In this document: positions 1 through 64,000 of the stretch, in pieces
Layout of the letters: every line of letters begins with the position of its first letter
Position numbering within the stretch: position 1 is the stretch's first letter
The notes under the pieces: generated by a model
Told to the model about the DNA's origin: nothing
What the model saw: the letters and a program-made list of their open reading frames with translations, nothing else
Databases searched by the model: none
From: Candidatus Alkanophaga volatiphilum
GTDB lineage: Archaea > Halobacteriota > Syntropharchaeia > Alkanophagales > B39-G2
Direction of reading: 5' to 3'
Assembly: GCA_029259545.1 (NCBI GenBank)
Contig: JAPHEE010000002.1
Coordinates: 5,601-69,600 of the forward strand
Length of the DNA stretch: 64,000 nucleotides
Made by a program: the position numbers and the translations under genes

Positions 1-582
1 TATCGAGTAGAGGGAGTTTACGAAAAATGACGCGGGATTGTACATAGGTAAGATGGCTTTTCCGGCATTAAGCACGCTCTTTAAAGCTTTCAGTCCGAAG
101 TTCTCATCGTTTACCTCAAACTTCTTTGGACTCGGCTTTTCAACGACCCCTCTCAACATCTTGAAAACAGCCTGAAGTTTTGAAAGCAACTCTGATAATC
201 TCGATACGACGCTTGTGCTCGTGACACTGCACAAGATGTCTGCGACAGCAGATTCGAGCGTTGATCCATCCTTCATCCTTGATATGATTGTCGACACGGC
301 ATTACGATTCAACCCCACACCGAGCGCTTCCCAGTAAAATCTCGCAAGTGCGTTGTCCACGAAGGGTTCATCTTCCTTTCCTTGCAATCCACCGAAGAGC
401 ACACTCTTGTAGAAGCCTTTCTCGTCGATTATTGAATTTACAAGCTTGCCTTCCAAATAAGCCTTAACTTCCTCTCTTAAGTCTATAAATCCTTCAACAC
501 TCGCATACAAGCTAGCTAAGTCATTGTTAAAGTAGTGTCTCCACGTGTCCTCCTCGTAATACTTTATCCGGTCGTCGAGCAT
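1..582 (-). CDS. hypothetical protein, C-terminal part cut by window edge (starts MLDDRIKYYEEDTWRHYFNN)
   Basis: Open minus-strand frame from ATG 580-582 down to position 1. It is absent from the ORF track because no stop lies inside the window. GC is lower than in neighbouring genes. No motif recognised. Confidence 0.4.
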   Translation of the reverse strand, partial: MLDDRIKYYEEDTWRHYFNNDLASLYASVEGFIDLREEVKAYLEGKLVNSIIDEKGFYKSVLFGGLQGKEDEPFVDNALARFYWEALGVGLNRNAVSTIISRMKDGSTLESAVADILCSVTSTSVVSRLSELLSKLQAVFKMLRGVVEKPSPKKFEVNDENFGLKALKSVLNAGKAILPMYNPASFFVNSLYSI

Positions 583-645
583 CCGCACTACCTTTTATGG
601 CTGAGCTAAAATAAATAATTCCACCTTCCCATCACGGCATAGCCC

Positions 646-1317
646 TCACAGCCGCCTCAAATAACCCTCAATATACCTTCTAACGGCGCTCGCGGGCTGG
701 TAAATACCAAAGTGCCCTTCGCAGAGTATGTCGGCGTTCAGAGCCAAGAGTTTTTCCAGCGACCGCCTCGCAAGCCGTGTATCGGAGCCTAGCGCTTCCA
801 TGTAGGGACCGTGGATGTCCTGCCCGAAGAGGACTCTGCGCCCTGCGATGTCAGCGAGCACGGCGACGCTTCCCGGCGTGTGCCCCGGGATGTGAATGAT
901 TTTGAGGGTGTGCTTTCGGAATTTCAGCTCTAGGGCGTCGCCGCTCATCTTGACATCCACAGGGCAAGGCTCGTAAGGGACGCCGTAGAACTCCGCCCCT
1001 ATTCCCTCGCCGCTTTCGATAGCCGCCGCATCCAGCTCGTGCGCCACGATCTTGGCTCCGAGCTCACGAAAGCGGGCGAGCGCGCCGATGTGGTCGATGT
1101 GGGCGTGCGTCGCAACGACGTGACTGAGCGCCGACACGGAAAAGCCGAGATGCTCGATGTTCCTCACGAGCGTTCTGAAGCTGCGCCCCGCCCCCGCGTC
1201 TATCAGCACGAGCTCGTCGCCATCAGCAACATCTATCAGATAAACGCAGCAGTCCAGCATGTCCGAAATGTCAGGACCGCCGACGACGTAAACATCCTGC
1301 CAGACCTTACGCGCCAT
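646..1317 (-). CDS. MBL-fold metallo-hydrolase
   Basis: HxHxDH motif (VATHAHIDHIG). The track ORF 646..1596 is trimmed to the internal Met (MARKVWQDVYVVGG), because the upstream 93 codons run through the intergenic repeat region. Confidence 0.8.
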   Translation of the reverse strand: MARKVWQDVYVVGGPDISDMLDCCVYLIDVADGDELVLIDAGAGRSFRTLVRNIEHLGFSVSALSHVVATHAHIDHIGALARFRELGAKIVAHELDAAAIESGEGIGAEFYGVPYEPCPVDVKMSGDALELKFRKHTLKIIHIPGHTPGSVAVLADIAGRRVLFGQDIHGPYMEALGSDTRLARRSLEKLLALNADILCEGHFGIYQPASAVRRYIEGYLRRL

Positions 1318-1343
1318 CTCTTTTACTTCCGTCGAGCCACTAC

Positions 1344-1401
1344 ATATTTTGACGCCAAAGGGTATTGGTTTGACACCAAATAAAATTGGTTTGACGCCAA
1401 A
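1344..1401. promoter_or_regulatory. three tandem ~21-bp repeats (ATTGGTTTGACRCCAAA) in a divergent promoter region
   Basis: TTTGACGCCAAA at 1347-1359, GGTTTGACACCAAA at 1367-1380 and GGTTTGACGCCAAA at 1388-1401. Each unit has TTGG/CCAA inverted arms. A TTTATATA box follows at about 1401-1409, roughly 20 nt before ATG 1430. Confidence 0.55.
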
Positions 1402-1429
1402 TTTATATGATTGTGGCTTATCAATTACC

Positions 1430-1828
1430 ATGCGGGTGGAGCTGGATGATGTGGAATACGTCACGGAAACGACGCTTACGATCCGGGGCACTCGGCGACG
1501 CACCACCGTGCCGAAGGTCATCGTTGAGAGGCTCGGGCTGCGGAACGGCGACAAGATCCGGTGGGTTCTCTTCAAGGACGGCAGCATCCTCGTCACGGGG
1601 GTCAGGAGGCGGGTGAATGGAGCGAATAATAACTGCGGCGGTGGTGGGACTCATAGCTCAGGTGATCGACGGGGCCCTTGGAAACGGGCTTTTAGCCCGC
1701 CAGAGTGGCCTACGGGGTCACCTCCACAACCTTCCTGCTCAGCCTCGGAGTCCCACCAGCGGCGGCGAGCGCAAGCGTCCACACCGCTGAGATTTTCACG
1801 AGCGGGGCGTCCGGGCTCTCGCACCTGA
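1430..1828 (+). CDS. AbrB/SpoVT-family DNA-binding protein (3' end uncertain)
   Basis: MRVELDD...RRRTTVPKVIVERLGLRNGDKIRWVLFKDGSILV matches the swapped-hairpin AbrB motif. The frame stays open to 1828 and overlaps the next gene, so the C-terminal ~65 codons may not be biologically meaningful. Confidence 0.55.
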   Translation: MRVELDDVEYVTETTLTIRGTRRRTTVPKVIVERLGLRNGDKIRWVLFKDGSILVTGVRRRVNGANNNCGGGGTHSSGDRRGPWKRAFSPPEWPTGSPPQPSCSASESHQRRRAQASTPLRFSRAGRPGSRT

Positions 1829-2388
1829 GATTCAGAAATGTGGATGGGGAGTTGTTCAAGAAGTTATTGGTTCCGGGGATCATGGGCGGGGTTTTAGGAG
1901 CTTATATCCTCGTGAGGGCGCCGGGGGAGATGATGAAGCCCTTTGTCGCCATTTACCTCCTCATTATGGGTTTATTGATTCTCAGGAGGGCGCTCAGGAG
2001 CGAGAAGAAAGAGACGAAAGTGGGAGGCAAACTTGTCTTTTTGGGCTTGGCAGGGGGCTTTTTCGACGCCGTCGGGGGCGGCGGCTGGGGTCCGATCGTG
2101 ACCTCGACGCTCGTCGCAAGCGGGCATAACCCTCGCTTCGCCGTCGGCACCGTCAACCTTGCTGAATTCTTCGTAACCGTTAGCGAATGCGCAACTTTCC
2201 TCCTAACGATTGGAGCTGCGCATTTGGAAATAATCGCCGGATTGATCATCGGCGGAGTTCTAGCCGCACCCCTCGCCGCATACGCCTGCAGAAAGCTGCC
2301 CTCCCGCACCCTGATGATAATCGTTGCGTCGTTAATTATCGCTTTAAGCATCAGAACAATATATTCGGGGTTCAGCGAAATCCGCTGA
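1617..2388 (+). CDS. TauE/SafE (DUF81) family anion exporter, coding sequence interrupted by a 22-nt insert (1684-1705)
   Basis: Frame 0 from ATG 1617 (GGAGG upstream) encodes TM1, MERIITAAVVGLIAQVIDGALG. The rest (AYGVTSTTFLLSLGVPPAAASASVHTAE..., track ORF 1705..2388) is in frame +1. Multiple TM helices and a family-typical SASVHTAE motif. Confidence 0.75.
1684..1705 (+). other. predicted bulge-helix-bulge (BHB) intron in the TauE/SafE mRNA
   Basis: Outer helix GGCC 1673-1676 / GGCC 1707-1710. Central 4-bp helix UUGG 1678-1681 / CCAG 1700-1703. 3-nt bulges AAA 1682-1684 and AGU 1704-1706 on opposite strands. Inner helix CGGGC 1685-1689 / GCCCG 1695-1699. Excision gives in-frame GGA-AUG-GCC. 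Confidence 0.5.
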
Positions 2389-2513
2389 TGGGCGAGCTTC
2401 GCTCGGACGCTCCAACCTCAACCTCCCTGTAAGTCATCGCGTTCGGCAACCTCCTTAAGGAACACTTGTGGGCTCTGACACTCCAGTTAACTTATAAATG
2501 GGTTCATAAGCCT

Positions 2514-2760
2514 TGGCGGCAGGAGACCTTTTAATGGGAGGAATGCCGCCTTTCTCACCTCCGTCAAGTTTTTAAACTTGTGTTGCAATATTACCCCAGG
2601 CCCGAGCTCAAGGCACTCCCGGGTCAAAACCCGGAGGAGCGGCTGTGGCTGTGAGGCTTCGACCGACCGGGCTAGGGGCGGGCTCCTATCCCGAGGGCGC
2701 CGTCAGCCGGGACGACGCAGGGTCGATTATTGCCCGCATGAGACCACCTGCAAGCCACCG
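2514..2760 (-). mobile_element. MITE-like GC-rich element, family 2 (IS200/IS605-derived ends)
   Basis: Shares both ends with the element at 42369-42566. One end is TGGCGGCA-N(~20)-GAGGAATGCCGCC(T)TCTCACCTCCGT. The other end is TGCCCGCATGAGACCACCTGCAAGCC, compared with TGCCGCATGGACGACCACCCACCTGCCC in the second copy. Confidence 0.55.
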
Positions 2761-2809
2761 TCTTAGACGGTGGTAGTTGACAAAATCCGGAGCGTTTCGT
2801 AAGGCTTGC

Positions 2810-3622
2810 ATGAGGGGAATCGACTGCTCACAGGGCGGCGGCCTCCCGCCTCCGACTGCGACGCCGACGCCGAGGGCGTCCGCCGCCAAGGTGTGCCGTG
2901 CCTGCGGCTCGCCGCTCGAAGCCCCCGGCGACTACTGCCTGAGCTGCGGCGCCTCGCAGGTGACGCTCCTCGGCTGCCTCCTGCGTGATGACGGCGCAAC
3001 CCTACTAATGCTCGACGCCGAGGGGCGGGAGCTCGGCGTGGACTTCGTCAAAGCTTACCTCCCGCTCTACGAGCACGGCAGCATCGAGCGTCAGATCAGC
3101 CTCAGAAACTTTCTGGAGCTCGTCGCCGACCGGATCCACAGGAAAAGACCCGAGCTCGTCGTCCTCTCCGCCGAGAACCACGAGCTTGCCCAAATTAGAG
3201 AGCTAATACCTTTTGCCGTCAGGTTTTTGGGCTTCAGCGAGGATGCCGACCTCCAGAGTCTCAGGGACGAGCTTTCGAAGCTTTTAAAAATCAGCGGGCT
3301 TGAGCGTGTGGAAATTCCTCCGGACAGGAAGCTCGGCGGCGCCCACTCGACGATAATAGGGGAGAGGAGGGGGTACAACCTGATTCTAAAGCTTGCGACA
3401 TGTCCTTACGTTAAAAAGGTCGTGCCCGGACGCATAAGGGCGAAAGGCGCCGCGGCGACGAGCGGCGGCGTCTCCGTCAAAATAACAAGGGCTGACGAGC
3501 GTGGGAACGTACGTGCGCTGCTCTCCGAAGGCTCGAGCGTCCAAGAGATATTCATCGTGACCACCGCACCGAACAAAGAGCTGGGCGAGATCGTCGCGGG
3601 AGAGCTGAAAAAGCTTCTTTAA
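2810..3622 (+). CDS. conserved archaeal zinc-ribbon protein, function unknown
   Basis: N-terminal CRACG...CLSCG zinc ribbon. The track ORF is trimmed to ATG 2810, because the upstream part overlaps the MITE. Confidence 0.5.
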   Translation: MRGIDCSQGGGLPPPTATPTPRASAAKVCRACGSPLEAPGDYCLSCGASQVTLLGCLLRDDGATLLMLDAEGRELGVDFVKAYLPLYEHGSIERQISLRNFLELVADRIHRKRPELVVLSAENHELAQIRELIPFAVRFLGFSEDADLQSLRDELSKLLKISGLERVEIPPDRKLGGAHSTIIGERRGYNLILKLATCPYVKKVVPGRIRAKGAAATSGGVSVKITRADERGNVRALLSEGSSVQEIFIVTTAPNKELGEIVAGELKKLL

Positions 3623-3662
3623 TTGGATGAAGAGTTTTTTGAAAGATTGCCACTTTTAATTG

Positions 3663-4490
3663 ATGCGTCGTGTTGAGGTCATTGGAATTGAAGGGATGCC
3701 GGAAATTAGACCCGGAGACGATCTCGCCGCCATTTTCTTAAAGGCTCTTCGGGAGAAAGACATTTTCCTCCAGGACTATGACGTCGTGGTTTTCGCCTCC
3801 AAGGTCGTTGCGAAGAGCGAGGGGCGGATCGTCGATCTTTCGGGCGTGAAGCCGGACGCCGCTGCGGAAAAACTCGCTGCCATTACAGGCAAAGATCCAA
3901 GAATCGTCCAGCTCATTCTCAACGACGCCGCCGAAATCATATGCGTCGGCGAGGACTTCATTCTTACGGAGACGAAACACGGCTTCATCTGCGCAAACGC
4001 CGGCATCGACGAGTCGAACGTCGAACACGGGAAGGCGGTACTGCTGCCCGAAGACCCTCAGAGGAGCGCAGCGGTGCTCCGCCGTAAAATAGAGGCGGCA
4101 ACCGGAAAGAAGATCGCAGTTCTGCTTGCGGACTCCTGCGGACGCCCCTTCAGGATCGGCGTCGCCGGTACGTGCGTTGGCTTCGCAGGAATGAAACCCA
4201 CGCTCGACAGGCGTGGCGAGAAGGACCGCTTCGGTAAGACCGCTAGGATCACGATCGTTGCGATCGCCGACGAAATCTGCGCGGCGGCGAACCTCGTCAT
4301 GGGCGAGCTTCAGGAGGGCATACCTGCTGTCATCGTCCGAGGACTGCGCTTCAAGCTTGACGAGGAGCAACAGAGTGTGAAGACGCTGTTCTTTGACAAA
4401 AGACGGGATGTGTTCAGAACTCTTGCTTGCAAACAACATTTTTTGGCGGTCAAAAATCTCCGTGAGGGTCAGAACACTCTCAAATCTTGA
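3663..4490 (+). CDS. cofE: coenzyme F420-0:L-glutamate ligase
   Basis: VVVFASKVVAKSEGR, FICANAGIDESN and LLADSCGRPFR are typical CofE motifs. Confidence 0.8.
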   Translation: MRRVEVIGIEGMPEIRPGDDLAAIFLKALREKDIFLQDYDVVVFASKVVAKSEGRIVDLSGVKPDAAAEKLAAITGKDPRIVQLILNDAAEIICVGEDFILTETKHGFICANAGIDESNVEHGKAVLLPEDPQRSAAVLRRKIEAATGKKIAVLLADSCGRPFRIGVAGTCVGFAGMKPTLDRRGEKDRFGKTARITIVAIADEICAAANLVMGELQEGIPAVIVRGLRFKLDEEQQSVKTLFFDKRRDVFRTLACKQHFLAVKNLREGQNTLKS

Positions 4491-4515
4491 CTGAGGTAAA
4501 AATTGTCAAAAAAGG

Positions 4516-5109
4516 TTAAGGGTGGCCGTGTGGCCACATCAGCGGGCGTGGCGGGATGCCCCTGTCGATGCCGGGACGCAGATCGAACTTCTTGGCGTAG
4601 TACTTGAAGTACGGGCTGTCCGTGTGCTGTGCGGTGTGTATCGAGTCTCTCAGGTCCATGAGCGCCGTGAAGTTCCCGATAACTGTGGCGGTGCCGTCGC
4701 AGACGGCGTCGGTGAGCGTGATCTCCCCGAGCAACGCCCGCACGAGCGTGTAGTAGCTGCGGAACGTCACAACGGCATCCACTTCTATGTTGGAGCCGGG
4801 CTCGGGGGCGCCCTGCACGACGGTTGCCGGCGACAACCTGAACCGCACGTACTCGACGCCCCGCTTCGGGTGCTTCGTCACTATGAGGATGGATCTGGGC
4901 GGGTACAACGACGTTTGCATCACCGTATCCGGGTCTGATGCCATCTTATTGATGAAGTAGTCGAAGAGCAGCTCGTAGAGCGTAGGCTCGTGGTCCTTGA
5001 GGTTAATCCACTCCACATCCTTCCACCAGCCGTCGGGCAGCGGCTTGGTCCTTTCAATTATATGCTCCTTCTCCGTCTCAGGGTAAATTTGTCCGAGTTC
5101 CTCCGCCAT
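4516..5109 (-). CDS. SCP2-like (sterol-carrier/alkyl-binding fold) protein occupying the mcrA slot
   Basis: Lies 9 nt downstream of mcrG-like 5119..6012 with its own AGGTGA Shine-Dalgarno sequence. The C-terminal part, DAVVTFRSYYTLVRALLGEITLTDAVCDGTATVIGNFTALMDL, resembles the SCP2 domain pattern. I see no similarity to McrA, McrC or McrD. Confidence 0.45.
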   Translation of the reverse strand: MAEELGQIYPETEKEHIIERTKPLPDGWWKDVEWINLKDHEPTLYELLFDYFINKMASDPDTVMQTSLYPPRSILIVTKHPKRGVEYVRFRLSPATVVQGAPEPGSNIEVDAVVTFRSYYTLVRALLGEITLTDAVCDGTATVIGNFTALMDLRDSIHTAQHTDSPYFKYYAKKFDLRPGIDRGIPPRPLMWPHGHP

Positions 5110-5118
5110 CTACATCAC

Positions 5119-6012
5119 CTACCCCTCAGGACTCGTCCGCTCTCTTGAGCCCGGGAGGAGCATCTCCGGCTCTATCCACTCTTCACCCTCGTTGATATAA
5201 AGCCCACCGTATTCTACGAGCGGCAGCTCGGGATTGTGACCCATGAGCACCCTACCAGCGGCAGCCCTGCCAAGCACCGTCAAAATCTCAGAGCGGCTCT
5301 TGTAGGGAGCGACGTCCCAACGGTAAGTGACGTCGTATGCCCGCAGCTCACGCTCGGTCAGCGGACGCCCTACTGGTATCGGGTTGTCGAGAACCTCGGC
5401 GTGCTGGTTCTTGATGTACTCGACCTCGCCTGTCTCTTTGTTTAGCATGTAACGGCGACGGGCGTCGAACATCAAACCGTCCTCGTCGAGACGAAGCGAA
5501 TGCCCGTGCACGGTAACGCCCCGAATGCCCACCCTAGCAGGGTCAAAGATGTGCGTCTCGATAAGCATCTTCGCCGCCTGCTCAAGGTCCCGCTCCCGCA
5601 TTTCAAGGAGCGTCCTTCCGGAGTAGACGACGGTGTCAATTCCTCTTAGCCTTGACATGTAAACACGAGCCCTAAGCCATGGTGCCATCGGCGGGTAATA
5701 CATGGAGTCGGCAAACTGGAGGAAACGCAAGCGGTCACCAGCCCTCGCTCCAGGTGTTGGCTCTACTATCTCCTTTATTGGATCGTACTTCTCGACAAGC
5801 TCATCTAGCGGTGGGTGTACGCTCACATAGGATTCGCCTTTGAATCTGTGCCCCAGAAGTTCCACAAGGCTGTCATCAGGAATGGAGCGGAACTTCGTGA
5901 GTCGCTTTGAGGAGTCCATTGCCCTCCTTCTGTTCGCCGACACCCTGTCAGGTCCCGGGTAGTACTGCCTCTTATACTTAACTTTCTTGACCTTCTTCTT
6001 AGCAGCCGCCAT
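5119..6012 (-). CDS. mcrG: methyl/alkyl-coenzyme M reductase gamma subunit-like (set 1)
   Basis: LLGHR, VHPPLDE, YSGRTLLEMRERD and HGHSLRLDEDGLMFDARRRY are typical McrG blocks. It carries an extra Lys-rich N-terminus (MAAAKKKVKKVKYKR) and a C-terminal extension. Confidence 0.85.
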   Translation of the reverse strand: MAAAKKKVKKVKYKRQYYPGPDRVSANRRRAMDSSKRLTKFRSIPDDSLVELLGHRFKGESYVSVHPPLDELVEKYDPIKEIVEPTPGARAGDRLRFLQFADSMYYPPMAPWLRARVYMSRLRGIDTVVYSGRTLLEMRERDLEQAAKMLIETHIFDPARVGIRGVTVHGHSLRLDEDGLMFDARRRYMLNKETGEVEYIKNQHAEVLDNPIPVGRPLTERELRAYDVTYRWDVAPYKSRSEILTVLGRAAAGRVLMGHNPELPLVEYGGLYINEGEEWIEPEMLLPGSRERTSPEG

Positions 6013-6026
6013 TTCGCACCCCTCTC

Positions 6027-7406
6027 TTAAACCTCATCCTTTATCTTCTCAGCAGCCTCAGCCACCCTCTTCATCGGGTTCCTAAATATCGGGAACTCTT
6101 GGGCTATTGTGAAGTACAAGCCCGAGGTCGTGGTAACCTTGAATATCTGCGTTCCGGCGTCAAGACACGCACACGCAGCCGAAATGGGCGTCAAGAAGCC
6201 AGACGTGTTCTTAACGATAACGTGGTCGCAGGAGAATGCGCCTGGGGCGGCGCCGCCGTAAAGACCGTGCGTGTAGAACACATAACCCTGCCCGCAGCCG
6301 AGCATGCGTCCAGCGTCTGGGTCTGGTAAGCCACAGGTCTCCCAGATGAGCATGTCCGGGAAGAATGCGATTACGCTCGCAACTCCTTGGACGGCACGGG
6401 CGGCAGCACAGTTAACAATAGCGGCAGCTGTCAGGCCTGCTATGGAATAAGCGTTCCACAGGCATAGGTCCGGTGCAGCCCACACAACTGCTCCCGAAGG
6501 CAATACCCATGGGTACTTGTCGCCCTTCTTTACTATCACACCGTCCTCAAGCGCTCTCTGCAGCATGCTCGTCATGACATCCCCAACAGTCCCTTTCGCA
6601 TTTTCCTTTATCAGATCAAGAACCAGACAATTTGCATTGAAGCCCTGATACGCCGACGTCAGGAGCATGTAACGCTCATACCAGCCGACATTGTAGCCCA
6701 TTTCTGCCGCCGCTCCTTGTTCAAGGATTGTACCTATGGCAAGCGCCCACATCGTCCGCATGTCAGCGAGCGCCGCAATGTGGTTGATCATTATGGACTT
6801 GAGTCCATTACCTAAGCCCTCCAGCTCTGAAGGCAGCTTCAAAAGCGGGCGAATTGGGTGCCCCGGCGGCGTCCCGACCGTCTGCGGATATCTACCCCAC
6901 AATGCCGACTTCACCAGTCCGATCTTGTACAAGTTCTCCAAGGGGTGCAAATTTGCTATTTTCGTTATTATCTGACCGAGTGCGGTCACAACTCTCGTAA
7001 ACGCTGGCGAAGTGTCATAAGAACGATTTAAGACTTCATCCGAGAGCTGGACTACGAGGATCGTACCGCCCTCAAGCACCCGTACCTCAGTCCCATCGTC
7101 GGGCCTCACCTGTAAGAGCTTGACAAGCTCATCTGCAATGTATTCGGCGTTATCCACGAGCTCGACATCGAAACCGTACCACGGCATCTTTATCTCGTCC
7201 TGCCCAACTATTGTGGACCAGCCAACTCTGCCCGTCCTGAGCATGTCCTCCAGCTTCTCAAGCTCAATGACTGTCGTCCTCTTCATGAACCTGTAAACCT
7301 CACCCATGTAGGGGTTCTTGTAAGGATGCAACGCCTCTATCGGTATGTCCTTTGCAAGCAGGTTCCCCTCATCGTCGTACAGGTCAACCTTGTCCTCGTA
7401 TTTCAT
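6027..7406 (-). CDS. mcrB: methyl/alkyl-coenzyme M reductase beta subunit-like (set 1)
   Basis: DKVDLYDDEGN, ERYMLLTSAYQGFNAN, FYTHGLYGGAAPG and CLDAGTQIF are typical McrB blocks. Full length at 459 aa. Confidence 0.85.
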   Translation of the reverse strand: MKYEDKVDLYDDEGNLLAKDIPIEALHPYKNPYMGEVYRFMKRTTVIELEKLEDMLRTGRVGWSTIVGQDEIKMPWYGFDVELVDNAEYIADELVKLLQVRPDDGTEVRVLEGGTILVVQLSDEVLNRSYDTSPAFTRVVTALGQIITKIANLHPLENLYKIGLVKSALWGRYPQTVGTPPGHPIRPLLKLPSELEGLGNGLKSIMINHIAALADMRTMWALAIGTILEQGAAAEMGYNVGWYERYMLLTSAYQGFNANCLVLDLIKENAKGTVGDVMTSMLQRALEDGVIVKKGDKYPWVLPSGAVVWAAPDLCLWNAYSIAGLTAAAIVNCAAARAVQGVASVIAFFPDMLIWETCGLPDPDAGRMLGCGQGYVFYTHGLYGGAAPGAFSCDHVIVKNTSGFLTPISAACACLDAGTQIFKVTTTSGLYFTIAQEFPIFRNPMKRVAEAAEKIKDEV

Positions 7407-7488
7407 CTCCTAACACCGCTCCATCTTTATGGCTCCTACCTCTTCATATTCAATCCATAATATTTAAATCTCACTATGCTAACTACGA

Positions 7489-7893
7489 ATGGGGGTGTTG
7501 TGCGTGGGTATAAGAATAGGCGATGTCGATCCTATAAAAATGCTCCTTGAGGGGAAGACGTCGTGCCTGTTTTGCGTGTACTACAACCCAGATGTGGGCT
7601 GCGATCGAATATACAAGCAGACGAGGGGCAGGATGAAAATAGACCTGTCAGATCCGTTAAACAAGACGTGCGACGCCTTCCAGCCGGCGATACGCTGCGA
7701 GGACTGCGTCCACTTCATGGTACAGAAGCTTGAAGAGGCGTTCGCAGGGCGTACCGAAAAATACATGTGCACGAAGCACGGGCTGGAGGATGCTGATATA
7801 AAGCTATGCCCTGATTATACCCCAAAAGAAGAGAAGAGAAAGGAGTTTGAGGAGCTTTATAAGAAGGCGGGCTTTGAGTTCAAGGTCGTCTGA
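7489..7893 (+). CDS. small Cys-rich hypothetical protein
   Basis: CLFC...C...C...CEDC...C...C pattern. The stop lies 2 nt before the start of the radical SAM gene. Divergent from mcrB set 1. Confidence 0.45.
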   Translation: MGVLCVGIRIGDVDPIKMLLEGKTSCLFCVYYNPDVGCDRIYKQTRGRMKIDLSDPLNKTCDAFQPAIRCEDCVHFMVQKLEEAFAGRTEKYMCTKHGLEDADIKLCPDYTPKEEKRKEFEELYKKAGFEFKVV

Positions 7894-7895
7894 TA

Positions 7896-9362
7896 ATGAG
7901 GATGGAAACGAAATCGTTGTGCCCGGAATGTCTCAGCGTGATTCCGGCGGAAGTTTACGAAGAGGGCGGGAAAATTTTAATAAGGAAGAGGTGCGAGGAG
8001 CACGGCGAGTTCGAAGACATTTACTGGGCGGACGCCGAGCTTTACAAAAGGTTTTCTGCATTTGAGAGCGTAGGCAAGGGTTTTGCGACGAGGGCGGCGG
8101 AGCGTGGCTGCCCCTACGATTGCGGGCTCTGCCCCGCACACAAGACGACGACGCTCCTTGCGAACATCGACGTGACGAACCGCTGCAATCAACGATGTCC
8201 GACGTGCTTTGCGAATGCCGCCGCCTCCGGTCGCCTTTACGAGCCCTCGCAGGACGAAATTTGGAAGATGCTCGAGGTTTTGCGCTCTGAGGTGCCGCCG
8301 TGCCCCGCCGTGCAGTTTGCGGGCGGCGAGCCGACCGTCCGTAGCGACTTCGTGGAGCTCGTTAAGATGGCAAAGAAGCTCGGCTTCGCCCAGATACAAG
8401 TGGCGACGAACGGCATCATGCTTGCGAAAAGCGTGGAGTTCTGCGAGCGGCTTGTGCATGCTGGACTTCATACCGTCTACCTGCAGTTCGATGGCGTCAA
8501 GGAGGAAGCTTACGAGAAATTAAGAGGGCGGAGGGTGTTGAAAACTAAGTTAAAGGCGGTTGAAAACTGCAGAGCTGGCGGGATAAGGAGCGTAGTGCTC
8601 GTGCCGACGCTCGCAAGAGGAGTGAACGACGATCAGATCGGCGACATCATCAGATACGCCGTCGAGAACCTAGACGTGGTGCGGGGGGTGAACGTCCAGC
8701 CCGTGTCCTTCACGGGCAGAATTGATAAAAGCGAGCTCCGCAAGCTCAGGATTACGATCCCCGACTTCATAAAGCTCGTGGAGGAGCAGACCGATGGGCA
8801 GATCCCCAAAGAAAGCTTCTACCCCGTGCCCGCAGTCGTTCCGGTGTCGAGGTTTGTCGAGGCGTGGAAGGGCGAGCCGCAAGTAGCCTTCACGGTGCAC
8901 CCACACTGCGGCGCCGCTACTTACGTGTTCGTCGACGGTAAACGGCTTATCCCTATTACAGACTTTGTGGATGTCGAAGGTATTCTTGAGTTCTTGAAGG
9001 AAAAGGCGGAAGAGCTGGAGCGGGCGAGATTGCCGGCGCTTGCGAAGCTGAAAGTTGCGATAAGCGCAGCGAAGCAGATCAACAAGTTCATAGATGCCGA
9101 AAAGGCGCCGAGTGGTGCGGAATCCATGCGCAAAGTTATCGACATTCTGACAAGAGGTGACAGAGAGTCAACGGCGGAGTTCCACCGCCGTACGCTGTTC
9201 ATCGGTTGCATGCACTTCATGGATCCCTACAACTTCGATATCAAACGTGTGCAACGCTGTGGCATACATTACGTGACGCCTGACCTCCGCATCATTCCGT
9301 TCTGTACCTACAACACCTTGCATCGTCCTGAAGTCGAAGCGAAATTTAGCAGGACGTTGTAA
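7896..9362 (+). CDS. radical SAM enzyme of the MJ0619 / tetraether lipid synthase (Tes, GDGT-MAS) family
   Basis: N-terminal Zn ribbon CPEC...C. Also GCPYDCGLCPAHK, DVTNRCNQRCPTCFA (CxxxCxxC), QFAGGEPTVRSD, RITIPDFIKLVEEQTDG and a C-terminal CMHFMDPYNFD...RCGIHYVTPDLRIIPFCTYN. Confidence 0.75.
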   Translation: MRMETKSLCPECLSVIPAEVYEEGGKILIRKRCEEHGEFEDIYWADAELYKRFSAFESVGKGFATRAAERGCPYDCGLCPAHKTTTLLANIDVTNRCNQRCPTCFANAAASGRLYEPSQDEIWKMLEVLRSEVPPCPAVQFAGGEPTVRSDFVELVKMAKKLGFAQIQVATNGIMLAKSVEFCERLVHAGLHTVYLQFDGVKEEAYEKLRGRRVLKTKLKAVENCRAGGIRSVVLVPTLARGVNDDQIGDIIRYAVENLDVVRGVNVQPVSFTGRIDKSELRKLRITIPDFIKLVEEQTDGQIPKESFYPVPAVVPVSRFVEAWKGEPQVAFTVHPHCGAATYVFVDGKRLIPITDFVDVEGILEFLKEKAEELERARLPALAKLKVAISAAKQINKFIDAEKAPSGAESMRKVIDILTRGDRESTAEFHRRTLFIGCMHFMDPYNFDIKRVQRCGIHYVTPDLRIIPFCTYNTLHRPEVEAKFSRTL

Positions 9363-9956
9363 TAGTCCTTGATAGGTAGACGACGCGCTCGAACATGAGC
9401 CTCTCGTAACCTTTAGCACTCAAAAGCACGCATTGCCCCCGAACGCCTTTTCCTCGTATACCCACGCATATCTTCTGTTTTTGACAAGGCACATCATTTT
9501 CATCAAAAGGATGGTCTGCGCGCGCTTGTATCATCTCACAATTTGAAACGACGGCGTCGAACTGCTCATAGCTAACACCTCCTCCCTCGGCGAAGCTGCT
9601 CCAGAATGTTGGGGAGGTTGGCGTTGCAACGTCAGTCGACGCATAAATGACAGTGACATGACGCCGAAAGCGGACGTCTTTAGGCTCTTAAAGCTCCTCT
9701 CGGCTCCTCTCGTAGTTCCCTTAACCTCTCTTGCATCCGCACTGCAGTGGTCCTTATAATTTGTCAGAAGAAAATCAGTTCTACGTCCAACCCCAGCAGC
9801 TCCGTCACTTATAATCGGAGCATCAGTCCTTCTTCGCCCTTACTTTGCATCGAACTTGATTCCACCAAACCATACTTCCAACCTTACTCTTTCTCAAAAA
9901 GCGTAGATGACGGCACATTTATGCTTTTTCTCTTCGTTAGTCGTGCCGGTATCAAA

Positions 9957-10640
9957 TTAACTTCTGCTACAAACACGCCATTTCAGCAGAACGCCATCAT
10001 CGAGCCTCTCAACACTCAGAAGCTCTAACTTCAAAAAATTATCTACGAAGCCCTCGCCGTCCACGAGCGTCGGCGCATTCGCGCCGCCGATTATCATGTT
10101 GCCGACGAAGACGTACAGCTCGTCTACGAGGCGCTGCGAGAGAAGCGACCAGTTAAGCGTGGCGCCGCCTTCCACCATGAGGCGGCGGACACCGTAATCG
10201 TCGTACAGTATGCTGAGAAGTTTTCTCAAATCCACCTTGCTCTCGCCGCATATGACCACATCTGCCTTCTGCTCCAAAGCTTTGACACGCTCCATCGGCG
10301 CCCTTTTCGAGACCGCCACCAGCCGCCCCCCTACACCTTTATTCAAAATTTCTGCGTTCAGAGGCGTCCTCGCCCTGCTGTCCACGACGACTCTTATCGG
10401 ATTCTCATCCTTACCAGCTTTTCTACGTTCCGCTCGCAGTCGCTCGGACTTCACAGTCAGTGACGGGTCGTCAGCAAGGACGGTACCAATGCCGACGAGC
10501 ACGGCGTCGCTGCCCGCCCGCAGGGCGTCAACACGCTCAAGGTCGCGGGCGCCGCTTATCCTCACCTGACGCCGCTCCACCGTCGAGATTTTGCCGTCGG
10601 CGCTCATCGCCGCATTTATGAAGACGAACGGTCTTCCCAT
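9957..10640 (-). CDS. arfC: 2,5-diamino-6-ribosylamino-4(3H)-pyrimidinone 5'-phosphate reductase (RibD C-terminal type)
   Basis: FINAAMSADGKIS, GIGTVLADDPSLTV and LMVEGGATLNWS. The track ORF 9957..10895 is trimmed to MGRPFVF. Confidence 0.8.
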   Translation of the reverse strand: MGRPFVFINAAMSADGKISTVERRQVRISGARDLERVDALRAGSDAVLVGIGTVLADDPSLTVKSERLRAERRKAGKDENPIRVVVDSRARTPLNAEILNKGVGGRLVAVSKRAPMERVKALEQKADVVICGESKVDLRKLLSILYDDYGVRRLMVEGGATLNWSLLSQRLVDELYVFVGNMIIGGANAPTLVDGEGFVDNFLKLELLSVERLDDGVLLKWRVCSRS

Positions 10641-10719
10641 GAAAATGGGTGGGGCGGCGGCACTTAAAGACGCTCGTTCGAAAAAGTAATATGAGGGCTT
10701 AAGGGAACAACACAAGGGC

Positions 10720-11823
10720 ATGAACGGTTGCGGCGTCAGCGTGATCATCCCCGTATACAGAGGCTCCGAGCTTCTCGACGACCTTTTACGCAGCCTGATG
10801 GAGCAGAGCGTGCGGGCAGCGGAGGTCATCGTCGTTGCCGACGAACCCACCGAGGAGACGTTAAACACCGTGCGAAAATACCCTGTGAAACTCATCGTGA
10901 ACGAAAACAGGCGTGGGAAGGCTCATGCTTTGAACGCCGGCGCAAGAGAGGCGAGAGGCGACATTTTGGTGTTCCTTGATGCTGATACTAAGATAGAAAG
11001 GGATTTCTTGGAAAACGTCGTAGAAGAGATGAAAAGCAGCCCCATATTGGATGTCAAGAAGAAGATTTTGTGCAGCGGGCTGCTTTCGAGACTTGTAAAC
11101 ATTGATTATTTCAACATGTACATCTCGTCGTTCTTCTCAACAAGATTTGGCACATGCATGGGTCTAAATGGCGCATGCATCGCGGTGAGGAGAGAATACT
11201 TCTTCAAGCTCGGAGGTTTTAGGCGGACGATCACCGAAGATGTCGATTTCGGCATCCGAGCAGCAATGGGCAAAGTGCGGGTGAAGACTTCAAAAAAAGC
11301 TTGCGTTCTCACCCAGTCGCCACAAAGCTGGCGTGCATGGTACAAGCAGCGAGAAAGATGGGCGCTCGGCGGCTCTTTATGCATACTTGAGTACTTCAAT
11401 TACATAGTAGGGAAGCCCAAGGTCTGGACTCCCATCCTAATAATGCACTATCCCGCCATGATACACTTCTTCGCATCTGCGGTGATTCCTGACGCCTTGG
11501 CGTGCAAACTGCTCTCTTTTATCATTCTGACGCTCTTCCTGCTGAAGCTCCCAGCGCTGGCACTCCCTGTGATTTTCATCCTTTCTTTTGGACTCATCGT
11601 ATTGAAAGGCCTGCTCGCCGCACTGATAACGTTCTCGGTGTGGGCGTGCGCAACCGCTTTAGGCTTCAGGATCACAAAATGGGGCGATGTTAAACCCTAC
11701 GACTTCTTGGTATACTACTTCATATACTCGCCTCTTTGGCTCTTTATAAGCATCAAGAGCTTTGCCAAGGCGAGCGTGGCAATGCTTGGTAAAGAAATAA
11801 AAGTGAAAGATTGGAAGGTGTAA
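10720..11823 (+). CDS. family 2 glycosyltransferase with C-terminal TM helices
   Basis: VSVIIPVYRGSELL, VFLDADT and a QRERW-type motif. Confidence 0.75.
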   Translation: MNGCGVSVIIPVYRGSELLDDLLRSLMEQSVRAAEVIVVADEPTEETLNTVRKYPVKLIVNENRRGKAHALNAGAREARGDILVFLDADTKIERDFLENVVEEMKSSPILDVKKKILCSGLLSRLVNIDYFNMYISSFFSTRFGTCMGLNGACIAVRREYFFKLGGFRRTITEDVDFGIRAAMGKVRVKTSKKACVLTQSPQSWRAWYKQRERWALGGSLCILEYFNYIVGKPKVWTPILIMHYPAMIHFFASAVIPDALACKLLSFIILTLFLLKLPALALPVIFILSFGLIVLKGLLAALITFSVWACATALGFRITKWGDVKPYDFLVYYFIYSPLWLFISIKSFAKASVAMLGKEIKVKDWKV

Positions 11824-11872
11824 TTTGCTTTCAGCAGAAGGCAGTCGAGTTGGCAACCTAGCAGGTGAGCAT

Positions 11873-12151
11873 ATGAGGGTGAAAGTGAGAGTATTTGCAA
11901 TGTTCAGGGAGATGATAGGGGCGAAAGAGGTGACGCTGGAACTCGACGGCAGCAGTAGTGTTAGAGATGTTTTAGAGAGGCTTTGCGAGATTTATGGCAT
12001 TTATGATAAACTTTTTGATGTGGACGGTAACTTGAAGGAGTACGTTCACGTTTTGAAGAATGGAAGGCACATCAACTTCATAGGGGGGCTCGCTGCAGAG
12101 GTGCAAGACGGCGATGAGATTGCTATTTTTCCGCCCGCCGCCGGCGGCTGA
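11873..12151 (+). CDS. MoaD/ThiS-family ubiquitin-like small protein (ends in GG)
   Basis: MRVKVRVFAMFRE...DGDEIAIFPPAAGG. Trimmed to ATG 11873. Confidence 0.75.
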   Translation: MRVKVRVFAMFREMIGAKEVTLELDGSSSVRDVLERLCEIYGIYDKLFDVDGNLKEYVHVLKNGRHINFIGGLAAEVQDGDEIAIFPPAAGG

Positions 12152-12164
12152 ATGAGGTGGTGGA

Positions 12165-13556
12165 ATGAGGCTAGTGATGAAGTTTGGAGGCGTTGCGGTT
12201 GCAGATGGGCAGCGCATGAAAAGAGTGGGCGAGCTCGTCCGCCGCTTCAAGGACGAGACGCATGAAATAGTGGTCGTGACCTCGGCGCTTTCAGGCGTCA
12301 CGGACTCGTTACTCCGAAATGCAGAGCGTATCGCCACAGAAACGAAAACGGAACTCGTCGAGGAATTCATAGAAGAACTGAGAAGGAGGCATGAAAGGGC
12401 AGCGGAGGAGGCTATCAACGACAAGAATGTGCTAAATGGCGTTATTTACGAGCTTGAGAGGCGATTGGGCGACTTAGAAAAGGCACTGACTGGCATATGC
12501 CTGCTAGGGGAGTTAACGAGGCGTTCTCTCGACTATATTGCGTCCTTCGGAGAGCGTCTCTCCGCCCCGATACTCTCGGGGGTATTGGAGTCATTAGGAA
12601 TAAGCTCCGTGCATCTCACCGGCGGCGAGGCTGGAATCATCACAAACGACGACTTCGGAAACGCTCAGCCGGTGGACGGCGTCGAAACCATAATTGCGGA
12701 ACGCATCCTCCCGCTCCTCAGAGAGAATAAAGTGCCGGTCGTCGCAGGCTACATCGGCGAGACGAAGGACGGCATCGTCACGACGCTCGGCAGGGGCGGC
12801 TCCGACTACACCGCCACGATAATCGGCGCTGCGATAAAAGCCGACGAGATCTGGCTCTGGAAGGACACCGAGGGCATAATGACCGCCGATCCCAAGATCG
12901 TGCCGAACGCCCGCAAGATTCCGACGTTGTCCTATGTGGAAGCCATGGAACTATCGTACTTCGGAGCCTCGATACTCCACCCAAGGGCGATGTTGCCGGT
13001 GATTCGTAACGAAATTCCGGTACGCGTCAAAAATCTTTGTAATCCAGAAGATGAAGGCACGCTCATCTGGAAGGAGCCCGAACGTGATCGCGTCGTGAAG
13101 GCGATCACGCTGATAAAAGACGCTGCCATCATAAACGTTGCGGGCACGGGGATAACGAGCATTTCCGATGTCGCCGCCCGCGTTTTTTCAAGTCTTGCAG
13201 CTAAGAACGTCAACATTATAATGGTATCGCAAGGGAGCTCCGAAAGGACTATTTCCATAGTCGTCGATGGTTCTCAGCTCAGAGAGGCGCTCGATGCGCT
13301 CCGCGAGATAGATGGAAACGTCATAAGAGACTTTTACTTTAACCCCGACGTTTGCGTCGTCGGCGTCGTCGGGGCGGGCATGGCGGGAACGCCCGGCGTC
13401 GCCGGTCGTGTATTCTCGGCGCTCGGCGAGCGGGGCATCAGTATCATCATGATCGCACAGGGCAGCTCTGAATACAACATTTCGTTCGTAGTAAGGAAGG
13501 ACGACGCATACGAAGCCGTGAGAGCGATTCACGAAGCCTTCGGGCTTGCGGGATGA
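12165..13556 (+). CDS. aspartate kinase
   Basis: VMKFGGVAV, TLGRGGSDYTA and two C-terminal ACT-like repeats. Confidence 0.85.
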   Translation: MRLVMKFGGVAVADGQRMKRVGELVRRFKDETHEIVVVTSALSGVTDSLLRNAERIATETKTELVEEFIEELRRRHERAAEEAINDKNVLNGVIYELERRLGDLEKALTGICLLGELTRRSLDYIASFGERLSAPILSGVLESLGISSVHLTGGEAGIITNDDFGNAQPVDGVETIIAERILPLLRENKVPVVAGYIGETKDGIVTTLGRGGSDYTATIIGAAIKADEIWLWKDTEGIMTADPKIVPNARKIPTLSYVEAMELSYFGASILHPRAMLPVIRNEIPVRVKNLCNPEDEGTLIWKEPERDRVVKAITLIKDAAIINVAGTGITSISDVAARVFSSLAAKNVNIIMVSQGSSERTISIVVDGSQLREALDALREIDGNVIRDFYFNPDVCVVGVVGAGMAGTPGVAGRVFSALGERGISIIMIAQGSSEYNISFVVRKDDAYEAVRAIHEAFGLAG

Positions 13557-14215
13557 GAGTCGTAGGCGTCGACGAGGCGGGACGTGGCCCCGTAATAGGT
13601 TCGATGTTCGTCGCTGGCGTTGTGTACACGGCGGCGCTCGAACGACTGGGGATAAAGGATTCCAAGAAACTGAGTGCCAAGAGGCGGGAAACGCTGGCTA
13701 GGGAAATAGAAAAGCTCACAGAGGTGTACGTTGTGGAAGTGTCGCCGACAGAGATAGACGAGCTGCGTCGCCGCATGACGATGAACGACATTGCGGTGCT
13801 CTATTTTTCGGCGGTTTTAAGGCATTTGCGTCCGGATGTTGCGTTCGTAGACGCCGCCGACGTGAACCCAAAACGCTTTGCGGAACGGCTGCGGGAACGC
13901 CTCAATCCAAGAGTTACAATAATCGCAGAGCACGGCGCCGACGAGAAATACGTGGTGGTAGGCGCCGCCTCCATTATAGCAAAAGTCCGACGGGATGCCT
14001 CCATAAGAGAGCTTGAGAAAAAGATAGGAGAACGGATAGGAAGTGGGTATCCAGCAGACCCACTTACGAGAGAATTTTTAAAAAAAGTAGTTTTGAAAGA
14101 GTTCTTAGAGAAAAAAAAGCTGCCATCGTACGTTAGAGCTTCGTGGAGAACGGTTAAAGAGCTCCTCAGAAGCGAAGGAGATACGAACGGCGGTACGGGA
14201 GAAGGGTATATATAA
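13553..14215 (+). CDS. rnhB: ribonuclease HII
   Basis: GVDEAGRGPVIGSM, DSKKLS and ASIIAKV. Confidence 0.85.
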   Translation: MRVVGVDEAGRGPVIGSMFVAGVVYTAALERLGIKDSKKLSAKRRETLAREIEKLTEVYVVEVSPTEIDELRRRMTMNDIAVLYFSAVLRHLRPDVAFVDAADVNPKRFAERLRERLNPRVTIIAEHGADEKYVVVGAASIIAKVRRDASIRELEKKIGERIGSGYPADPLTREFLKKVVLKEFLEKKKLPSYVRASWRTVKELLRSEGDTNGGTGEGYI

Positions 14216-14249
14216 AACTTAGCGTAATATAAAGGTAACGGAGGTGTGA

Positions 14250-15272
14250 ATGCAGCCCATGGTGGAGGAAAAACAGGATGTGGACGTAGAAGAGAAAGAT
14301 TTCGAAAGGTTTGAAGGTGAAGAGGACTCAGAAGATATTGAGGAGACCACCGTTATCGAGAGATCCAAAGAAAGACTATATAGGGAGATAAAGGAATGTC
14401 CTGAGTGTCATAGCAGGGACCTCGTCCTAGACCCGGAGCGTGCCGAGCTTTACTGCAACGAGTGCGGGCTGGTCATCGAGGAGGACATCGTGGACCTCGG
14501 TCCGGAATGGCGGGCATTCGACTTCGAGCAAGTTTCGAAACGGGCTCGTGTCGGAGCGCCGATGACGTACCGGATACATGACAAAGGACTTTCGACGCTG
14601 ATAGACTGGAGTGCCACTGAGGGCAAGGCGATTTCCAGCGAGCAGCACCGCCTCAAGAAGTGGCAGCAGCGCATGCACGTCACGAACACCAGCGAGCGTA
14701 GCTTCGTGTTTGCCCTTTCGGAGATGGACAGGATGGCATCAGCTCTTGGACTCCCAACGAACATCAGGGAAACCGCTGCAATGCTTTACAGGAAGGCTAT
14801 GAAGAAAGGCTTAATACGGGGGCGGAGCATCGAGGGCATAACCACAGCAATCCTCTATATAGCGTGCAGGCTGCACGGCGTGCCGAGAACGCTCGATGAG
14901 ATGGCGGAGGTCTCAAGGGTCTCGCAGAAGGAGATCAGCCGCTCTTACAGGTTCTTGTCGAGGGAGCTCGACCTGAAGCTGCAGCCGACCTCGCCGATCG
15001 ACTTCGTGCCCCGCTTCTGCTCGAAGCTCGGGCTCGACGGCGAGGTCGAGGCGAAAGCCATCGAGATCATAAAGGAGGCGCAGGAGAAAGAGCTGACGAA
15101 CGGACGAGGCCCGATAGGGATCGCCGCCGCGGCGATATACATAGCGGCGATCCTCTGCGGCAAGCATAAGACGCAGAAGGAGGTCTCTGAGGTCACAGGG
15201 GTCACCGAAGTGACGATTCGCAACCGTTACAAAGAGCTAGCCGAAGAACTGGATATTGAGGTCATTCTCTAA
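14250..15272 (+). CDS. tfb: transcription initiation factor IIB
   Basis: Zn ribbon CPECHS...CNECG, B-finger region and two cyclin-fold repeats. Acidic N-terminal extension. Confidence 0.9.
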
Positions 15273-15280
15273 GGTGCATC

Positions 15281-15293
15281 TTTGTTTTTTGTT
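15281..15293 (+). terminator. oligo-T tract downstream of tfb
   Basis: TTTGTTTTTTGTT lies 9 nt after the tfb stop. Archaeal terminators are oligo-T runs. Confidence 0.35.
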
Positions 15294-15362
15294 GACGTTT
15301 TATTAAGCCGCGATGGTAAGGTATTAATTCTTTTATGGGAATCCCCATGTGGAGGCATTGGG

Positions 15363-15761
15363 ATGGCGGCAACTGCTCGCTTTTGGAGAGAGCTGAGTCA
15401 TAGGTACAACTTAGTTGGGACGCACTGCCGGAAGTGCGATTCTTACTTCTTCCCACCGAGAGACGTATGTCCAAAGTGCAGGCGTGGCGGCGACGTCGAA
15501 GAATACAAATTCAAGGGTGTTGGGGAGATTGTGACGTTCACCGTAGTGCATCAAGGGAAGAAGGATCTCAACCGCCGGCTGCCTTACGTGCTTGCGATCG
15601 TCAAATTAGAGGAAGGGCCTTGTCTACTTGCCGAGGTCATGTGCGATCCTGAGGAGATTCGTGTCGGCATGAGGGTGAGGGCGGCGTTCAGGAAGATTGG
15701 CGAGGACGGCGAGCGCGGCATCATATATTACGGTACGAAGTTCGTTCCTGCGTTGACCTGA
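15363..15761 (+). CDS. Zn-ribbon / OB-fold protein (DUF35 family)
   Basis: CRKC...CPKC ribbon followed by an OB-like segment. Trimmed to MAATARF. Confidence 0.7.
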   Translation: MAATARFWRELSHRYNLVGTHCRKCDSYFFPPRDVCPKCRRGGDVEEYKFKGVGEIVTFTVVHQGKKDLNRRLPYVLAIVKLEEGPCLLAEVMCDPEEIRVGMRVRAAFRKIGEDGERGIIYYGTKFVPALT

Positions 15762-15811
15762 GACAGCGGCGTGCAGATTGCTTTTATATTATCCCGGTCA
15801 AAAGAAGAATC

Positions 15812-16084
15812 ATGCGAGTGGAAGTGACCTCGTTGTATGGGCTCGATGTATACACCGACACGGGTATATACGTGGGTAAAGTGAAGGACGTCGCCATAGA
15901 CGTCAAGGAGAGAAAGATCGCAGGCCTCGCTGTTGAAGACGTGAACAAAGACTTGTTTTCTGTTGAAGCTAAGGGTGTCATAATCCCACACCGGTGGATT
16001 CTGGCCATCGGCGACATAATACTCATAAAACACGTTGAGAGGTTAAGGCGGAGGAGGAAGGAGGAAGAAGAAAGAGCGAAATGA
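15812..16084 (+). CDS. PRC-barrel domain protein
   Basis: LYGLDVYTDTGIYVGKVKDVAIDVKERKIAGLAV pattern with a basic/acidic tail. Confidence 0.6.
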   Translation: MRVEVTSLYGLDVYTDTGIYVGKVKDVAIDVKERKIAGLAVEDVNKDLFSVEAKGVIIPHRWILAIGDIILIKHVERLRRRRKEEEERAK

Positions 16085-16806
16085 AGGAGCGGGAGGTATA
16101 TGCAGAGATAAGGGCGCCGTTACCGCTTATTATAAGGATTGATGGGAGAAACTTTCAGAGGTTTTTAGAGGAAAAAGGTTTTCAGAAGCCGTATGACAGG
16201 CGGTTTGCAGAAGCGATGGCGAATGCCACCGAACTTTTTTTTAAAAGAAGTGGTTTCCACCCAGAACTCGCTTATATTTTTTCTGACGAGGTGAGCTTTT
16301 TCTTTAGGGAGGTGCCTTTCAACAGCAGGATCGAAAAGTTGGATTCCGTAGTTGCAAGCTTCTTTGCGAGCGCCTTAACAATAATCTTGGGGGCGGACGA
16401 GCCTTTGAGCTTCGACGCCCGTGTCATACCAATCTGCGAGCACGAGCTTGTCGAATATCTTGCGTGGCGGCAGGCGGAGGCTTGGCGCAACCACGTTAAC
16501 TCCTACGGCTATTACACGTTACGCAGAGAAGGATTGAGTGGCGAGGAAGCTCAGAAGAGACTTAAAGGCATGAAGGCGTCGGAGATTCATGAGATGCTCT
16601 TCTCAAAAGGTATAAACGTAGCGGAGACGCCAGCCTGGCAGCGTCGTGGCATACTCGTCGCCTGGGAAAGGTATGAAAAAGAGGGGACTGACGCTAGAAG
16701 TGGTAAGCGCACAAAAGCTGTCCGCAAAAGAGTAGTTCAGCTCTGGAACCTGCCCATCTTCAAAAGCGAGGAGGGGCGGGCGCTACTGAAGAGGATTTTA
16801 GAATAG
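16081..16806 (+). CDS. tRNA(His) guanylyltransferase-like protein (Thg1/TLP)
   Basis: IRIDGRNFQRF, YIFSDEVSFFF and WRQAEAWRN. Confidence 0.75.
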   Translation: MKEREVYAEIRAPLPLIIRIDGRNFQRFLEEKGFQKPYDRRFAEAMANATELFFKRSGFHPELAYIFSDEVSFFFREVPFNSRIEKLDSVVASFFASALTIILGADEPLSFDARVIPICEHELVEYLAWRQAEAWRNHVNSYGYYTLRREGLSGEEAQKRLKGMKASEIHEMLFSKGINVAETPAWQRRGILVAWERYEKEGTDARSGKRTKAVRKRVVQLWNLPIFKSEEGRALLKRILE

Positions 16807-16809
16807 TCG

Positions 16810-17856
16810 TCAAACCTTCCTGAGCACGTTCACGTATCTCGTCAAGCTTTTATGCACGTAACACTCGTGCGTTTCCAGAAGCTCGAAGCCGTCATGCGGC
16901 ACGTCTTTGAAGTTTGAAAGGACTATGACAAAATGATTTTTCTTTAAAACCCTGTGCATTTCGGAGATGGCGTCCTCATAAAGCCTCTCCAGAGGGCGGC
17001 GCATGTGGGTGGACCTGCCGTATGGTGGGTCGGTGGCGATGGCGTCGATGCTTTCGTCCCGTAGACAGAGGGCGGTGGCGTCGCACGCTGCAAACTCGCC
17101 CTTCAAGCCATAAAACTTTAGATTCTCAGCGGCGCCCTGCACCGCTCGCTTTAAGATGTCACAGCCAAAGACCTCGGCGCCGACGAGCGCCGCTTCTATC
17201 AGAATCCCACCGGTCCCGCAGAACGGGTCGAGGAAGCGTCCGCCGCTCCGCACCCTGCTCAGATTCACAAGCGCTCGTGCGAACTTCGGCAGAAGGACGC
17301 CAGGCATGAAAAAGGGGCGTGCCTGCGGCGCCCTTTGCAAGAACTGTTTCTTATCCATGTTTTGAAGGACGCCGCCGAGCACGCAGACATCCTTCGTGAT
17401 GAGCACGCATATTGTGCGATCTGGGTTTTTAAGACGCACACTGAATCCCCACCGCTTTACCTCAGCTCCAAGCCGTCTTTCGAGCGTCATTGAATCTATT
17501 TTCACAGGCAGCAGCCCACGCTTCCGCACACGCACCGCAAAGCCGCGGCAGACCTCCTCATTACCCAAAAACTCGCGGATTTCGTCTTCGGCATCGCAGA
17601 GGGCATTCAGTACAGCTTCTTCGGAGGGCTCGCAGAGCGCAAAAACCCTAAGTACCCGGTGCGTCATCGCCAGCCGCTCTCTTAAAAACTTTAACAATGC
17701 TTCCAGCGACTTCTCGTTTAGTACTTCCACGATCAGGAGAACACCCTTTTTAAAAACTACTTCCTTATAGCTTGTTCCGGACATATCCAAGCATGCGAGA
17801 GTCTCAGCTTTCGGCAGCGTTTCGTATTCGCCTGAAAGTTCGAAAGCGAGCTGCAT
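16810..17856 (-). CDS. THUMP-domain tRNA (guanine-N2)-methyltransferase (Trm11 / Trm-G10 type)
   Basis: LDPFCGTGGILIEAA and ATDPPYGRS, preceded by a THUMP-like N-terminal half. Confidence 0.75.
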   Translation of the reverse strand: MQLAFELSGEYETLPKAETLACLDMSGTSYKEVVFKKGVLLIVEVLNEKSLEALLKFLRERLAMTHRVLRVFALCEPSEEAVLNALCDAEDEIREFLGNEEVCRGFAVRVRKRGLLPVKIDSMTLERRLGAEVKRWGFSVRLKNPDRTICVLITKDVCVLGGVLQNMDKKQFLQRAPQARPFFMPGVLLPKFARALVNLSRVRSGGRFLDPFCGTGGILIEAALVGAEVFGCDILKRAVQGAAENLKFYGLKGEFAACDATALCLRDESIDAIATDPPYGRSTHMRRPLERLYEDAISEMHRVLKKNHFVIVLSNFKDVPHDGFELLETHECYVHKSLTRYVNVLRKV

Positions 17857-17894
17857 CCAAATATTTTTAAACTTAAGGGTAAAAATCCATAATC

Positions 17895-18899
17895 ATGGAG
17901 CTTAGCAGGCTGAGGCACGGCACCGAACTCCTGAAGAGGGGCTTCGCCAAGATGCAGAAGGGCGGCGTGATCATGGACGTCACAAATGCGGAGCAGGCGA
18001 CGATCGCGGAGGCGGCGGGCGCCGTCGCAGTAATGGCGCTGCAAGCGGTTCCTGCGGACATCAGGGCGAGAGGGGGCGTCGCAAGGATGGCAGATCCTGT
18101 GAAAATCGTGGAAATCATGGAAGCGGTCACGATTCCGGTGATGGCAAAGTGCCGCATCGGGCACTACACAGAGGCAAAAATCTTAGAGGCGCTTGGTGTG
18201 GACATGATCGACGAATCTGAAGTTTTGACGCCAGCAGACACCTATTTCCATGTGGACAAGCGGGAGTTCACGGTGCCGTTCGTCTGCGGCGCCCGCAGCC
18301 TCGGCGAGGCGGTCCGCCGCATCTGGGAGGGCGCCGCCATGATCCGGACGAAGGGCGAGGCGGGGACCGGCGACGTCGCCGAGGCGATAAGGCACATGCG
18401 GCTCATGAACGAGGCGATCGCCCTCGTGACGAGGCTTGACGACGACGCTATGATGGACGTCGCTCGGAAATATGCGGAGCCCTACAAGAGGCTGGCGGAG
18501 GAGGTGCGGGCGGAGATGGGCTTGCCGCAGCTCACCGAGGAGGAGCCTGTCTACGGCGAATACACGCTGCCCGAGATCGTGGACGGGCTTTTCGAGATTC
18601 TGAAGGAGATTAAGGAGCTGGGGCGGCTCCCCGTTGTTAATTTCGCGGCTGGCGGCGTGGCGACGCCCGCAGACGCCGCACGCATGATGAGCCTCGGGGC
18701 GGACGGCGTCTTCGTGGGCTCTGGGATTTTCAAGTCGGAGAACCCTGAGAGGATGGCGAAGGCGATTGTCGAGGCTGTGAACAACTATGATCGTCCGGAA
18801 GTCCTCGCAGAGGTATCTAAGGGGCTTGGGGAGCCGATGCGTGGTTTGGAGGCGAGGAAGCTTTTGGAGAAGGAAATGCTACAGGTTAGGGGCTGGTAA
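17895..18899 (+). CDS. pdxS: pyridoxal 5'-phosphate synthase lyase subunit
   Basis: [33 protein letters not shown] and [12 protein letters not shown]. Confidence 0.9.
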
Positions 18900-18907
18900 C
18901 CCCAAAT

Positions 18908-19066
18908 ATGGAATGTGACGTGCTCGTCGTGGGGGCGGGACCCGCGGTCGCCGCCCTTTACTGTTCAAAGAACGGTCTTGACGCAGTTTTGGTGGAGAGG
19001 GGATGCATGCCGGAAGGCGGCTGGACTCGTCGCCGGATACAAATTTCAGCCTTTCTAGGGCAGTGA
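18908..19066 (+). pseudogene. remnant of a geranylgeranyl-reductase-family paralogue (5' fragment)
   Basis: MECDVLVVGAGPAVAALYCSKNGLDAVLVERG then a premature stop. The stretch TGTGACGTGCTCGT..GG.GC.GGACC.GC is nearly identical to the start of the intact gene at 19116. Confidence 0.5.
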
Positions 19067-19115
19067 AGGAGTTGGAGCGCACAGAGAGCTTGGTTTTTGA
19101 TGACAAAGGAATGAA

Positions 19116-20294
19116 ATGGAAAAAGTATGTGACGTGCTCGTTGTAGGTGCAGGACCTGCAGGGAGCAGTGCAGCGAGAGCTGCGGCAAGATTTAGAGCTA
19201 GAACCGTGTTCATAGACAAGAAAGAGGAGATAGGCGTACCGGTGCAGTGTGCAGAAACCATAGGCAAATACTTGCTCCCGCTCCTACCATTTAAGATACC
19301 GAAGGACCAACTAGTATGGAAGATCAAGGGGATGACCTTCTGGGCGGAAGGCATAAAGATAACGCGCCAGGGACGGTTCTGGGCGGGCTATGCGATAGAC
19401 AGGAAGAACTTTGACAAGTGGTTAGCATCTCTCGCTGTGAGGGCAGGTGCGGAGTTGCAAACGAGCGCCGAACTCGTGGATTTGGAAGTGGACGACAAAT
19501 ACAAAGTCAAGAGAGCGTACGTACGAACGCCACATGGCGTGATATCCATTAGACCAAAGGTAGTGATTGCCGCAGACGGCGTCGAATCCTCCGTTTTAAG
19601 GCTATTGGGCTTCAAAATAAACAAAAAGGAGAACTTAGGGGAGGTCTTGGGCTTTGAAATGCGAAACTTGAACTTGGAGAAGCCCAACTACGATCATTTG
19701 TTCCTCGGAGACTTTGCGCCTGGCGGCTATGCATACATATTCCCAAAGTCGAAACATGCGGCAAATGTGGGCGTCGCCACGCTCTTCCCAAGCAAGAGTT
19801 TGGAAGAATACTACGAGGAATTTTTGGAGATCCCGGAGGTCAAGAGGCAGCTGGATGGGGGGGTCGTGGTTGAGGAGAAGAGCGGGAAGGTCCCAGCTCG
19901 CAATCTAGTTGATAGGTGGGTTTACGGGAACGTGCTTCTTGCGGGCGATGCTGCCAACCAAAACATCAAGCCGTTCGTAGAAGGCATCCTCCCGTCCGTT
20001 ATTTGCGGCGATATTGCCGGAAGGGTCGCCGCTGCCGTCGTGAAGGGAGTAGGCTTGATAGACACCTATCCTAAGAGAGTAAAAATGAAGCTAGGTAGGC
20101 TCCTTAAAAGATCTAATGCAGTCATGAGCGTCAATGATAGCTTATTTAGACAAGGTGCTAAGGGTGCTCTTCTGAGTTTATGCCTATTAGCTGAAGTTGT
20201 TCCCCTGAGAGAGATAATAAAATTGGGAGAGGAAGAATATACTTCAGTTAAGAGATATATAGAAGATCTGAGCGTCCGATGGGGATCTAAATGA
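19116..20294 (+). CDS. FAD-dependent oxidoreductase, geranylgeranyl reductase family
   Basis: DVLVVGAGPAGSSAA dinucleotide fold, AADGVESS and LLAGDAANQ. Confidence 0.75.
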   Translation: MEKVCDVLVVGAGPAGSSAARAAARFRARTVFIDKKEEIGVPVQCAETIGKYLLPLLPFKIPKDQLVWKIKGMTFWAEGIKITRQGRFWAGYAIDRKNFDKWLASLAVRAGAELQTSAELVDLEVDDKYKVKRAYVRTPHGVISIRPKVVIAADGVESSVLRLLGFKINKKENLGEVLGFEMRNLNLEKPNYDHLFLGDFAPGGYAYIFPKSKHAANVGVATLFPSKSLEEYYEEFLEIPEVKRQLDGGVVVEEKSGKVPARNLVDRWVYGNVLLAGDAANQNIKPFVEGILPSVICGDIAGRVAAAVVKGVGLIDTYPKRVKMKLGRLLKRSNAVMSVNDSLFRQGAKGALLSLCLLAEVVPLREIIKLGEEEYTSVKRYIEDLSVRWGSK

Positions 20295-23200
20295 TATACT
20301 TGGGTAGTGACGTGTTAGGGCCCATAACGTTATTTGTCACAATAAACGTTTTCATCCTTTCCCTTATACTAACGTCCATACTTGAGGCAAAGAGGAAAAC
20401 GAGCTCAGGATTGTGGAACGACTTGCTCTTAGGAACATGTTTTTACATAGTGAAGACGGGAATTATAGGAATAATACTAACGCGCCTACCAGACACCTAC
20501 AAGTTGATGCTTATCATCCTCCCATATTCCACAGCCACGACATGCGTGTTTTTCGTACATTATTTGATAATAAAACCGTTGTTAAGAGAGATAAAGTTCA
20601 TGAAGCCTGAATACATGAGTTTTTATGCAATATTTACAGCGATATATTGGATAACTTTCGTCAAACTTGCTCCAATTGTAAGCTCTTTTACTTTTACACT
20701 TAAAGCTGCTCCAGTCATATACATATTTATTGCGCTATACTTGTTCATAGTACTATACGTGATTCGTTACTTTATAGCACTATTTGATAATTATCGAAGG
20801 ATAGGATTTTTAGAGAAGCCAGCATTGTTAGCGGCAGTTAGTTTGATACCTGTGATTGCATACTCTGTATCTCTAGTTATAATGTGTGACATACACTCAT
20901 ACTATCATTTGCTATCAGGCTGGATAATCTGTTTTGCAGTTACCGTGGTGAGTTACTTCCGCTTTGCTGTCGAATATCCCTCCCTCCTCCAACCCAAGTG
21001 GAAAGCATACATGCCTTTCGACCCTGTGAAGATGACCGCCGCTCTGACCATGGCGTTTCTTGCGGTTTCCGCTTACTTCACCGTGATGGAGCACGGCACG
21101 CCGCAGTTCCTCAGCATGCTGCGCTCCGCATTTCTACCGCTTCTCGTGCTGCTTGCTGCCATCTTCACGGAGGTCGCTATCATTCTGACGTTTCTCAAGA
21201 ATTTCGCCGCCGGGACGGCGCTGAAATACTGGCATCTGCTGAAGAGCGGCTTGTATATACACATCGCAGCCACGCTATATGTATTTTGCCTGATGTTCTT
21301 ACTTTGGAATGGCATCTCCGCATACGAGCGACTGCTATTCGTGATATTCGCCATCGCCACGTTCGCCTTCTACCTCTTCTATGCGCTGGATCTCAAAACT
21401 CTTTTATCATACCAAGGGATCGAGCCGACGTTCAGCAAGCTGGATATTGCCAGATACTTCGTCTGCCTTTACTCCGCATTTTTCTTCATCCTCTTCAGTT
21501 TGAATTTCACGTACGGCAGGACATCTCTTTACGTGAATCTCGAGTCTCGCCCTGCAATCCTGTTCTTCATCCTCTTTTTCATGACATCTTTCGGCACATA
21601 CCTCAGCATGTCGCATAAGGGCTACGAGGAGGTACTGCGGAAGAACATATGGAGCGAGCTTTCTTACGTCTCGGCGTTCGGCGCCGCCGCCGTAGTTTAC
21701 GCAATATACAGCTCCGTAGCCGCAGTACGGAGCTTCCCCCTCAGAGACCTCTTCTTCGTCGGCTATTTCCTCGTGCTGCTCATCGAAATACTTTCGACCG
21801 CAATGCTCCGCCGTGCCTATAGATGGTATGAGCGAAGAGCGGAGGCAAAAGACATTGTGGAGCTTTTGAACCGTTATGCTCTTGCCTTCTTGCGGGTTGA
21901 TTTCTTGAAAGAAATCTGGGAAAAAATCGTGGACAAATACGTCCCGCAGGACAAGCAGCGATATGTGAGGTTCGACGCATCGTCCCGCACGTTCCGCATA
22001 GACTTGGATGAGAAAACACGAACGACGGTTGCGGTTGCCATGTTGCTTGAAATGTTCCGCAGCCCGCCGCCAAGAGCGACAACTGAGGAAATACCACCGG
22101 AAAGGGTTAAAGCCGAGACGAAGAGTGTGTTGAAAGAGAAGGTTTTAGTGTTACCTGAGGAATTGATGCACGAGTTGGGGGAGCCTTCGGAATATTATCC
22201 GCTGTTGTACCTGAAGACGCTCCGGGACTTGGAGGGACGGCTTAGGGTTTTCATTCCTGAGTTCCATCTCGATACGTTCTTCGAAAGACTGGCAAACATA
22301 AACCCCGCTTTCAGGGAAGTCTCTATTAGGGAGGAGGAATACGACGGCTCGTCCTATGAGCTGCCAGAGGGGCTACGCTTCCAGAGAGACGACTTCCTGA
22401 GGTATTTCAAGCTGTTTGTGAGGGCGGTGGAAGAGCGCTTCCCATTCAGGTATTCGCTGCTCTACGATGCTGTTAAGAAGAAAGTGAGGGAAGAACTACA
22501 CCTTTACGGCTTCACGCTGAGCGAGCTGCTGGACGTGGTCCTCACTGGAATCAACGGGATAGACAACGTACTAGGCGGGCTTGTAAAGAACAAATCTACC
22601 CTGCTTCTAGCTGAGGATTCGAAGGCCAAGAACAGAATGCTGGTAGCATTCGCAGCTCAAGGGCTGAAGGATGGCGACGGCATCATCTTTGCAAGCTCTA
22701 AGCGTGCTTCTGAGGAAGTTTTGGACGACTTGGAGATGAGCTTGAACACTTTTATCGACGGCGGCGTCATGATGATAGACCTGTATCGGGCGACCCACAC
22801 CGACAAACCGCCAAGCTCCCTCATTGAAGAAAAGCACAGACTGATAGTGCCTTTAAACAAGACGCTCATCCAACACGGCATCGTCAAATCGGTAAAAGCG
22901 TACCCCAAGGAGCTCCATAAGAGAATGGTGCTGGACATATACGATGACCTCTTGAAGTATTACAACTTTAACGAACTTTTCGCAATACTAGAAAGACAAC
23001 TCGACGGCTTCAAACGTTGGAACTGCACGACTTTCGTAACACTGAGCCAGAGGTCGGTATCGGTAGCAGAGCTTGAAAAGCTGGAGAGAGTATTTGATAA
23101 CGTGTTTGTTCTACGTGGTAGGGATGTAGATGCAAAGCTTTTCATCGAAAAGCTTTATGGAGGCGTACCCTCAGGCGTGAGGGAAATACCGGTAGTGTAG
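20291..23200 (+). CDS. large polytopic membrane protein with C-terminal degenerate RecA/KaiC-like domain
   Basis: About 470 N-terminal residues of hydrophobic helices. The C-terminus, GINGIDNVLGGLVKNKSTLLLAEDSKAKNRMLVAF...GIIFASS, has a KaiC-like layout, but the GxxGxGKT P-loop is replaced. The 5' ~700 nt are AT-rich. Confidence 0.55.
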   Translation: MIYLGSDVLGPITLFVTINVFILSLILTSILEAKRKTSSGLWNDLLLGTCFYIVKTGIIGIILTRLPDTYKLMLIILPYSTATTCVFFVHYLIIKPLLREIKFMKPEYMSFYAIFTAIYWITFVKLAPIVSSFTFTLKAAPVIYIFIALYLFIVLYVIRYFIALFDNYRRIGFLEKPALLAAVSLIPVIAYSVSLVIMCDIHSYYHLLSGWIICFAVTVVSYFRFAVEYPSLLQPKWKAYMPFDPVKMTAALTMAFLAVSAYFTVMEHGTPQFLSMLRSAFLPLLVLLAAIFTEVAIILTFLKNFAAGTALKYWHLLKSGLYIHIAATLYVFCLMFLLWNGISAYERLLFVIFAIATFAFYLFYALDLKTLLSYQGIEPTFSKLDIARYFVCLYSAFFFILFSLNFTYGRTSLYVNLESRPAILFFILFFMTSFGTYLSMSHKGYEEVLRKNIWSELSYVSAFGAAAVVYAIYSSVAAVRSFPLRDLFFVGYFLVLLIEILSTAMLRRAYRWYERRAEAKDIVELLNRYALAFLRVDFLKEIWEKIVDKYVPQDKQRYVRFDASSRTFRIDLDEKTRTTVAVAMLLEMFRSPPPRATTEEIPPERVKAETKSVLKEKVLVLPEELMHELGEPSEYYPLLYLKTLRDLEGRLRVFIPEFHLDTFFERLANINPAFREVSIREEEYDGSSYELPEGLRFQRDDFLRYFKLFVRAVEERFPFRYSLLYDAVKKKVREELHLYGFTLSELLDVVLTGINGIDNVLGGLVKNKSTLLLAEDSKAKNRMLVAFAAQGLKDGDGIIFASSKRASEEVLDDLEMSLNTFIDGGVMMIDLYRATHTDKPPSSLIEEKHRLIVPLNKTLIQHGIVKSVKAYPKELHKRMVLDIYDDLLKYYNFNELFAILERQLDGFKRWNCTTFVTLSQRSVSVAELEKLERVFDNVFVLRGRDVDAKLFIEKLYGGVPSGVREIPVV

Positions 23201-24874
23201 TCACCTTGACGGTATGATGGGGTTGCGTTCGCCGGCGGGCATGAACTCGCGGAGGGCGCCGCGGGCGATGCACGCCCTTATGTTTCGGAAGTCGAAGACG
23301 AGGTCGGGGTCGGCGAACGCCACCTTTATCACCGGCGACAGCCCCCACGCGTCCATCCGCGCCTCGTGCGCCGCAACGACCGCCGGCGACGTGAAGAACT
23401 GGGAGTCTGCGAGGTAGGAGCGGAACGGGACGTTCGGTCCGTGGAGTTCGACGGGCATGCCCTCGTCGATGAGCACCGACGGCAGGATGCCGAACGAGTT
23501 GTGGTGGTGCGTCTCCTGCCCGCCCCAGCCCGTACGCAGCAGCAGCTCCTTGTGGATCAGCGTCAGAGCGTGATGAGCGGCGAGCGCCCCCGCATACGCA
23601 CTGCCGGTCGCCCATGCGGCGCAGACGCCCGCCATCATCGCGATGAACAGGTTTTTGATGAGTCCCCAGTGGTGCTCCAAGAGCACGGGGTATTTGTCGT
23701 AGTCCTCGCAGCAGTGGAGCACCGCCTCCCGCGCGCACTCGTGGATCACGTCCCAGCCCGGCGACACGCCCGCAAAGCCGTACCTGTCACGAACCCACCC
23801 CGCAAGGTGCTCGCCCCAGCCCTCGAACGTCTCGTTGAGGTAGTACACGGAGGCGCCGACGGTGACGCCGACCGACCCTATCATCTGCTGCCCGTAGTAC
23901 CACTGCATGTACAGGACTTTTTCGAGGGCGACGCCCTCCGCCGTCACCGGGACTGGCGATTCTGGCATTTTCGAGGGGTGCTGCACGATGTCGAAGATGT
24001 AGCCGCACGGGAGTCCGACGGGGTTGTTGTGCCCGTGCGCCCGTGAGGGGAACGGCGGGGTTCCGATGAACACGTACTGGGCGTGCTTCGCCGAGAAAGC
24101 GAAGTCTGAGATGGTGGACTCGCCGGCGCAGAGGCGGTAGGCGGCGATGAACGCCATGGTTTGCGCCATGGCGTTCCAGCGGTGCACCATGGCGCCGTCC
24201 ATGCTCCGTATTGCGTGCGTCGGCAGCCTCGAGACCTGCCAGAGGGAGGCGCCGACGCCTTTTTTGAGCTTTGCCGCCCTCTCGGCGTCGAACTCGCGGT
24301 CGATGTCGATGAGGAAGCGTCTGTCGAGCTTTGATGCGAGCTCGTCGCTGCCGGTGAAGGTTTTGACGTAGGCGTCCGGGGCGAGGGCGGGGTTGACCTC
24401 CACCATGTGCTCTTGGGCGACGGCGCCGCCGACGAGCGTGTGGTTTATGGTTTCGAGGTAGATGTTGATGGTTTCGGGGGTGACCTCGCGCCCGTAGCGG
24501 TTCGTGAGCACGCGGTGCGGCAGATCCAAGCACGTGATCGCCGTCCTGAAGATGTCGTCGCGGAGCTGCTGCATCGCCGCGTTGTTCAGCACGTGCAGGT
24601 CCTCGTACTCGCAGAGCACATCCGTCCCGCTCACCCGCACCGGCTCCAGAAACCGCTCGCCCACCGGGACGCCCAGCCCCAGCTCGTCACAAATCCGATC
24701 CGGATTGTACGACGGGATCCCCCGCCCCTCCGCTATCCTGCGAGCCGCCTCGATAAACTCAGACTTCCGCCTCGACTGACGACGACCCCCGTACTTATGA
24801 AACTTCGAGTCTTTAAGCTCCGACGGCAAGACTCCGTACGTCTCCTCAAGAATCTTTAAAAATTTCTTCTCCAT
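23201..24874 (-). CDS. mcrA: methyl/alkyl-coenzyme M reductase alpha subunit-like, divergent (set 2)
   Basis: NNAAMQQLRDDIFRT, REVTPETIN, GGAVAQEHMVE, AKHA and DEGMPVELHGPN are McrA blocks. The substrate-channel blocks are substituted (see findings). Confidence 0.85.
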   Translation of the reverse strand: MEKKFLKILEETYGVLPSELKDSKFHKYGGRRQSRRKSEFIEAARRIAEGRGIPSYNPDRICDELGLGVPVGERFLEPVRVSGTDVLCEYEDLHVLNNAAMQQLRDDIFRTAITCLDLPHRVLTNRYGREVTPETINIYLETINHTLVGGAVAQEHMVEVNPALAPDAYVKTFTGSDELASKLDRRFLIDIDREFDAERAAKLKKGVGASLWQVSRLPTHAIRSMDGAMVHRWNAMAQTMAFIAAYRLCAGESTISDFAFSAKHAQYVFIGTPPFPSRAHGHNNPVGLPCGYIFDIVQHPSKMPESPVPVTAEGVALEKVLYMQWYYGQQMIGSVGVTVGASVYYLNETFEGWGEHLAGWVRDRYGFAGVSPGWDVIHECAREAVLHCCEDYDKYPVLLEHHWGLIKNLFIAMMAGVCAAWATGSAYAGALAAHHALTLIHKELLLRTGWGGQETHHHNSFGILPSVLIDEGMPVELHGPNVPFRSYLADSQFFTSPAVVAAHEARMDAWGLSPVIKVAFADPDLVFDFRNIRACIARGALREFMPAGERNPIIPSR

Positions 24875-24887
24875 CCCGGCAACCCTC

Positions 24888-25661
24888 CTATTTCCCGTTT
24901 ATTAAGTCGGGTCTAAGCCCACCCAGCACCCGCAGCTCGCCTATCCGCTTCACGACCTTCATAAGCTCGTCGGCGACGGTCGGCGGCACGTGATCGAAGC
25001 GATAGACGGTCGCCATCTTCTTAAGCTCCTCTTCAGGTAGCGGCGGACCCACAGGCACTGGCTCCTCAAGCGGCACGGACTGCTGCGTCTTCACGTAGAC
25101 GACCTCACCCCGCTCCTTGTCGTATATATAACGGCGGCGGGCGTCGAACATCAAACCGTCCTCGTCGAGACGGAGCGAGTAGCCGTGGACGGTGATCGAA
25201 CGCAGAGCGCAGCGTGCCGTGTCGAACATCTCAGTCTCCAGCAGCGTCTTCGCCACCCGGTCGATGTCGCGCTCCCTCATTTCGAGGAGCGTGCGCCCTG
25301 AGTACGCAAGGGAGTCAAAGCCCCGGAATTCTCTGTTCGTCGCATATATCCGGAAGCGGAGCCACGGCGGCAGCGGCGCAAAGTGCTGAGAGTCCGTAAA
25401 CTGAATGTAACGGATGCGGTCGCCGTGTCGGGCACCGTCGGTGGGCTCTACAAGCTCCTTTATCGGGTCAGGCGGCTCCTTTATCTCATCTAATGGGGGA
25501 TGTACGCTAGAGTATGCCATTCCTGGCTTCCTGTGCCCCAAAAGCTTCACTATGTCGTCATCTGAAATCTCTCTCAGTTTCTTAGGCTTAAAATCCGGGT
25601 CAAGCCATTTGCGACGACGCTCCGCAATCTCATCAGTACCTGGATATGGAATTCCTACCAT
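24888..25661 (-). CDS. mcrG: methyl/alkyl-coenzyme M reductase gamma subunit-like (set 2)
   Basis: LLGHR, VHPPLDE, YSGRTLLEMRERD and HGYSLRLDEDGLMFDARRRY. Confidence 0.88.
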   Translation of the reverse strand: MVGIPYPGTDEIAERRRKWLDPDFKPKKLREISDDDIVKLLGHRKPGMAYSSVHPPLDEIKEPPDPIKELVEPTDGARHGDRIRYIQFTDSQHFAPLPPWLRFRIYATNREFRGFDSLAYSGRTLLEMRERDIDRVAKTLLETEMFDTARCALRSITVHGYSLRLDEDGLMFDARRRYIYDKERGEVVYVKTQQSVPLEEPVPVGPPLPEEELKKMATVYRFDHVPPTVADELMKVVKRIGELRVLGGLRPDLINGK

Positions 25662-25670
25662 CTTACCACC

Positions 25671-27032
25671 TCACAACTTATCTTTAATCTCAGAGGCAGC
25701 CTCCGCCACGTATTTTATCGGCTGTTTCATCTCAGGCGGTAGTACGTCCCTTATCTTCATGTAGACTCCTGATGTCAGCTCCGGCGTGAACGTCTGTGTC
25801 CCGGCATCCATACACATCCCGGCGACGATACATGGCGCTATGAAGCCCCGTGAGTGTCTGAGTAACGGACCTGCTGGCGCATAAGCGCCAGGACCGGCGC
25901 CGCCGTATATGTTGTGCGTGTAGAAAGCGAAACCTATCGAGGTCCCGAGCACACGCCCGAAATCTAGGTCAGGTAGCCCCGTTGCCAACTTTATTATGTC
26001 GTTAAAAGCGTTTATCGTCGCCGGGGCGCCCTGCACTGCTCGCATAGCGCCGCAATTCACAATCACGGCGGCGAGTTGTCCTGCTGCCATATAGGCATTC
26101 CACAGGCAAGCGTCGTCGGTCTTGTAGATCTTAAAGCCTGACGGAAGTGTCTCCTTGACTTTGATCACGCCGTCTTCTTCAGCTCGTCTTATCAGGCTAA
26201 GAATCACGGTACCTATCGTACCGTCCTTCCCGTTTTCCTTAACAAGCTCGTATACCAAGTTATTTGCATTCAATCCCTGATACGCAAGCCTTAACAGATG
26301 ATAGCGCTCGTAAACCGGATGGATGGCGTCGCCGCTGTCGAACATCGCCAGCGTCTCGAGGATCGCAGAAAGCGCCACGCCGTTAAGCGTGTTCTTATTA
26401 GTGATGGCTACGATGTCGTTCACCATGTTCGTACGGAACGCAAGACCGACGCCGTCGAGCGCCGGCGGCCAGCCGCGTAACAGCCCTGTGACGGCGCCGC
26501 GCAGCGTTATCGACTGTGGATACCTGCCGAAAATTGCCGACTTTATCACGTTGGAGCCGTTGAACGGTGTTATGTTGAAAAGCTCGATAATGGCGTGCGC
26601 CGTCGCGACTCCGACGTTCACGGTCGCAGAAGCCCAATCGCTCGCCATGTACATTCGGAGGGTAGGCACCTGCACAAACAGAATTTCGCCACCACCGAGC
26701 ACATGCACGCTCGTGTCGTCATCGTCGCTCACCCGCACGTACCTATCAACAAGCTCGGCGATCTTCTCGGCGTTCTCTACGATCGGGAGGTCGAGCTCGA
26801 TGCCTGGGATTTGACACTCCTCGCCGACGCCCATTTCTCCACCCATGCGTCCGGAGCGTAATGAATCCTCAATCCTCCTCAAATTCACGATCACTGAACG
26901 CTTGAACGTTTCACAAATCTTCTTTATCGCCGGGTTATGCAGCGGGCTTATCGCGTCCAGCGGAATATCTTCCGCAATCCGCTCGCCCCGCTCATCGTGT
27001 AGGTCTATCCTATCTGGATGCCTAACAGCCAT
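25671..27032 (-). CDS. mcrB: methyl/alkyl-coenzyme M reductase beta subunit-like (set 2)
   Basis: [40 protein letters not shown] and CMDAGTQTF. Confidence 0.88.
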
Positions 27033-27070
27033 GTTGTCACCCCTATTCTTTCTGATTTATCAACTAATAA

Positions 27071-27104
27071 AATTACCTTAAAGGCAAACAAATTACCCTG
27101 AAAG
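27071..27104. promoter_or_regulatory. 20-bp-phased direct repeat in the mcrB / marker-15 divergent intergenic region
   Basis: AATTACCTTAAAGG at 27071-27084 and AATTACCCTGAAAG at 27091-27104. Confidence 0.35.
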
Positions 27105-27188
27105 TGCTGTGAGAGTTGCGGCGCGTCCCGACGTTGCCTCAAATTTTGTGATGATAAATTCTAATAAGACGAGGAGAAACCAAAGGAT

Positions 27189-28412
27189 ATGGGGATAAAA
27201 ATAGCCCAAGTATCTTGCGGGACGGTTTACGGCAACGTGCAACATGAGATCGAGGCGGCGGCAAGAGCCGTCGGCGCCGAGATTTTCGTGCCTGAAGTCT
27301 CTCTCGATTATGCTCGCGACAAAGAGAAAGAATTCGGGTTCGACGTGCGGAGCGAGGGTCTAAGGATCGCGTTGGCAAGGGGCTACGCCGTCGCCGAGGG
27401 TCTTTGCGACGCCGACGCCGTGTTCATCGCAACCTGCCACAAGTGCTCACGGGGCGCCATCGTCAGGACGGAACTGAGGAAGATAATACAGGAGAGGGCG
27501 GGGCTGCCCGTGGTCATGTATCCATTTACGGAGAGGACGAAAGCCGGCGAGCTGCTGACGCGGATGGAAGCGTTGGTGACGATCGTCACGAAGCGGCACA
27601 TCTTGGAGCGTAACAAGCAGGAGGGGCTGACTGCAGGCATAGATTCGGGCTCGACGACGACGAAGGCGGCGATCATGCAGGACGACGAGGTCCTCGGCGC
27701 CTTCTGGACGCACACCACCGACCCGGTTAAGACGGCAGAGAAGGTTTTTGAGGAGGCGTTAAAGCGGGCGGGCGTCCGCCGTGAGGAAATAGAGGCGTTA
27801 GGCACCACGGGCTACGGGCGGCACATCGTCGGAAAGCACTTCAAGGCGGATCTCATCCAAGAGGAGCTGACGGTGAACTCGAAGGCTGCGATGTATCTGG
27901 CTGGGCTTTTGAAGGGCGATTGCATGGTCGTCGACATCGGCGGCATGGACAACAAGATAATAACGGCGAGGGACGGCATCCCCGACAACTTCACGATGGG
28001 CGGGATTTGCGCCGGGGCGTCGGGACGCTTCCTCGAGATGACCGCACGGAGGCTCGGCGTGAGCGTCGAGGAGCTCGGGAAGCTCGCGCTCGCCGGCAGC
28101 CCCGAGAAGGTGAAGATGGACAGCTACTGCATCGTCTTCGGCATTCAGGACTTGGTGTCGGCGTTGTCAAGGGGCGCCCGCCGCGAAGACGTCGCCGCCG
28201 CCGCCTGCTACTCCGTCGTCGAGCAGGTCAAGGAGCAGCTGCTGCAGGAGATCGACCTGAGGCAGCCCGCCATCGAGGTAGGAGGGACGGCGCTCGTCGC
28301 CGGCGTCCCGAAGGCGATGAGCGACGTCTTGGGCTTCGACGTCATCGTGCCGAAATACCCGCAGTATATCGGAGCGATCGGCAGCGCCCTGCTGGCGTCG
28401 TCGTTTAGATAA
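27189..28412 (+). CDS. BadF/BadG/BcrA/BcrD-type ATPase, methanogenesis marker protein 15-like
   Basis: The N-terminal ~140-aa domain starts MGIKIAQVSCGTVYGNVQHEIE. It is followed by an acetate/sugar-kinase-fold ATPase with GIDSGSTTTKAAI and VDIGGMDNK. Confidence 0.65.
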   Translation: MGIKIAQVSCGTVYGNVQHEIEAAARAVGAEIFVPEVSLDYARDKEKEFGFDVRSEGLRIALARGYAVAEGLCDADAVFIATCHKCSRGAIVRTELRKIIQERAGLPVVMYPFTERTKAGELLTRMEALVTIVTKRHILERNKQEGLTAGIDSGSTTTKAAIMQDDEVLGAFWTHTTDPVKTAEKVFEEALKRAGVRREEIEALGTTGYGRHIVGKHFKADLIQEELTVNSKAAMYLAGLLKGDCMVVDIGGMDNKIITARDGIPDNFTMGGICAGASGRFLEMTARRLGVSVEELGKLALAGSPEKVKMDSYCIVFGIQDLVSALSRGARREDVAAAACYSVVEQVKEQLLQEIDLRQPAIEVGGTALVAGVPKAMSDVLGFDVIVPKYPQYIGAIGSALLASSFR

Positions 28413-28620
28413 AAGGAGTATAACGGACGGCAGTAAGCGTATAAGGCATAGGCATAATGCCCAGTTGGAAAATCCACGACAAATGGGCTGCGGTACCGGA
28501 TATTAACGAAAAGATTTCTAGGGAGATAAATGCCGAAATCGATAGCATTGATGACCCAACGTTCCACGATCATAGAGAGTCATAACCCAGGGCAGGTGGG
28601 AGCTCACTTACCTTCAGCTC

Positions 28621-28896
28621 GTGCTGCAGAAGACTTGGAAAAAGTATCACAGTGACGAAGCCGTCAAGGCGTTCCTCCTGCACCACATTTTGGACTATAC
28701 TGCCACACCACCTTACTCTTTTAAATCTCGTGAGTTACCTGATCAAAGCTTAAAGGAGGAAGCTGAAACACTGTTAGAAAGAGAGCTGAAAAATGTAGTC
28801 CTTAAGGCATGTGAGGAAATAAGGGGGCTTTTAGGGTGCATGGGAAAGGAAATTCTCTCTGACATAATGCCTGAAATGGGCGAGTGGTTTGAATAG
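28621..28896 (+). CDS. hypothetical protein, possibly the 3' part of a frameshifted small gene starting at 28457
   Basis: A 42-codon ORF at 28457-28585 (MPSWKIHDKWAAV...FHDHRES) is followed in another frame by ...KAFLLHHILDY.... No family recognised. Confidence 0.3.
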   Translation: MLQKTWKKYHSDEAVKAFLLHHILDYTATPPYSFKSRELPDQSLKEEAETLLERELKNVVLKACEEIRGLLGCMGKEILSDIMPEMGEWFE

Positions 28897-28985
28897 CAAA
28901 ATGAAACTTGATTTTGGCAATTAAAATTAGAAATAGAACCCCTGAAAGTGCAAAGAGACTTTGCTTGAAATGTAGGGGTTCTCCC

Positions 28986-29795
28986 TCACGGTTTGAGGCA
29001 GGACGGATGCCTTGATACACCTTTTAAGAGTTGAGAGGCTTGAGGGGCTAGGAATTCTAATTCTACATCCCATCCGCTCTTTCTTACACGGCGCCGTCTT
29101 TGCTCCTTTCCACTGAGCTCTTTTTGGAGCAGCTTCGCCTCTCTCGTGGCATGTGAGAGTATATGCGTATCGAAGTGCGCTCTCAAGGCGGCGGTGAAGC
29201 CCATGAATGTCGAGCGGCGGTTTTCGGGCTGAGCGAGCCTTATCGCAAACGGCGGCGCCCCTGCGAGCTTCCCCGCGCAACCCCTCGCCCCCTTGCGGTC
29301 GGGCGGCGCCGTCACGAGCCCGATGCGTTCCGCCCCTCGCATCGAACATCTCACCGAGGAACAAAAGCCCCTTCGCCTTATGGACGCCGACGAGCCACGG
29401 CAGAACTGACCTCGGCGTCCGCTGCTGCGACGAGCCTCACGACGGGCGCCGAGCCTCGCATTCTCCGCCGCAATGACAATATCGCACATGCTCGCTAGAA
29501 TCAAACCGGCGGCGACGCATAGCCGCTCACCGCCGCAACCACCTGCTCCTCGCAGCTCCAGACGTGGACGTGGAGCATCCGCTCAAGGTCCTTCCTCTCC
29601 TCGGCTCGAACCATTACCTCAGGGGCGTGAGAGGCGTCCATCTCGTCAGGGTCGTAGCCCGATGAGAACGCCCGCCGCCCGCCAGCACGACCGCACGCAC
29701 GCCGCCTCAGCTTCCGCCCTGCTCGACGCATCATCTGGCTCCTCAGCCCTACGCTCAGAGCGTTCGGTCTCTCAGGGCGGTTCAACGTGACTATT
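28986..29795 (-). pseudogene. enoyl-CoA hydratase/crotonase-family pseudogene (multiple frameshifts, N-terminus truncated)
   Basis: Fragments VTLNRPERPNALS, FSSGYDPDEM, VVAAVSGYA and LASMCDIVIAAENARLG, together with AERIGLV, are spread over at least two frames (track ORFs 29501..29833 and 28986..29504). Confidence 0.65.
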
Positions 29796-29804
29796 TTCAA
29801 GTTT

Positions 29805-31514
29805 CTAAGCAAAAATTTCAGGATAGAGTTCATGGGCTTTGAAATGTATTATTCCTATCCTCGCCTTTAAGAACGCCTCGTATGTTTCTAATCTCCAGAG
29901 GTTTTCATCCGTAGGTATAAAATGCTTGTCTATGTATGCTCTGTATTCAGGTAGATACTCATGCGGAGGTCTATCACCAATTTCAGAGTTTACCTCCTTC
30001 TTTATAAATGTGATGTTTCCGATATTGTTTATAATAATGTCTCGATTATCTTCGATTTCTAAGTTCTCTTTTAGGAAATCTCTCGGAAATATGTGATGTC
30101 TGTCTAAGCCGTCAAAAGGTCTTATTTTGAGCCTTTCACCCGTCCAGTCAGTGGCATCGTTCTTGATTAACAAAACGTATAACAAGAAGAGGTAACTTCT
30201 ACCTTGTCTACCTCTAAGAACATTCATTTTCAGTCCAGCTTCTAGGTCTTCCCTACGAATCCTTATTGGAAGTCTTCGCTTTTCGATGTTGTTCATTAGT
30301 TCATCAAACGGAAAGTCTCGATGTGCTTTAATGATCCTTAAGTCCTCTTCGAGCTTTGTGTCGGTTTGCGAGCTGTAATACCCAATGAAGCTAACAAGCA
30401 CAAACCAGCTTTCGATCAGTTTGGCGAGATCTGAGTTAATTTGGTTGATGTTAGTAATGTCGTTGGATGAAAAGTATTTGGCTATCGTTATTAGCGGTAT
30501 CTGACTTGGCAAGATTCTCGTATCTTTTATTCCGAGATTATCTTCCAAGAACTTTGTTGTTAGTTTGAGAGCGTTACCCATTTTACTAACCTTCTTCTTT
30601 CTCGAGTCTTCATCAGTCTTTTGAATTTCATTGACAATCTTTCTAAATTTCTCAGCCTTTATATCTGACATCGGAATATCAAATTCCGATAAAATAGCTC
30701 TAATTACGGGTTGTAAATCGATCCTAAAGCGTTCTAAGTCTTTGTAGATTAGGACTATATCGTTCTTAAATGATCCTCTGATAGTACCAGCCAAGAAGGA
30801 TAAGATCATTTCTACATTGCCGATCTCTACACCGCTCTTATTTACCCTAACAAAGGCTTCAGCCATCTTCGAATACGTTCCTTCATTTTCATCGTACGTT
30901 TGTAAGATGTACAACGGAATCTGATAGTTTAAGATTCTATTGGCGATTTTACAAAGTTTGTCAAAGATTGCACTGTCTAGACGCTCACTTAACTTTCTGG
31001 ACATCTGAGGATCGTAAATCGGTGACCCCGCCACTGACCTCAATAGATCGTAGATGTTCACATACTTACTCGATTTGTACAATTTATAATCACTATCTCT
31101 TTTTTCAAGATTGATTGAGATCGGCATTCTTTCAATTTCTTCATCTTCTCTTGATATTTTCCAATTGTTAAACATAAGGAGCAAAGTAGTTAACCTCTGC
31201 TGACCATCTATCACATAATAAACTTCCTTATTGAAGTCCTTCTCGCCAATTATCGGTTTTGAAAAAGGGTCATTTTCATAAACGTTTCTTGATGGCTTCC
31301 AGAGGATTATGCTTCCTACGGGGTACCCATTTATCATGGAGTCTATGAATTCCTTCACATCCTCCTCATCCCAAACGTAATCCCTCTGAAAGGTCGGTAG
31401 TAAATACGTTTTAGTTTTTAATAGCTCTTCAACTAACTCCTTTACACCTCTCTTGCCCGCCTCTGGTATCAGATTCATACAGTAGTTGCTGGCGTAGGGC
31501 ACGTATTTAAACAT
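29805..31514 (-). CDS. GmrSD-like type IV (modification-dependent) restriction enzyme, DUF262 + DUF1524
   Basis: N-terminal FQRDYVWDEEDV and IDGQQRLTT (DUF262/ParB-like). C-terminal DRHHIFP...NNIGNITFI...N (His-Me finger/DUF1524). The gene is strongly AT-rich relative to its flanks. Confidence 0.75.
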   Translation of the reverse strand: MFKYVPYASNYCMNLIPEAGKRGVKELVEELLKTKTYLLPTFQRDYVWDEEDVKEFIDSMINGYPVGSIILWKPSRNVYENDPFSKPIIGEKDFNKEVYYVIDGQQRLTTLLLMFNNWKISREDEEIERMPISINLEKRDSDYKLYKSSKYVNIYDLLRSVAGSPIYDPQMSRKLSERLDSAIFDKLCKIANRILNYQIPLYILQTYDENEGTYSKMAEAFVRVNKSGVEIGNVEMILSFLAGTIRGSFKNDIVLIYKDLERFRIDLQPVIRAILSEFDIPMSDIKAEKFRKIVNEIQKTDEDSRKKKVSKMGNALKLTTKFLEDNLGIKDTRILPSQIPLITIAKYFSSNDITNINQINSDLAKLIESWFVLVSFIGYYSSQTDTKLEEDLRIIKAHRDFPFDELMNNIEKRRLPIRIRREDLEAGLKMNVLRGRQGRSYLFLLYVLLIKNDATDWTGERLKIRPFDGLDRHHIFPRDFLKENLEIEDNRDIIINNIGNITFIKKEVNSEIGDRPPHEYLPEYRAYIDKHFIPTDENLWRLETYEAFLKARIGIIHFKAHELYPEIFA

Positions 31515-32112
31515 TTCGATTCGCCGTGCGGGCGAGCCGCCTCGCCAGCTCCAGCTCCTGCGGCGTGTTCACGTTCACCGCGAGCAGCGGGTCGTCGAAT
31601 ACCAGAACCGTCGAGCTTTCGGAGCGGGTGACGACGTTCAGACCGCACGCCACGAGCCTCACGGGCTGGGCGTCGCCGCCACCAACCCGCAGCTCGAACA
31701 CGTACGAAGGTTCGAACCCCCTAGGCACGAGCTCCAGAGGCACCGCCACTGTTATGCTTTCCCCCGCATGCTCGCCGGAGGACGCCCGGACGAGCCTGTT
31801 CACGTGCCACGGCTTGAGGAACGGCAGGTCGCAGGCGACGCTCACGAAAGCCCGGAACCTTCTTAGGAGGGTTGAGATGTCTTCGTGGTAGCCACGCCCC
31901 GCCGTCTCGACAACGTCGTAGCCACGACGCTCGCAGTACTCCCACGTCCTCGGGGCGTTCCTCGAAACCGCCACGCAGAAGCCGTCGAGCTCCGAACGCT
32001 CCAGCACGCTCGCCACGATGTCCAGCATCCGCACGCCGCATATCTCCAGAAGCGGCTTCTCCACGCCGCCCATCCGGCTGCCCCTGCCGCCTGCGAGGAT
32101 GACGCCCCTCAT
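31507..32112 (-). CDS. cobY: adenosylcobinamide-phosphate guanylyltransferase (archaeal CobY) / MobA-like nucleotidyltransferase
   Basis: VILAGGRGSRMGGVEKPL, SRNAPRTWEY, GRGYHEDI, GLNVV and NVNTPQELELA resemble MJ1117-type CobY as I remember it. Confidence 0.65.
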   Translation of the reverse strand: MRGVILAGGRGSRMGGVEKPLLEICGVRMLDIVASVLERSELDGFCVAVSRNAPRTWEYCERRGYDVVETAGRGYHEDISTLLRRFRAFVSVACDLPFLKPWHVNRLVRASSGEHAGESITVAVPLELVPRGFEPSYVFELRVGGGDAQPVRLVACGLNVVTRSESSTVLVFDDPLLAVNVNTPQELELARRLARTANRNV

Positions 32113-32118
32113 CTCAAG

Positions 32119-33219
32119 CTAAGGCGGCGCCCACGCCAGCAGGTGCTTGTTCCCGATGTTCACGTTGTTCAGGTGCCTCTTCGCAGCCTTATAGCAGCGC
32201 TCGACCTGCGAGCGGGGCGTTATCGGCAGGTCGTCCATGTGGAAATCCGGGTGGAAGATGAGCAGCGAATACGGGATGTCGGGGTTCAGGCTCGCTATGA
32301 ACTCCGCTATCTTCCCGACTTCCTCCTCGTCAACGTAATACGGGACGAGGAGCGTCGTCGCCGTGAGCACCGGCGGGTTCGAGCCTTCGAAGAAGTCCCT
32401 GGCTATCATCTCGAAGTTTTCAAAAGCCCTGCGGTTCGACACGCCGCTCAGCGCCAGACTCAAGTTCTCGTCGAAAGCCTTGAGGTCGAACTTCACGATG
32501 CCGCCACTTTCGAGGGAGAGCGCCGCCGCCTTCCGCACGAGCGAGCGGTTGCCGCAGCCGTTCCACTCCCAGCAGATCCGCGGCTTCCGGCGCACGCCGC
32601 CGTCGCCCACGACGCCCTCCCTGACGAGCATTTCCGACGCCTTTATCGCAAACGGGAGCTGCGGCTCCGGGCTGCCGCCGAAGTAGCAGACGCAGTACGC
32701 CCTCCTGTTGTTCCTGATGCCGGAGACGAAGTCCTCGAGCTTTACGAGCGGCGCCCGCCAAAGCTCCTTATGCGACTCGTTCTGGCAAAAAAGGCAGTCG
32801 AAGTTGCAGCCGTAGAAGAAAACGGCGACATTAACCATCCTCTTTGCGGCGCCCGCCTGCGAGCCGGGGCAGAACCACGCCGCACAGCAGTTCGTCGGCA
32901 GCGGGTCCTCGTAGGCGTGGAGCATGGCGTAGCCCTTGGGGAAAATGTTTTTAAGCTTCCCGTCGGCGTTCTCCCGTACGCCGCAGTAGCCACGCTCCCC
33001 CGGCGCCAAAACGCACTCGTTAGCGCACAGCCTGCAGCGCCTCGCACCCGCAGCGCCAACGCTTCTTGGCGGCTCCGCCGGCAACGCATACACGGCTCTC
33101 GCACGCTCGTGCCCGCGCCTCGCATGCTCCAGCGCCTCTTCGGGACGCTCCCGCACGCAGGAGACGCAGACGCCTAAAGCCTTCGCCGCTCCGTCCCGCC
33201 CGCAGATCCGGCACTCCAT
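32119..33219 (-). CDS. radical SAM protein (PflA/PflX-like activase family)
   Basis: FFYGCNFDCLFCQN CxxxCxxC cluster. N-terminal Cys-rich region CRIC...CVSC. Confidence 0.7.
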   Translation of the reverse strand: MECRICGRDGAAKALGVCVSCVRERPEEALEHARRGHERARAVYALPAEPPRSVGAAGARRCRLCANECVLAPGERGYCGVRENADGKLKNIFPKGYAMLHAYEDPLPTNCCAAWFCPGSQAGAAKRMVNVAVFFYGCNFDCLFCQNESHKELWRAPLVKLEDFVSGIRNNRRAYCVCYFGGSPEPQLPFAIKASEMLVREGVVGDGGVRRKPRICWEWNGCGNRSLVRKAAALSLESGGIVKFDLKAFDENLSLALSGVSNRRAFENFEMIARDFFEGSNPPVLTATTLLVPYYVDEEEVGKIAEFIASLNPDIPYSLLIFHPDFHMDDLPITPRSQVERCYKAAKRHLNNVNIGNKHLLAWAPP

Positions 33220-33256
33220 CTCCGCTCACTCTTCGCTCCTCATTTAAGCTCTCCAC

Positions 33257-33290
33257 GCCCACGCCCCGCACTCGCCCACGCCCCGCACTC
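33257..33290. repeat. perfect tandem duplication of a 17-mer
   Basis: GCCCACGCCCCGCACTC occurs at 33257-33273 and again at 33274-33290, in the intergenic region upstream of the radical SAM gene. Confidence 0.9.
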
Positions 33291-33307
33291 CCCGCCGCCG
33301 CCGACCG

Positions 33308-33745
33308 CTACCGCCGCAGCCGCTTCCCGACGGGTCTGAAGGCGCCGCACGCCTCGCACTTCAGCATCAGAACCCTTTCTTTCGTGCGCACGAGCTGCGT
33401 GTCCGGCTTCCCGCACTCCGAACACAGCACGTAATCCTCGACGTATCTCCGTATTTGTTTCGCAACGTCCTCCTTCGAGAAGCGTCCTTGGAAGATCGCT
33501 CTATCACCGTCTATCTTCCCGGCGGTGCCGAGCTCCCGCAGCAGGAACTTCATCACGTGCTCCTGTTCCCTGTTTATGTAGTCGCAGACGCTCGCAAAGT
33601 TGTCGAAAACCGTGGTTTTGCCCTCGATGAAGACTCGTACCTCCGGAATATTAAATCTCGTGTCCTCGACCTTCATTTCAGGCATCCTAGCTAACGCCCT
33701 GTCGAGCATCTCTTCGTACTCCGTCGGTCTCACCCCCTCATTCAT
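33308..33745 (-). CDS. eif2b: translation initiation factor aIF2 beta subunit
   Basis: [14 protein letters not shown] and a C-terminal Zn ribbon CSECGKPDT...CEACG. Confidence 0.88.
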
Positions 33746-33827
33746 TCTTCGCAGCCCAGCTTAACTAAACTAAGCCCCGATAATTTAGGGTCACCTATTT
33801 AAATACAGGTGCCCTAAACAGCAAGAG

Positions 33828-34064
33828 ATGGGTCAAGTAGTCCCGCTCAGCATGCTGGCGGAGAATGAGGAAGGGCGGGTCGTCTCGGTTAGGGGTGGTT
33901 ACGGCTTCGTGCGACGCCTCGCAGAACTCGGCTTGAACCCCGGCGTCAAGGTCAAAATGCTGAGAGCGACGAACGGCGGACCGCTCCTCATTCATGTCCG
34001 AGGCTCAAGGATCGCACTCGGGCGAGGCGTCGCTATGCACGTCCTCGTCGAGGTGGAAGGTTGA
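33828..34064 (+). CDS. feoA: ferrous iron transport protein A
   Basis: [18 protein letters not shown]...[10 protein letters not shown]...[16 protein letters not shown]. Confidence 0.8.
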
Positions 34065-36070
34065 GCCGTGAGATTTTAGTGGCGCTAGCGGGTAACCCTA
34101 ACGTTGGGAAGAGCACGCTTTTTAACCTCCTCACCGGTTTGCGGCAGCATGTCGGAAACTGGCCCGGCAAGACCGTAGAGCGGCGGGAGGGACTCTGTAA
34201 GCACGAAGGGCGGACGCTCAGAATTATAGATCTGCCAGGCACGTACAGCCTCACCGCATACTCTGAGGAGGAGCTAATTGCTAGGGATTTCATAGTCAAA
34301 GACCGTCCTGATGTTGTTATCGATGTCGTGGACGCCTCAAATCTCGAAAGAAATTTGTATCTGACCCTTCAACTCTTGGAGCTCACCGACCGGGTGGTCG
34401 TTGCGTTAAACATGATGGATGTCGCCGCCTCCGAAGGCGTCGAAATCGACGTGCGGCGGCTTTCCGAGATTCTTGGCGTGCCTGTTGTTCCGATAGTCGC
34501 GGATAAGGGCTTGGGCGTGGACAAGCTCTTGCGAGCGGCGGTGGCGGTTGCTGAGGGCGAGATAAGAACACGACCATACAAGACGGATTTCGGGACGCAC
34601 ATCGAACGCCAGATAGGCGAGCTGGAGACGCTGCTTGCAGGCGAAGGCGAGAGTTTGGAGTATCCAAGGAGATGGTTTGCAGTCAAGCTTTTGGAGAACG
34701 ATCCCGTGGTGGTAGCGGCTGCAAAGCGTCTAGGCGTCGGCATGGAGCTTTTGCGGCGGCTTGAGGAGCTACGGAGTGCAGAAATTCACCATAACTTCGA
34801 GATTGAGCTCGTGGACAAGCGTTACGAGCAAATAAGCCGTATCGTAAAGGAAGTGCTTAGGCGGAGGAAAACAACTCTTGGGCAGGAACTCACGGACAGA
34901 ATCGACAGAATCGTCACGCACAGAATCTGGGGGCTGCCTATCCTTTTTGGCATTTACGGTTTCGTCTTTTGGGCGACATTCTTCCTGAGCCGCCCTTTGG
35001 TAGATGCCCTTGAGGTGTTTTTTACATGGCTCGGTGCGCTCCTTGTGGCTAAGAACGCGCCAGCGTGGCTCGTCGACGGCGTCGTCGGTGGCGTCGGCAC
35101 GGTACTTACGTTCCTGCCAGTGATTGCGATCTTTTTCCTCCTGTACGCCATCCTTGAAGACTGGGGTTATATGGCGAGAGCCGCCTTTGTCATGGACAAG
35201 TTCATGCATACGGTTGGCTTACATGGTAGAGCGTTTCTCTGTCTGCTTTGCGGCTTTGGCTGTAATGTCCCGGCGATCATGGCAGCGAGGACGCTCGCCG
35301 ACAGCCGTGAAAAGCTGATAACGGTGCTGATAAATCCATTAGTGCCGTGTAGCGTGCGTCTCGGCGTCCTTGCGTTCATCACGTCGGTGTTTTTCAGCGG
35401 CGTTCTCGCCACGGCGGTCATGCTCTCGCTCGTGGCGCTTAGCCTGCTCTTAGTCGCAGCTTCCGCCTTACTCTTCCGTCGCATCCTGCTGCGTGGTGAA
35501 CATCTGCCGTTCATCATGGAGATGCCGCCTTATCGTACGCCGACGGTGAGAAATGTGCTGTTGTATGCATGGGAGCGTATTAAGGCGTTCGTCGTGAGGG
35601 CGGGCACGCTCATAGTCGTTGTTTCCGTCTTGATGTGGTGGCTCATGTCAACCGGTCCTGGCGGCGGCTTTTTCGGCGTTGGCGGCAATATTCCGCTCGA
35701 AGAGTCGTATGCAGCCAGACTTGGCATGTTTTTCGAGCCGCTGGGCAGGCTTTGCGGCTTTGATTGGCGGATCGTCGTCGCCTTGATGTTCGGCTTCCTT
35801 GCGAAGGAACTAAGTGTGGCGACGCTTGGCGTGCTTTACGGCGGAGGGGAGGAAGCTTTGAGAGCCGTACTGCCGACGGTATGGTCTCCACTTCTTGCTT
35901 ATACGTTTTTGGCGGTGCACATGATCTATGTGCCGTGCGTTGCCACCGTTGCTACAATGCGGAAGGAGACGAACAGCTGGCGCTGGACGCTTTTCGGTGT
36001 AACATATTCGTTGGTGTTGGCGTTCTTAGTCGGCTTACTCATATATAATGCTGGGCGGTTGTTTTTATGA
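34061..36070 (+). CDS. feoB: ferrous iron transport protein B
   Basis: G-domain [13 protein letters not shown] and DLPGTYSL, followed by a polytopic membrane domain. Confidence 0.9.
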
Positions 36071-36473
36071 CTGGCACAAGAGCGAGCTAGTAAACACGCT
36101 GGAAAAAGTATGTGAGAGCGAAGAAGCATGAAGAAAATGGTGCGGCTATCATGTGATTCACCAAATGCGACGCTGCTGCCGACGCCTTTTTAACTGATAA
36201 GGCGCGCCGCTTAGGCTGCTCTGCTCTTTACACGCTCGTCACGACGCTGGACTTGACTATTAGCAGCATTATTTGCTATTATACTATGCATGTCCCAGAG
36301 TATAGATGCCTCTTCTGAAGTCCATCCAGAAGGCAAAGCGCGGCGCGTCGGTTTTTCAACGGCGGTGAGATTATCAGGTTGAAAAGTCGTTCTATATCTT
36401 TTCCACACTTCCCACCGCTGTCGTTTTTCCTCGCAGCTCCTTAAAGCAGACCTCTCTAACGCTCGGCTTTGGT

Positions 36474-37690
36474 CTTTAGGATAAATGTTGCTGCTAATCC
36501 CCATCTTTTCAAAGATGGGATATAGCAGGGGAGGTGGGTGGTAATATTTAGTAGAAGAACTATACTAAAAATGATGGAAGTGACAAAGACGATCAGGTGC
36601 AAGCTGATCGGTCTGACGAAGCGCAAGCAAGAGTTGCTTAATAGAGAGTATGACAACTTCCAGCACTGGCTCGAGACGGGCGAGGACAGAGGCGTGTATT
36701 CAGCATACAAGCAGGATGCGAGGTGGCTGTACAAGAAGGCGAGGCGGATGAAAGGTGTTCCCATAAGGAAAGACTTGATAGACATTCAAAGAAGAGACAC
36801 GAAAATAGCAAAATACTGGGCGAGGATAAGGGTAAAAGGTGTGAGAGGAGGCGTTGGTCGCACTCGCTCATCAACATTTCAATTTTGAGGCGTGGAGAGT
36901 ATGTGAATCTCTGCTCGTCAGGAGGGATGGAGATTTCTATCTTTATGTTACGGTCAAGAAGGATGTCGAGCTGGAGAAAGAATATGCATCCATCATAGCA
37001 ATAGACCTAGGGGCCAAATGGGTTGCCGTGTCGGTGGCACGGCACCGCAGTAAACCGAAGTTCTACGGCAGAAGGGTGAGAGGGGCTCGTGGAAAGTATT
37101 TCTGGTTGAGGCGAAAGTTGGGCAGAGAAAAGAAGCTGAGGGTGATAAAGAAGATCGAGGGCAAGGAGCGGAGGATCGTGAACGACGAGCTCCACAAGAT
37201 AGCAAAGGACATCGTTGAAGAAGCAGAGAAACACGACGCAATAATAGCGATTGGTGACTTGAAAGGCGTCAGAAACAAGAGGCGAGGAAGAAAGGCAAAC
37301 AGGAAGGTCAACTCAATGCCATCGCACAAACTAAGGGAATACATCAAGTATAAGGCACTTGAGCGAGGCATTCTGGTGATAGAAGTTCCCGAATATAACA
37401 CATCGAAGCAGTGTTCGAGGTGCGGCTCGATGCGAACTGAAAGACCTTCTCAGGGAGTTTTCATCTGCGAGGATTGTGGCTACCAGATTAATGCCGATGT
37501 GAACGGAGCTAAAAATTTATTAAAACGAGCCCACGCCTACATGGTGTGGGCAGGGGCTGCGGTGACCCAGCCCGAAGGGGAGCGGTTCGTCCTGAGCCAC
37601 ACTCCCCAACCTCTCGCATCCGGCGGATGCCCCTTCAGTGAGGGGAGGAGGTCACTCGTACCTGCATGCTCTCTCTTAATCCTCTGAAGG
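36474..37690 (+). mobile_element. IS200/IS605-family element carrying tnpB only (no tnpA)
   Basis: The left end AAATGTTGCTGCTAA...GATGGGATATAGCAGGGGAGGTGGGTGG and the 3' structured region GGGGCTGCGGTGACCCAGCCCGAAGG...GAGGAGGTCAC...GCTCTCTC recur in short copies at 38.4, 40.8 and 60.9 kb. Confidence 0.7.
36571..37687 (+). pseudogene. tnpB: TnpB RNA-guided nuclease homologue with a frameshift near 36850
   Basis: RuvC-like IAIDLG, EVPEYNTSKQCSRCG...CEDCG zinc finger and NADVNGAKN. The N-terminal 95 codons (track ORF 36538..36888) are in a different frame from the remainder (36854..37687). Confidence 0.75.
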
Positions 37691-38267
37691 GCAGCCGCTC
37701 CATATACCAGATGCACGGAAGTCTCACCTCTCTAATTTCGGATTCTACAAGTTCGATCTCGACGCCTGTGCCGCCTCCTGCGGGCTTGACGAGGATATCA
37801 AAGCTTTCAAAGCGCTTCGACGAGACGAAGAGCATAAAGTAATGCCGGTAGTTATGTAGTTCCCACTCCAAAACTTTGATGTTGCGGCGGTGGAACTCCG
37901 CAGGGTGTACGAGCCGCAGCTCCTCCGGGCTCACGACAGGCTCGTATCTTATCCTCGTGCGAAGGACGCCGCCGGTGTCCCGGGCTGCCACCACGTATTC
38001 CTTCTCTTCACCGTCGTGCAGCACTCTCGCCCGGTAAAAAGGCTTGCCATTGGACGAGCCTCTGAAATTTGAAACCACCTCGAAGGGAATAGTGTCCCTA
38101 GAAATGAGCCCGGAGTCCGTCATCGCAGCGTGGAGTTCGTCAGCGGTCTCTTCGAAGAGCAGCGATGCCGAAATGCCGATAGTAAACTGCGGCTTCTTCG
38201 GCGTGCCGTAGTTGCGGAACTCCTTGATACGGATCTCAAGATGCTTCGGCTCTAGCAACACAGTCAT
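37635..38267 (-). CDS. hypothetical protein
   Basis: 210-aa ORF. The last ~15 codons lie inside the right end of the IS element. No family recognised. Confidence 0.4.
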   Translation of the reverse strand: MTVLLEPKHLEIRIKEFRNYGTPKKPQFTIGISASLLFEETADELHAAMTDSGLISRDTIPFEVVSNFRGSSNGKPFYRARVLHDGEEKEYVVAARDTGGVLRTRIRYEPVVSPEELRLVHPAEFHRRNIKVLEWELHNYRHYFMLFVSSKRFESFDILVKPAGGGTGVEIELVESEIREVRLPCIWYMERLPFRGLRESMQVRVTSSPH

Positions 38268-38370
38268 CGCCTTTTCTCCAACAATACTTCACGTACGTTC
38301 CACCACTTCAAACTAATTTGCTCCTTCAGGAATAATTTTCGGAATAGGCTTCCAGTGTTGAACTCGGCTC

Positions 38371-38578
38371 CTTACAAAATGTCGCTAAGAAAGCCCTAAG
38401 GGATGAATCAGGGGAGGCGGGTGGGGAAATTTATGCTTTGAAGCCGATTTTATCGAGACGAAGCTGGAGCTAGCTCCGGCGGGCTGCGGTGAGCCGCCCG
38501 GAACTTCGGCTCCGAGCGGTGCTCTAGGGCGGGGCGGAGAGGCTTAAAGAAGCCCCGCCTCCAGTCGGGAGCGGCTCA
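38371..38578 (+). mobile_element. MITE-like element, family 1 (derived from the tnpB IS)
   Basis: CTTACAAAATGTCGCTAAGAAAGC...GATGAATCAGGGGAGGCGGGTGG...GGGCTGCGGTGAGCCGCCCGGAAC...GGAGCGGCTCAC. It ends at the atpI stop codon. Confidence 0.65.
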
Positions 38579-40693
38579 CTAATACGTGTAAGTCCTACTG
38601 AACTTAAACGGTGAGAACGGCGTGCCGCCGCCCTCATAGAACTTGGTGAACCACTCGTAGAAGTGCAACCTGACGGTATGGATGCCCGCCATGATGGCTT
38701 CAAGTATCACGACGAGGGCGGTGCCGCCGATGAAGACAAGAGCGGCGACCGCCGCACTTACCTTCAGGCACATGAACGTCAGCAATATGAAAACTTCGAT
38801 GAGCGCGGCGTGGCATAACGCCAGCGCCAGAATCCTGCCGTAAGAGACGGTATTTGCGAGGAAGCGGAAAAACTTCTCAAGTAGAGCATCTATCACGCCG
38901 TCGATCAGAATGATGAGCAAGTCCATGACCGAGCGCCTGCGCTCTCTCGTGCCGCCGTCCGCAGCCCCGGTCGCAGCCGCAGCGGCGTGCTCGCCGCCGT
39001 GCTCCTCGTGCCTCAGCTCCTCTATGATCCTCAAAACCATGAGCAGTACTACCGGGGCGGCGATGAGGATTGTGAGGTTCATCATCGTCATGGACGCGAG
39101 CCCGAAGAGCGCTAACAGGAAGTAGAGGGCGCCGGCGAGGCACCAGATGCTCACGAAGCCCGTCACGCCTTTCAGCACCTCGCCCTTCAGGAAGCTGTTG
39201 ATGCCGTTGAGCGTCAAGCCCAGCCCCATGTGCAGCGCACCTATGAGCATCGAGACCACGAACATCCGTTCTACCTCAACAACGGGCTCGAACCACAGCG
39301 GGTCGAGCAGCAGCGAGTGCGGGACGTGCATGTGCAACGCCTCCTCGACGAGCTCCGCCGCATAATGGCTGAAGCCGAAGAACTCGCCGAACAGCGCTCC
39401 AGCGATCATCGAGAAGAAGCCGCAGAGCGCGATCACGAGACCCATCTGCCGTATACCTTCGCTCAGCCCTCTAAAAACAAGCATCAGAGCGAGACCGAGT
39501 AAAAGAACGAGCAGTCCATGCCCGACATCTGGAAACATGAGCCCGAAAAGGATCGGGAATATGATGGCGGTGATGATCGTAGGGTCGATATCGCCGTAAG
39601 ATGGCGGGCTATACATGTTTATTATCGCCTCAAAAGGTTTCAAAAAGCTTGGGTTTCTAAGGAGCGTTGGCACTCTGGGGTCGTGCCGGCTCGGCTTCCG
39701 CACCTCAAAGGCGCAAACGTCGCTCGTGACCGACCGCACGCCCTCGATGACGACATCCACGTCATCCCTCGACACCCACCCCTCTATGACTTTTGCCCGC
39801 TCGGTCTCGCCGAACAGAAGTCGTACCCTTGCGCTCGTATCCTCTATCTGCACAAGTTCCCGCATCACAAATAGATCGTACAGCTTCTCCTGTCTCACCT
39901 TCTCGATTTCACGCTCCGCCTCTCCTATCTGCTCTTCAAGCTTGCTTCTTCGCCGCTCCACTTCTCTTATCGCGTCTTCTATGTTCGTAGGCAAGAATGG
40001 GGGCGGCGTGAACGCCTCGAAATCCACCATCCTCAGCGCTCTCGCCACCTCGTCTTTGCGAGCTTTCAGCGTGACCACGACCACCGTCATGACGCCCGTG
40101 TCGAGCGGCTTCGATACGACGAAGCTCTCCTCGCCGGCGGTGCCCGTGACGAGCCGCTCCAACTCCGGCACGTTCTCTGCGGAAACCCTCCCCACAAACA
40201 CATGAACGAACTCCCGTTCGCCCACAAAATCCAAATTCAGATCCAAATCTCGCAGCACGTTCAGAATTTTGAGCGTGCTCTCAAGCTCTGAAAGCTCATT
40301 GCGAGCCCGCTCCACTCGCTCCTTCGCTCCGATGACAGCCTCTTCCAATCGCTTTAATTCGTTTTCTATGCTTTCGATGTCCACTTTTTCTACCTTCACC
40401 CGCCGCACTTCCTCCTTCGACGGCTTGAACAATAATTCTCTTATGCTCCTCCTTTCCTCCTTTTCGGTGCGAAGAGCATCTATTACATTATTAATACGCA
40501 TCAGAAGCTCGGAATACTTCACTAAGGCAGGGTCGGCTTTCGATGGCTCTACTAAGCCATCAAACTCGTCCAAAAACTCTTTTATGTCGGTAAGGTGCAC
40601 GCAACCAAGCTCGTCCAGCTTTTTTATAACCGCATCTACATGCTCGTCCAGCACGATTATGCGGAGCTCCCGCATCTCGACAGGACGTAGCAT
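38579..40693 (-). CDS. atpI: A/V-type ATP synthase subunit I (a-subunit)
   Basis: Long N-terminal coiled-coil cytoplasmic domain. C-terminal TM bundle with TVSYGRILALALCH (essential Arg region). No other ATPase subunit genes are adjacent. Confidence 0.85.
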   Translation of the reverse strand: MLRPVEMRELRIIVLDEHVDAVIKKLDELGCVHLTDIKEFLDEFDGLVEPSKADPALVKYSELLMRINNVIDALRTEKEERRSIRELLFKPSKEEVRRVKVEKVDIESIENELKRLEEAVIGAKERVERARNELSELESTLKILNVLRDLDLNLDFVGEREFVHVFVGRVSAENVPELERLVTGTAGEESFVVSKPLDTGVMTVVVVTLKARKDEVARALRMVDFEAFTPPPFLPTNIEDAIREVERRRSKLEEQIGEAEREIEKVRQEKLYDLFVMRELVQIEDTSARVRLLFGETERAKVIEGWVSRDDVDVVIEGVRSVTSDVCAFEVRKPSRHDPRVPTLLRNPSFLKPFEAIINMYSPPSYGDIDPTIITAIIFPILFGLMFPDVGHGLLVLLLGLALMLVFRGLSEGIRQMGLVIALCGFFSMIAGALFGEFFGFSHYAAELVEEALHMHVPHSLLLDPLWFEPVVEVERMFVVSMLIGALHMGLGLTLNGINSFLKGEVLKGVTGFVSIWCLAGALYFLLALFGLASMTMMNLTILIAAPVVLLMVLRIIEELRHEEHGGEHAAAAATGAADGGTRERRRSVMDLLIILIDGVIDALLEKFFRFLANTVSYGRILALALCHAALIEVFILLTFMCLKVSAAVAALVFIGGTALVVILEAIMAGIHTVRLHFYEWFTKFYEGGGTPFSPFKFSRTYTY

Positions 40694-40740
40694 TCACCCA
40701 ACCTTCCATGCAGCAGTTATAAAAATCTTTTGAATTTGTC

Positions 40741-40995
40741 CTTACATAATCGTCGCTAAGAAAGCTTACGGTTTTAACCGTGAGATGAATTAGGGGAAGC
40801 GGGTGGGTTATCGATAAGTTTAAATATTGGAATAAATCAAATATTGAGACGAGCCCAGGGCTATATGCTCTGGGCAGGGGCTGTGATGAGCCGCCCTGAA
40901 CACGTCGTGAGGCATAGGCTCCGGAGCGGTGCTCCTTAGGGAGTCTATGCTGAGAGGCGTGAAGCTCCCGGCTTTAGCCGTGGAGTAGCTCGCTG
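40741..40995 (+). mobile_element. MITE-like element, family 1
   Basis: CTTACATAATCGTCGCTAAGAAAGC...GATGAATTAGGGGAAGCGGGTGG...GGGGCTGTGATGAGCCGCCCTGAAC...GGAGTAGCTCGC. Same orientation as the copy at 38371. Confidence 0.65.
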
Positions 40996-41081
40996 GGAGG
41001 ACTGCTCATCATCACCGCAATCCTCAAAAATTTTTAAACGATGCGTAGATTTAAGCGTGTAAAATCCCTAAGTCCTCGGGG

Positions 41082-41501
41082 ATGCGTGGCGACGAGCCAT
41101 CCTTGCCGCTTATAGACGTTTTATGCGCAACTTTGATCCTCTTGCAGGTATTGGATTTCGGCACCACGTGCTTCCTGTTGACCAATTGCGACTTCGCATA
41201 CGAGGCGAACTTCCTGATGCGGAAGGTGCTGGACAGGAGCTACCTTTTAGCGTTTGCCCTGAAGATGGGCGTTACAATATTACTCGTGATGGTTGTATCT
41301 CTCTGGGTGCGTGACAGGCTGCGGCTGCGGCTGCATGGCGTCCTTGCCGACCTCAACCTGAAGCTCGAAAAGGCGCTCAGGCTTGACAAACTGAATAAGA
41401 GAACGCTTGCTTTCCACCTATTGCTCTTTTGCAATGCTTTTTACATTTTCGTGGTAGCTCATAACGCCGTAATGATCGCATTGTTCCTCATTTGGACGTA
41501 G
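41082..41501 (+). CDS. small membrane protein (DUF5658-like)
   Basis: LQVLDFGTTCFLL...YEANFLM pattern and four hydrophobic helices. Confidence 0.45.
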   Translation: MRGDEPSLPLIDVLCATLILLQVLDFGTTCFLLTNCDFAYEANFLMRKVLDRSYLLAFALKMGVTILLVMVVSLWVRDRLRLRLHGVLADLNLKLEKALRLDKLNKRTLAFHLLLFCNAFYIFVVAHNAVMIALFLIWT

Positions 41502-42363
41502 CGGTATCCGTCAGCCTTCTTGCAATCAGCTCGGCGACGCTTATCCTGCTGAATATGGTTTCCAAGGTATCGGTAGCTATCACCTCCTTGACGCCGGCAT
41601 TAAGCATCCTGAGGGCGGCGCCGGGCACGAGCACGGCATGAACGCATGCCACGTATACCTCAGAGGCTCCAAGCTCCTTAAGAAGCGTCGTCGCCTTTAC
41701 AATCGTACCGCCTGTTGAAATTATGTCATCAACGAGCGCCACATTGCGGCCGGCGACGTCGAGCGTCTTCGGCTTTATTTCTACATCCTCGGCGCTGAGC
41801 CGTGTCTTTTCAAGCACGTCGTGTTCCAAGCCCGCACGTCCCGCAACCGTTGCAGCTAATGCTGCGGCGCCATCGTCGGGCGCCACGATGAGCTCGACGT
41901 TTTTGGTCTTGCGGAAATGCTCGCCGAGTAGCGGCGCCGCGTCCAGCGCCTCGATGCTACGAGCGTTTTCGAAGTATTTTAAAGCCTCTGCGGAGTGCGG
42001 ATTGATAACGAAGACCTCATCTGCAAAAATGCACCTCGCGAGCGCCCGGACGCTTATCGGCTCCCCGCTCTTAAACCGCTTGTCCTGCCGTGCGTACCCT
42101 AAATACGGGATGACAACGCTTATCTTTGAAGCGTCAAGCCCCTCGCAGGCTTCTATGAGCTGGAGGAGGCAGACGAAGTCCGTATCTGAGGTCACGCTTT
42201 GTATGATCGCCACGGGTTCGCCGTCGAGCGTCGTCGCATCGACCCTCGTGTAAAGCTCGCCGTCAGGGAAGCTCCGGAACTCGCACGGCAAAAGCTCGCA
42301 GTTGAGTGCTGCGGCGACCCTTGAGGCCAAAACCTGAGATGCACGCCCTGCTACTATTTTCAT
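41488..42363 (-). CDS. prs: ribose-phosphate pyrophosphokinase
   Basis: FPDGELY, IPYLGYARQDK and VDDIISTGGT. Confidence 0.88.
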   Translation of the reverse strand: MKIVAGRASQVLASRVAAALNCELLPCEFRSFPDGELYTRVDATTLDGEPVAIIQSVTSDTDFVCLLQLIEACEGLDASKISVVIPYLGYARQDKRFKSGEPISVRALARCIFADEVFVINPHSAEALKYFENARSIEALDAAPLLGEHFRKTKNVELIVAPDDGAAALAATVAGRAGLEHDVLEKTRLSAEDVEIKPKTLDVAGRNVALVDDIISTGGTIVKATTLLKELGASEVYVACVHAVLVPGAALRMLNAGVKEVIATDTLETIFSRISVAELIARRLTDTATSK

Positions 42364-42368
42364 GGCTC

Positions 42369-42566
42369 TGGCGGCAATAGATAATGACTCTGAGGAATGC
42401 CGCCTCTCACCTCCGTTAATTTGACCTTAAAGCCTACTTCGAGCCTGAAGATGCTGCATTTGATGAGTAACTGCAGGTGAGGGATGAGCATTCTTTTCGG
42501 CATAGCTCTCATCGGCACGTGTTCGATGTTAGGATGCCGCATGGACGACCACCCACCTGCCCATCT
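42369..42566 (-). mobile_element. MITE-like element, family 2
   Basis: TGGCGGCA-N20-GAGGAATGCCGCCTCTCACCTCCGT at one end and CCACCCACCTGCCCATCT at the other (reverse complement of AGATGGGCAGGTGGGTGG, like the IS left end). It starts 5 nt from the prs start codon. Confidence 0.55.
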
Positions 42567-43757
42567 AGGGTTTCATAAATAGTTCGGCGTCTTTGTTTTT
42601 CATTTTATAGTTGGCATCTTAGCGTGTAGCAGTCCTCGGCATGTGGGGTGTTCAAGCCTGCTGGAAGCCTGAAGATGTGGGGGTCTCCGTTCCCTCGAAA
42701 GCCCCACGATGAAGACGGGAGTGGGGGGGAGGAAGCCTACCCGCTACGACGTTAACACTCTACACGCTCTTAACGGGTATAGGCAGAACGGTCTCTATCC
42801 TAGAATATCATAAGCCTAAAAGCAAATGCACGTGCAACTTTGGACGGACCCTGCGGCTGTTGAAAACTTGTCCTATCTTTACAGCTCACGATTTCCGGGC
42901 GCAAACGAAAGGTATTTTTACGGCTTGAACACCCACAGACGGTGGGGGTCGGATGGGCACTAAAGTGGTGATGGAACATAGCGACAGCCTGTGGCGGCGG
43001 TGAGGAGACGCTGAGCAAGCTGGCGATTTCCCGTGGGCTTGAAGCTTGCTTGAACGTCGCAATTTATCGATGATCAGCGGGTGATGGTGACTACCACAGG
43101 GGTTCCCAGAAATCGCATCAGCAAAAGACCGAAGCCCAAACACTGGTTGTCGTGTATTATGTCAGAGCGTCCTAGCTCTTTGAGTTTGCGGAACGCCCTT
43201 ATGCTGAACGTGAACACCTCTGGAGGGTTCGGGTTGCAGCAATTCGAAGAAGTTGGGCGGGTGGAGAAGGGTCTGGATATGGCAGACTGGCTATTGAGTG
43301 CACTTCGCACCGCTTTGGCTTCCGATAACATTCGTTAACATTTTCGAAAGTCTTCCTTCTCCATCACTCCGTTCGGAGCAACTTCATAGAAGCCTTCGGG
43401 GGAAACGGAAGCTCCCCAATCTTGTTTCTACGCTCCACGCTCATCAGCCTCGCGGCTTCACGTCTCTCACTCATCTCATAGCTTCATCTTTCCATACAAA
43501 TGTATCGCTGACATTCGTAATGAATCGTATACGAATGTCATCAAAACTCGAAGCTGTCGGCAAACCCCAGTTTCGCCGGTTCTCTCGTGAGATAGTAGCA
43601 CCTTGTCCTCCGCAGTACATGCCCCGATAACTCAGCAAGCAGACCCGCAACACCTCTCCCCCGGCATGCATGATGAAGATAACAATTATGTTCCGCACAC
43701 TATGAAGCGCCGTTGTGGTATTTGGAGCGAAGCTCCACCATCGGATCATACACAATC

Positions 43758-44855
43758 TCAAGCGCGTCGCAGGCTTCCAACCAGAGAACTCAGAGCGTCA
43801 ATGACTTTTAGGTTCTGCTCGTGCGTCCCAATGCTTATGCGTATGAACGAGGTGCCAGCGCCCCTGAACGAAGAGCAGTCCCGGACGACGACGCCCCGCC
43901 TCACGAGGAACTCAAAAGCCTGCTTCGAGGTGAAGGGCGACACGTCAACGAGCACGAAGTTCGCATGCGATGGGAACGTTCTGAACGGTATGTTTTTTAT
44001 GAAGAAGGCTCTTTCCGTTTTAACGAGGCTAACTGTCCTTCTAAGATGCTCTTCGTCCTGTAAGGCGGCGAGCGCAGCTGCGATGCCGAGTATGTTTACC
44101 GAGAAAGGTATTGCTGCTTTCTTATACTCCTTGGCGATGTCCTCATCCATGACGGCGTAGCCGACACGCAGCCCCGCAAGCCCAAATGCTTTTGAGAACG
44201 TCCTCGTCACCACTAAGTTCTCATACTCACGAACGAGCGGCACGAACGAGCGTTCGGCGAACTCCACGTATGCTTCATCGACTACAATCATCGAGGACGG
44301 CAGTGTCTCGAGAATCGCCCGTAATTCGGCTTCGGCGATGACGTCGCCCGTGGGGTTATTCGGCGAGCCTAAAAACACAAGCTTCGTTTTTTCTGAAGCA
44401 TTTGCGACGACGTCCGCCGCCGCAACTTCGAAGTTCCGCCGCTCGTCCCGCTGTAAGAACCTCGGGACGCCGCCGCAGAGCCGCACGAGCGTCTCGTAGA
44501 GCGAGAACGTGGGTATCGGGATTATCGCCTCGTCGCCACTTTCCACAAAAAGCTTCACGAGCGTGTCTAGGACGCCGTCCACGCCCGCGCCGAGCACTAT
44601 ATTCTCGGGTGCAACCCCTAGCCACTTCGAGAGCTCCTGTATCAGCTCGTGCTCGCAGCCGCAGCCGTCCAAGCTCGAATGGGCTTCCGGGTAGCGACTT
44701 ATCAGCTTTGCGCACCGGATGACGGCTTCGACGGCTTTCGGGCTCGGACCCAGCGGGTTCTCGTTGGAGCTGAGTTTTATGGCGCCCTCTACCCACCTGC
44801 CGGGCTTATACTCGCTTATATCCTTGAGCGCTGCTCTTACTCTCACCTTTTTCAT
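43758..44855 (-). CDS. hisC: histidinol-phosphate aminotransferase
   Basis: KLSSNENPLGPSP, NPNNPTG and RTFSKAFGLAGLRVGY. Track ORF trimmed to MKKVRVRA. Confidence 0.85.
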   Translation of the reverse strand: MKKVRVRAALKDISEYKPGRWVEGAIKLSSNENPLGPSPKAVEAVIRCAKLISRYPEAHSSLDGCGCEHELIQELSKWLGVAPENIVLGAGVDGVLDTLVKLFVESGDEAIIPIPTFSLYETLVRLCGGVPRFLQRDERRNFEVAAADVVANASEKTKLVFLGSPNNPTGDVIAEAELRAILETLPSSMIVVDEAYVEFAERSFVPLVREYENLVVTRTFSKAFGLAGLRVGYAVMDEDIAKEYKKAAIPFSVNILGIAAALAALQDEEHLRRTVSLVKTERAFFIKNIPFRTFPSHANFVLVDVSPFTSKQAFEFLVRRGVVVRDCSSFRGAGTSFIRISIGTHEQNLKVIDALSSLVGSLRRA

Positions 44856-44927
44856 CTTGCGTCCATGGAATTTGGAAATATTTATTAAGTAATGGGGCTT
44901 AAGGAAGTGCAAAAAGGGTGGGAGAAG

Positions 44928-45146
44928 ATGGCAGAGATGTGTGGGGTATGCAAGGAGAATGAAGCCACGAAGAAGTGCGAGGTGTGTGGTATTCCGCTCT
45001 GCGACGTATGTGCGAGGGAGATAGAGATAGAGGAGACGCACCCGTCGCACCGGGTCAAGGGGGTGACGACGCCCGGAATCATAGGGGAGGCTGTGAAGAA
45101 GAAGGTCGTATGCGAGAAGTGCATGGCGGAAGTGGACATATTCTGA
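44928..45146 (+). CDS. small B-box-like zinc-finger protein
   Basis: CGVC...CEVCG...CDVC...H...CEKC pattern, directly upstream of cdhA. Confidence 0.45.
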   Translation: MAEMCGVCKENEATKKCEVCGIPLCDVCAREIEIEETHPSHRVKGVTTPGIIGEAVKKKVVCEKCMAEVDIF

Positions 45147-45167
45147 CTCTGCTTCTCAGGTGGTAAT

Positions 45168-47696
45168 ATGGAAGGGAAGGTGGTCAAGGTAGGAGGGGTA
45201 GAGGTTAATCTGGCGGACGCCGTTCGCGATCCGAGGGGCGTCGAGGACATCGCCGAGGACATCCTCCAGGAAATGGGCGAGCGCCGCCTCCGGCAGTGGG
45301 ACCCGAAGCTGAACATATTTGCGCACGCATCCGACATCGCAGAGTGGGACGACATCCTGCTCAATAAATACCACACGATCTTCACGAGCGGGAAGAAGAG
45401 CTGCGAGGCATGTCAGCAGGGACCTTGCGACCTCTCTGCGAAGAACGGGCTCTGCGGCTTGGACTTGGAGGCGCACCAGGCGAGGGAGGGGCTGAAGGAG
45501 GCATGCAGGGCGCTCGCAAGGCAGCTGACGCATGCGAGAGACCTGTTGAACTACGCAATTAAAATTTATGGGAAGGAGAAGGAGATCGACCTTGGACCTT
45601 ATGAGGAGTACCCGATGACCAACGTCTCGATGCTTTGCGGCTTCTATCCTAAGAACCTCGCAGACGTAGAGCGTGCGCTGTCGTATGCGGAGGCACAGCT
45701 CGCCGAGCTTTTGTATGCGGTGAACAATGGCAACGAGTCGGCGAAGGACCTCGTAGAAAAGACGATGCACGCAGGCTCGTTGACGTTCCTCGCGATGGAG
45801 GTCGCCGAGACGATAAAAATGTGCATCTTCGACTTTTACAATGCCGGTAAAGTAGAGCCAACAGAATATAAGGACTGGCCAAAGATGCAAACACCTGTGG
45901 GGTTGGGTGTCGTAGATACCTCGAAGCCGGTCATCTGCTTCATGGGCAACGACTTCCTGCCGGCGTGGCACGCCGTCCGTATCATAAAGGAGCGGGGGCT
46001 GGAGGATGAAATTGAGGTCTGTGGCGTCGGCGCCGCTGGACACGACATCCCGAGGTTTTACGAGAAGGCGAAGGTTGTAACATCGGCGACGAAAGCACGG
46101 CTTGCGATCCGAGCCGGAATTCCGGACGTCATCGTCGTCAGCGAGATGTGCCTGCCGTTTGACGTTGTGGAGGAAGCTAAGAAGATAGGTGCAAAGGTCA
46201 TTGCTTACGGCTACAAAGCTGATTTCAAGGGCGTGGAAGACAAGACGGAGCTCCCGATGGAGGAGCTTGTGAAGTATTTGGAAGAGAACGACGCTGTTCA
46301 GGTGACGATACCTGAGAAGGCAGGCGAGCTCGCCGTCGAAATTGTGAAAAAGGCGAAGGAAGGAAAGAAGGCGGCGTTGCTCTCTGAAGCCGAGATAAAG
46401 GAAAAAGCGGCGGCGTGCAAAGCATGCGACTCATGCTTCAATGTTTGCCCGAACAGGCTGATGATAAGCAGAGCGATGAAAGCGGCGAAAGAAGGCAACC
46501 TTGAGAAACTCTCGGAAATATACGATGAGTGCGTTTTCTGTGCGAAGTGTGAGCACGTCTGCCCGAACGGGCTTCCGATAATAGATATGATAATAGGGGC
46601 GTCCATCGAGAAGATAAAGAACGACAAGTATATGATGCGCCCCGGACGGGGACTTATCTCGCACATCGAGTGGCGTGATCTGACGTTCGGCTTCGTCCTC
46701 GGCGGCAACGGTCCCGGCATGGTTTACATCATAGGCTGCGGCAAGTATCCGGGGGCGGAGAAAGATGTCGCTGAGATCGTGAGATATCTGGTGGACAGGA
46801 ACTGCTTCGTCGCAGTTGCGGGCTGCGTCGCCGCCGACGCCGCAAAGTACTTCGACGAGGAAGAGCGGAAGTACATATTCGAGAAATATCTGGCGGCAGG
46901 CCTGCTGCGGGGCTTCGTGAACCTCGGCGGCTGCACCGCGATCTCGCACATTCCACCCGCGACCTACAAGGGCACGATGATAGGCAGCGGCTACACGCCG
47001 AAGGCGAACTGGTCGCAGATCGTCGACTACCAGTACACGAGGCTCCCGCTCGTCGTCCTGATATGGGGCGCCGCCACTGAGGAGATGTTCACAGTAGCTA
47101 TGGGCTTCGCCCGCTCCGGCGTCTCCGTCGTCGTCGGTCCCGAGGGCTTCAAGTTCAAGACGTGGCTCCTCGGAAACAAGCACGACCGCAGCAAGTGGCA
47201 GATGTTCGACGGGATCACCGGTAGGATAAGAGAGGTGGAGCCGTGCCCAGTCCACATGATAATTCCGGTGGAGACGAAGGAGGAGGCGATCACGATGATC
47301 GCAAAGCTCTTCCACCGCCCGCTGGCGCTCAGAGATCCACGACTTGCGAGTCTCGAAGCCTACAACGAGGCGCATAAGAACTTCTTCGGCGAGTACTCTG
47401 ACGATTGGCATCTGTATGTGCGCTCCGAGCACGAAATTCACGTCATGCGACGTATGGAGATGCTGCGCCTCCTCGAAAGGGAGCATGGCTGGGTCATCGA
47501 GGGGCCAAGGGTGAAGAAAGCAAGACTCAGAGACGGGCGGCTCGTGGACATGCGGGACTACGTCGAGAACTATGGTATTCAGCTTGGTAGGTACTCAACG
47601 GTCGTACCAAGGCTCGTGATCAAGGAGATGGTCGGCGGCGCGGTGGCAGCGCCTTCCGAGGAGATTACAAAGATGCACGGCGTGCCGAAGGAATAA
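45168..47696 (+). CDS. cdhA: acetyl-CoA decarbonylase/synthase complex alpha subunit (CODH catalytic)
   Basis: 842 aa. N-terminal CEACQQGPCDL, internal 2x[4Fe-4S] ferredoxin insert CDSCFNVCPNR / CAKCEHVCPNG, and LGGCTAISH. Confidence 0.88.
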   Translation: MEGKVVKVGGVEVNLADAVRDPRGVEDIAEDILQEMGERRLRQWDPKLNIFAHASDIAEWDDILLNKYHTIFTSGKKSCEACQQGPCDLSAKNGLCGLDLEAHQAREGLKEACRALARQLTHARDLLNYAIKIYGKEKEIDLGPYEEYPMTNVSMLCGFYPKNLADVERALSYAEAQLAELLYAVNNGNESAKDLVEKTMHAGSLTFLAMEVAETIKMCIFDFYNAGKVEPTEYKDWPKMQTPVGLGVVDTSKPVICFMGNDFLPAWHAVRIIKERGLEDEIEVCGVGAAGHDIPRFYEKAKVVTSATKARLAIRAGIPDVIVVSEMCLPFDVVEEAKKIGAKVIAYGYKADFKGVEDKTELPMEELVKYLEENDAVQVTIPEKAGELAVEIVKKAKEGKKAALLSEAEIKEKAAACKACDSCFNVCPNRLMISRAMKAAKEGNLEKLSEIYDECVFCAKCEHVCPNGLPIIDMIIGASIEKIKNDKYMMRPGRGLISHIEWRDLTFGFVLGGNGPGMVYIIGCGKYPGAEKDVAEIVRYLVDRNCFVAVAGCVAADAAKYFDEEERKYIFEKYLAAGLLRGFVNLGGCTAISHIPPATYKGTMIGSGYTPKANWSQIVDYQYTRLPLVVLIWGAATEEMFTVAMGFARSGVSVVVGPEGFKFKTWLLGNKHDRSKWQMFDGITGRIREVEPCPVHMIIPVETKEEAITMIAKLFHRPLALRDPRLASLEAYNEAHKNFFGEYSDDWHLYVRSEHEIHVMRRMEMLRLLEREHGWVIEGPRVKKARLRDGRLVDMRDYVENYGIQLGRYSTVVPRLVIKEMVGGAVAAPSEEITKMHGVPKE

Positions 47697-47697
47697 G

Positions 47698-48171
47698 GTG
47701 ATGCGAATGGCGGCTAAGGAGCCGTTGGACATCGCAAAATACCTTAAGGAGAGGAAGGGCAAAGTTCTGGTGATGAGCGGGTGGCTCTGCGAGAAGCTCG
47801 AACTTGATGGGCGGCGGCTCATCGACTATGCTGTGGAGCTTGCGAACAAGCTGGATGCGGCAGTCGCTGCCACCGGGAACACCGTGAACGCCGTTCGCGG
47901 CAAGGTGAAGGCGACGAAGAAGATGTGGGCTGCTGAGATACCCCTATACCTTAAGTATGATTGGAAGGAGCCGTTTGAGCGTCCGGAGGTCGTCGTCCTT
48001 ATAGGCTACACGCCAGATGCCGCCCGAGCGTTGGCGACGGCGATGGCGGGGCTCGTGGAGACCGTCGTCCTCGACAGCGTCGAGGTTCCCGAAGCTACGA
48101 TCTCCCTGCGCACCATGACAATTGATAAATGGAAGGAGAGCCTAAAGGAAATAATGAAGAATCTGGGGTGA
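47698..48171 (+). CDS. cdhB: acetyl-CoA decarbonylase/synthase complex epsilon subunit
   Basis: 157-aa protein immediately after cdhA. Size and position are as in archaeal cdh operons. Confidence 0.7.
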   Translation: MMRMAAKEPLDIAKYLKERKGKVLVMSGWLCEKLELDGRRLIDYAVELANKLDAAVAATGNTVNAVRGKVKATKKMWAAEIPLYLKYDWKEPFERPEVVVLIGYTPDAARALATAMAGLVETVVLDSVEVPEATISLRTMTIDKWKESLKEIMKNLG

Positions 48172-48176
48172 GGAAG

Positions 48177-49643
48177 ATGGCAAAGAAGGAAGAGGACGAG
48201 ATGGCGAAGGAGCGGCAGCGCGTCTGGGACTCGTTGCCAAAGGGCAGGGTCTATCAGGCGCCGACCGACCTCGACCACCTCTTCGACGGCGTCAAATATG
48301 AGATCTCGCCGAAGTGGGGTGGCGAGCGTATCAGGAAGGGCGAGTACGCGCTCGAACTCGGCGGTCCGAGGTTCAACTACACGAGCGTCTGGTTCATCGA
48401 GATCGTGCATGACCCCGACCGGATTCAGGACGGGCGGATCGAGCTCATAGGACCGGACATCCCGGAAATCCCTGACGGCACGTCGCTGCCCTTCATGTTC
48501 TGGATCCGCTACTACGGCAAGGAGCTCGACGACCTGCACTTGGACCTGCTGACCCGCTGGACGTATATGGCACTGGAGTTTGGCGAGGGGTGGATGCTGC
48601 TGAACACCCGCGACACGATCTGGCTGCGTCTTAGGAAGACTGCAAAGCACAAGCACGACTTCTTCCATCTCGCGCAGGCGATGATTGCAAACACAAAGAT
48701 AATGTTCCCGTATGTGGAAAAAGGCGATGCTAAGCTCATAATTGGCGTCGAGGAGCTAGGCGGGCTGGAGAAGCTGCGGGAGATCATAAACAACGTGTGC
48801 ATCCCGTATTGGGAAAGAATGGATGCGATGGCGAGTGAATTCTCAGACGAGGACGTGGACACGTTCTACGGCTGCGCCGTTTGTCAGACGTTTGCGCCGA
48901 ACCACGTATGTGTCGTCGCCCCCGACCGCCCACCGTATTGCGGCATCATCACGTGGATCGGCGCCAAGGTCATGTACGAGCTGGATCCCTACGGCTACAC
49001 CTTCATAATGCCGAAGGGCGAGTGCCTCGATCCGATCGGCGGCGAGTACACCGGCGTGAACGAGGTCGTTTACCAGAAGTCGAACCGGAGCTACAAGCGT
49101 GTTGTCATGTACTCCACGCTGCTTTACCCGCAGACGAACTGCGGTTGCTTCGAAGCCGGTATTTTCTACATCCCGGAGGTTGACGGGCTGGGCATGGTGG
49201 ACCGCCGATACACGGGAATAACGCCGCTTGGCATCACGTTCTCAAAGCTCGCCGGCTTCATGAGCGGCGGCATGCAGAACCACGGCTACTGCGGGATGTC
49301 GTTCAGGACGCCTCGCTCCCGGAAGTTCATGCTCGGCGACGGCGGCTGGTATCGGATCGTCTGGATGCCGAAGGAGTACAAGCAGATGCTCGCCGAGTAC
49401 ATCCCCGAGGAGATCTACGACAAGATAGCAACTGAGGAGGACGCTATCGACCCGAAGGACTTGAAAGAGTTTCTGAAGAAGGTTGGGCACCCGGTGACGA
49501 AGCTCTGGAAGAACGGCGAGGAGCCTGAACCCCTGAAGCTCCCGCCGCCGAACGGCGAGTGGGATCCAGAAGAAGAGAAGCGAGCGAAGGAGAAGGCGAG
49601 GATACTCTTAGAAATGCAAGGCAAACTTCCAAAGTCAGAGTAA
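48177..49643 (+). CDS. cdhC: acetyl-CoA decarbonylase/synthase complex beta subunit (acetyl-CoA synthase)
   Basis: A-cluster region CAVCQTFAPNHVCVV and QTNCGCFE. Trimmed to ATG 48177, which follows a GGGGTGAGG Shine-Dalgarno sequence. Confidence 0.85.
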   Translation: MAKKEEDEMAKERQRVWDSLPKGRVYQAPTDLDHLFDGVKYEISPKWGGERIRKGEYALELGGPRFNYTSVWFIEIVHDPDRIQDGRIELIGPDIPEIPDGTSLPFMFWIRYYGKELDDLHLDLLTRWTYMALEFGEGWMLLNTRDTIWLRLRKTAKHKHDFFHLAQAMIANTKIMFPYVEKGDAKLIIGVEELGGLEKLREIINNVCIPYWERMDAMASEFSDEDVDTFYGCAVCQTFAPNHVCVVAPDRPPYCGIITWIGAKVMYELDPYGYTFIMPKGECLDPIGGEYTGVNEVVYQKSNRSYKRVVMYSTLLYPQTNCGCFEAGIFYIPEVDGLGMVDRRYTGITPLGITFSKLAGFMSGGMQNHGYCGMSFRTPRSRKFMLGDGGWYRIVWMPKEYKQMLAEYIPEEIYDKIATEEDAIDPKDLKEFLKKVGHPVTKLWKNGEEPEPLKLPPPNGEWDPEEEKRAKEKARILLEMQGKLPKSE

Positions 49644-49660
49644 TTTTACACTTTTTAGCT

Positions 49661-50188
49661 ATGTTCAGCGTGGAAAGCGTCAAGGAGTTTGTCGAGAAGT
49701 TTTTGGAGTATGTGGGTTACGAGTTGAAGCCGTCAGAAACCGTGGGCTTCGTGCGACCGGACGTGCGGGCAACTCGTAGTGACGAGGAGAAGCAGAAAAC
49801 TTACGAACTTGTTGCAGTCGTGAAGCCGGGCTTAGAGAGCGGTAAGGAGCAGGTGCTGGAAGGTTTCAGGGACTTGAGCGCCATGAAGGCGTTTCTCGGC
49901 GGTGGCACGTCGGAGCATGTAGTGGACTACGCCATGATCCTCCCGCCGACGAGTGAGCGTCTCATGATCGCATTCCTTATAGACGAAGAGGAGTGGTACT
50001 TTCCGATAAAAGAGCAAGGCTTCATGATCTGGCTCGTGAATCCAGAGCGTGAGACAGTGAACTGCATAATCGGTTGGCCGAGTGACGAGAAGTTCAAATA
50101 TTATTTTGAGCATCCCGACGTCTCCGCATTCGACGCCCTCATCGGTCGGAAGGCGACCGAGAAGTTGCTTGAGGAGGAGGGATTCTAA
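49661..50188 (+). CDS. hypothetical protein
   Basis: 175-aa ORF after trimming to MFSVESVKEF. No family recognised. Confidence 0.4.
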   Translation: MFSVESVKEFVEKFLEYVGYELKPSETVGFVRPDVRATRSDEEKQKTYELVAVVKPGLESGKEQVLEGFRDLSAMKAFLGGGTSEHVVDYAMILPPTSERLMIAFLIDEEEWYFPIKEQGFMIWLVNPERETVNCIIGWPSDEKFKYYFEHPDVSAFDALIGRKATEKLLEEEGF

Positions 50189-50311
50189 CCGCCCAACCCA
50201 AATCACCAACTTTTAAAAGCCAGCGGCGGAAAGGTTTCGTCGTGACGGCACGTTGAACATGAGGAGGTGAGAGGGGCGGCGTCGGCGTGGCGTGCGTCGC
50301 CGCCCGTGCCC

Positions 50312-51529
50312 ATGAAGAGGGACTTGAAGTTGAGGGACGTTGCGGTTCTCGGCGTGGGGCACACGAAGTTCGGGCGGAGCCCTGAGAAGTCGCTGATGGA
50401 CCTCTTCGGGGAGGCGGCGCTCGAAGCCATAAGGGCGTCGAACATCGAGAAGGAGAGGATAGAGGCGGTGTTCGTGGGGCAGCACGTCGGCGAGCTGACC
50501 GACGGCGTTTCGAACTTCGCGCCGTTCGCCGCCGCCGAGATCGGGCTGGCGGGCGTCCCCGCCGTCAGGACGGAGGGCGCCTGCGCGTCGTCCTCCGTGG
50601 CGTTCAGAGAAGCCTACTTGCTAGTGGCGACCGGCGTCTACGATGTCGTGCTCGTGGGCGGCGTCGAGCGATTATTATCGGCGGGAACTGCGCTCGGCAC
50701 GAGGGCGCTCGCGACCTCCGCCGACGGCGTCTACGAGTTCAACGCCGGGCTCACGTTCCCCGGGATTTTTGCGATGGCAGCCATCCTGTACTCCCAGAAG
50801 TACGGGATCCCGCTGGACGAGCTGCGGGAGAAGATGGCGCACGTTTCGATCAAGAACCACAAGTACGGGGCGTTGAACCCGAAGGCGCAGTTCTACAAGA
50901 AGTACGGCGACCTGAAGGTCGAGGACGTGCTGAATTCGAGGATGATTGCGTACCCGCTGACGCTGCTCGACTGCTGCCCGATGACGGACGGGGCGGCGGC
51001 GGTCGTGCTTGCGGAGGCGAGCATCGCCGAGAAGCACGTCGATAAGCCAATATACGTGCTCGGCGCCGGTCTGAGCTCTGCGGGCGGCATTTACCGGCAG
51101 AGGGACGTGACGGTGCCCATGTCGAGGGTGCGTTCCTGCAAGATGGCGTTCGAGCAGGCGGGGCTCACGCCTGAAGACGTGGACGTCGTGGAGCTTCACG
51201 ACTGCTTTACGATCGCTGAGATCATAGCGTCGGAGGCGATGGGCTTTTTTGAGTTCGGTGAGGGCGCAGACGCCGTTGCGGAGGGCAAGACGAAGATCGG
51301 TGGCAAGGTTGCAATAAATCCGTCAGGCGGGCTTATTGGCAAGGGTCACCCCGTCGGGGCGACCGGCGTCTCGCAGATCTACGCCATCGTGAAGCAGCTG
51401 CGCAACGAGATGGAGCCCCGGGAGTTACAAGTGCACAACGCCAAGATAGGCATGACGGACACGCTCGGCGGCGACTTCGGCACGATCTGCAACATCATCC
51501 TGAGCACGGAGCGTCGGGGTGAAGCTTAG
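50312..51529 (+). CDS. thiolase-family acetyl-CoA C-acyltransferase
   Basis: TEGACASSSVAF (active-site Cys), ELHDCFT and NPSGGLIGKGHPVGATG. Confidence 0.85.
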   Translation: MKRDLKLRDVAVLGVGHTKFGRSPEKSLMDLFGEAALEAIRASNIEKERIEAVFVGQHVGELTDGVSNFAPFAAAEIGLAGVPAVRTEGACASSSVAFREAYLLVATGVYDVVLVGGVERLLSAGTALGTRALATSADGVYEFNAGLTFPGIFAMAAILYSQKYGIPLDELREKMAHVSIKNHKYGALNPKAQFYKKYGDLKVEDVLNSRMIAYPLTLLDCCPMTDGAAAVVLAEASIAEKHVDKPIYVLGAGLSSAGGIYRQRDVTVPMSRVRSCKMAFEQAGLTPEDVDVVELHDCFTIAEIIASEAMGFFEFGEGADAVAEGKTKIGGKVAINPSGGLIGKGHPVGATGVSQIYAIVKQLRNEMEPRELQVHNAKIGMTDTLGGDFGTICNIILSTERRGEA

Positions 51530-51546
51530 CCAAGGAGGGTATAGAA

Positions 51547-51954
51547 ATGGGGAAGCTCACGTTTAAGGCGTATTTTGACGCGTTGCGTGAAGGGAAGCTG
51601 CTTGGACTGAAATGCAAGGCGTGCGGGAAGGTCACATGCCCGCCGATGAGCGTGTGCCAGGAGTGCGGCGCCGACGAGCTTGAGGTCGTGGAGATGAAGA
51701 ACAGCGGCGTGATAAAGACGTTCACGGTGATCCACGTGGCACCAGCGGGGCTCGAAAACGAGGCTCCCTACGTCGTCTGCGAGGTCGAGACCGACGACGG
51801 TCCCTGGCTCGTGGGCAGGCTGGACATAAAGCCGGAGGAGGCGTCCATAGAGCTCGTAGGCAGGAGAGTCACTATTACGGGGCAGGAGCTACCGCCCGAG
51901 CGCCATTATCCGGACAAGGAGCGGCGGGTCGTCCCGCTGTTCAAACTCTCTTAA
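51547..51954 (+). CDS. Zn-ribbon / OB-fold protein (DUF35), thiolase partner
   Basis: CKACG...CQECG ribbon plus an OB segment. Typical archaeal pairing with the thiolase. Confidence 0.75.
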   Translation: MGKLTFKAYFDALREGKLLGLKCKACGKVTCPPMSVCQECGADELEVVEMKNSGVIKTFTVIHVAPAGLENEAPYVVCEVETDDGPWLVGRLDIKPEEASIELVGRRVTITGQELPPERHYPDKERRVVPLFKLS

Positions 51955-51985
51955 CTATTTTTAGGGACGGTACCAACCTTCTTCG

Positions 51986-52624
51986 GTGGTGAGCGTCAGC
52001 CGGGACCGTTGGGAAGCAGAGAATGTGGAAGGCGGGCTGCTCGTCTGCGGGGATTGCCTTGAGTGGTTGAGGAACAACAGCGTGGAAGTGCACCTCACGT
52101 TTCTGGACCCGCCGTTCCGTCAGGGCAAGGATTACCGGTATTTCGACGACAATCAGCCTGAGGACGTTTACTGGAACTGGCTTGAGGAGGTCGTCGCCCG
52201 TGTTTACGAGCTGACGGCGGGCGGCGGCGCCATCTACTTCATGCATCGTGAGAAGAACGCCGAGCACGTCCTGAGGACGCTCAGAGAGACGGGCTGGACG
52301 CTCCAGAACCTCATAGTCTGGAAGAAGCGGACCTCCGCAGTCCCCTACGCTCATGGCTTCTCGAAGGCGTACCAGATAATCGCGTTCGCCACGAAGGGCA
52401 AGAAGCCTCGGGTGTTCAATAGGCTGCGTGTCGATTACCCGCTGCTCCCAGAATACAAGTATCCGAGGGAAAACGGGATTTTCGTAACCGATGTCTGGGA
52501 TGACATCCGTGAGTTGACTTCGGGATATTTCGCCGGTGAGGAGGCGATCAGAGATGAGAAAGGAAACAGGGTGCACACGCAGCAGTCGCCAGTCGCCCTG
52601 CTCCTCGGTTCTGTTGAATCTTAG
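51986..52624 (+). pseudogene. N-terminal fragment of a beta-class DNA methyltransferase (DPPF motif IV)
   Basis: LTFLDPPFRQG...HTQQSPVALLL, then the frame leaves homology at 52607 and stops. Motif I is found 2.4 kb downstream at 55045 onward. Confidence 0.75.
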
Positions 52625-52633
52625 GGTGTTGCA
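52607..52633. repeat. left arm of 27-bp imperfect inverted repeat bounding the AT-rich cassette
   Basis: GGTTCTGTTGAA-TCTTA-GGGTGTTGCA matches the reverse complement of 55036-55062 at 24 of 27 positions. Confidence 0.85.
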
Positions 52634-52650
52634 TTTGTGATGTTGCAAGT

Positions 52651-53718
52651 GTGGTGGTAGAAAACTTCAAAAAAGAATGGAACCCATTTAGTTATAAGGT
52701 GCGTAAAATGTCTGATAAGGGCAGTAATAATGGAAAAAATAAAAACTTAGAGGGCATTAAATGGGTCGTAAAATTTCCAGTCGACACTTTGCAAATTTAT
52801 TTCCCATGTTCTTTAGAACTTCAAGATGAACTAATAAAAAGAGGTTTTAAAGTCCCTGGTGATAAAAGCAGAAAAATAAAAACACCGATACCATTGATTT
52901 ACTCGAATTTTAGAGGATGGTTAGTCCAACCAGAACCAATAACAATTGAAAGGTTAATTCCACCAGAATGGTATGGAAAAACTGCTAAAGAATTAGGTTG
53001 GAAGGAAACTATTAGCAGAGGTAAAACGGCATATCATTTACCACAGGAAGAAGTTTGGGTCAATATTGGCTTTGATAACAATGGTTTAATACACTTTAAG
53101 TTAGATATAAGAGGCTATCATCTTGAAAGAACATCTATAAGAGGTATAAATCCTGAAAAATGGAATAACTGGGCAATGTTTTATATAAGTGCAGAATATT
53201 TAGACGATTTGATAAATACCATTGCCAAGTTTCTCAATGTAACTTTAGCACGGAAATTATATCCAATTTTAGAGAAACAGCAAGGTGGAAAAGAGAAAAC
53301 ATATTATGCTTCGCCTACGCGGAGTAAAAGTCTGGGTATACCGGTAATAAATTATAGTTTATGTCTCGGGTGTTTCGATCTTGCATTACTATACTTTAAA
53401 CATAAATCAATTGAAAATAACCTAAACCCAGATATAGTCAAGGAGCTTAAACTTCGAATAACATACGAACCTACCATAAATGCAGGTTTAAAAGTTGGGA
53501 TTGCAAAGATTGAAGGAAAACGGCCTCAAATAATGTTTAAATTAGCTTCAAATACGCCCATTCAAATTAAAGGCATCCTAAAACCTATTATTGAAGGTAA
53601 AGCTAGGGGTAATCTCTGTTTTTGTAATCATCGATCAAAAACCCAACTAATCATAGCTAGGGCATTGGATATTTATTCTGCATTGTCAGTAACGAAACAG
53701 AAGTTAAAAGATCTTTAA
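52651..53718 (+). CDS. hypothetical protein, candidate restriction endonuclease of the inserted cassette
   Basis: AT-rich 355-aa ORF, convergent with the cassette methyltransferase and overlapping it by 4 nt. No catalytic motif recognised by eye. Confidence 0.4.
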   Translation: MVVENFKKEWNPFSYKVRKMSDKGSNNGKNKNLEGIKWVVKFPVDTLQIYFPCSLELQDELIKRGFKVPGDKSRKIKTPIPLIYSNFRGWLVQPEPITIERLIPPEWYGKTAKELGWKETISRGKTAYHLPQEEVWVNIGFDNNGLIHFKLDIRGYHLERTSIRGINPEKWNNWAMFYISAEYLDDLINTIAKFLNVTLARKLYPILEKQQGGKEKTYYASPTRSKSLGIPVINYSLCLGCFDLALLYFKHKSIENNLNPDIVKELKLRITYEPTINAGLKVGIAKIEGKRPQIMFKLASNTPIQIKGILKPIIEGKARGNLCFCNHRSKTQLIIARALDIYSALSVTKQKLKDL

Positions 53719-54632
53719 TGCTTTTTATTTTTCTTCTTTTGCAGTTTTTCATTAATAACTTTTCTTAACTTAGTTCGTAAATGTTTTGCATCATCTCTAA
53801 TAATGAACTCTACTTTTACACTTTTTACACCTTCTCCATAGAATGTTAGAAGAGTTTTAGTCTTGAGTCCTAATCTCTTCTCTATGATAGGCTTAAGTTC
53901 TAAATCTATTTCATAACCGATACTATTTCTATTTAACTCTTTGGCAACAACAGCAGTTGTTCCAGTTCCAAGGAAAGGATCTAAAACTATTTCTCCTACA
54001 TAACTATAGAGTTTTATCAATCTCTCTGCTAATTCCTCAGGAAATACTGCTGTGTATTTACTTATGTCATTTGACGGCAAGACATTTGTTATCTCCCACA
54101 TTGACAGGTACCACTTCTCATTTTGAAATTTGCTTAAGGGTATTTTTGATTGCTCTTTCAAGGATTGGGATATTCTACTATAATTAAATCTTCCTTTTTG
54201 AAAAATCACTATTTCTTCGTAAATGTTATCTGGATAATAGTACATGGGATATGGATGTTGAATTAAAACGCCACTTCTCCTACTTATTCTTATATACCCC
54301 TCTGGTTTTTTCCAAATAATCTTATCTCTGTATTTGAATCCTATTTCTCTCATTATTTTAATTATGTCGCTAACTATAGGGTATAGCTCTCCATCGATTC
54401 TTACATCTTGAATTACGAAACATGCAATTCTTCCTTCAGATAATACTCTATAAATTTCTTTACCAACACTTTTAATTAATTCCAAATATTCCTCATAGTT
54501 TTTGAACAATCCGGGAAAATCGAATGGAGCGTTAAAGTAAGGTGGCGAAGTTACAACAAGATGTATCGAGTTATCTGCTAGCTCTTTCATTCTTCTGGCA
54601 TCTCCAAATATTATTTTATGTGTTGTGCTCAT
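53715..54632 (-). CDS. beta-class DNA methyltransferase (SPPY motif IV, probably N4-cytosine or N6-adenine)
   Basis: LVVTSPPYFNAPFD near the N-terminus and LDPFLGTGTTAVVA near the C-terminus. AT-rich. Confidence 0.85.
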   Translation of the reverse strand: MSTTHKIIFGDARRMKELADNSIHLVVTSPPYFNAPFDFPGLFKNYEEYLELIKSVGKEIYRVLSEGRIACFVIQDVRIDGELYPIVSDIIKIMREIGFKYRDKIIWKKPEGYIRISRRSGVLIQHPYPMYYYPDNIYEEIVIFQKGRFNYSRISQSLKEQSKIPLSKFQNEKWYLSMWEITNVLPSNDISKYTAVFPEELAERLIKLYSYVGEIVLDPFLGTGTTAVVAKELNRNSIGYEIDLELKPIIEKRLGLKTKTLLTFYGEGVKSVKVEFIIRDDAKHLRTKLRKVINEKLQKKKNKKH

Positions 54633-54853
54633 TCTTTCTCCTCCCTCACCTTTAGGGGTTTAACTACTATAATTAATTCTCCACCTTCAGCCCTAATCTC
54701 CCAATTAAGCTTATCTCCTTCTGAAAGATTAAACTGCTTAACAATGCCCATAGGTATTGTGGTTCTTAATGATTTACTCTTTGATGTTGCTCTAGTGATT
54801 ACGGTAGTCTCCCCCATCTTCTTATCACCTGTTATAATTATAGGTAAAATCAT
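54629..54853 (-). CDS. AbrB/SpoVT-family small DNA-binding protein
   Basis: SLRTTIPMGIVKQFNLSEGDKLNWEI. Its stop overlaps the methyltransferase start (ATGA). Confidence 0.65.
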   Translation of the reverse strand: MILPIIITGDKKMGETTVITRATSKSKSLRTTIPMGIVKQFNLSEGDKLNWEIRAEGGELIIVVKPLKVREEKE

Positions 54854-54908
54854 TTATAAAGCTTTTGGTCTAAGATTTTACCGAAAGATTTAAATATGTA
54901 AATATCCA

Positions 54909-54924
54909 TACCTATAAATAGGTA
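54909..54924. promoter_or_regulatory. palindrome TACCTAT-AA-ATAGGTA upstream of the AbrB-like/methyltransferase operon
   Basis: 7-bp inverted arms that include a TATA-like core, about 55 nt upstream of the AbrB-like start on the minus strand. Confidence 0.4.
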
Positions 54925-55002
54925 AAATATTAGGTAAGGTGAAGAGTATGGACATCGTACCAATGTGGGGGAAACCAAAAGATGAAAGAGCAATAAGGGG
55001 TT

Positions 55003-55320
55003 ATGCTATACTCGTTAAAGAAGATGAGCCTTACTTGCAACACCCAACGTTTCAACAGAACCAGCGTGCCCGGCGACCTTGTCCTCGACCCGTTCGCCGG
55101 AACGGGAACGACGCTCGTCGTCGCAAAGCAGCTTAAGAGGAGGTTCGTCGGCATCGAGATCGACCCGGAATATGTGGAGTTGATAAAATGGCGGCTGAGC
55201 CGCCTGCGACCCGCCGACGACGTTTCACGCTACCTTCACTACTACCGTTTTACCCCTAACCTCCACGAAATATGGCCGACGGAAAAGGCGAGATTCGTGC
55301 AGCGGAGGTTGGACGTTTGA
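55003..55320 (+). pseudogene. C-terminal fragment of the split beta-class DNA methyltransferase (motif I)
   Basis: QRFNRTSVPGDLVLDPFAGTGTTLVVAKQL...GIEIDPEY. Homology begins at about 55045 and GC returns to the host level there. Confidence 0.75.
55036..55062. repeat. right arm of 27-bp imperfect inverted repeat
   Basis: TGCAACACCC-AACGT-TTCAACAGAACC. It overlaps codons QRFNRT of the methyltransferase fragment. Confidence 0.85.
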
Positions 55321-55345
55321 TGTTTGAGGACTCTTTGAGCTTTTC

Positions 55346-56278
55346 GTGAGCGCCGCAAAGCTCCTGAGGGAGGGGAAGCTCAGCCTGAACGATAGGTTGG
55401 AAAGAATTGTGCTGGTAGCGGTTAGGGACAAGCTGGCTTACGCCGACGACCGCCGGTGTGCGAGGGACGTGGGCTTCGACTTCTGGGAGCCTTTGAGGAG
55501 TCGAATGTCAGAGGAAAAGTTTGAAGCCACCTTGAGGGAGGCAGGAGTGACGAGACCCTATTCAGCGTCGAACCTTTTCCTGGATTTCCTGTTCCGAACG
55601 AAAGAACATGGCGGCAAGCCGAGCCGTGAGAGCGTGCTCGAACTCAAGGATTCAGCAGGCGGCAGCATCGCATCCTTCAACTCGATCGAAGTGGAAAAGC
55701 TTGGAGGAAATGGATGCGATAAACGGGGCGAGCCCGAGCTTGGTGTCACGGATCGCATCCCTGATGGATGGAATTCCGCTGAGCCACGGGGGTACCTGAA
55801 GTTCGAGCGCAGGTGCTTCTACCTCGTGCGGACGCATCGCAACAAGGCTAACGTCAAGCTCTCCATTGTGGACGGCTCCTTCTTCGAGACGGTCCCCAAG
55901 GAGCATCTGCTCTACCGGCTGTTCATGCAGGTGCTGCGAGCGCACATTGAGAGCAAGCGGGTGGAGATATCGAAAGAGGAGCTCGAAATCGTCGAAAGGA
56001 CCCTCAGGCACATCACCGATCAGAGAATCATCGCAGGCTCGAAAATCATAGAGGGCGCCTCGGTCAAGCCGCGGCTGCGGGTGATGGCGGAGGTGCATTC
56101 CGAAGGCAACCCGCACAGCCACCATTACGAAATCCCGGAGCGGAGCTTCAACCTCATCTTGGAAAAGACGAGGGAGGCGGAGCGGCTTGAAAGCTCTCTG
56201 GAAGGGCTCGACGTCGAAACCTTCACGATCCTCCATAAGAGGAACGGCGAGCACGTGGTGTTTTCGTTGCAGCTTTAA
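55346..56278 (+). CDS. hypothetical protein, possible partner (endonuclease?) of the resident split methyltransferase
   Basis: GC-rich 310-aa ORF starting 25 nt after the methyltransferase fragment. No motif recognised. Confidence 0.35.
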   Translation: MSAAKLLREGKLSLNDRLERIVLVAVRDKLAYADDRRCARDVGFDFWEPLRSRMSEEKFEATLREAGVTRPYSASNLFLDFLFRTKEHGGKPSRESVLELKDSAGGSIASFNSIEVEKLGGNGCDKRGEPELGVTDRIPDGWNSAEPRGYLKFERRCFYLVRTHRNKANVKLSIVDGSFFETVPKEHLLYRLFMQVLRAHIESKRVEISKEELEIVERTLRHITDQRIIAGSKIIEGASVKPRLRVMAEVHSEGNPHSHHYEIPERSFNLILEKTREAERLESSLEGLDVETFTILHKRNGEHVVFSLQL

Positions 56279-56300
56279 AGTCGCATTCTAAAAGACGTTC

Positions 56301-56708
56301 ATGCGGGGCAAAGTAGCCGTGATAATGGGGTCCAAGAGCGATGAGGGTGTTGCGAGGAAGGCGGTGGAAGTTCTTGAGAGGCATGGAGTCGCTTACGAGC
56401 TGAGGGTGCTTTCCGCGCACAGGAATCCCGAGGAGCTTGACGAGTACGTGAAGAAGAGCGATGCTGACATCTTCATAGCGATCGCGGGACTTTCGGCGGC
56501 GCTCCCCGGCGTCATCGCAGCGAAGACCGAAAAGCCGGTGATCGGCGTGCCGGTGAGCGCAAAACTCTTAGGGCTTGATGCCTTGCTTTCGATGGTACAA
56601 ATGCCGTCAGGCGTGCCCGTCGCCACCGTAGGCATCGATAACGGGGCGAACGCAGCGCACCTCGCGGTGCGAATTCTGAAATTAAAATGCGGCGACGAGG
56701 AGAGCTAG
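56301..56708 (+). CDS. purE: N5-carboxyaminoimidazole ribonucleotide mutase
   Basis: [21 protein letters not shown] and GVPVATV. Confidence 0.88.
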
Positions 56709-57098
56709 CTGTCGTCCTCTCTCTACTTGCCGCAATCGCTTCACTGGACAAGATGCGAAGTTTGCATACGAGACGACACGTAATGGCTTCGGGACAAAGA
56801 AGCATTTTTATCATCCCGTTGCTTGCAAGACCCCATAAGCGTGGGGATACGCAAGGGGGAGGCGGGCGGGTAGTTAAATACTTTGAAGTTGTATGGTGTA
56901 ACGACCCCGTAATAGCCGTTAGGGCTGCCGTAAGGGCTGGTAGAAGTAGCCCGTGAGCCGTAAGGATAGTGGGTAGTGGCGGCGTGAGCCGGGGGATAAG
57001 GCTCGTAAAGAGCAAACTCCCCACGCAGCCCCTTGCGAAGCGAGGGGTAGTTCACGATACCAAGGTCTAGTCACCTTGGGCTGAGGAGAGGATAGACA

Positions 57099-57390
57099 TG
57101 ACGGATCTGAAAGAATATTGGGTCCTGCCGTTGGTAGTTATCCTAATAATCGTGGGCATCGTTTTGAATTTTGTTTATGGGAACATGTTCTCAGCAGGAC
57201 AATTCTCATCAAACTACTTTGCAGCGGTGATTTTTCCATAGGGATATTCGCGGCTGGCATCTTCGCTATAGGTCTGTTTTCAATCGAAATTTTTTCAATA
57301 GGCATATTTTCAATTGGTATTTTCTCCGTAGGCCTTTTCTCTGTAGGATTGTTTGTTATTGCAAAATACAAAGAAACGTTGAAGAAATAA
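57099..57390 (+). pseudogene. small membrane protein with G-[IL]-F-[SA]-[IV] pentapeptide repeats, apparent frameshift near 57235
   Basis: ATG 57099 encodes MTDLKEYWVLPLVVILIIVGIV...AAVIFP then a stop. Track ORF 57118..57390 continues in another frame with GIFAAGIFAIGLFSIEIFSIGIFSIGIFSVGLFSVGLFV. Confidence 0.4.
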
Positions 57391-57465
57391 ACGCTTACTA
57401 CGTTTGCTACGTAGACGGATAAAAATAGAGATCGCATCGTTTGTGCAGTACTTGCACCCGTTGGG

Positions 57466-58470
57466 CTACTTAAGTTTCAAAGTCTCAGCAATAGTCTGGT
57501 AGAATGGGCAGGAGCGGTAAAGCAAGCAACGCCGCCCGTGAAACGATGGCTCGTCGATATTATATTCCCTCTTAAGTGTACTCATGTTGTGTACGCACGA
57601 TTTCCCCTTAGGGGTCAGCTTGTCGAACCTCAAGGGCTTACATGCAATTTTACCGACGACCCACAAGCCGCCGTTCACTTCAAGGGGCGAGGCACCTGCC
57701 ACCGTCGAGAAATACGAAATCGAAAGCTTAATCGGCTCGTCTCCTGCCTCGTTCAGCAGTGTTGCCGCCTGCGAGGGCGTATATCCTGCCTTGAGTAAAT
57801 ATTCAAAAACGAGCCCAGTCCTGAGTGCAACTCTACGAACATGTACATCAATCGGCTGGAGCAGCGAGCACTCTTCTTGCGTGAGATTTGATGCTCGAAG
57901 ATGATAGAACAGGTCGCGGAGGAACATCGAAGCCGTCTTGTCGCCGACCCCCGGAATGCTTTTTAAGCTTTCAAGAATTCTTTCTAGGTGCGTGCCGCGT
58001 TCATACTCGCTCATTACGTAGTCCACGATGTTAAAGTCATATCTTTGCAATCCACTCGTGAATTCAATAGTTCCTACGACCATCCTCCGGTCCTCACTGT
58101 TATTTACGCCCGCCCTTTTCAATGCGGCATCTAAAGCTCGCAAGTCCAACTCGGGCTCGTCGCCGAGCATCTCGCGCAAAACCGTGATGGTCTTATCTAA
58201 AAATTTCCTGCTAACGACATCACTTCGCCCTCGGAAGAACACCCTGTGGAGGAAGAAGTTCAATGCATGCCACCAGTCGGAGCGGAGAGTCGAAAGATAT
58301 CCCCTTTTATTCGAGCCAGCTCTTAAGGCTTCATCCGTGATCCATTTTTCCTCTACGGCTCTGAAAATCGGCACATAGGCTTCAGAAACTATGCGAACGA
58401 CTATGATGCTGCTCTTTTCACGCCCGTCCGCCGTCTTAAGACTCATTCCCAATGACATTTTAACAGACAC
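57466..58470 (-). CDS. HhH-GPD superfamily (endonuclease III-like) DNA glycosylase family protein
   Basis: LKSIPGVGDKTASMFLRDL and PIDVHVRRVALRTGL hairpin-helix-hairpin signature. Cys residues near the C-terminus. Confidence 0.6.
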   Translation of the reverse strand: MSVKMSLGMSLKTADGREKSSIIVVRIVSEAYVPIFRAVEEKWITDEALRAGSNKRGYLSTLRSDWWHALNFFLHRVFFRGRSDVVSRKFLDKTITVLREMLGDEPELDLRALDAALKRAGVNNSEDRRMVVGTIEFTSGLQRYDFNIVDYVMSEYERGTHLERILESLKSIPGVGDKTASMFLRDLFYHLRASNLTQEECSLLQPIDVHVRRVALRTGLVFEYLLKAGYTPSQAATLLNEAGDEPIKLSISYFSTVAGASPLEVNGGLWVVGKIACKPLRFDKLTPKGKSCVHNMSTLKREYNIDEPSFHGRRCLLYRSCPFYQTIAETLKLK

Positions 58471-58485
58471 GCCTATATTCCAAGC

Positions 58486-60766
58486 GTGACTTCAAACTTT
58501 TTCAGCATCACTCTTCCGCCCGTAGAGAGCGAAGAACCCGCAAGGACGAAGCACATAATACTGAAAAGACCTCAAGCTTCGTGGGCGCAGTCGGTGTTTT
58601 CAGTGCCTTGCGGGCGTCATCTTGAAAAGCTCATGCCGAACAGGGATTATCCTTACGAGGGACTAAGCGTCATGCTCAGCGGCGAAAACCACCTCGACGG
58701 CGTCGCCATGGGCGTGAAGACCGAGCGTCGTAACTGCGTACGGTTGAAGCCGACGAAGGTCGTCGCATCCCCTTGGAAAGCCATTTATTTTTACGAGGGC
58801 GATGGAGGCGTACGAGCGTCCGCGGATTACTACCTGATGGCTCTTAGAGGCGAAGGCATCGCCGCCCGCCTGCTTTTCAGAACAAACGCTCCAGTCCTCG
58901 TGCTTGAGCCGTTTTTCGACATGAGACACATGTATGACGAATCCTCGCCGGAAGAGCACCGATTTTACGAGATAAGGGACGGCTGGCTCGCACGTAGCGG
59001 CGACAGGCTTGCATGCCTTCGTGTCCATGGTTACGGCGGCTCTAAGATAAAATGCGAATTAAGGAGCGCCCGTTACGAGATTCGCTGGCGCTATAAGCTC
59101 GGCTCCGGCTATCGGACGAGAACGGACGGCATCACCTTCATAAGCGAATACAAGACGCTCGTCTCGCCCGGCGAACTCAAAGTGCGTTTTTGCAGCAGCG
59201 CTGCCGAAACGCCGAAGAGTGACGTGGGAAACGCCTGCGTGCTCGTGCTGGCTTGCGGCGCCTCTGAACAGAGACTTAGAGAGCTGCATGAAACCGCTTT
59301 GAGCGAGCTGAAGAAGAACGAGGGGGCGGAGCTGAGATGGGCGGTCGAAGCGGAGAAAAGGCTTAACGTCGCTGAGCGTGCTGTCGTTCTCAGAGCGCTT
59401 GCGCTCGCAAAATTTGGCATGTTCAAGGGCTCGAAATTTTTCCAAGACGCTGGGGATTTCTGGTTTAGGACGGTCTGGCTGAGAGATCAGTTTGAAGCAT
59501 TGCTTTCAAATCTGGAAACGCTCTCACGCATCGGCTTCGCACCGCCCGCAGACCGCCTAGACGTGCTGAAAACCGTAAAACGCATAATTTTCGACGCTTT
59601 TGAACTTCAGGACGAGCACGGCAGACTTCCTAACAGATTCCCGGAGCGCCGCGACGCCCCACTCGAATACAACACAGCGGACGCCACACTACTTGCATTC
59701 CTCGTCGCCGGCAAGCTTTTTGATTTTATCAGAGAACCGATGGAGAAGAAGAACTTTGCACTCCGCATTTTACAGCGTGCGGAGCTTACTCTCGAGTGTT
59801 TTCGCAGCAACTCGCAAGAGGAAATCGATGGCGGCCCTGTGCTTTGCGAGAACGCCTTGCTTTCCGCAGTACCTTCGCATTCGTGGACCGACGGGCTACG
59901 AGAAATATGCGGAACGAAAATGCCGATACGCATGCCTGAAAACTGGGAGCTAGAGCTTATTTCGAAGCTCGGTGCGGAGAATGCCGTCAAAGAGGTGAAC
60001 AGACCAATATTCTTCTTGCCGGAAATAAATGCACAATGGACTTTAGGGCATTTTGAGAGATTCGCTGATTTTTTAGAGAGTTTTGGCTGCGATTCTGAGA
60101 GTCTTAATGACGAAACGGCGGCAGCGGAGCTGCGGCTGCGTGCGAGGCACTGGCGGGCGTTGCGTCTAAAGGCGTCGGACAGCTTCAAAAAGGTGCTCAG
60201 GTCCGAGCGATTCTTGTGCAACCTCGTGTCTGCGGGCGGCGTTTTGGGGTGGCGGGCTGACGAGACGCTTGGCTCGCCGGCAGTCGTCGCTCTCAGCCTG
60301 CTCTCTGACTTTTTTGACGATAGCGAGTTGCGGGCGTTCGTGGAAGTCGTGAAGGGCGAGCTGCTCGTGCGGCGTAAGGGTCTTTGTTTCGGCGTTCTCG
60401 TGCGGGCGTCGCCGAAGCGTTGTTACTACGGCGACGATGAATATCACGAAGCCATGGTTTGGCGAGGGACACGCCTTACTTAATTCGTTTGCTGTTGAAG
60501 GTTGGCGAGGAGGGGCTTGTGCGTGAGATTTTGCGCAGCAACCTCGAACACCAAAACGGAGAAGGCTTCGTTTTTTACAACGCCGAACTCTTCAGTCCCG
60601 ACAACTGCAAGCTCACGCCCGTCAAAAATCCGGTGCAGCTCTGGTCGCAGTGGACCGATCCATTCTTAGCCTTTAAGAATGTTGTTGCTGCTAATTCCTG
60701 CCTTTTGAAAGGGGGCGGGGCCCGCCCCGAACGCCTGTGGACACTGATGCCTCTGCCCCGGAGGCT
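58486..60766 (+). pseudogene. amylo-alpha-1,6-glucosidase / glycogen-debranching-enzyme-like protein, frameshifted near 60460
   Basis: WLRDQFEALL, PLEYNTADATLLAF and EYHEAMVW, then a frame change. Track ORF 60459..60860 continues with RDTPYLIRLLLKVG...QLWSQW. A single-nucleotide indel would explain it. Confidence 0.6.
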
Positions 60767-61034
60767 GAGAGAGCTACGGGGCAAGCACGGTGGACGAAGC
60801 AGGAACCTCCCCTTGCTGGATGCCTCTCACTTCATGAGGGGAGGAGGTCACAAGGCTTGAGGAAAATAATTTTGGGGAGGGTGACCTCCTCTAAAGTCAG
60901 GGGCTCCCACCGGGGGAGGTTGGGGGTGTGCCGGACGAACCGCCCCGTCGGGCGGGGTTACCGCAGTCCCTCCCGCCTCCCCTAATTCATCTTATGAATA
61001 AATTCATAAGCTTTCTTAGCCGACATTTTTGTAA
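60767..61034 (-). mobile_element. MITE-like element, family 1
   Basis: The reverse complement reads TTACAAAAATGTCGGCTAAGAAAGC...GATGAATTAGGGGAGGCGGGAGGGACTGCGGTAACCCCGCCCGACGG...GAGGAGGTCAC...GTAGCTCTCTC. It is collinear with the IS left end plus the tnpB 3' region. Confidence 0.65.
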
Positions 61035-61714
61035 TGACGTGCAAGATTCAATGGCTGGGGCATGCCGCCTTCAGGATAACGACAGCAAGCACAACTATTT
61101 TCATAGATCCGTGGCTTGAGGACAATCCGATGAGCGCTCTGCGTCTGGACGATGTTGAGCATGCCGATTTAATTCTCGTGACGCACGACCATTTCGACCA
61201 TGCGGCGGATGCTGTGAAGCTTGCGAAGAAGACCGGCGCTAAGCTCGTGGCACAGCCCGAGACCGTAGAGAGGATGCGGGGCGAGGGGTTGAAAGGCGAG
61301 CAGGCGGTCGCCATGAACATCGGCGGCACTTTCAGGCATGCTGACGTTGCCGTCACGATGACGCAGGCGTTCCACAGCTCAGCCACGGGAGCTCCCTGCG
61401 GCTTCGTTATAAAGACGGAGCATGGCACGATCTACCACGCCGGCGACACCGGGATCTTCGAGAGCATGCGGCTGCTCGCCGAGATTTACGGGATTGATGT
61501 CGCGCTCCTGCCCATAGGCGGGCACTACGTCATGGACCCGACGCAAGCGGCGTACGCCTTAAGGCTCTTACGCCCGAAGGTCGTAATACCAATGCATTAC
61601 AAGACGTTCCCGGTGCTCGTGCAGAGCGCCGACGACTTCGTCACGCTCGCGAAAGAGCACGCCCCTGAGACCAAAGTCGTCGTCCTGAACCCCGGCGACA
61701 CTTATGAGCTTTAA
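61034..61714 (+). CDS. MBL-fold metal-dependent hydrolase (UPF0173 type)
   Basis: [22 protein letters not shown] and YHAGDTG. Confidence 0.8.
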
Positions 61715-61716
61715 AG

Positions 61717-62037
61717 ATGGTAGCCAAGGCAGCAGACGGGAAGATAGTGATCTGGCCGGCATATTTGGACGCCACCAAGCCCAAGAGCCGGGGCAGAAAA
61801 ATTTCAAGAGCAAAAGCGGTGAAGTCGCCCAGGCTTTCAGAAATCGTGGAGGCGGCGAGAAAGCTCGGACTTAACCCAGTGGTCGAGGAGGAGAAAGCAT
61901 TCCCGAGCTCGTGGTGGGAGTTCAGTGGCAGGGTCCTCGTGGATAAGAAGGGCAGTAAGACGGAGTTACTACAGCGGATCGCCGAACTTATAAAAGAGGC
62001 AAGGGAGAAAAAAGCGAGAGCGAAGCAAAAAAAGTAG
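61717..62037 (+). CDS. srp19: signal recognition particle protein SRP19
   Basis: [20 protein letters not shown]...LGLNP and a Lys-rich tail. Confidence 0.85.
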
Positions 62038-62040
62038 AAA

Positions 62041-62697
62041 ATGGTTTACGACTTTCACACCCACTCCATATTCAGCGACGGCGAGCTCATCCCGAGCGAG
62101 CTCGTACGTCGTGCGTTCGTGAACGGCTACGAAGCGGTTGCAATCACCGATCATGTAGATTTTTCGAATTTAGAGCCCGTGCTCTCGGCATTGCGGAGGT
62201 TTGCAGAGCACGCTCCTGAGAACGTCTTCATCGGCGTGGAAATTACCCACGTCCCTCCTGATAAAATCGAGAAAATAGTACTCGCCGCCAGGCGGCTCGG
62301 CGCCGAAATCATTGTGGTCCATGGGGAAACTTTGACGGAGCCTGTCTACGAGGGCACGAACGCCGTCGCCGTCAGGACGCCGGGGGTGGATATACTCGCG
62401 CATCCGGGGCTTCTGAGCCCTGAGGACGCTGAGCTTGCGGCAGAAAACGAAGTCTTCATAGAGATAACTTCAAGAAAGGGTCACTGCCTCACCAACGGGC
62501 ACGTCGCTCGTGTTTCCAGAGAAGCGGGTGCTAAGTTACTTTTGAACACGGATGCGCACGCTCCGGGCGATCTCATCAACGACGAGCTCGCTGCGAAGAT
62601 CGTAAGAGGCGCCGGGCTTGGCGAGCGCGATACCGTAAAAGTTCTCAGAGAAAATCCAAAAGTGCTTATCAAAAGGATAGCAGAAAAGAAAAAATGA
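62041..62697 (+). CDS. PHP-domain phosphoesterase (histidinol-phosphatase-like)
   Basis: YDFHTHSIFSDG, AITDH, HGE and NTDAH metal-ligand blocks. Confidence 0.7.
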   Translation: MVYDFHTHSIFSDGELIPSELVRRAFVNGYEAVAITDHVDFSNLEPVLSALRRFAEHAPENVFIGVEITHVPPDKIEKIVLAARRLGAEIIVVHGETLTEPVYEGTNAVAVRTPGVDILAHPGLLSPEDAELAAENEVFIEITSRKGHCLTNGHVARVSREAGAKLLLNTDAHAPGDLINDELAAKIVRGAGLGERDTVKVLRENPKVLIKRIAEKKK

Positions 62698-63107
62698 GAA
62701 TAAAGGGTAGGCGGATCTCGAAGGGCGTCGCCACGGGCGAGGCTCTCGTTACGAGCGAGCGCATTTCTTTTCTCGGCGGCTTGGACCCGAAAAGCGGCAT
62801 CGTGATCGACGAGGAGCACCCCCTTTACGGCGAATGCGTACGTGATAAGGTTCTCGTTTTTCCGGGTGGTAAGGGCTCTACCGTTGGCTCTTACGTGCTG
62901 TATCTAATGAAAAAGTACGGAACGGCGCCTGCAGCGATGGTGAATGTCAGAAGCGACGTGATCGTGGCGGTCGGCGCCATTATCGCCGAGATTCCGCTCG
63001 TGGACGCGCTCGAAAAGGACCCTTTCAAGGTTATAAGGAGTGGGCAAGTGGTGCTTGTTAACGGCACTGAGGGCTACATCGAGATAAAAGCATCAGAAAA
63101 GCTGTAA
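62694..63107 (+). CDS. aconitase X swivel-domain protein (DUF126; phosphomevalonate dehydratase small subunit-like)
   Basis: GEALVTSERISFLGGLDPKSG...VLVFPGGKGSTVGSYVL. Confidence 0.65.
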   Translation: MRIKGRRISKGVATGEALVTSERISFLGGLDPKSGIVIDEEHPLYGECVRDKVLVFPGGKGSTVGSYVLYLMKKYGTAPAAMVNVRSDVIVAVGAIIAEIPLVDALEKDPFKVIRSGQVVLVNGTEGYIEIKASEKL

Positions 63108-63701
63108 CGCTCCCAAGGCAATAAGAGTTATAAGTCCAGAGCGCAGCCCTGAGCCTAAGATGACAGCAAGCCAGACGCGTAACGGCGACATGCCGAGGAT
63201 GCGTCCGATGATGGAGCCTGTGATCGCCCCCGTCCCGTATATTGGAATCATGACGAAAAGCACAAGTCCCACGAACCCAAGCCTTCTCACCCATGTGTAC
63301 TTCCCCATAAACTCCCTCCCTCTCTCTTCGGTCCTGCGCAGAAGCCTGCCCACGCCCGGAATTTTTTCAGCATAGCTGATGTTCCACACGAGGAAGAGGG
63401 CAGTGGTTGCATCTATGAAAAGGATGAACGTGAATATGGAGGCGGGGTGCAGCCCCATGCTCAAGCCTGCAGGTATGCCTATTTCCATGCCGAGGGGGTT
63501 GAAGAAGTAGATGAAGAAAACCGCCGCGTATTTCACCTGCACTTCGGGCTCAACGAAGCTTTTTATGGTGAAGATGGCAGCTGCTGCGAGCAGAAATGGA
63601 ATTACAAGTTTCAGAAGCGGCAGAAGTTTGGAGTTCACGAGAATGGTCTTTGCATACAACTTCTCACAACACTTTCTCACTCTCTCTAACTCTAAGCCCA
63701 T
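63093..63701 (-). CDS. small polytopic membrane protein (putative small multidrug-export family)
   Basis: Hydrophobic helices throughout. Trimmed to MGLELERV because the track N-terminus overlaps rpoP. Confidence 0.45.
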   Translation of the reverse strand: MGLELERVRKCCEKLYAKTILVNSKLLPLLKLVIPFLLAAAAIFTIKSFVEPEVQVKYAAVFFIYFFNPLGMEIGIPAGLSMGLHPASIFTFILFIDATTALFLVWNISYAEKIPGVGRLLRRTEERGREFMGKYTWVRRLGFVGLVLFVMIPIYGTGAITGSIIGRILGMSPLRVWLAVILGSGLRSGLITLIALGALQLF

Positions 63702-63709
63702 GCCGACTA

Positions 63710-63847
63710 CTACTCCGCCTTTACTCTTTTTATGAATGTTGGTCTTTCCTTGACCAATATGCGGTAACCACAATATGGACACTTAACGCCCGGATACTCA
63801 TAGTTGACCTCCACCTTCCTACGACATCTCACACAGTAGTACACCAT
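63710..63847 (-). CDS. rpoP: DNA-directed RNA polymerase subunit P (Rpo12)
   Basis: 45-aa ORF, below the track cut-off: [45 protein letters not shown], with a CxxC...CxxC ribbon. Confidence 0.8.
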
Positions 63848-63860
63848 GCCCATCCCCCTG

Positions 63861-64000
63861 CTACTGCGTCTTTTCCTCACCTTCGGGCGTCACGGCGACG
63901 CCCTCACCACCCTCAAAGAACCTCCGCACCACCCTTTTGGCGATCGTGCCTGCGGGCGTCTCCGGGACGTATGCGCCGCCGCTGAACACAAGCTCGCACT
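63861..64000 (-). CDS. rpl37ae: ribosomal protein eL43 (L37Ae), C-terminal part; N-terminus beyond window
   Basis: ...[31 protein letters not shown].... The usual archaeal rpl37ae-rpoP linkage is present. Confidence 0.7.

What the first reader, a model, noticed from the sequence alone, without database searches (positions are those of the whole stretch)
1671..1713. Predicted 22-nt bulge-helix-bulge intron inside a protein-coding (TauE/SafE permease) gene
The permease is split between two frames. ATG 1617, preceded by GGAGG, encodes TM1 (MERIITAAVVGLIAQVIDGALG). The other ~226 codons (AYGVTSTTFLLSLGVPPAAASASVHTAE...) are in frame +1, which is closed upstream by TAG 1693-1695.

The interruption is a 22-nt insert, not a 1-2 nt indel, and it folds as h-B-H-B-h':
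- outer helix GGCC 1673-1676 with GGCC 1707-1710
- central 4-bp helix UUGG 1678-1681 with CCAG 1700-1703
- two 3-nt bulges on opposite strands, AAA 1682-1684 and AGU 1704-1706
- inner helix CGGGC 1685-1689 with GCCCG 1695-1699, closed by a UUUUA loop
- a single unpaired C at 1677 is the only irregularity

Cutting after the 2nd nucleotide of each bulge removes 1684-1705. That geometry is the pre-tRNA BHB cleavage pattern as I recall it. The join reads CUU GGA A|UG GCC, which creates a Met codon and the continuous sequence DGALGMAYGVTSTT in a ~249-aa permease of normal length. Any 22-nt excision within this register restores the frame.

The only protein-coding BHB introns I know of are in cbf5 of some Thermoproteota, so this would be a new substrate class for the archaeal splicing endonuclease.
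Basis: partly seen in the sequence, partly recalled or inferred. Interest (0 to 1): 0.88.

Follow-up and report, generated by a model that had tools for sequence, protein, structure and literature searches.

The report
tRNA-type intron inside a transporter gene
A 22-base insert that splits an archaeal membrane-transporter gene folds into the RNA shape cut by the archaeal tRNA-splicing enzyme, and related genes preserve that shape through compensating mutations, so this is very probably only the second protein-coding gene family in Archaea known to need this kind of splicing.

Summary

- **The split gene.** Window 1617-2388(+) is a TauE/TSUP permease split by 22 nt (1684-1705). Cutting after the 2nd nucleotide of each 3-nt bulge is the only register that recreates the family's invariant Met (DGALG|MAYGV).
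- **Chance.** BHB-like motifs are common by chance (114 in this window) and the hairpin energy is unremarkable. The register (about 1e-5) and the comparative data carry the case.
- **Relatives.** The same site is interrupted in seven distinct TauE genes: two Ca. Alkanophaga lineages (Syntrophoarchaeia) and five uncultured lineages. Six inserts are 22 nt and one is 32 nt with an unrelated inner hairpin. All fold as h-B-H-B-h' in the same register.
- **Covariation.** 96% of cells are paired, six pairs change on both sides, and one is an exon-intron compensatory pair. RNAalifold predicts the BHB unaided.
- **Not a pseudogene or artefact.** The insert recurs in independent assemblies, and exon 2 has dN/dS of about 0.2.
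- **Rivals.** Ribosomal bypass and frameshifting fail their defining tests.
- **Distribution.** Intron-bearing genes are scattered among intron-less relatives. Three have a Vsr-like homing-endonuclease gene just upstream, and one pair shows a recombination breakpoint at the intron, which hints at mobility.

The held literature reports only cbf5 as a coding-region BHB intron.

The parts
1604..1609 (+). Shine-Dalgarno-like AGGAGG, 7 nt upstream of the exon-1 start codon
   Evidence: Read directly from the sequence. Relatives have GAGGAGGTGA or similar before a TTG start.
1617..1683 (+). Exon 1 of the TauE/TSUP permease: 22 codons (MERIITAAVVGLIAQVIDGALG, TM1) plus the A of the Met23 codon
   Evidence: Exon 1 is intact, with the conserved VGxxAxxIDGxxG motif, in all seven intron-bearing genes.
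1672..1676 (+). Outer helix h, 5' strand (exon 1). It pairs with 1707-1711. C1677 is left unpaired opposite the 3' bulge.
   Evidence: 87.5% of cells are paired across 6 sequences. L131 has a strict 5-bp version without the unpaired base.
1678..1681 (+). Central 4-bp helix H, 5' strand (UUGG, from codons Leu21-Gly22). It pairs with 1700-1703.
   Evidence: 100% of cells are paired. The exon change CTT->ATC in L132 is compensated by the intron change CCAG->CCGG.
1682..1684 (+). 5' bulge AAA. The predicted 5' splice site lies between 1683 and 1684.
   Evidence: AAA in all seven variants. The cleavage rule is taken from PMC2738675.
1684..1705 (+). Predicted 22-nt BHB intron, ACGGGCTTTTAGCCCGCCAGAG
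   Evidence: This is the only excision register that restores the frame and the invariant Met23. The sequence is unique in the window. Homologous 22-nt and 32-nt inserts sit at the same site in six other genes.
1685..1699 (+). Inner helix h' (1685-1690 with 1694-1699), closed by the UUU loop 1691-1693
   Evidence: 100% of cells are paired and 4 of 6 pairs have changes on both sides. L126 replaces it with an unrelated longer hairpin.
1700..1703 (+). Central helix H, 3' strand (CCAG, intron)
1704..1706 (+). 3' bulge AGU. The predicted 3' splice site lies between 1705 and 1706.
   Evidence: The bulge reads AGU, AAU or AUU in relatives. The middle base varies freely and the third base is the U of the AUG codon.
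1707..1711 (+). Outer helix h, 3' strand (exon 2)
1706..2388 (+). Exon 2: the UG of Met23, then AYGVTSTT... through to stop TGA 2386-2388 (227 codons counting Met23)
   Evidence: dN/dS is 0.20-0.22 against the A. liquidiphilum-type genes.

Best explanation
The 22 nt at 1684-1705 are a bulge-helix-bulge intron in the pre-mRNA of a TauE/TSUP permease gene of a Candidatus Alkanophaga-like archaeon (class Syntrophoarchaeia).

How it most likely works:
- Shown from the sequence: the transcript folds so that the last codons of exon 1 (CUU GGA A) pair with the 3' part of the insert to form the 4-bp central helix. That helix is flanked by two 3-nt bulges on opposite strands, with an intron-internal hairpin on one side and an exon1-exon2 helix on the other.
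- Inferred: the archaeal splicing endonuclease EndA cuts after the second nucleotide of each bulge. RtcB ligase joins the exons, and the 22-mer is released, probably as a circle. The join GGA A|UG GCC creates the AUG codon of the invariant Met23 and restores the frame, giving a normal 249-aa permease.
- Inferred: an unspliced message gives only a short exon-1 peptide. It would be 57 aa here and 25 aa in most relatives, where a stop codon lies in the hairpin loop.

The structure, the register and their evolutionary conservation are shown here. Cleavage and ligation are inferred from what is known of EndA and RtcB.
For: 1. Geometry and register. The motif has canonical 3-nt/4-bp/3-nt geometry. 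Cutting between bulge nucleotides 2 and 3 is the rule stated in PMC2738675. It is the single register out of all 22-nt excisions that yields Met23, and Met23 is invariant in the family alignment. The chance of a motif of this quality at one fixed position and length is about 1e-5.

2. Recurrence at the same site. Seven distinct TauE genes are interrupted there: the window, the A. liquidiphilum type, L131, L132/133, L134, L152-154 (all 22 nt) and L126/127 (32 nt, unrelated inner hairpin). All contain the BHB at the identical register and splice to ...G|MAY.

3. Covariation.
- 96.4% of cells are paired, against 25-61% for slid controls.
- Six pairs have changes on both sides.
- 0 of 500 shuffles reach the observed covariation score.
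- The inner and central helices are each 100% paired.
- The exon change U->C in L132 is matched by the intron change A->G.
- RNAalifold predicts the same h-B-H-B-h' structure without guidance.
- The BHB is the MFE structure in L001, L131 and L126.

4. The gene is alive. dN/dS for exon 2 is 0.20-0.22 between two lineages that both carry the insert. Exon 1 is intact, with a start codon and SD, in all seven.

5. Exon constraint. Exon nucleotides that form the helix and bulge are constrained only in intron-bearing genes. Codon 21 is CTT in 6/7 against 6/110 intron-less genes, and Gly22 is GGA in 7/7 against 41/110.

6. Precise absence. Intron-less genes read GGN ATG GCN with nothing in between. 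One of them, L130, is 94% identical in exon-2 DNA to intron-bearing L126.

7. Size and host. The size lies within the 16-44 nt range of the proven cbf5 introns. The host is an archaeon by gene content: MCR/ACR, TFIIB, Thg1 and F420 ligase.
Against: - No RNA evidence. The protein collection holds no full-length spliced-type product from transcript assemblies, and reads could not be inspected.
- EndA and RtcB are not in the window, and the EndA type of this lineage is unknown.
- In the window the outer helix needs a 1-nt offset (unpaired C1677), or else is only 2 bp in the strict register. Strict alpha'2/alpha4 enzymes might cut it less well.
- In the window the BHB conformer is 1.1 kcal/mol above the MFE.
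- The unspliced codon at the junction is GTG, ATG or TTG in all seven. All are possible start codons, so independent initiation of exon 2 is not excluded by sequence.
- The covariation rests on only six or seven related sequences.
Confidence: 0.85

Rival explanations
1. Split gene. The insert divides the permease into two separately translated polypeptides: a roughly 25-57-aa TM1 peptide, and a 227-aa remainder initiated at the NTG codon created at the 3' end of the insert. The two assemble in the membrane without any RNA splicing. On this view the hairpin is an intercistronic element.
For: The codon at the start of the downstream frame is a possible start codon in all seven variants: GTG x4, ATG x2, TTG x1. 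In 5 of 7 variants exon 1 ends at a stop codon in the hairpin loop three codons after Gly22. Gene callers did call exon 2 on its own.
Against: - No Shine-Dalgarno-like sequence precedes the downstream NTG in any variant, whereas exon 1 has strong ones.
- Three of the four bases give a start codon, so 7/7 is weak evidence ((3/4)^7 = 0.13).
- The exon-1 tails differ from 25 aa to 57 aa or more and are not conserved.
- The split would fall inside the most conserved motif of the family.
- This view does not explain why exactly 3-nt bulges, a 4-bp helix and exon-intron covariation are preserved across 22-nt and 32-nt inserts.
Confidence: 0.06
2. Translational bypass (hopping) of the T4 gene 60 type. 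The ribosome takes off at the conserved GGA codon before the hairpin, skips the insert and resumes in the downstream frame.
For: The Gly22 codon is GGA in all seven intron-bearing genes and sits at the base of a hairpin. A stop codon follows within 3 codons in 5 of 7. The T4 bypass cassette is also tied to a homing-endonuclease mobile element (10.1101/2022.08.31.505936), which resembles the endonuclease association seen here.
Against: - The defining feature, matched take-off and landing codons, is met in only 1 of 7. The landing codon is GGA in L132, but AGA in the window and A. liquidiphilum, and AAA in L131, L134, L152 and L126.
- The stop is not adjacent to the take-off codon.
- Resuming at the next codon would give Val or Leu instead of the invariant Met in 5 of 7.
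- Known cases are in phages of Bacteria and in yeast mitochondria, and none is reported in Archaea.
- The symmetric 3/4/3 geometry has no role in bypassing.
Confidence: 0.03
3. Decaying gene. The insert is an ordinary disruptive insertion, or an intron that this lineage's enzyme can no longer remove, and the permease is a pseudogene in this organism.
For: NCBI holds only the exon-2 product for the A. liquidiphilum MAG. Exon 1 alone has dN/dS of 0.66, on very few sites. The window's BHB is not the MFE.
Against: - The two Alkanophaga lineages differ at about 10% of CDS positions, yet both keep the insert, both exons stay open, and exon-2 dN/dS is 0.2.
- The three substitutions in the insert all preserve the structure: one in the loop, one G-C to G-U, one in the bulge.
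- Five further lineages keep the same arrangement with compensatory changes.
Confidence: 0.03
4. Programmed +1/-1 ribosomal frameshifting within the insert, giving a permease with 7-11 extra residues.
For: Both frames overlap as open frames for a few codons in some variants.
Against: - The 22-nt inserts need a +1 shift, while the 32-nt insert needs -1 or +2.
- The window in which a shift could occur differs between variants. It must come after TAG 1693-1695 in the window, but before the TAA in the loop in A. liquidiphilum.
- There is no shared slippery site.
- The product would carry an insertion inside the invariant motif.
Confidence: 0.01

Closest known systems
cbf5 pre-mRNA BHB intron of Desulfurococcales and Sulfolobales (Watanabe 2002; Yoshinari 2006; Yokobori 2009, PMC2738675)
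   Same: [quoted passage not shown] It splits a codon for a conserved residue, is defined by a BHB motif with cleavage between bulge nucleotides 2 and 3, is patchily distributed (gain and loss), and depends on the tRNA-splicing machinery.
   Different: The host gene differs (TauE/TSUP membrane transporter, not the pseudouridine synthase). The host lineage differs (Syntrophoarchaeia, i.e. a euryarchaeal-type methane/alkane archaeon, plus uncultured lineages). The 3/4/3 core is canonical here, whereas most cbf5 introns have relaxed motifs that need the heterotetrameric enzyme. Some copies here are linked to a homing-endonuclease-like gene. Splicing is proven for cbf5 and only predicted here.
BHB intron in the 5' UTR of Haloferax volcanii HVO_1309 (PMC7714728)
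   Same: An mRNA substrate of EndA in a euryarchaeon. It shows that strict-type enzymes do process BHB motifs in mRNAs.
   Different: That intron (46 nt) lies in the untranslated leader and does not affect the reading frame. The one here interrupts the coding sequence and is obligatory for making the protein.
Archaeal tRNA and rRNA BHB introns, including rRNA introns that carry LAGLIDADG homing endonucleases
   Same: The same recognition motif and presumably the same enzymes. The rRNA introns show that BHB introns can be mobile through a DNA endonuclease.
   Different: Those introns lie in stable RNAs, and the endonuclease gene sits inside the intron. Here the intron is 22 nt with no ORF, and the endonuclease-like gene, where present, is free-standing, upstream of the gene, and of the Vsr-like (EDxHD) type.
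Phage T4 mobA / gene 60 cassette (10.1101/2022.08.31.505936), and collaborative homing of free-standing endonucleases with ORF-less introns (PMC2790892, PMC6083498)
   Same: A free-standing homing endonuclease gene lies next to a short insert in a conserved coding site. A replaced, divergent stretch of host gene lies between them, with a clean break in identity at the far end of the insert. The insert is neutralised after transcription.
   Different: Neutralisation there is by ribosomal bypass or group I self-splicing. Here it would be by the host's protein-only tRNA-splicing pathway. Endonuclease activity and homing are untested here.
IRE1/RtcB unconventional splicing of XBP1 (26 nt) and HAC1 mRNA in eukaryotes
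   Same: Spliceosome-independent removal of a tiny intron from an mRNA by a protein endonuclease acting at paired stem-loops, followed by ligation by RtcB in metazoans. Removal changes the reading frame. (From my own knowledge and PMC13149111.)
   Different: The endonuclease (IRE1) and the recognition motif differ, and that splicing is regulated by stress. No evidence of regulation exists here.

Membership tests
Archaeal bulge-helix-bulge (hBHBh') intron, substrate of EndA | Two 3-nt bulges on opposite strands separated by exactly 4 bp | tested here: met
   Bulges 1682-1684 and 1704-1706, helix 1678-1681/1700-1703. The same holds in all seven variants, and it is the RNAalifold consensus.
Archaeal bulge-helix-bulge (hBHBh') intron, substrate of EndA | Flanking helices h (exon-exon) and h' (intron-internal) | tested here: met
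   h' is 6 bp and 100% paired. h is 4-5 bp but offset by one unpaired base (C1677) in 6 of 7 variants, and strict at 5 bp in L131. The 1-nt offset is a mild departure from the ideal motif.
Archaeal bulge-helix-bulge (hBHBh') intron, substrate of EndA | Cleavage between bulge nucleotides 2 and 3, followed by ligation, gives a functional product | tested here: met
   Tested in silico only. The join restores the frame and the invariant Met23 in all seven. The rule is taken from PMC2738675.
Archaeal bulge-helix-bulge (hBHBh') intron, substrate of EndA | Helices maintained in evolution by compensatory change | tested here: met
   Six pairs with changes on both sides, 96.4% of cells paired, 0/500 shuffles, slid controls 25-61%. 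Only six sequences are in the alignment.
Archaeal bulge-helix-bulge (hBHBh') intron, substrate of EndA | Host is an archaeon encoding EndA and RtcB | not testable with these tools
   The window is archaeal (MCR/ACR, TFIIB, Thg1). Its closest relatives are Ca. Alkanophaga. EndA and RtcB are not in the 64-kb window. Their presence is assumed because they are universal in Archaea.
Archaeal bulge-helix-bulge (hBHBh') intron, substrate of EndA | Spliced RNA and excised (circular) intron observed, or cleavage shown in vitro | not testable with these tools
   There was no access to reads. No spliced-type full-length protein is in the protein collection.
cbf5 intron family of Crenarchaeota | Located in cbf5, between the 1st and 2nd base of the catalytic Asp codon | tested here: not met
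   The host gene is Pfam TauE. The site is between the 1st and 2nd base of the Met23 codon. It works like the cbf5 intron but is not a member of that family.
T4 gene 60-type translational bypass cassette | Matched (same-tRNA) take-off and landing codons | tested here: not met
   Take-off would be GGA in all seven. The codon before the resume codon is GGA only in L132, and AGA or AAA in the other six.
T4 gene 60-type translational bypass cassette | Stop codon, or a very rare codon, immediately after the take-off codon | tested here: not met
   The next codon is AAC or AAU. A stop comes three codons later in 5 of 7, and there is none nearby in the window or in L152.
Programmed ribosomal frameshift | A conserved slippery site and one shift direction that restores the frame | tested here: not met
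   The 22-nt inserts need +1 and the 32-nt insert needs -1 or +2. The permissible shift windows do not overlap between the window and A. liquidiphilum.
Self-splicing group I / group II introns | Ribozyme core recognisable by covariance models, hundreds of nt long | tested here: not met
   There are no Rfam matches in the window, and the insert is 22 nt.
Repeated DNA element (MITE/REP-like insertion) | Multiple copies in the genome | tested here: not met
   There is one match with up to 3 mismatches in 64 kb. Only the window was searched, not the genome.
Vsr-like (EDxHD) homing endonucleases (for the ORF upstream of TauE in L126/127, L131 and L152-154, not present in the window) | N-terminal NUMOD DNA-binding motif plus a C-terminal Vsr-like nuclease domain | tested here: met
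   Pfam gives NUMOD3 (21.4 bits, cut-off 20.4) and DUF559. The best PDB match is 3r3p, the I-Bth0305I catalytic domain, at E = 5.6e-5, followed by the Vsr enzymes. The architecture follows PMC3239194. The scores are modest.
Vsr-like (EDxHD) homing endonucleases (for the ORF upstream of TauE in L126/127, L131 and L152-154, not present in the window) | Cleaves the intron-less allele at or near the insertion site | not testable with these tools
   This needs biochemistry. The indirect hints are a recombination breakpoint at the intron and the gene's presence only beside intron-bearing copies.

The most novel reading that the evidence does not exclude
The mini-intron is the RNA-level 'patch' of a mobile DNA cassette. 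The cassette would consist of a free-standing Vsr-like homing endonuclease gene, a replacement copy of TauE exon 1, and the 22-32-nt BHB insert. It would home into the highly conserved DGALG|MAYG-coding site of TSUP genes. The insert would disrupt the endonuclease's target, and the host's own tRNA-splicing enzymes would make it harmless. That would be an archaeal, protein-splicing-machinery counterpart of the T4 mobA/gene 60 bypass cassette and of collaborative homing. The Alkanophaga copy in the window would be a remnant that kept the intron after losing the endonuclease.

Evidence that does not exclude this reading and partly favours it:
- The endonuclease-like gene abuts intron-bearing TauE in three separate TauE clades, and is in none of about 110 intron-less loci.
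- L126 and its intron-less twin L130 are 94% identical downstream of the intron but 55% identical in exon 1 and unrelated further upstream.
- Intron-bearing genes are scattered across the protein tree.
- The flanking exon codons CTT GGA travel with the intron.
- Several copies lie on MGE-like contigs.
Probability: 0.35. Interest if true: 0.9.

Novelty: new member of a known kind. Interest (0 to 1): 0.78.

Why it matters
For more than twenty years cbf5 has been the only archaeal protein-coding gene known to be interrupted by an endonuclease-spliced intron, and it is confined to some Crenarchaeota. The 2020 Haloferax substrate study and the 2025 structural paper on EndA still cite nothing else.

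- A second host gene, in a euryarchaeal-type alkane oxidiser and in several uncultured lineages, would show that mRNA splicing by the tRNA machinery is not a one-off.
- It gives annotators a concrete reason not to call such genes pseudogenes. Every database entry found here is a truncated or read-through product.
- It provides a natural mRNA substrate with a canonical motif for enzymes thought to be strict.
- Because transcription and translation are coupled in Archaea, an obligatory splice inside a coding region raises the question of how ribosomes are kept off the unspliced message, and whether splicing is used to control expression.
- The possible link to a free-standing homing endonuclease would, if confirmed, explain how such mini-introns arise and spread. 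It would tie archaeal BHB introns to the logic known from phage mobile elements.
- Transcriptomes of the relevant cultures already exist (PRJNA862876), so the central claim can be tested at once.

Tried and rejected
- **Hairpin stability.** Folding energy is not significant as evidence (z = -1.09).
- **Bare BHB pattern scan.** It gives 1,559 loose and 114 good hits on the two strands of the window. The motif alone is uninformative.
- **Frame-restoring BHB filter.** A filter meant to find other split genes in the window returned 273 hits, nearly all inside ordinary genes. It was abandoned as non-specific.
- **ARAGORN and Rfam on the window.** Nothing was found. No tRNA introns were available to judge this organism's BHB style.
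- **Genome collection scan.** It returned only uninterrupted genes, at most 70% identical.
- **Metagenome pattern scan.** 27 of 40 loci had a 33-nt gap and were false positives (ordinary genes in which ...FLxAYGVPP follows the motif). Nine more were unrelated chance matches.
- **Two viral-collection pattern scans.** Chance matches only.
- **tblastn against annotated phages and plasmids.** No phage hit, and only distant bacterial TauE genes on plasmids.
- **Transcript-level evidence from assembled data.** No full-length spliced-type protein is in the 5.8-billion-protein collection. This is a weak negative.
- **Taxonomy of the L126/L130 lineage.** A neighbouring gene gave only 25-33% matches to Nitrososphaerota/Caldarchaeales proteins, so the placement is tentative.
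- **L155 (P0177).** It looked like an exon-2-only call but is an uninterrupted gene.
- **TnpB-like gene at 36538-37687.** It was examined as a possible second split gene. It is a plain overlapping-frame frameshift without an inserted hairpin.
- **First L001 energy evaluation.** It used a 2-nt mis-registered string and was discarded and redone.
Full report
**1. The observation**

The sequence is exactly as described.
- ATG 1617 is preceded by AGGAGG (1604-1609) and opens MERIITAAVVGLIAQVIDGALG.
- The rest of the permease is in another frame, which is closed upstream by TAG 1693-1695 and runs to TGA 2386-2388.
- Removing 1684-1705 gives a 249-aa protein that matches Pfam TauE over profile positions 2-236 of 237 (E = 5.4e-41).
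- In an alignment with 17 homologues the junction falls in the motif DGALG-MAYGV, with M23, A24, Y25 and G26 invariant.
- Of all possible 22-nt excisions, only 1684-1705 gives Met23. Neighbouring registers give Val, Lys or Asn.
- That register is the one dictated by cutting after the second nucleotide of each bulge. PMC2738675 states this rule for archaeal BHB motifs.

**2. Is it more than chance?**

The motif alone is not.
- The hairpin's energy is ordinary for this composition (z = -1.09).
- A simple scanner finds 114 BHB-like patterns of similar quality on the two strands of the window.
- What is improbable is one such motif at the single position and length that repairs the gene: about 114/(128,000 positions x 109 lengths), or roughly 1e-5.
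- In the window the BHB conformer lies 1.1 kcal/mol above the MFE.

**3. Not an artefact and not a pseudogene**

- The closest database proteins (P0001 at 91% identity, the P0002 cluster at 88%) lack the N-terminus or read through an insert.
- Their contigs carry a 22-nt insert at the same place. These contigs are the NCBI MAG of Candidatus Alkanophaga liquidiphilum (JAPHEF010000018.1), ENA and Logan assemblies of the enrichment cultures, and JGI environmental contigs.
- That insert differs from the window's at three positions: one in the loop, one G-C to G-U in the inner helix, and the middle base of the 3' bulge.
- Synteny is the same: metallo-beta-lactamase, AbrB/MazE-like gene, TauE, DUF2103.
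- The window's CDS is 89-91% identical to these. It therefore belongs to a related Alkanophaga lineage, in class Syntrophoarchaeia next to ANME-1, grown at 70 C (PMC10322722).
- Exon 2 has dN/dS of 0.20-0.22 between lineages that both carry the insert. The gene has therefore stayed functional with the insert in place.

**4. Wider comparison**

Eighty TauE loci from the genome collection, mostly bacterial with a few archaeal, are all uninterrupted.

I then ran a metagenome pattern scan that required both exon ends with a 12-42-nt gap splitting the Met codon. I also followed up truncated or read-through homologues. Together these found five further interrupted genes:
- L131, L132/133, L134 and L152-154, all with 22-nt inserts.
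- L126/127, with a 32-nt insert whose inner hairpin is unrelated in sequence.

Each of the seven has an intact exon 1 with a start codon and ribosome-binding site. Each contains the BHB at the same register and splices in silico to ...G|MAY.

Structure support:
- The BHB is the MFE structure in L001, L131 and L126.
- On the six 22-nt variants, 96.4% of cells are paired, against 25-61% for slid controls.
- Six pairs have changes on both sides, and 0 of 500 shuffles reach the observed score.
- The inner helix has four of its six pairs with double changes.
- In the central helix, the exon change CTT to ATC in L132 is matched by the intron change CCAG to CCGG.
- RNAalifold, given only the alignment, returns h(5)-1 nt-H(4)-bulge(3)-h'(6)-loop(3)-h'-H-bulge(3)-h.

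Exon constraint:
- Exon bases that take part in the motif are constrained only where the intron is present.
- Codon 21 is CTT in 6/7 intron-bearing genes against 6/110 intron-less ones.
- Gly22 is GGA in 7/7 against 41/110.

**5. Mechanism**

The best explanation is a BHB intron.
- The pre-mRNA folds as described.
- EndA cuts at 1683/1684 and 1705/1706.
- RtcB joins GGA A|UG GCC, which creates the Met23 codon and restores the frame.

The fold, the register and their conservation are shown here. Cleavage and ligation are inferred from the known properties of the archaeal tRNA-splicing system. EndA and RtcB are not in the window.

The 3/4/3 core is canonical. That matters because alpha'2-type enzymes require a strict 3-nt bulge (PMC12397907). 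The one irregularity is the unpaired C1677 opposite the 3' bulge. It is shared by six of the seven variants, and L131 has a strict motif.

**6. Rivals**

- **Split gene with independent initiation.** The junction codon is GTG, ATG or TTG in all seven, so sequence does not exclude this. However, there is no ribosome-binding site there, the exon-1 tails are not conserved, and this view does not explain the preserved geometry.
- **Gene 60-type bypass.** This fails its defining test. Take-off and landing codons match in only one of seven, the stop is not adjacent to take-off, and Met23 would become Val or Leu in five of seven.
- **Programmed frameshifting.** This fails because 22-nt and 32-nt inserts need opposite shifts, and the permissible shift windows do not overlap between the two Alkanophaga lineages.
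- **Self-splicing intron.** Excluded by size and by Rfam.
- **Repeated DNA element.** Not supported within the window.

**7. Distribution and a possible origin**

- Intron-bearing genes are scattered over the TauE tree, and each has closer intron-less relatives. The pairs are L126/L130 (98% protein identity in exon 2), L134/P0149 (90%), L131/P0129 (84%), and the window against P0009 (74%).
- L126 and L130 are 94% identical in exon-2 DNA. They are only 55% identical in exon 1 and unrelated further upstream. That is a recombination breakpoint at the intron.
- In L126/127, L131 and L152-154 the gene immediately upstream overlaps the TauE start. It has a NUMOD3 motif and a DUF559 domain.
- Its best match among solved structures is the catalytic domain of I-Bth0305I, the prototype Vsr-like (EDxHD) homing endonuclease (3r3p, E = 5.6e-5). 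The architecture follows PMC3239194.
- By tblastn this gene is found only beside intron-bearing TauE among 156 sources. Most of the intron-less loci are bacterial, so taxonomy confounds this comparison.
- The arrangement parallels the T4 mobA/gene 60 cassette and collaborative homing.
- I rate this mobile-cassette reading at about 0.35. The window itself has no such endonuclease gene.

**8. Comparison with what is known, and novelty**

- The held literature reports only cbf5 as a coding-region BHB intron, plus a 5'-UTR intron in Haloferax.
- No held paper mentions BHB together with TauE.
- The element works like the cbf5 intron but is not a member of that family. It has a different gene, site and lineage, and a canonical rather than relaxed motif.
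- I class it as a new member of a known kind, the archaeal BHB intron, in a second protein-coding host gene.
- It is of high interest to specialists and directly testable with existing transcriptomes.

**9. Verdict**

- Confidence is 0.85 that this is a functional BHB intron.
- The remaining doubt is the absence of RNA or biochemical evidence.
- Interest is 0.78.

Noticed in passing
L131 3186-4001(+); L152 1743-2492(+) (also L153, L154); L126 4365-4850(-); L127 12207-12977(-): A gene immediately upstream of intron-bearing TauE overlaps its TTG start and supplies its GAGGAGGTGA ribosome-binding site. It has a NUMOD3 motif plus a DUF559 domain. Its best PDB match is I-Bth0305I (3r3p), a Vsr-like homing endonuclease. 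It was found only beside intron-bearing copies, in three different TauE clades.
   Followed up: partly
L126 (minus strand, around 4303-4363) against L130 1298-2005: An intron-bearing gene and an intron-less gene are 94% identical in DNA downstream of the intron site. They are 55% identical in exon 1 and unrelated further upstream, which is a sharp recombination breakpoint at the intron.
   Followed up: yes
L131 1-4000; L132 1-12702; L133; L134 1-4000: Several intron-bearing TauE genes lie among ParB, MCM-like AAA, LAGLIDADG, HNH and Rad51-like genes and many small unannotated ORFs. These contigs look like plasmids, viruses or integrated elements. No match was found in IMG/VR pattern scans or in annotated phage and plasmid records.
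   Followed up: partly
window 1430-1828 (+): The AbrB/MazE-like gene upstream of TauE has no stop where its A. liquidiphilum homologue ends (61 aa). In the window the frame stays open for 132 codons, running in the third frame through TauE exon 1, the intron and into exon 2.
   Followed up: no
window 1662-1667 with 1716-1721: In both Alkanophaga lineages a further helix (GUGAUC with GGUCAC, both in coding sequence) encloses the whole BHB in the predicted MFE fold. It is not seen in the other lineages.
   Followed up: no
L001 ~9984-9989; L131 ~4024-4029; L132 ~6021-6026; L134 ~4022-4027; L126 intron: In 5 of 7 variants the hairpin loop carries a stop codon (TAA or TAG) in the exon-1 frame, three codons after Gly22, so an unspliced message would give a 25-aa peptide. 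The window and L152 lack it. In the window the TAG is in the other frame.
   Followed up: partly
window 5122-7406 (-) and 23204-27032 (-): There are two methyl/alkyl-coenzyme M reductase clusters. The second is complete, in the order beta-gamma-alpha. The first has beta and gamma only, followed by a 197-aa ORF with no Pfam match (4516-5109), and no alpha subunit is adjacent.
   Followed up: no
window 36538-36888 (+) and 36854-37687 (+): A TnpB/Cas12f-like gene (TNB domain) is split into two overlapping frames, of 116 aa and 277 aa. It looks like a simple +/-1 frameshift (pseudogene or sequencing error) with no inserted hairpin.
   Followed up: yes
window 29805-31514 (-) and 53715-54632 (-): A GmrSD-type restriction endonuclease N-terminal domain protein and an N6/N4 DNA methylase are present. 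Several ORFs of 200-665 aa nearby (51941-53718, 55346-60483) have no Pfam match.
   Followed up: no
Database entries P0001, P0002, P0121-P0127, P0140, P0170, P0179, P0214: Every public protein record for the interrupted genes is mis-modelled. Each is either exon 2 alone or a read-through of the insert (for example MTGPLETGFKPAR-MAYGV). The NCBI entry for A. liquidiphilum (MDF2955414.1) is the 225-aa exon-2 product.
   Followed up: yes

Follow-up and report, generated by a model that had tools for sequence, protein, structure and literature searches.

An SCP2-fold protein encoded with the acrB and acrG genes of Candidatus Alkanophaga volatiphilum, a possible alkyl-chain carrier for Acr

In Candidatus Alkanophaga volatiphilum the genes for one pair of Acr beta and gamma subunits, acrB and acrG (set 1), are followed by a gene, here called X, for a 197-residue protein of predicted SCP2 fold, and the three would form a single transcription unit in which X is presumably co-transcribed. 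The explanation we favour, with a probability of roughly 60%, is that set 1 and a lone AcrA encoded elsewhere make up the principal Acr of the organism, and that X is a conserved SCP2-fold carrier of alkyl chains. The features of the analysed 64,000-nucleotide stretch of DNA (the window) on which this account draws are the following.

Positions 7461 to 7468, minus strand: TATA-box-like TTTAAATA, read from the sequence, candidate archaeal promoter of acrB-acrG-X.
Positions 6027 to 7406, minus strand: acrB (beta set 1; OD814_000158), 459 amino acids.
Positions 5119 to 6012, minus strand: acrG (gamma set 1; OD814_000157), 297 amino acids.
Positions 4516 to 5109, minus strand: X, 197 amino acids, predicted SCP2-fold protein; its locus tag would be OD814_000156.
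Positions 4498 to 4513, minus strand: T-rich tract, read from the sequence (T6 at 4513-4508, T5 at 4502-4498).
Positions 3660 to 4490, plus strand: cofE (F420-0:gamma-glutamyl ligase; Pfam F420_ligase, 4e-77), context gene.
Positions 23201 to 27032, minus strand: acrB-acrG-acrA set 2 (OD814_000177-175), a complete paralogous set identified with Pfam.

The three co-oriented genes are separated by 14 nt (acrB-acrG) and 9 nt (acrG-X), with purine-rich, Shine-Dalgarno-like motifs of the GGTG type before the starts (GAGGGGTG at 6024-6017 and GGTGAT at 5118-5113). The TATA-box-like element precedes the acrB start by about 55-60 nt, inside an 82-nt divergent intergenic region, and the T-rich tract that immediately follows the stop codon of X is a candidate archaeal oligo-T terminator. 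Beyond it cofE converges on X across a gap of 25 nt and marks the 3' boundary of the unit; cofE is also the neighbour in two related loci (L004 and L005). Open reading frames and Pfam searches at the locus reveal no alpha gene in the unit. The layout thus agrees with a preliminary description of this DNA, which had reported the tight spacing, the ribosome-binding motifs, cofE on the opposite strand as the next gene and an operon lacking an alpha subunit.

The absence of acrA is the one observation that would suit an artefact, be it a chimeric contig or a decaying remnant left after acrA was lost. At least six independent assemblies or species share the arrangement, however, as acrB-acrG-X in L002, L005, L006, L008 and L017 and as acrG-X-cofE in L004, and since the gene order recurs in this way a chimeric contig at the locus was rejected. 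GC content is continuous across the acrB-acrG-X region, the reading frames are intact, dN/dS values lie at 0.03-0.08 and published expression is high, all of which argues against an artefact; we give either form of it a negligible probability. Nor did we find an acrA past an assembly break adjoining the operon. X was examined in 14 neighbourhoods, from Syntropharchaeia and from Asgard Helarchaeota, and in every one it adjoins acr genes or the MCR activation component A2. The orders observed are as follows (A, B and G standing for the acr genes):

B-G-X: the window, L002, L005, L006, L008 and L017.
G-X-cofE: L004, where the sequence is cut within acrG.
acrA-X-U32: L001, L003, L007 and L018 (Syntrophoarchaeum-type).
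acrBGA-X-A2: L009, L010 and L020 (Helarchaeota-type).
B-G-U1-U2-A-X-Mmp3: L014.
ABC ATPase-X: L019.

Both subunits of set 1 resemble their counterparts over the full length, as the Pfam matches confirm for what had been described as complete McrB-like and McrG-like proteins. AcrB matches MCR_beta_N (PF02783; 4.4e-35, residues 5-197) and MCR_beta (PF02241; 1.4e-76, residues 199-452), and its residues 1-459 align end to end with solved McrB chains, while AcrG matches MCR_gamma (PF02240; 2.3e-94, residues 15-259) and aligns full-length with solved MCR gamma chains. Against NCBIfam TIGR03257 AcrB scores 382 bits, under the 516.25-bit cut-off for canonical (methane-type) McrB, and is therefore a divergent, Acr-type beta subunit; AcrG reaches 291.6 bits against TIGR03259, over the cut-off of 172.1 bits. 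F377 and Y383 of AcrB correspond to F361 and Y367 of M. marburgensis beta in a phmmer alignment to 1hbm_B, residues to which Ermler et al. 1997 reportedly assign a role in the channel. In AcrG the SGR motif is conserved and R133 corresponds to M. marburgensis gamma R120 (a numbering carried from MCR II to MCR I via the alignment offset), which we take to be a contact to the CoM sulfonate. The Lys-rich N-terminal tail and the C-terminal extension noticed earlier in this gamma subunit are both present, the former of 14 residues (MAAAKKKVKKVKYK) and the latter running about 38 residues past the Pfam domain. Comparison with A. liquidiphilum gave a dN/dS of 0.05 for acrB; the value for acrG is 0.027, and both genes are under strong purifying selection.

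Set 1 and set 2 share 41% identity in beta and 54% in gamma, so the two betas are only distantly related, as had been judged by eye. Closer relatives of set 1 are found in operons that contain X: its beta is 71, 59 and 59% identical to those of L002, L008 and L014, and its gamma 80, 74 and 73% identical to those of L002, L014 and L008. acrB and acrG of set 1 are orthologues of the beta and gamma genes found in complete operons, for example L014 with its order acrB-acrG-U1-U2-acrA-X. The alpha subunit of L014 and the lone AcrA of Alkanophaga fall into one group of long AcrA proteins; this group is 48-61% identical to the lone AcrA of Syntrophoarchaeum, as against only 38% for the set-2 AcrA of the window. 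In addition, the lone acrA comes after U1/U2, a pair of unannotated genes, not only in Alkanophaga (L011-13) but also in S. butanivorans (L007, L018) and further Syntropharchaeia (L015/16).

The preliminary description had assumed that Acr operons keep A with B and G. This premise is incorrect, since Zehnle et al. 2023 (PMC10322722) had already reported that the most expressed, cluster-3 acrA of Alkanophaga, OD814_000515 on contig 6, is encoded apart from its acrB and acrG. The locus is the same one, the contig-2 coordinates of five acr genes in their source data being those of the window plus 5600. In the data of PMC10322722 acrB and acrG of set 1 have FPK values of 1015 (on hexane) and 1312 and are the highest expressed of three beta/gamma pairs, the other two standing at 366/430 and 335/477 (366/430/761 for acrB-acrG-acrA of set 2), and the lone acrA, at 2753, is the most expressed alpha. 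PMC9081873, citing Laso-Perez et al. 2016, likewise has one of the four acr sets of S. butanivorans out of operon order. Together these observations argue strongly that set 1 supplies the beta and gamma subunits of the principal Acr of the organism, in partnership with the AcrA OD814_000515. Of the readings offered at first, that of alternative beta and gamma subunits with an alpha encoded elsewhere is hence supported by the published split and expression; the split of acrBG from acrA is, for this very genome, already known and on its own adds nothing. What the published figure table (PMC10322722) gives at this locus is acrG and acrB alone, with gene X neither listed nor discussed; X is likewise missing from the supplementary tables examined.

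The other reading offered at first, in which the beta-gamma module has been recruited to a different function, would have the pair act outside Acr and free of any alpha, with X as its partner. Its sole support is a local gene order, B-G-X with A missing, that is seen again in L002 and L008. Against it stand the cognate, orthologous and likewise highly expressed alpha encoded elsewhere in the genome, the orthology of set 1 with beta and gamma genes from complete operons, the conservation in AcrB and AcrG of channel residues that line the active site together with alpha and of the CoM contact, and the purifying selection on both genes. To our knowledge neither the beta nor the gamma subunit possesses a cofactor site itself. 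We consider an alpha-free function highly improbable.

To describe the gene as lying in the alpha-subunit position, as was done at first, misleads. Wherever a complete operon was examined (L009, L010, L014, L020), and also at the loci of Syntrophoarchaeum type, acrA is followed by X, which has therefore kept its place; it is the alpha segment that has left. Judged by gene order, X seems to be a conserved gene at the 3' end of such acr operons and no stand-in for alpha. The ancestral order would have been acrB-acrG-(U1-U2)-acrA-X, from which U1-U2-acrA would have been relocated in the lineage of Alkanophaga; an acrA-bearing segment indeed appears to have been excised between acrG and X. Newly described here is a reciprocal synteny: the neighbour that X retains is acrBG in Alkanophaga and the lone acrA in Syntrophoarchaeum, and in L014 it retains both. 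This provides independent genomic evidence for which beta and gamma serve the dominant AcrA.

X itself has no match at threshold in Pfam, including SCP2 (PF02036), or in NCBIfam; its best weak Pfam match is Alkyl_sulf_C (E 0.02; 15.5 bits against a cut-off of 27). Among 20 X relatives, SCP2 is matched by seven (E up to 5, best 2.3e-8) and Alkyl_sulf_C by seven. The structure prediction that had been proposed for the protein was carried out with AlphaFold2 on 25 homologues and gave a model with a pLDDT of 87.8 and a pTM of 0.85, comprising helices at residues 44-56, 119-126 and 147-164 and strands at 72-80, 84-92, 96-99, 112-116 and 141-145, in agreement with the SCP2 architecture of a five-stranded sheet on which helices pack. 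When this model was compared with the PDB using Foldseek, all of the top 38 matches (E≤1e-3) had the SCP2 fold, with E values of 1e-5 to 1e-3 and TMt of 0.58-0.73. UbiJ-SCP2 structures are among the best (TMt up to 0.73), and the match of highest identity (23%) is the alkylsulfatase SdsA1 bound to decane-sulfonate. Model, Foldseek matches and the SCP2 hits of relatives thus all uphold the SCP2-like pattern first recognised in the sequence.

The SCP2 core of X spans approximately residues 44-165. With the SCP2 superfamily (PF02036, the UbiJ/UbiT domains and the C-terminal domain of alkylsulfatases such as SdsA1, PF14864) the X family shares the alpha/beta fold and a sequence signature, G-x-x-x-x-G-N / 'LLGE'. 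The window protein itself scores below both Pfam models, and the family differs in being a stand-alone protein of archaeal acr operons and in two additions, about 45 N-terminal residues with the motif LPDGWWK..DWI and a C-terminal tail ending in RPxxWPxGHP, both motifs being conserved throughout the family. Polar or charged residues are invariant at E41, R72, H80, E86, E109, D111, N146, D152, D155 and R188, and X, with a dN/dS of 0.08, is likewise under purifying selection. Only four close homologues occur among 5.8 billion clusters, and the family numbers 15 clusters at E≤1e-3 among 1.84 billion representative proteins. We found no paper describing it in the literature, and by its modelled fold X is to be placed in a small, previously undescribed SCP2-fold family.

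As a fragment of McrA, or as McrC or McrD, X was rejected: BLASTP against the AcrA of the window aligned at best 28 residues (E 0.039), none of the 20 family members matched any MCR_* Pfam family at E≤5, and no Mcr chain was among the top Foldseek matches. The preliminary description had named three findings that would speak against it, namely such an identity of X, a chimeric contig and an acrA just past an assembly break, and none of the three was encountered.

In the mechanism we propose, the products of acrB and acrG would assemble with the lone AcrA as an ordinary (alpha-beta-gamma)2 Acr, which would activate C5-C14 alkanes to alkyl-CoM. The predicted hydrophobic tunnel of the SCP2 fold in X would bind an aliphatic chain, either that of the substrate or, with greater likelihood, that of alkyl-S-CoM, the surfactant-like product, and X would shuttle this ligand between Acr and the next enzyme, its conserved N- and C-terminal motifs serving as docking elements. 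For such a ligand, and for a carrier role serving Acr, our confidence is moderate to weak. Several observations weigh against a passive carrier. The invariant polar and charged residues are more numerous than it would need, and may point to catalysis, to metal binding or to an interface with another protein. S. butanivorans uses butane, a small gas of fair solubility that would seem to have less need of a carrier. Finally, the neighbours of X, U32 in Syntrophoarchaeum-type loci and component A2 in Helarchaeota, fit rival explanations equally well.

The second of these neighbours suggests an assembly or activation factor comparable to McrD, acting as a chaperone of apo-Acr or of an F430-type cofactor, or in ATP-dependent reductive activation. 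In Helarchaeota-type operons X lies between acrA and component A2 (TIGR03269, 664 bits), and in L008 and L014 it precedes Mmp3 (TIGR03268), followed in L008 by DUF2113 and McrC. Acr operons of this type are devoid of mcrC and mcrD, and a protein interface is suggested by the strict conservation of the terminal motifs of X and by its numerous invariant polar residues. Like McrC and McrD in the canonical mcrBDCGA operon, X is a small, non-catalytic protein encoded within a reductase operon, and it could play a similar part in assembly or activation. Unlike them, it closes the operon on the 3' side instead of lying between B and G, is found only in Acr-type operons and has no similarity in sequence or fold to McrD, McrC or known proteins of the activation complex, the 38 top Foldseek matches all being SCP2 and the Pfam models MCR_C and MCR_D matching no member of the family. 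Proteins of SCP2 fold typically bind aliphatic ligands and not tetrapyrroles. Alkanophaga, moreover, has separate, expressed mcrC and mcrD genes (PMC10322722). We hold an assembly role for X to be unlikely.

The U32 neighbour suggests a different partner. In the anaerobic ubiquinone synthesis of E. coli, UbiU and UbiV are O2-independent Fe-S hydroxylases of the U32 family, and UbiT is an SCP2 protein. By analogy, X might be a UbiT/UbiJ-like accessory factor that brings a hydrophobic substrate to an Fe-S enzyme of the U32 family, and the chemistry of that enzyme could be the hydroxylation of alkyl-CoM toward acyl-CoA or the modification of a cofactor or of McrA residues. A Peptidase_U32 gene with DUF5402 directly follows X in L001, L003, L007 and L018, a juxtaposition of SCP2-fold and Cys-rich U32 genes that recalls UbiT-UbiU-UbiV, and in L014 a U32 and DUF5402 pair lies divergently upstream of acrB. 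These U32 proteins have eight invariant cysteines, including NEGCLYxCPFR and CxxxCxRCxFC, and are homologous to the U32 protein MK0906 (5d88, E 1.7e-21); the high rank of UbiJ-SCP2 structures among the Foldseek matches of X is in keeping with this. Yet neither U32 nor DUF5402 is encoded in the 64-kb window or beside the lone acrA of Alkanophaga, X has no adjoining U32 in Helarchaeota operons, and the X-linked U32 proteins have no NCBIfam assignment and a partial Pfam match only. The Ubi system differs further in organism, pathway and context, and in its UbiU/UbiV pair in place of a single U32 gene with DUF5402. This role, too, seems to us improbable. Equally doubtful is a variant in which X is an alkyl-CoM chaperone passing the thioether to an O2-independent U32-type hydroxylase that attacks the sulfur-bound carbon. 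Under that variant X and the other unannotated genes accompanying this Acr clade, U1/U2 and the Cys-rich U32 with DUF5402, would be the missing machinery that starts the conversion of alkyl-CoM to acyl-CoA.

In Table 1 of PMC11543930 the enzyme for the conversion of alkyl-CoM to acyl-CoA is given as '?'. If X is the alkyl-chain carrier that we favour, it would bear on this main open step of archaeal alkane oxidation, the hand-over of alkyl-CoM and its oxidation to acyl-CoA. Efforts to express Acr heterologously in methanogens have proved difficult. Such expression is under study (for example PMC9584954 and PMC9081873). Conserved, strongly constrained, apparently endowed with a carrier fold and encoded beside acr genes or component A2 at every locus examined, X would thus be a concrete candidate for studies of alkane and alkyl-CoM binding and for co-expression with Acr.

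The minus-strand unit consists of three ORFs, separated by spacers of 14 nt (acrB/acrG) and 9 nt (acrG/X), with a GGTG-type Shine-Dalgarno-like motif read from the sequence ahead of each start codon. The preliminary description had seen three tightly spaced co-oriented genes here, each with a Shine-Dalgarno sequence, the first two McrB- and McrG-like and the next gene being cofE on the opposite strand, leaving no alpha subunit in the unit; all of this is borne out by the family matches and gene positions listed below.

Features of the acrB-acrG-X locus, and the second acr set in the window
7406..6027, minus strand: acrB (product B1, OD814_000158), 459 aa ORF, full-length MCR_beta_N and MCR_beta match
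6012..5119, minus strand: acrG (product G1, OD814_000157), 297 aa ORF, MCR_gamma match
5109..4516, minus strand: X, 197 aa ORF, no Pfam or NCBIfam match
3660..4490, convergent on X: cofE, F420_ligase match (4e-77)
7468-7461, upstream of acrB: TTTAAATA box, read from the sequence
25-nt gap between X and cofE: T6 and T5 runs after the stop codon of X, read from the sequence
27032..23201: complete acrB-acrG-acrA set 2

Because an in-frame TAG lies immediately 5′ of its start codon, the start of X is not mis-called, and mis-called starts of acrG or X were rejected, as were a pseudogene remnant and a chimeric contig at this locus, the latter a concern raised in advance. The tight spacing, together with single promoter-like and terminator-like elements, suggests that X is co-transcribed with acrBG. 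Divergent from acrB are genes for a Cys-rich 134-aa protein without family match (7489-7893, plus strand) and, directly after it, the tetraether lipid synthase Tes (7896-9362, plus strand; NF045702, 715 bits), a pair that also flanks acrB in A. liquidiphilum (L005), where the synteny is identical to that of the window (Tes, 133-aa gene, acrB, acrG, X, cofE). The flanks of set 2 (19116-23200 and 27189-28412) encode a FixC-like flavoprotein, a 969-aa protein with a KaiC-like ATPase domain and a BcrAD/BadFG-type (YjiL) activator ATPase, which may form an Acr-associated redox or activation module; the set 3 acr genes are also flanked by FixC in the published table (Zehnle et al. 2023, PMC10322722). 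Two low-GC islands (29805-31514 and 52000-56300; GC 0.41-0.45 versus ~0.55 elsewhere), one encoding a 569-aa GmrSD-type restriction endonuclease and the other an N6_N4 DNA methylase (53715-54632) beside unannotated ORFs, are probably defence or mobile islands.

B1 and G1 align end to end with beta and gamma chains of solved MCR structures; B1 F377 and Y383 occupy the positions of Phe361 and Tyr367 in M. marburgensis beta, and G1 R133 that of gamma Arg120, residues whose roles are described in work on MCR structures. The distant relationship between the two beta subunits, judged by eye at well under half the positions identical, amounts to 41% for B1 and beta 2, with 54% for G1 and gamma 2. Both proteins resemble the beta and gamma subunits of X-linked operons in other assemblies far more than they do these in-window paralogues (71% and 80% identity for locus L002, 59% and 73% for L008, 59% and 74% for L014, respectively). 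This orthology, which includes the complete operon of L014, supports pairing of B1 and G1 with the lone acrA product (OD814_000515) and, with dN/dS values against A. liquidiphilum of 0.053 (B1) and 0.027 (G1), leaves the suggestion of a beta-gamma module recruited to another function without an alpha unsupported. The Lys-rich N-terminal tail and C-terminal extension ascribed to G1 are both present. The tail (MAAAKKKVKKVKYK at window 5971-6012, MAVGEKKKKRKY at L002 1577-1620 and MAAAKKKTA... in A. liquidiphilum, L005 9091-9130) is common to the whole X-linked gamma clade, and is therefore a conserved trait of this Acr type, not a peculiarity of G1.

That the alpha subunit is encoded elsewhere was correctly surmised but is already published (PMC10322722), and the accompanying assumption that A never parts from B and G in Acr operons does not hold. 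Each of the two Alkanophaga species has three Acrs, and the most expressed acrA (cluster 3) is encoded apart from its acrB and acrG (PMC10322722). In the hexane culture the FPK values are 2753 (alpha, the lone acrA), 1312 (gamma) and 1015 (beta) for set 1, 761, 430 and 366 for set 2, and 363, 477 and 335 for set 3 (PMC10322722). According to the source data behind Extended Data Fig. 3 of that study, acrG lies at 10719-11612 and acrB at 11627-13006 of A. volatiphilum contig 2, and set-2 acrA, acrG and acrB at 28801-32632, equal to window coordinates plus 5600; at the X locus, the contig 2 table enters only acrG and acrB. A look for expression values of X under its expected tag, OD814_000156, gave no entry in the Alkanophaga supplements examined. 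The split of acrBG from acrA is real, functional and already known, and by itself of low interest; the undescribed element at this locus is the X family.

X by itself matches no Pfam or NCBIfam family, and its sequence profile gave only chance matches to PDB chains (E>1). Scanned individually, 7 of 20 family members match Pfam SCP2 (best 2.3e-8) and 7 of 20 match Alkyl_sulf_C, likewise an SCP2 fold. AlphaFold2 gave a low-confidence model from 5 sequences (pLDDT 58) and a better one from 25 (pLDDT 87.8, pTM 0.85); the significant PDB matches of both models are SCP2-fold proteins only (SCP2, SCP2-L, UbiJ-SCP2 and alkylsulfatase C-domains, including SdsA1 with decane-sulfonate; E 1e-5 to 1e-3, target-normalised TM-scores 0.58-0.73), upholding the SCP2-like assignment first made by eye. 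The alkylsulfatase SCP2-like domain is both the best sequence-level and the highest-identity structural match. A McrA fragment, one of the identities that the preliminary description had allowed for along with McrC and McrD, was rejected by BLASTP against the window AcrA; neither this search, family Pfam scans nor structure matches revealed anything McrA-, McrC- or McrD-like in X.

The family is small, with 4 close homologues among 5.8 billion clusters and 15 clusters at E<=1e-3 when 1.84 billion representatives were searched exhaustively with an HMMER profile. A widened-alignment profile search returned 23 proteins, the named ones from Syntropharchaeia, Helarchaeota and 'Lokiarchaeota', and a metagenome scan with family alignment A1 added only two loci, the genome-contig scan with A1 patterns picking up close relatives only. 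The mere 15 HMMER clusters suggest, but only suggest, that X is absent from the other Acr lineages (Ethanoperedens, Bathyarchaeia, Methanoliparia and Hadarchaeota). Conserved motifs run from the N-terminus (LPDGWWK..DWI..(D/E)EP) through HPxRGxE, EPD, DYYDL..LLGE and G....GN.TA..D..D to the C-terminal RPxxWPxGHP. X is under purifying selection (dN/dS 0.08 against A. liquidiphilum). In a closely related population (L017, JGI Ga0209411_100082) with 98-100% nucleotide identity over acrB, acrG, cofE and flanks, identity falls to 83-89% inside X (window 4563-5012 versus L017 6317-6910), with dS 0.49 against 0.03-0.04 in acrB/acrG and dN/dS 0.08, a pattern suggestive of recombination that replaced the X allele only, rather than of relaxed or positive selection.

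X adjoins acr genes or an MCR activation gene in 14 of 14 distinct neighbourhoods examined.

Gene orders around X
acrB-acrG-X: window, L002, L005, L006, L008, L017
G-X-cofE: L004, cut within acrG
acrA-X-U32(-DUF5402): L001, L003, L007, L018
MJ0093-acrB-acrG-acrA-X-A2, Helarchaeota type: L009, L010, L020
acrB-acrG-U1-U2-acrA-X-Mmp3, complete operon: L014
ABC ATPase-X: L019

X is an SCP2-fold protein that is conserved, evolves under constraint and is closely tied to a single acr operon type across two archaeal phyla. The ABC protein beside it is the MCR activation protein, component A2 (TIGR03269, 664 bits), and the DUF8179 protein is Mmp3. With A2, Mmp3 and McrC as neighbours, X could be a helper in Acr assembly or activation, a reading to which its fold lends no support and which we consider unlikely. 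In L008 (3059-12833, GCA_030605385.1), acrB-acrG-X without acrA is followed by Mmp3 (DUF8179), DUF2113 and McrC, and beyond these by a second mcrB with mcrA directly after it and no gamma between, an unusual B-A order; from this gene order, the alpha segment may have departed from the operon early on or on more than one occasion.

A second undescribed Acr-linked gene set is U1/U2 (~375-500 and ~117-183 aa), neither with a Pfam or NCBIfam family, always just 5′ of cluster-3-type acrA (L011 5040-6641; L007 6382-8064; L014 4560-6494; L015 5516-6999). The pair precedes the lone acrA in Alkanophaga (U2-U1-YcaO-acrA), S. butanivorans (U1-U2-acrA-X-U32-DUF5402) and other Syntropharchaeia, and lies between acrG and acrA in L014; the 64-kb window itself holds no U32, DUF5402, U1 or U2 gene. 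The simplest history would start from an ancestral acrB-acrG-U1-U2-acrA-X operon, from which the middle segment would have been taken out in Alkanophaga, so that X abuts acrG, while in Syntrophoarchaeum acrBG would have parted from the rest, so that X remained with acrA. Of the 'SCP2-like gene in the alpha position' first proposed, the fold stands and the position does not: X is rather a conserved 3′ accessory gene left beside acrG after the alpha segment moved.

In Syntrophoarchaeum-type loci, X occurs with a DUF5402 protein and a divergent Peptidase_U32-family protein (L007 10613-12026; L001 977-2756; L014 534-2283), the latter homologous to M. kandleri MK0906 (5d88) and carrying eight invariant cysteines, including those of NEGCLYxCPFR and CxxxCxRCxFC. 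UbiT, UbiU and UbiV are a combination of SCP2 and U32 proteins, which this pairing recalls. X might accordingly present a ligand, UbiT/UbiJ-like, to the adjoining Cys-rich U32 protein; the U32 gene is, however, unlinked to X in Alkanophaga and Helarchaeota, and this role seems as improbable as that of an assembly or activation helper. Both stay alive because many invariant polar residues of the X family are unaccounted for by a passive carrier.

We infer that X works with Acr, and tentatively favour (probability about 0.4) an aliphatic-chain carrier serving the enzyme. Its ligand would be the aliphatic chain of the alkane, which is poorly soluble, or of the product alkyl-S-CoM, and X would shuttle this ligand to or from Acr. 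By analogy, alkyl-CoM would be favoured over alkane as the ligand, since it is an anionic surfactant like the alkyl sulfates and sulfonates bound by alkylsulfatases, whose SCP2-like domain X matches best, and since the enzyme accepting alkyl-CoM is still given as '?' (PMC11543930). A literature search found no paper on X, nor any tying SCP2 or sterol carrier protein to Acr, a fourth subunit or Helarchaeota operon genes; an Asgard lipid-transfer preprint proved unrelated. Dedicated to Acr operons, the X family is a new SCP2 variant and a candidate for handling the substrate or product when archaea oxidise alkanes; it would be of high interest to Acr specialists if this role is confirmed.

Follow-up and report, generated by a model that had tools for sequence, protein, structure and literature searches.

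The acr_1 genes of Candidatus Alkanophaga volatiphilum very probably encode Acr_1, an alpha2beta2gamma2 nickel-F430 alkyl-CoM reductase that is one of three isoenzymes of its host, plays a secondary part among them and has a pocket reshaped for a multicarbon hydrocarbon. By homology, the enzyme would convert alkane and CoM-S-S-CoB to alkyl-S-CoM and HS-CoB at Ni(I)-F430; the conserved axial Gln154 would hold F430, and gamma-Arg123 together with beta-Tyr376 would anchor the sulfonate of CoM. The binding of F430, this catalysis, the larger pocket and any preference among substrates are inferred. The locus itself is not new, having been deposited and published (Zehnle et al. 2023, Nat Microbiol, PMC10322722): the three proteins are identical in sequence to MDF2956555/54/53 of Ca. 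Alkanophaga volatiphilum, and OD814_000175 is the published 'acrA_1', as the FPK values are equal.

The window, the whole 64-kb stretch of DNA that was analysed, contains one alpha, two beta and two gamma mcr-type genes, a count that had been made from sequence alone and was reproduced using tblastn. Positions are those of the window.

25671..27032, minus strand: acrB_1, beta subunit, 453 aa (MDF2956555.1, OD814_000177; exact NCBI record match)
24888..25661, minus strand: acrG_1, gamma subunit, 257 aa (MDF2956554.1, OD814_000176; exact NCBI record match)
23201..24874, minus strand: acrA_1, catalytic alpha subunit, 557 aa (MDF2956553.1, OD814_000175; exact NCBI record match)
6027-7406: second acrB of the window (tblastn)
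5119-6012: second acrG of the window (tblastn)

All three acr_1 open reading frames are intact and lie in the order B-G-A, separated by spacers of 9 nt (acrB_1/acrG_1, 25662-25670) and 13 nt (acrG_1/acrA_1, 24875-24887), each with a Shine-Dalgarno-like purine run when read by eye. Order, spacers and coordinates matched exactly those of the earlier sequence-only reading, which had also claimed that mcrC and mcrD are absent. Neither was found in the 64-kb window by Pfam or NCBIfam searches of its ORFs (chiefly those of at least 150 aa), and both are present elsewhere in the genome (mcrC, OD814_000380; mcrD, OD814_000784). The B-G-A layout without C and D, which that reading had called reported for alkyl-CoM reductase operons, is real, but it is not diagnostic of Acr operons, since ANME-1 methane-oxidising MCR operons are likewise B-G-A and lack C and D (PMC9081873). 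A conserved SCP2-fold protein comes after the alpha-less acrBG pair.

Upstream of acrB_1 lie a shared intergenic region and a divergently oriented gene.

27033..27188, unstranded: divergent intergenic region between acrB_1 and mmp15, 156 nt, presumed promoter region (sequence reading)
27189..28412, plus strand: mmp15, methanogenesis marker protein 15, a BcrAD/BadFG-type ATPase (TIGR03286, 642 bits, over the cut-off of 455.75; Pfam BcrAD_BadFG)

Reading by eye from the acrB ATG shows an A/T-rich TTTATTA at ~40 nt upstream and GGGGTGA at 5 nt upstream. The adjoining mmp15 is conserved in an A. liquidiphilum-like contig (L001) and is absent beside the S. caldarius orthologue (contig L003). Extended Data Fig. 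3 in the published study (PMC10322722) names a fixC-like flavoprotein and a yjiL-like activase as neighbours; both are near acr_1 here too, and we identified the 'yjiL' neighbour as methanogenesis marker 15. In M. acetivorans, Mmp15 is encoded in the 'MCR activation operon' (bioRxiv 10.64898/2026.03.18.712670); it is possibly an Mcr/Acr activation accessory linked to the acr_1 operon.

Identification of the operon as a divergent MCR relative, a non-canonical set of the Acr type, is supported. In Pfam the subunits matched MCR_beta_N and MCR_beta, MCR_gamma, and MCR_alpha_N and MCR_alpha (E 1e-15 to 1e-101), and all three had Pfam and NCBIfam matches with full-length coverage, as genes of the MCR/ACR superfamily; chance ORFs were rejected on E-values down to 1e-156. 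AcrB_1 (MCR_beta_N, E 4e-56; MCR_beta, E 9e-101), with 50% identity to M. marburgensis McrB, scored just under the TIGR03257 cut-off (515.9 against 516.25 bits), while AcrG_1 (MCR_gamma, E 1e-95) scored over that of TIGR03259 (302 against 172 bits). AcrA_1 matched MCR_alpha_N with 335 bits and the C-terminal MCR_alpha domain with only 55.7 bits, and its TIGR03256 score of 521.5 bits lay under the cut-off of 767.75, so the alpha subunit is divergent. Alpha and beta thus fail the NCBIfam equivalog cut-offs for canonical Mcr and gamma passes. An AF2 model of AcrA_1 (pLDDT 83.5, pTM 0.89) aligned with the MCR alpha structures 5N28_A and 1MRO_A at TM 0.90-0.92 in Foldseek and so has the MCR alpha fold.

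Active-site residues, numbered as in M. marburgensis and verified against PDB 3POT, were compared using HMMER alignments to PDB chains and a MAFFT alignment of 120 sequences. The two independent aligners agreed and the active-site blocks were free of gaps, which rules out an alignment artefact, a possibility that the sequence-only reading had raised against itself, as the source of the AcrA_1 substitutions. AcrA_1 retains Gln147, His257, Arg271 and Gly445 and carries F330V, Y333G, F443W, Y444G, D450H, C452N, N481L, R270S and Q400I. The F430 axial-ligand block GGAVAQEHMVE and the methyl-His context AKHA, both said earlier to be kept, were indeed found: in the former, Gln154 falls on the axial ligand Gln147 and is invariant in the clade, and in the latter, His264 falls on His257. 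The alignment pairs GVGFTQYATAAY with SVGVTVGASVYY, giving F330V, Q332V and Y333G, and RLGFYGYDLQDQCG with RTGWGGQETHHHNS; the proposed loss of the Phe330 and Tyr333 equivalents was thereby borne out. At the thioglycine block, the earlier pairing of FYGYDLQDQCG with GWGGQETHHHN was off by one in register. The correct partner is WGGQETHHHNS, which places Gly445 on Gly452, Asp450 on His457 and Cys452 on Asn459, and the accompanying claim that the Gly is kept while Asp450 and Cys452 are lost stood.

In methane-metabolising MCR, a ring of strictly conserved channel residues (Phe330, Tyr333, Phe443, Tyr444 and Asn481) surrounds the methyl group; AcrA_1 has Val, Gly, Trp, Gly and Leu in their place. 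The rebuilt ring would give a larger, reshaped substrate chamber, and the smaller channel residues may mean a larger substrate. Gln400, Asp450 and Cys452, which are modified residues in MCR, are all replaced. AcrB_1 keeps beta Phe361 and Tyr367, with F362 changed to Tyr and H379 to Gly, and AcrG_1 keeps gamma Arg120, with L117 and H158 both changed to Tyr. Alpha Arg270, Asn481 and Tyr333 and beta His379 reportedly have coenzyme-binding roles; because these residues are replaced (alpha R270S, N481L and Y333G; beta H379G), coenzyme binding in Acr_1 could differ.

Several of these changes are shared with other Acrs, and the AcrA_1 clade has the RTGW(G/A)GQE signature in common with long-chain Acrs. 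RTGW(G/A)GQE, R270S, L320Y, M480Y and V482A are common to AcrA_1, AcrA_3 and the Acrs of Methanoliparum, Hadarchaeota, Helarchaeota, Polytropus and S. butanivorans. AcrA_1 and these Acrs also carry an Acr signature, derived here from named Acrs rather than from a curated definition, in which Tyr333 is lost and W/F-G/A-G-Q-E replaces F-Y-G-Y-D around the thioglycine position. AcrA_3 of Alkanophaga and OFV67021 of S. butanivorans ('group d', main expressed) are ~30-47% identical to AcrA_1 and share with it RTG(W/F)GGQE, R270S, L320Y, M480Y and loss of Tyr333. Differences from AcrA_1 are that in AcrA_3 Phe330 is retained, the N terminus is much extended (635 aa) and the loop is one residue shorter, and that its gene lies apart from its acrBG pair (window 5119-7406).

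Loop architecture sets AcrA_1 apart from both kinds of Acr with which it was compared. Its clade has a full 239-246 loop (YRLCAGES), whereas all other non-ECR Acr groups aligned have a one-residue deletion there, which in a model for mid- and long-chain Acrs opens a cleft that would admit long alkanes (Lemaire and Wagner 2022, PMC9118554). ECR of Ca. Ethanoperedens thermophilum (7B1S) has the same fold (TM 0.88; 36% identity), but its subunits bear insertions, its axial ligand is Met and Trp stands in place of Phe330 (PMC9081873, PMC9118554), none of which is found in AcrA_1 (557 aa, Gln ligand, Val330, 356 bits to 7B1S_A). The ECR-like S. caldarius protein OFV68676 keeps FY-A-S-D where AcrA_1 has WGGQE. 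In length and loops AcrA_1 follows canonical MCR, and its only insertion against MCR I is N-terminal and 7 residues long. Since it has neither the loop deletion nor the ECR gas-tunnel insertions, neither of these accounts for substrate access.

In a neighbour-joining tree of 45 alpha sequences (100 bootstrap replicates), AcrA_1 fell in a clade of 11 sequences, recovered in 100/100 replicates, whose members are only Alkanophaga and Syntrophoarchaeum relatives. This clade includes the Mcr alpha of Ca. Syntrophoarchaeum caldarius (P0009, LYOS01000003.1), whose genes are also in B-G-A order, and other Syntropharchaeia relatives (P0003-P0010), all 62-69% identical to AcrA_1. These proteins share the W443-G444-G445-Q446-E447 and His450 motif with AcrA_1, but almost every one of them has its own version of block 330-337 (VTVGASVY, VTVAPATF, ATVGPSSN and others), and Arg271, kept in AcrA_1, is Lys in some. 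The clade varies most in its pocket segments, which are invariant in canonical MCR. The orphan acrA P0002 is 100% identical in DNA to the operon copy except for a ~570-nt central segment that bears the pocket, and the pocket might even pass from one paralogue to another as a cassette.

The host, a thermophilic petroleum-alkane oxidiser with three Acr isoenzymes, forms alkyl-CoMs in C5-C14 cultures that BES inhibits, and alkane activation has been ascribed mainly to Acr_3 (PMC10322722). Published FPK values on C5, C6 and C7 are 540.6, 761.1 and 749.7 for acrA_1 (OD814_000175), 5451, 2753 and 3420 for acrA_3, and 227, 497 and 389 for the genome mean (PMC10322722). Transcription of acrA_1 is thus ~1.5-2.4 times the genome mean yet 4-10 times below that of acrA_3, which would make Acr_1 a secondary isoenzyme. 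It is possible, although we consider it unlikely, that Acr_1 instead serves a substrate class absent from the published cultures (C2-C4 gases, branched or cyclic hydrocarbons) or works mainly in the reductive, alkane-forming direction. An architecture unlike both ECR-type and cleft-type Acrs is consistent with such a role, as are the clade-specific features (F330V/A/I, D450H with an HH(H) run, N481L/F), the hypervariable pocket, the moderate and roughly constitutive transcription on any n-alkane supplied, and the back flux to alkanes discussed for Syntrophoarchaeum Acrs (PMC11543930). Moderate constitutive expression, however, would be just as expected of a back-up isoenzyme that acts on the same n-alkanes. 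We are more doubtful that the AcrA_1 type represents a third kind of Acr with a structure of its own, confined to relatives of Alkanophaga and Syntrophoarchaeum and marked by canonical length and loops (neither gas tunnel nor open cleft), a lost Phe330, a His-rich run behind the thioglycine position and a lineage-variable pocket.

Returning to a functional secondary isoenzyme as the preferred reading, its lower expression relative to acrA_3, the loss of catalytically important residues and the concentration of variability, relative to canonical MCR, in the pocket could also reflect a paralogue that is in decay or has lost catalysis and persists as a scaffold or remnant while Acr_3 alone is active. 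This is improbable. The acr_1 genes are under purifying selection, with dN/dS relative to the A. liquidiphilum-like orthologue of 0.11 for A, 0.03 for G and 0.045 for B, and 0.16 even in the pocket-bearing residues 331-460 of A; a pseudogene was rejected on the range of 0.03-0.11. The three frames are unbroken and their spacers ribosome-binding-site-like, both the clade and its B-G-A order have been maintained in two genera, and transcription exceeds the genome mean. The axial Gln, His257, Arg271, Gly445, beta Tyr367 and gamma Arg120 are all kept, and Tyr333 is likewise missing from every demonstrated multicarbon Acr group examined.

An active Acr is also favoured over a canonical Mcr that metabolises methane, of the methanogenic or the ANME type, and is divergent in looks only. 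ANME-1, which shares the operon layout, is the sister group of Alkanophaga (PMC10322722), and AcrA_1 is as long as canonical McrA and has neither large insertions nor large deletions. Its best solved-structure matches are class I methanogen enzymes, MCR III of Methanotorris formicicus (5N28) and MCR I of M. marburgensis (1MRO, 3POT), at 500 bits and 46% identity against 356 bits to ECR; the beta and gamma subunits are ~50-53% identical to Methanothermobacter subunits. MCR III and MCR I have the same length, Gln147 ligand, His257, Arg271 and Gly445 as AcrA_1, but Phe330, Tyr333, Phe443, Tyr444, Asn481, Gln400, Asp450 and Cys452 are replaced in AcrA_1. AcrA_1 lay outside the canonical McrA clade (98/100) and was inside or sister to it in 0/100 replicates, the phylogenetic check that the sequence-only reading had called for; ANME-1 and ANME-2 were represented only via PDB scores, which were lower than those of class I methanogens. 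Grouping of AcrA_1 with the other Acr clades on the non-canonical side was weakly resolved, and the published maximum-likelihood tree is described as placing the acr_1 alpha in the acrA clade (PMC10322722). Changes affect 65 of the 188 positions at which the canonical set does not vary, and 54% of such positions within residues 281-460. Furthermore, the host is without canonical Mcr, and for this reason it can reportedly neither oxidise nor produce methane (PMC10322722). Tree, residue losses (Phe330, Tyr333, Tyr444 and Asn481 all gone) and a score far under the TIGR03256 cut-off largely refute a canonical Mcr, which is highly improbable.

As an alkyl-CoM reductase, Acr_1 belongs to what are, to our knowledge, the only archaeal enzymes for anaerobic activation of non-methane alkanes, and we know of no solved Acr structure other than that of the ethane ECR. 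acr_1 is one of two 'spare' Acrs in a C5-C14 alkane oxidiser, and its substrate would show how the MCR scaffold encodes range. The addition made here is modest: a residue-level map against canonical MCR and the other Acr types, clade-specific features, purifying selection, and variable segments that are invariant in MCR. If AcrA_1 does typify a third kind of Acr, its clade would serve another hydrocarbon class, such as gaseous, branched or cyclic hydrocarbons, and the diverse pockets would form a natural library of Acr specificities.

The acr_1 set is an operon of three minus-strand ORFs in the order B-G-A, with spacers of 9 nt and 13 nt, and lies at exactly the coordinates that the sequence-only reading had assigned to it:

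25671-27032, minus strand: acrB_1, beta subunit gene, 453-aa ORF
24888-25661, minus strand: acrG_1, gamma subunit gene, 257-aa ORF
23201-24874, minus strand: acrA_1, alpha subunit gene, 557-aa ORF

Read by eye, purine-rich Shine-Dalgarno-like runs (GGGGTGA, GAGGTGG, GGAGGG) precede all three start codons. Pfam and NCBIfam identified the ORFs as MCR beta, gamma and alpha, with divergence concentrated in alpha: the acrA_1 product scored 521.5 bits on TIGR03256, against a cut-off of 767.75, and its C-terminal domain only 55.7 bits on PF02249, while the acrB_1 product fell 0.35 bit under its NCBIfam cut-off and the acrG_1 product was above its own. Searches with tblastn bore out the earlier count of one alpha, two beta and two gamma genes in the window, the second beta and gamma genes forming the alpha-less pair acrBG_3:

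6027-7406, minus strand: second beta gene (acrB_3)
5119-6012, minus strand: second gamma gene (acrG_3)

No McrC or McrD match was found among the window ORFs scanned, as the sequence-only reading had also held, and Pfam/NCBIfam scans of these ORFs gave no match to YcaO, TfuA or Mmp10; mcrC (OD814_000380) and mcrD (OD814_000784) are encoded elsewhere in the host genome.

The Acr-type interpretation made from the sequence is supported, and the locus is one already known and named rather than a new object. Exact-sequence matches were found in the deposited records MDF2956553.1 (AcrA), MDF2956554.1 (AcrG) and MDF2956555.1 (AcrB), from an 87-kb contig of 'Candidatus Alkanophagales archaeon MCA70_species_1', since renamed Ca. 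Alkanophaga volatiphilum. OD814_000175/176/177 carry the label 'acr, alkane activation' in the source data published with Zehnle et al. 2023 (PMC10322722), and OD814_000175 is identified as 'acrA_1' because the FPK values of both agree. These values are 540.6, 761.1 and 749.7 on pentane, hexane and heptane, compared with genome means of 227, 497 and 389, and with 5451, 2753 and 3420 for acrA_3 (OD814_000515), the main expressed Acr alpha gene of the host (PMC10322722). According to the same study, Alkanophaga MAGs carry three Acrs apiece, which all belong to the divergent acrA branch, and no canonical Mcr, and the role of the two lower-expressed Acrs was left open (PMC10322722). It is possible that acr_1 is a specialist for a hydrocarbon class outside those tested. 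The strongly expressed acrA_3 is encoded away from its own acrB and acrG (PMC10322722); the alpha-less pair in the window (OD814_000158/157) is therefore its partner.

Next to this pair lies a gene annotated as hypothetical:

4516-5109, minus strand: OD814_000156, 197-aa SCP2-fold (sterol-carrier/lipid-transfer) protein

It starts 9 nt past the end of acrG_3, occupying the acrA slot of a BGA operon. Alone, the protein gave a weak Alkyl_sulf_C match (E 0.02); a profile of its 17-member family matched the SCP2 chains 4uei_A (6e-6) and 1c44_A (1.4e-4) in the PDB, Pfam SCP2 was matched by 7 of the 17 members (best 2.3e-8), and SCP2-fold proteins or domains made up all of the best 40 Foldseek PDB matches of a modest AF2 model (pLDDT 58). 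In a set of 1.84 billion proteins this tiny family has 15 representative clusters, with homologues at L006:352-969, L007:793-1380 and L008:2446-3045, and its gene stands directly behind acrBG_3 or an OFV67021/AcrA_3-type acrA in all four lineages checked. None of the papers searched connects SCP2 to Acr. A possible role of OD814_000156 is to carry alkanes or alkyl-CoM for the main Acr. Divergent from acrB_3 is a radical-SAM gene (7896-9362, plus strand) whose product matches NF045702 at 715 bits and is tetraether lipid synthase (Tes), not an Mcr-modifying methyltransferase.

Active-site residues were mapped with HMMER (against PDB chains) and with MAFFT (120 and 45 sequences), using a copy of M. 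marburgensis McrA identical to PDB 3POT_A, in which Met1-based numbering reproduces the literature residue numbers. The roles of MCR active-site residues are taken here as the structure papers of Ermler 1997 and Grabarse 2001 reportedly give them. All alignments agree that the substitutions noticed in the alpha blocks are real. AcrA_1 retains the F430 axial ligand Gln147 (own Gln154), Arg225, Lys256, the AKHA His257 (own His264), Arg271 (own Arg278) and Gly445 (own Gly452). Replacements are R270S, L320Y, F330V, Q332V, Y333G, Q400I, F443W, Y444G, Y446Q, D447E, D450H, C452N, M480Y, N481L and V482A, of which F330V and Y333G are the losses of Phe330 and Tyr333 named in the sequence-only reading. 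In the thioglycine block the original pairing was one residue out of register, FYGYDLQDQCG pairing with WGGQETHHHNS; retention of the Gly and loss of Asp450 and Cys452 still hold. The partner subunits retain beta Phe361, beta Tyr367 and gamma Arg120, with changes at beta F362Y, beta H379G, gamma L117Y and gamma H158Y.

Many of these features are common to AcrA_1 and established Acr groups (AcrA_3, S. butanivorans OFV67021, Polytropus, Methanoliparum, Hadarchaeota and Helarchaeota), namely the RTG(W/F)(G/A/S)GQE motif, R270S/A/Q, M480Y/F, V482A and loss of Tyr333; L320Y is in common only with AcrA_3, OFV67021 and Helarchaeota. Others are specific to the AcrA_1 clade of Alkanophaga and Syntrophoarchaeum relatives: Phe330 gives way to Val, Ala, Ile or Asp, D450H is accompanied by an HH or HHH run, and Asn481 is changed (N481L/F). 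In this clade loop 239-246 is complete, whereas every other non-ECR Acr group aligned has the one-residue deletion proposed by Lemaire and Wagner to open the cleft for larger alkanes (PMC9118554). Of the features of ECR, the clade has neither the insertions nor Met as axial ligand nor a Trp at position 330, and the sole AcrA_1 indel of more than one residue relative to MCR I is a 7-residue N-terminal insertion. An AF2 model of AcrA_1 (pLDDT 83.5, pTM 0.89) aligned to MCR alpha structures with TM 0.90-0.92, and to ECR with 0.88 query-normalised and 0.83 target-normalised. On the best-supported reading, the substrate chamber of acr_1 is rebuilt, and probably enlarged, within an otherwise canonical MCR architecture.

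A large protein search with AcrA_1 returned ten clusters at 62-89% identity, followed by a drop to <=47%; those named were Ca. Syntrophoarchaeum caldarius, Syntropharchaeia/-ales and one 'Methanospirareceae' MAG. A neighbour-joining tree (45 sequences, 550 columns, Kimura distance), a distance tree with limited sampling, was built with clusters named by look-up and four references from the published alignment (PMC10322722). It recovered the AcrA_1 clade in 100/100 replicates and the canonical clade (Methanobacteriales, Methanococcales, Methanosarcina, Methanofastidiosia and others) in 98/100, the two being sister in 0/100; it does not resolve relations among the deeper Acr groups. The alpha subunit thus falls outside the canonical McrA clade; a placement inside it would have told against the Acr-type interpretation. 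The alternative that acr_1 is a canonical Mcr is poorly supported.

Against the syntenic locus of an A. liquidiphilum-like contig (L001), dN/dS was 0.11 (A), 0.03 (G) and 0.045 (B), with a value of 0.16 in alpha residues 331-460. The acr_1 genes are therefore under purifying selection, and that the operon is a dead paralogue is likewise poorly supported. Relative to the canonical clade, the most variable segments of the AcrA_1 clade are residues 331-350 (the Phe330-Ala337 block), 451-465 (right behind the thioglycine position) and 476-500 (the Asn481 block), which are almost invariant in canonical MCR. This variability would fit lineage-specific pocket tuning, or relaxed constraint there.

The 73-kb contig with the syntenic acrBGA_1 operon (ENA ERZ26872901 NODE_23) also carries a second, orphan acrA_1-like gene, P0002 (L005:10001-11689; operon acrA at L001:10001-11677; both outside the window), with no adjoining B or G gene and the contig end 87 bp away. 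The two DNAs are 100% identical over nt ~91-810 and ~1380-1620 but only 51-76% in the middle ~570 nt (aa ~275-455), a segment that bears the pocket blocks and is 60-68% identical to every AcrA_1-clade member. This mosaic is either an assembly chimera or the outcome of gene conversion between old paralogues; a real repeat that broke the assembly at this point would agree with the partial status of the published A. liquidiphilum acrA_1 record.

Other genes of the acr_1 neighbourhood and the window are as follows:

27189-28412, plus strand: methanogenesis marker protein 15 (mmp15; TIGR03286, 642 bits, cut-off 455.75)
20291-23200, plus strand: putative membrane protein, 969 aa; weak match to a KaiC/RecA-like ATPase domain at the C terminus (28.8 bits)
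15282-15761: ChsH2/BbsA-like OB-fold protein
45168-47696, plus strand: CdhA, acetyl-CoA decarbonylase/synthase subunit
47698-48171, plus strand: 157-aa ORF between the CdhA and CdhC genes, no Pfam match
48129-49643, plus strand: CdhC, acetyl-CoA decarbonylase/synthase subunit
50267-51529, plus strand: thiolase, downstream of the CdhC gene

The first of these, named yjiL (2-hydroxyglutaryl-CoA dehydratase activator) in a published figure legend (PMC10322722), is methanogenesis marker protein 15 by NCBIfam. It is transcribed divergently from the adjoining acrB_1, an adjacency kept in L001 and absent in S. caldarius. Mmp15 is part of the M. acetivorans 'MCR activation operon' and has been suggested to be an ATPase that may transiently join the activation complex (bioRxiv 10.64898/2026.03.18.712670). 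The gene for the 969-aa protein, whose N-terminal half appears multi-pass membrane-like by eye, is convergent with acrA_1 at an intergenic distance of zero; the arrangement is kept in L001, with the protein only 71% identical (dN/dS 0.13).

Several further features were observed in the window. An enoyl-CoA hydratase gene (29106-29800, minus strand), which L001 has as one intact frame of 265 aa, is broken here into two frames (-1 and -3) overlapping at ~29405-29519; the cause is either a sequence error of the MAG or a frameshift in a pseudogene. The adjoining gene (29805-31514, minus strand), for a GmrSD-type restriction endonuclease, lies in DNA of low GC (~45%) and is an insertion relative to L001. 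A TnpB/Cas12f-like fragment (36854-37687, plus strand; 277 aa) has the TNB domain only, and a low-GC stretch (~41%) at 51941-54632, with two DNA methylase genes and unannotated ORFs, is probably restriction-modification or mobile DNA.

The reading of acr_1 best supported by these data is that of a predicted functional secondary alkyl-CoM reductase isoenzyme. The CdhA, CdhC, thiolase and OB-fold genes are consistent with the published route from alkane to CO2 after Acr, by beta-oxidation and the Wood-Ljungdahl pathway.
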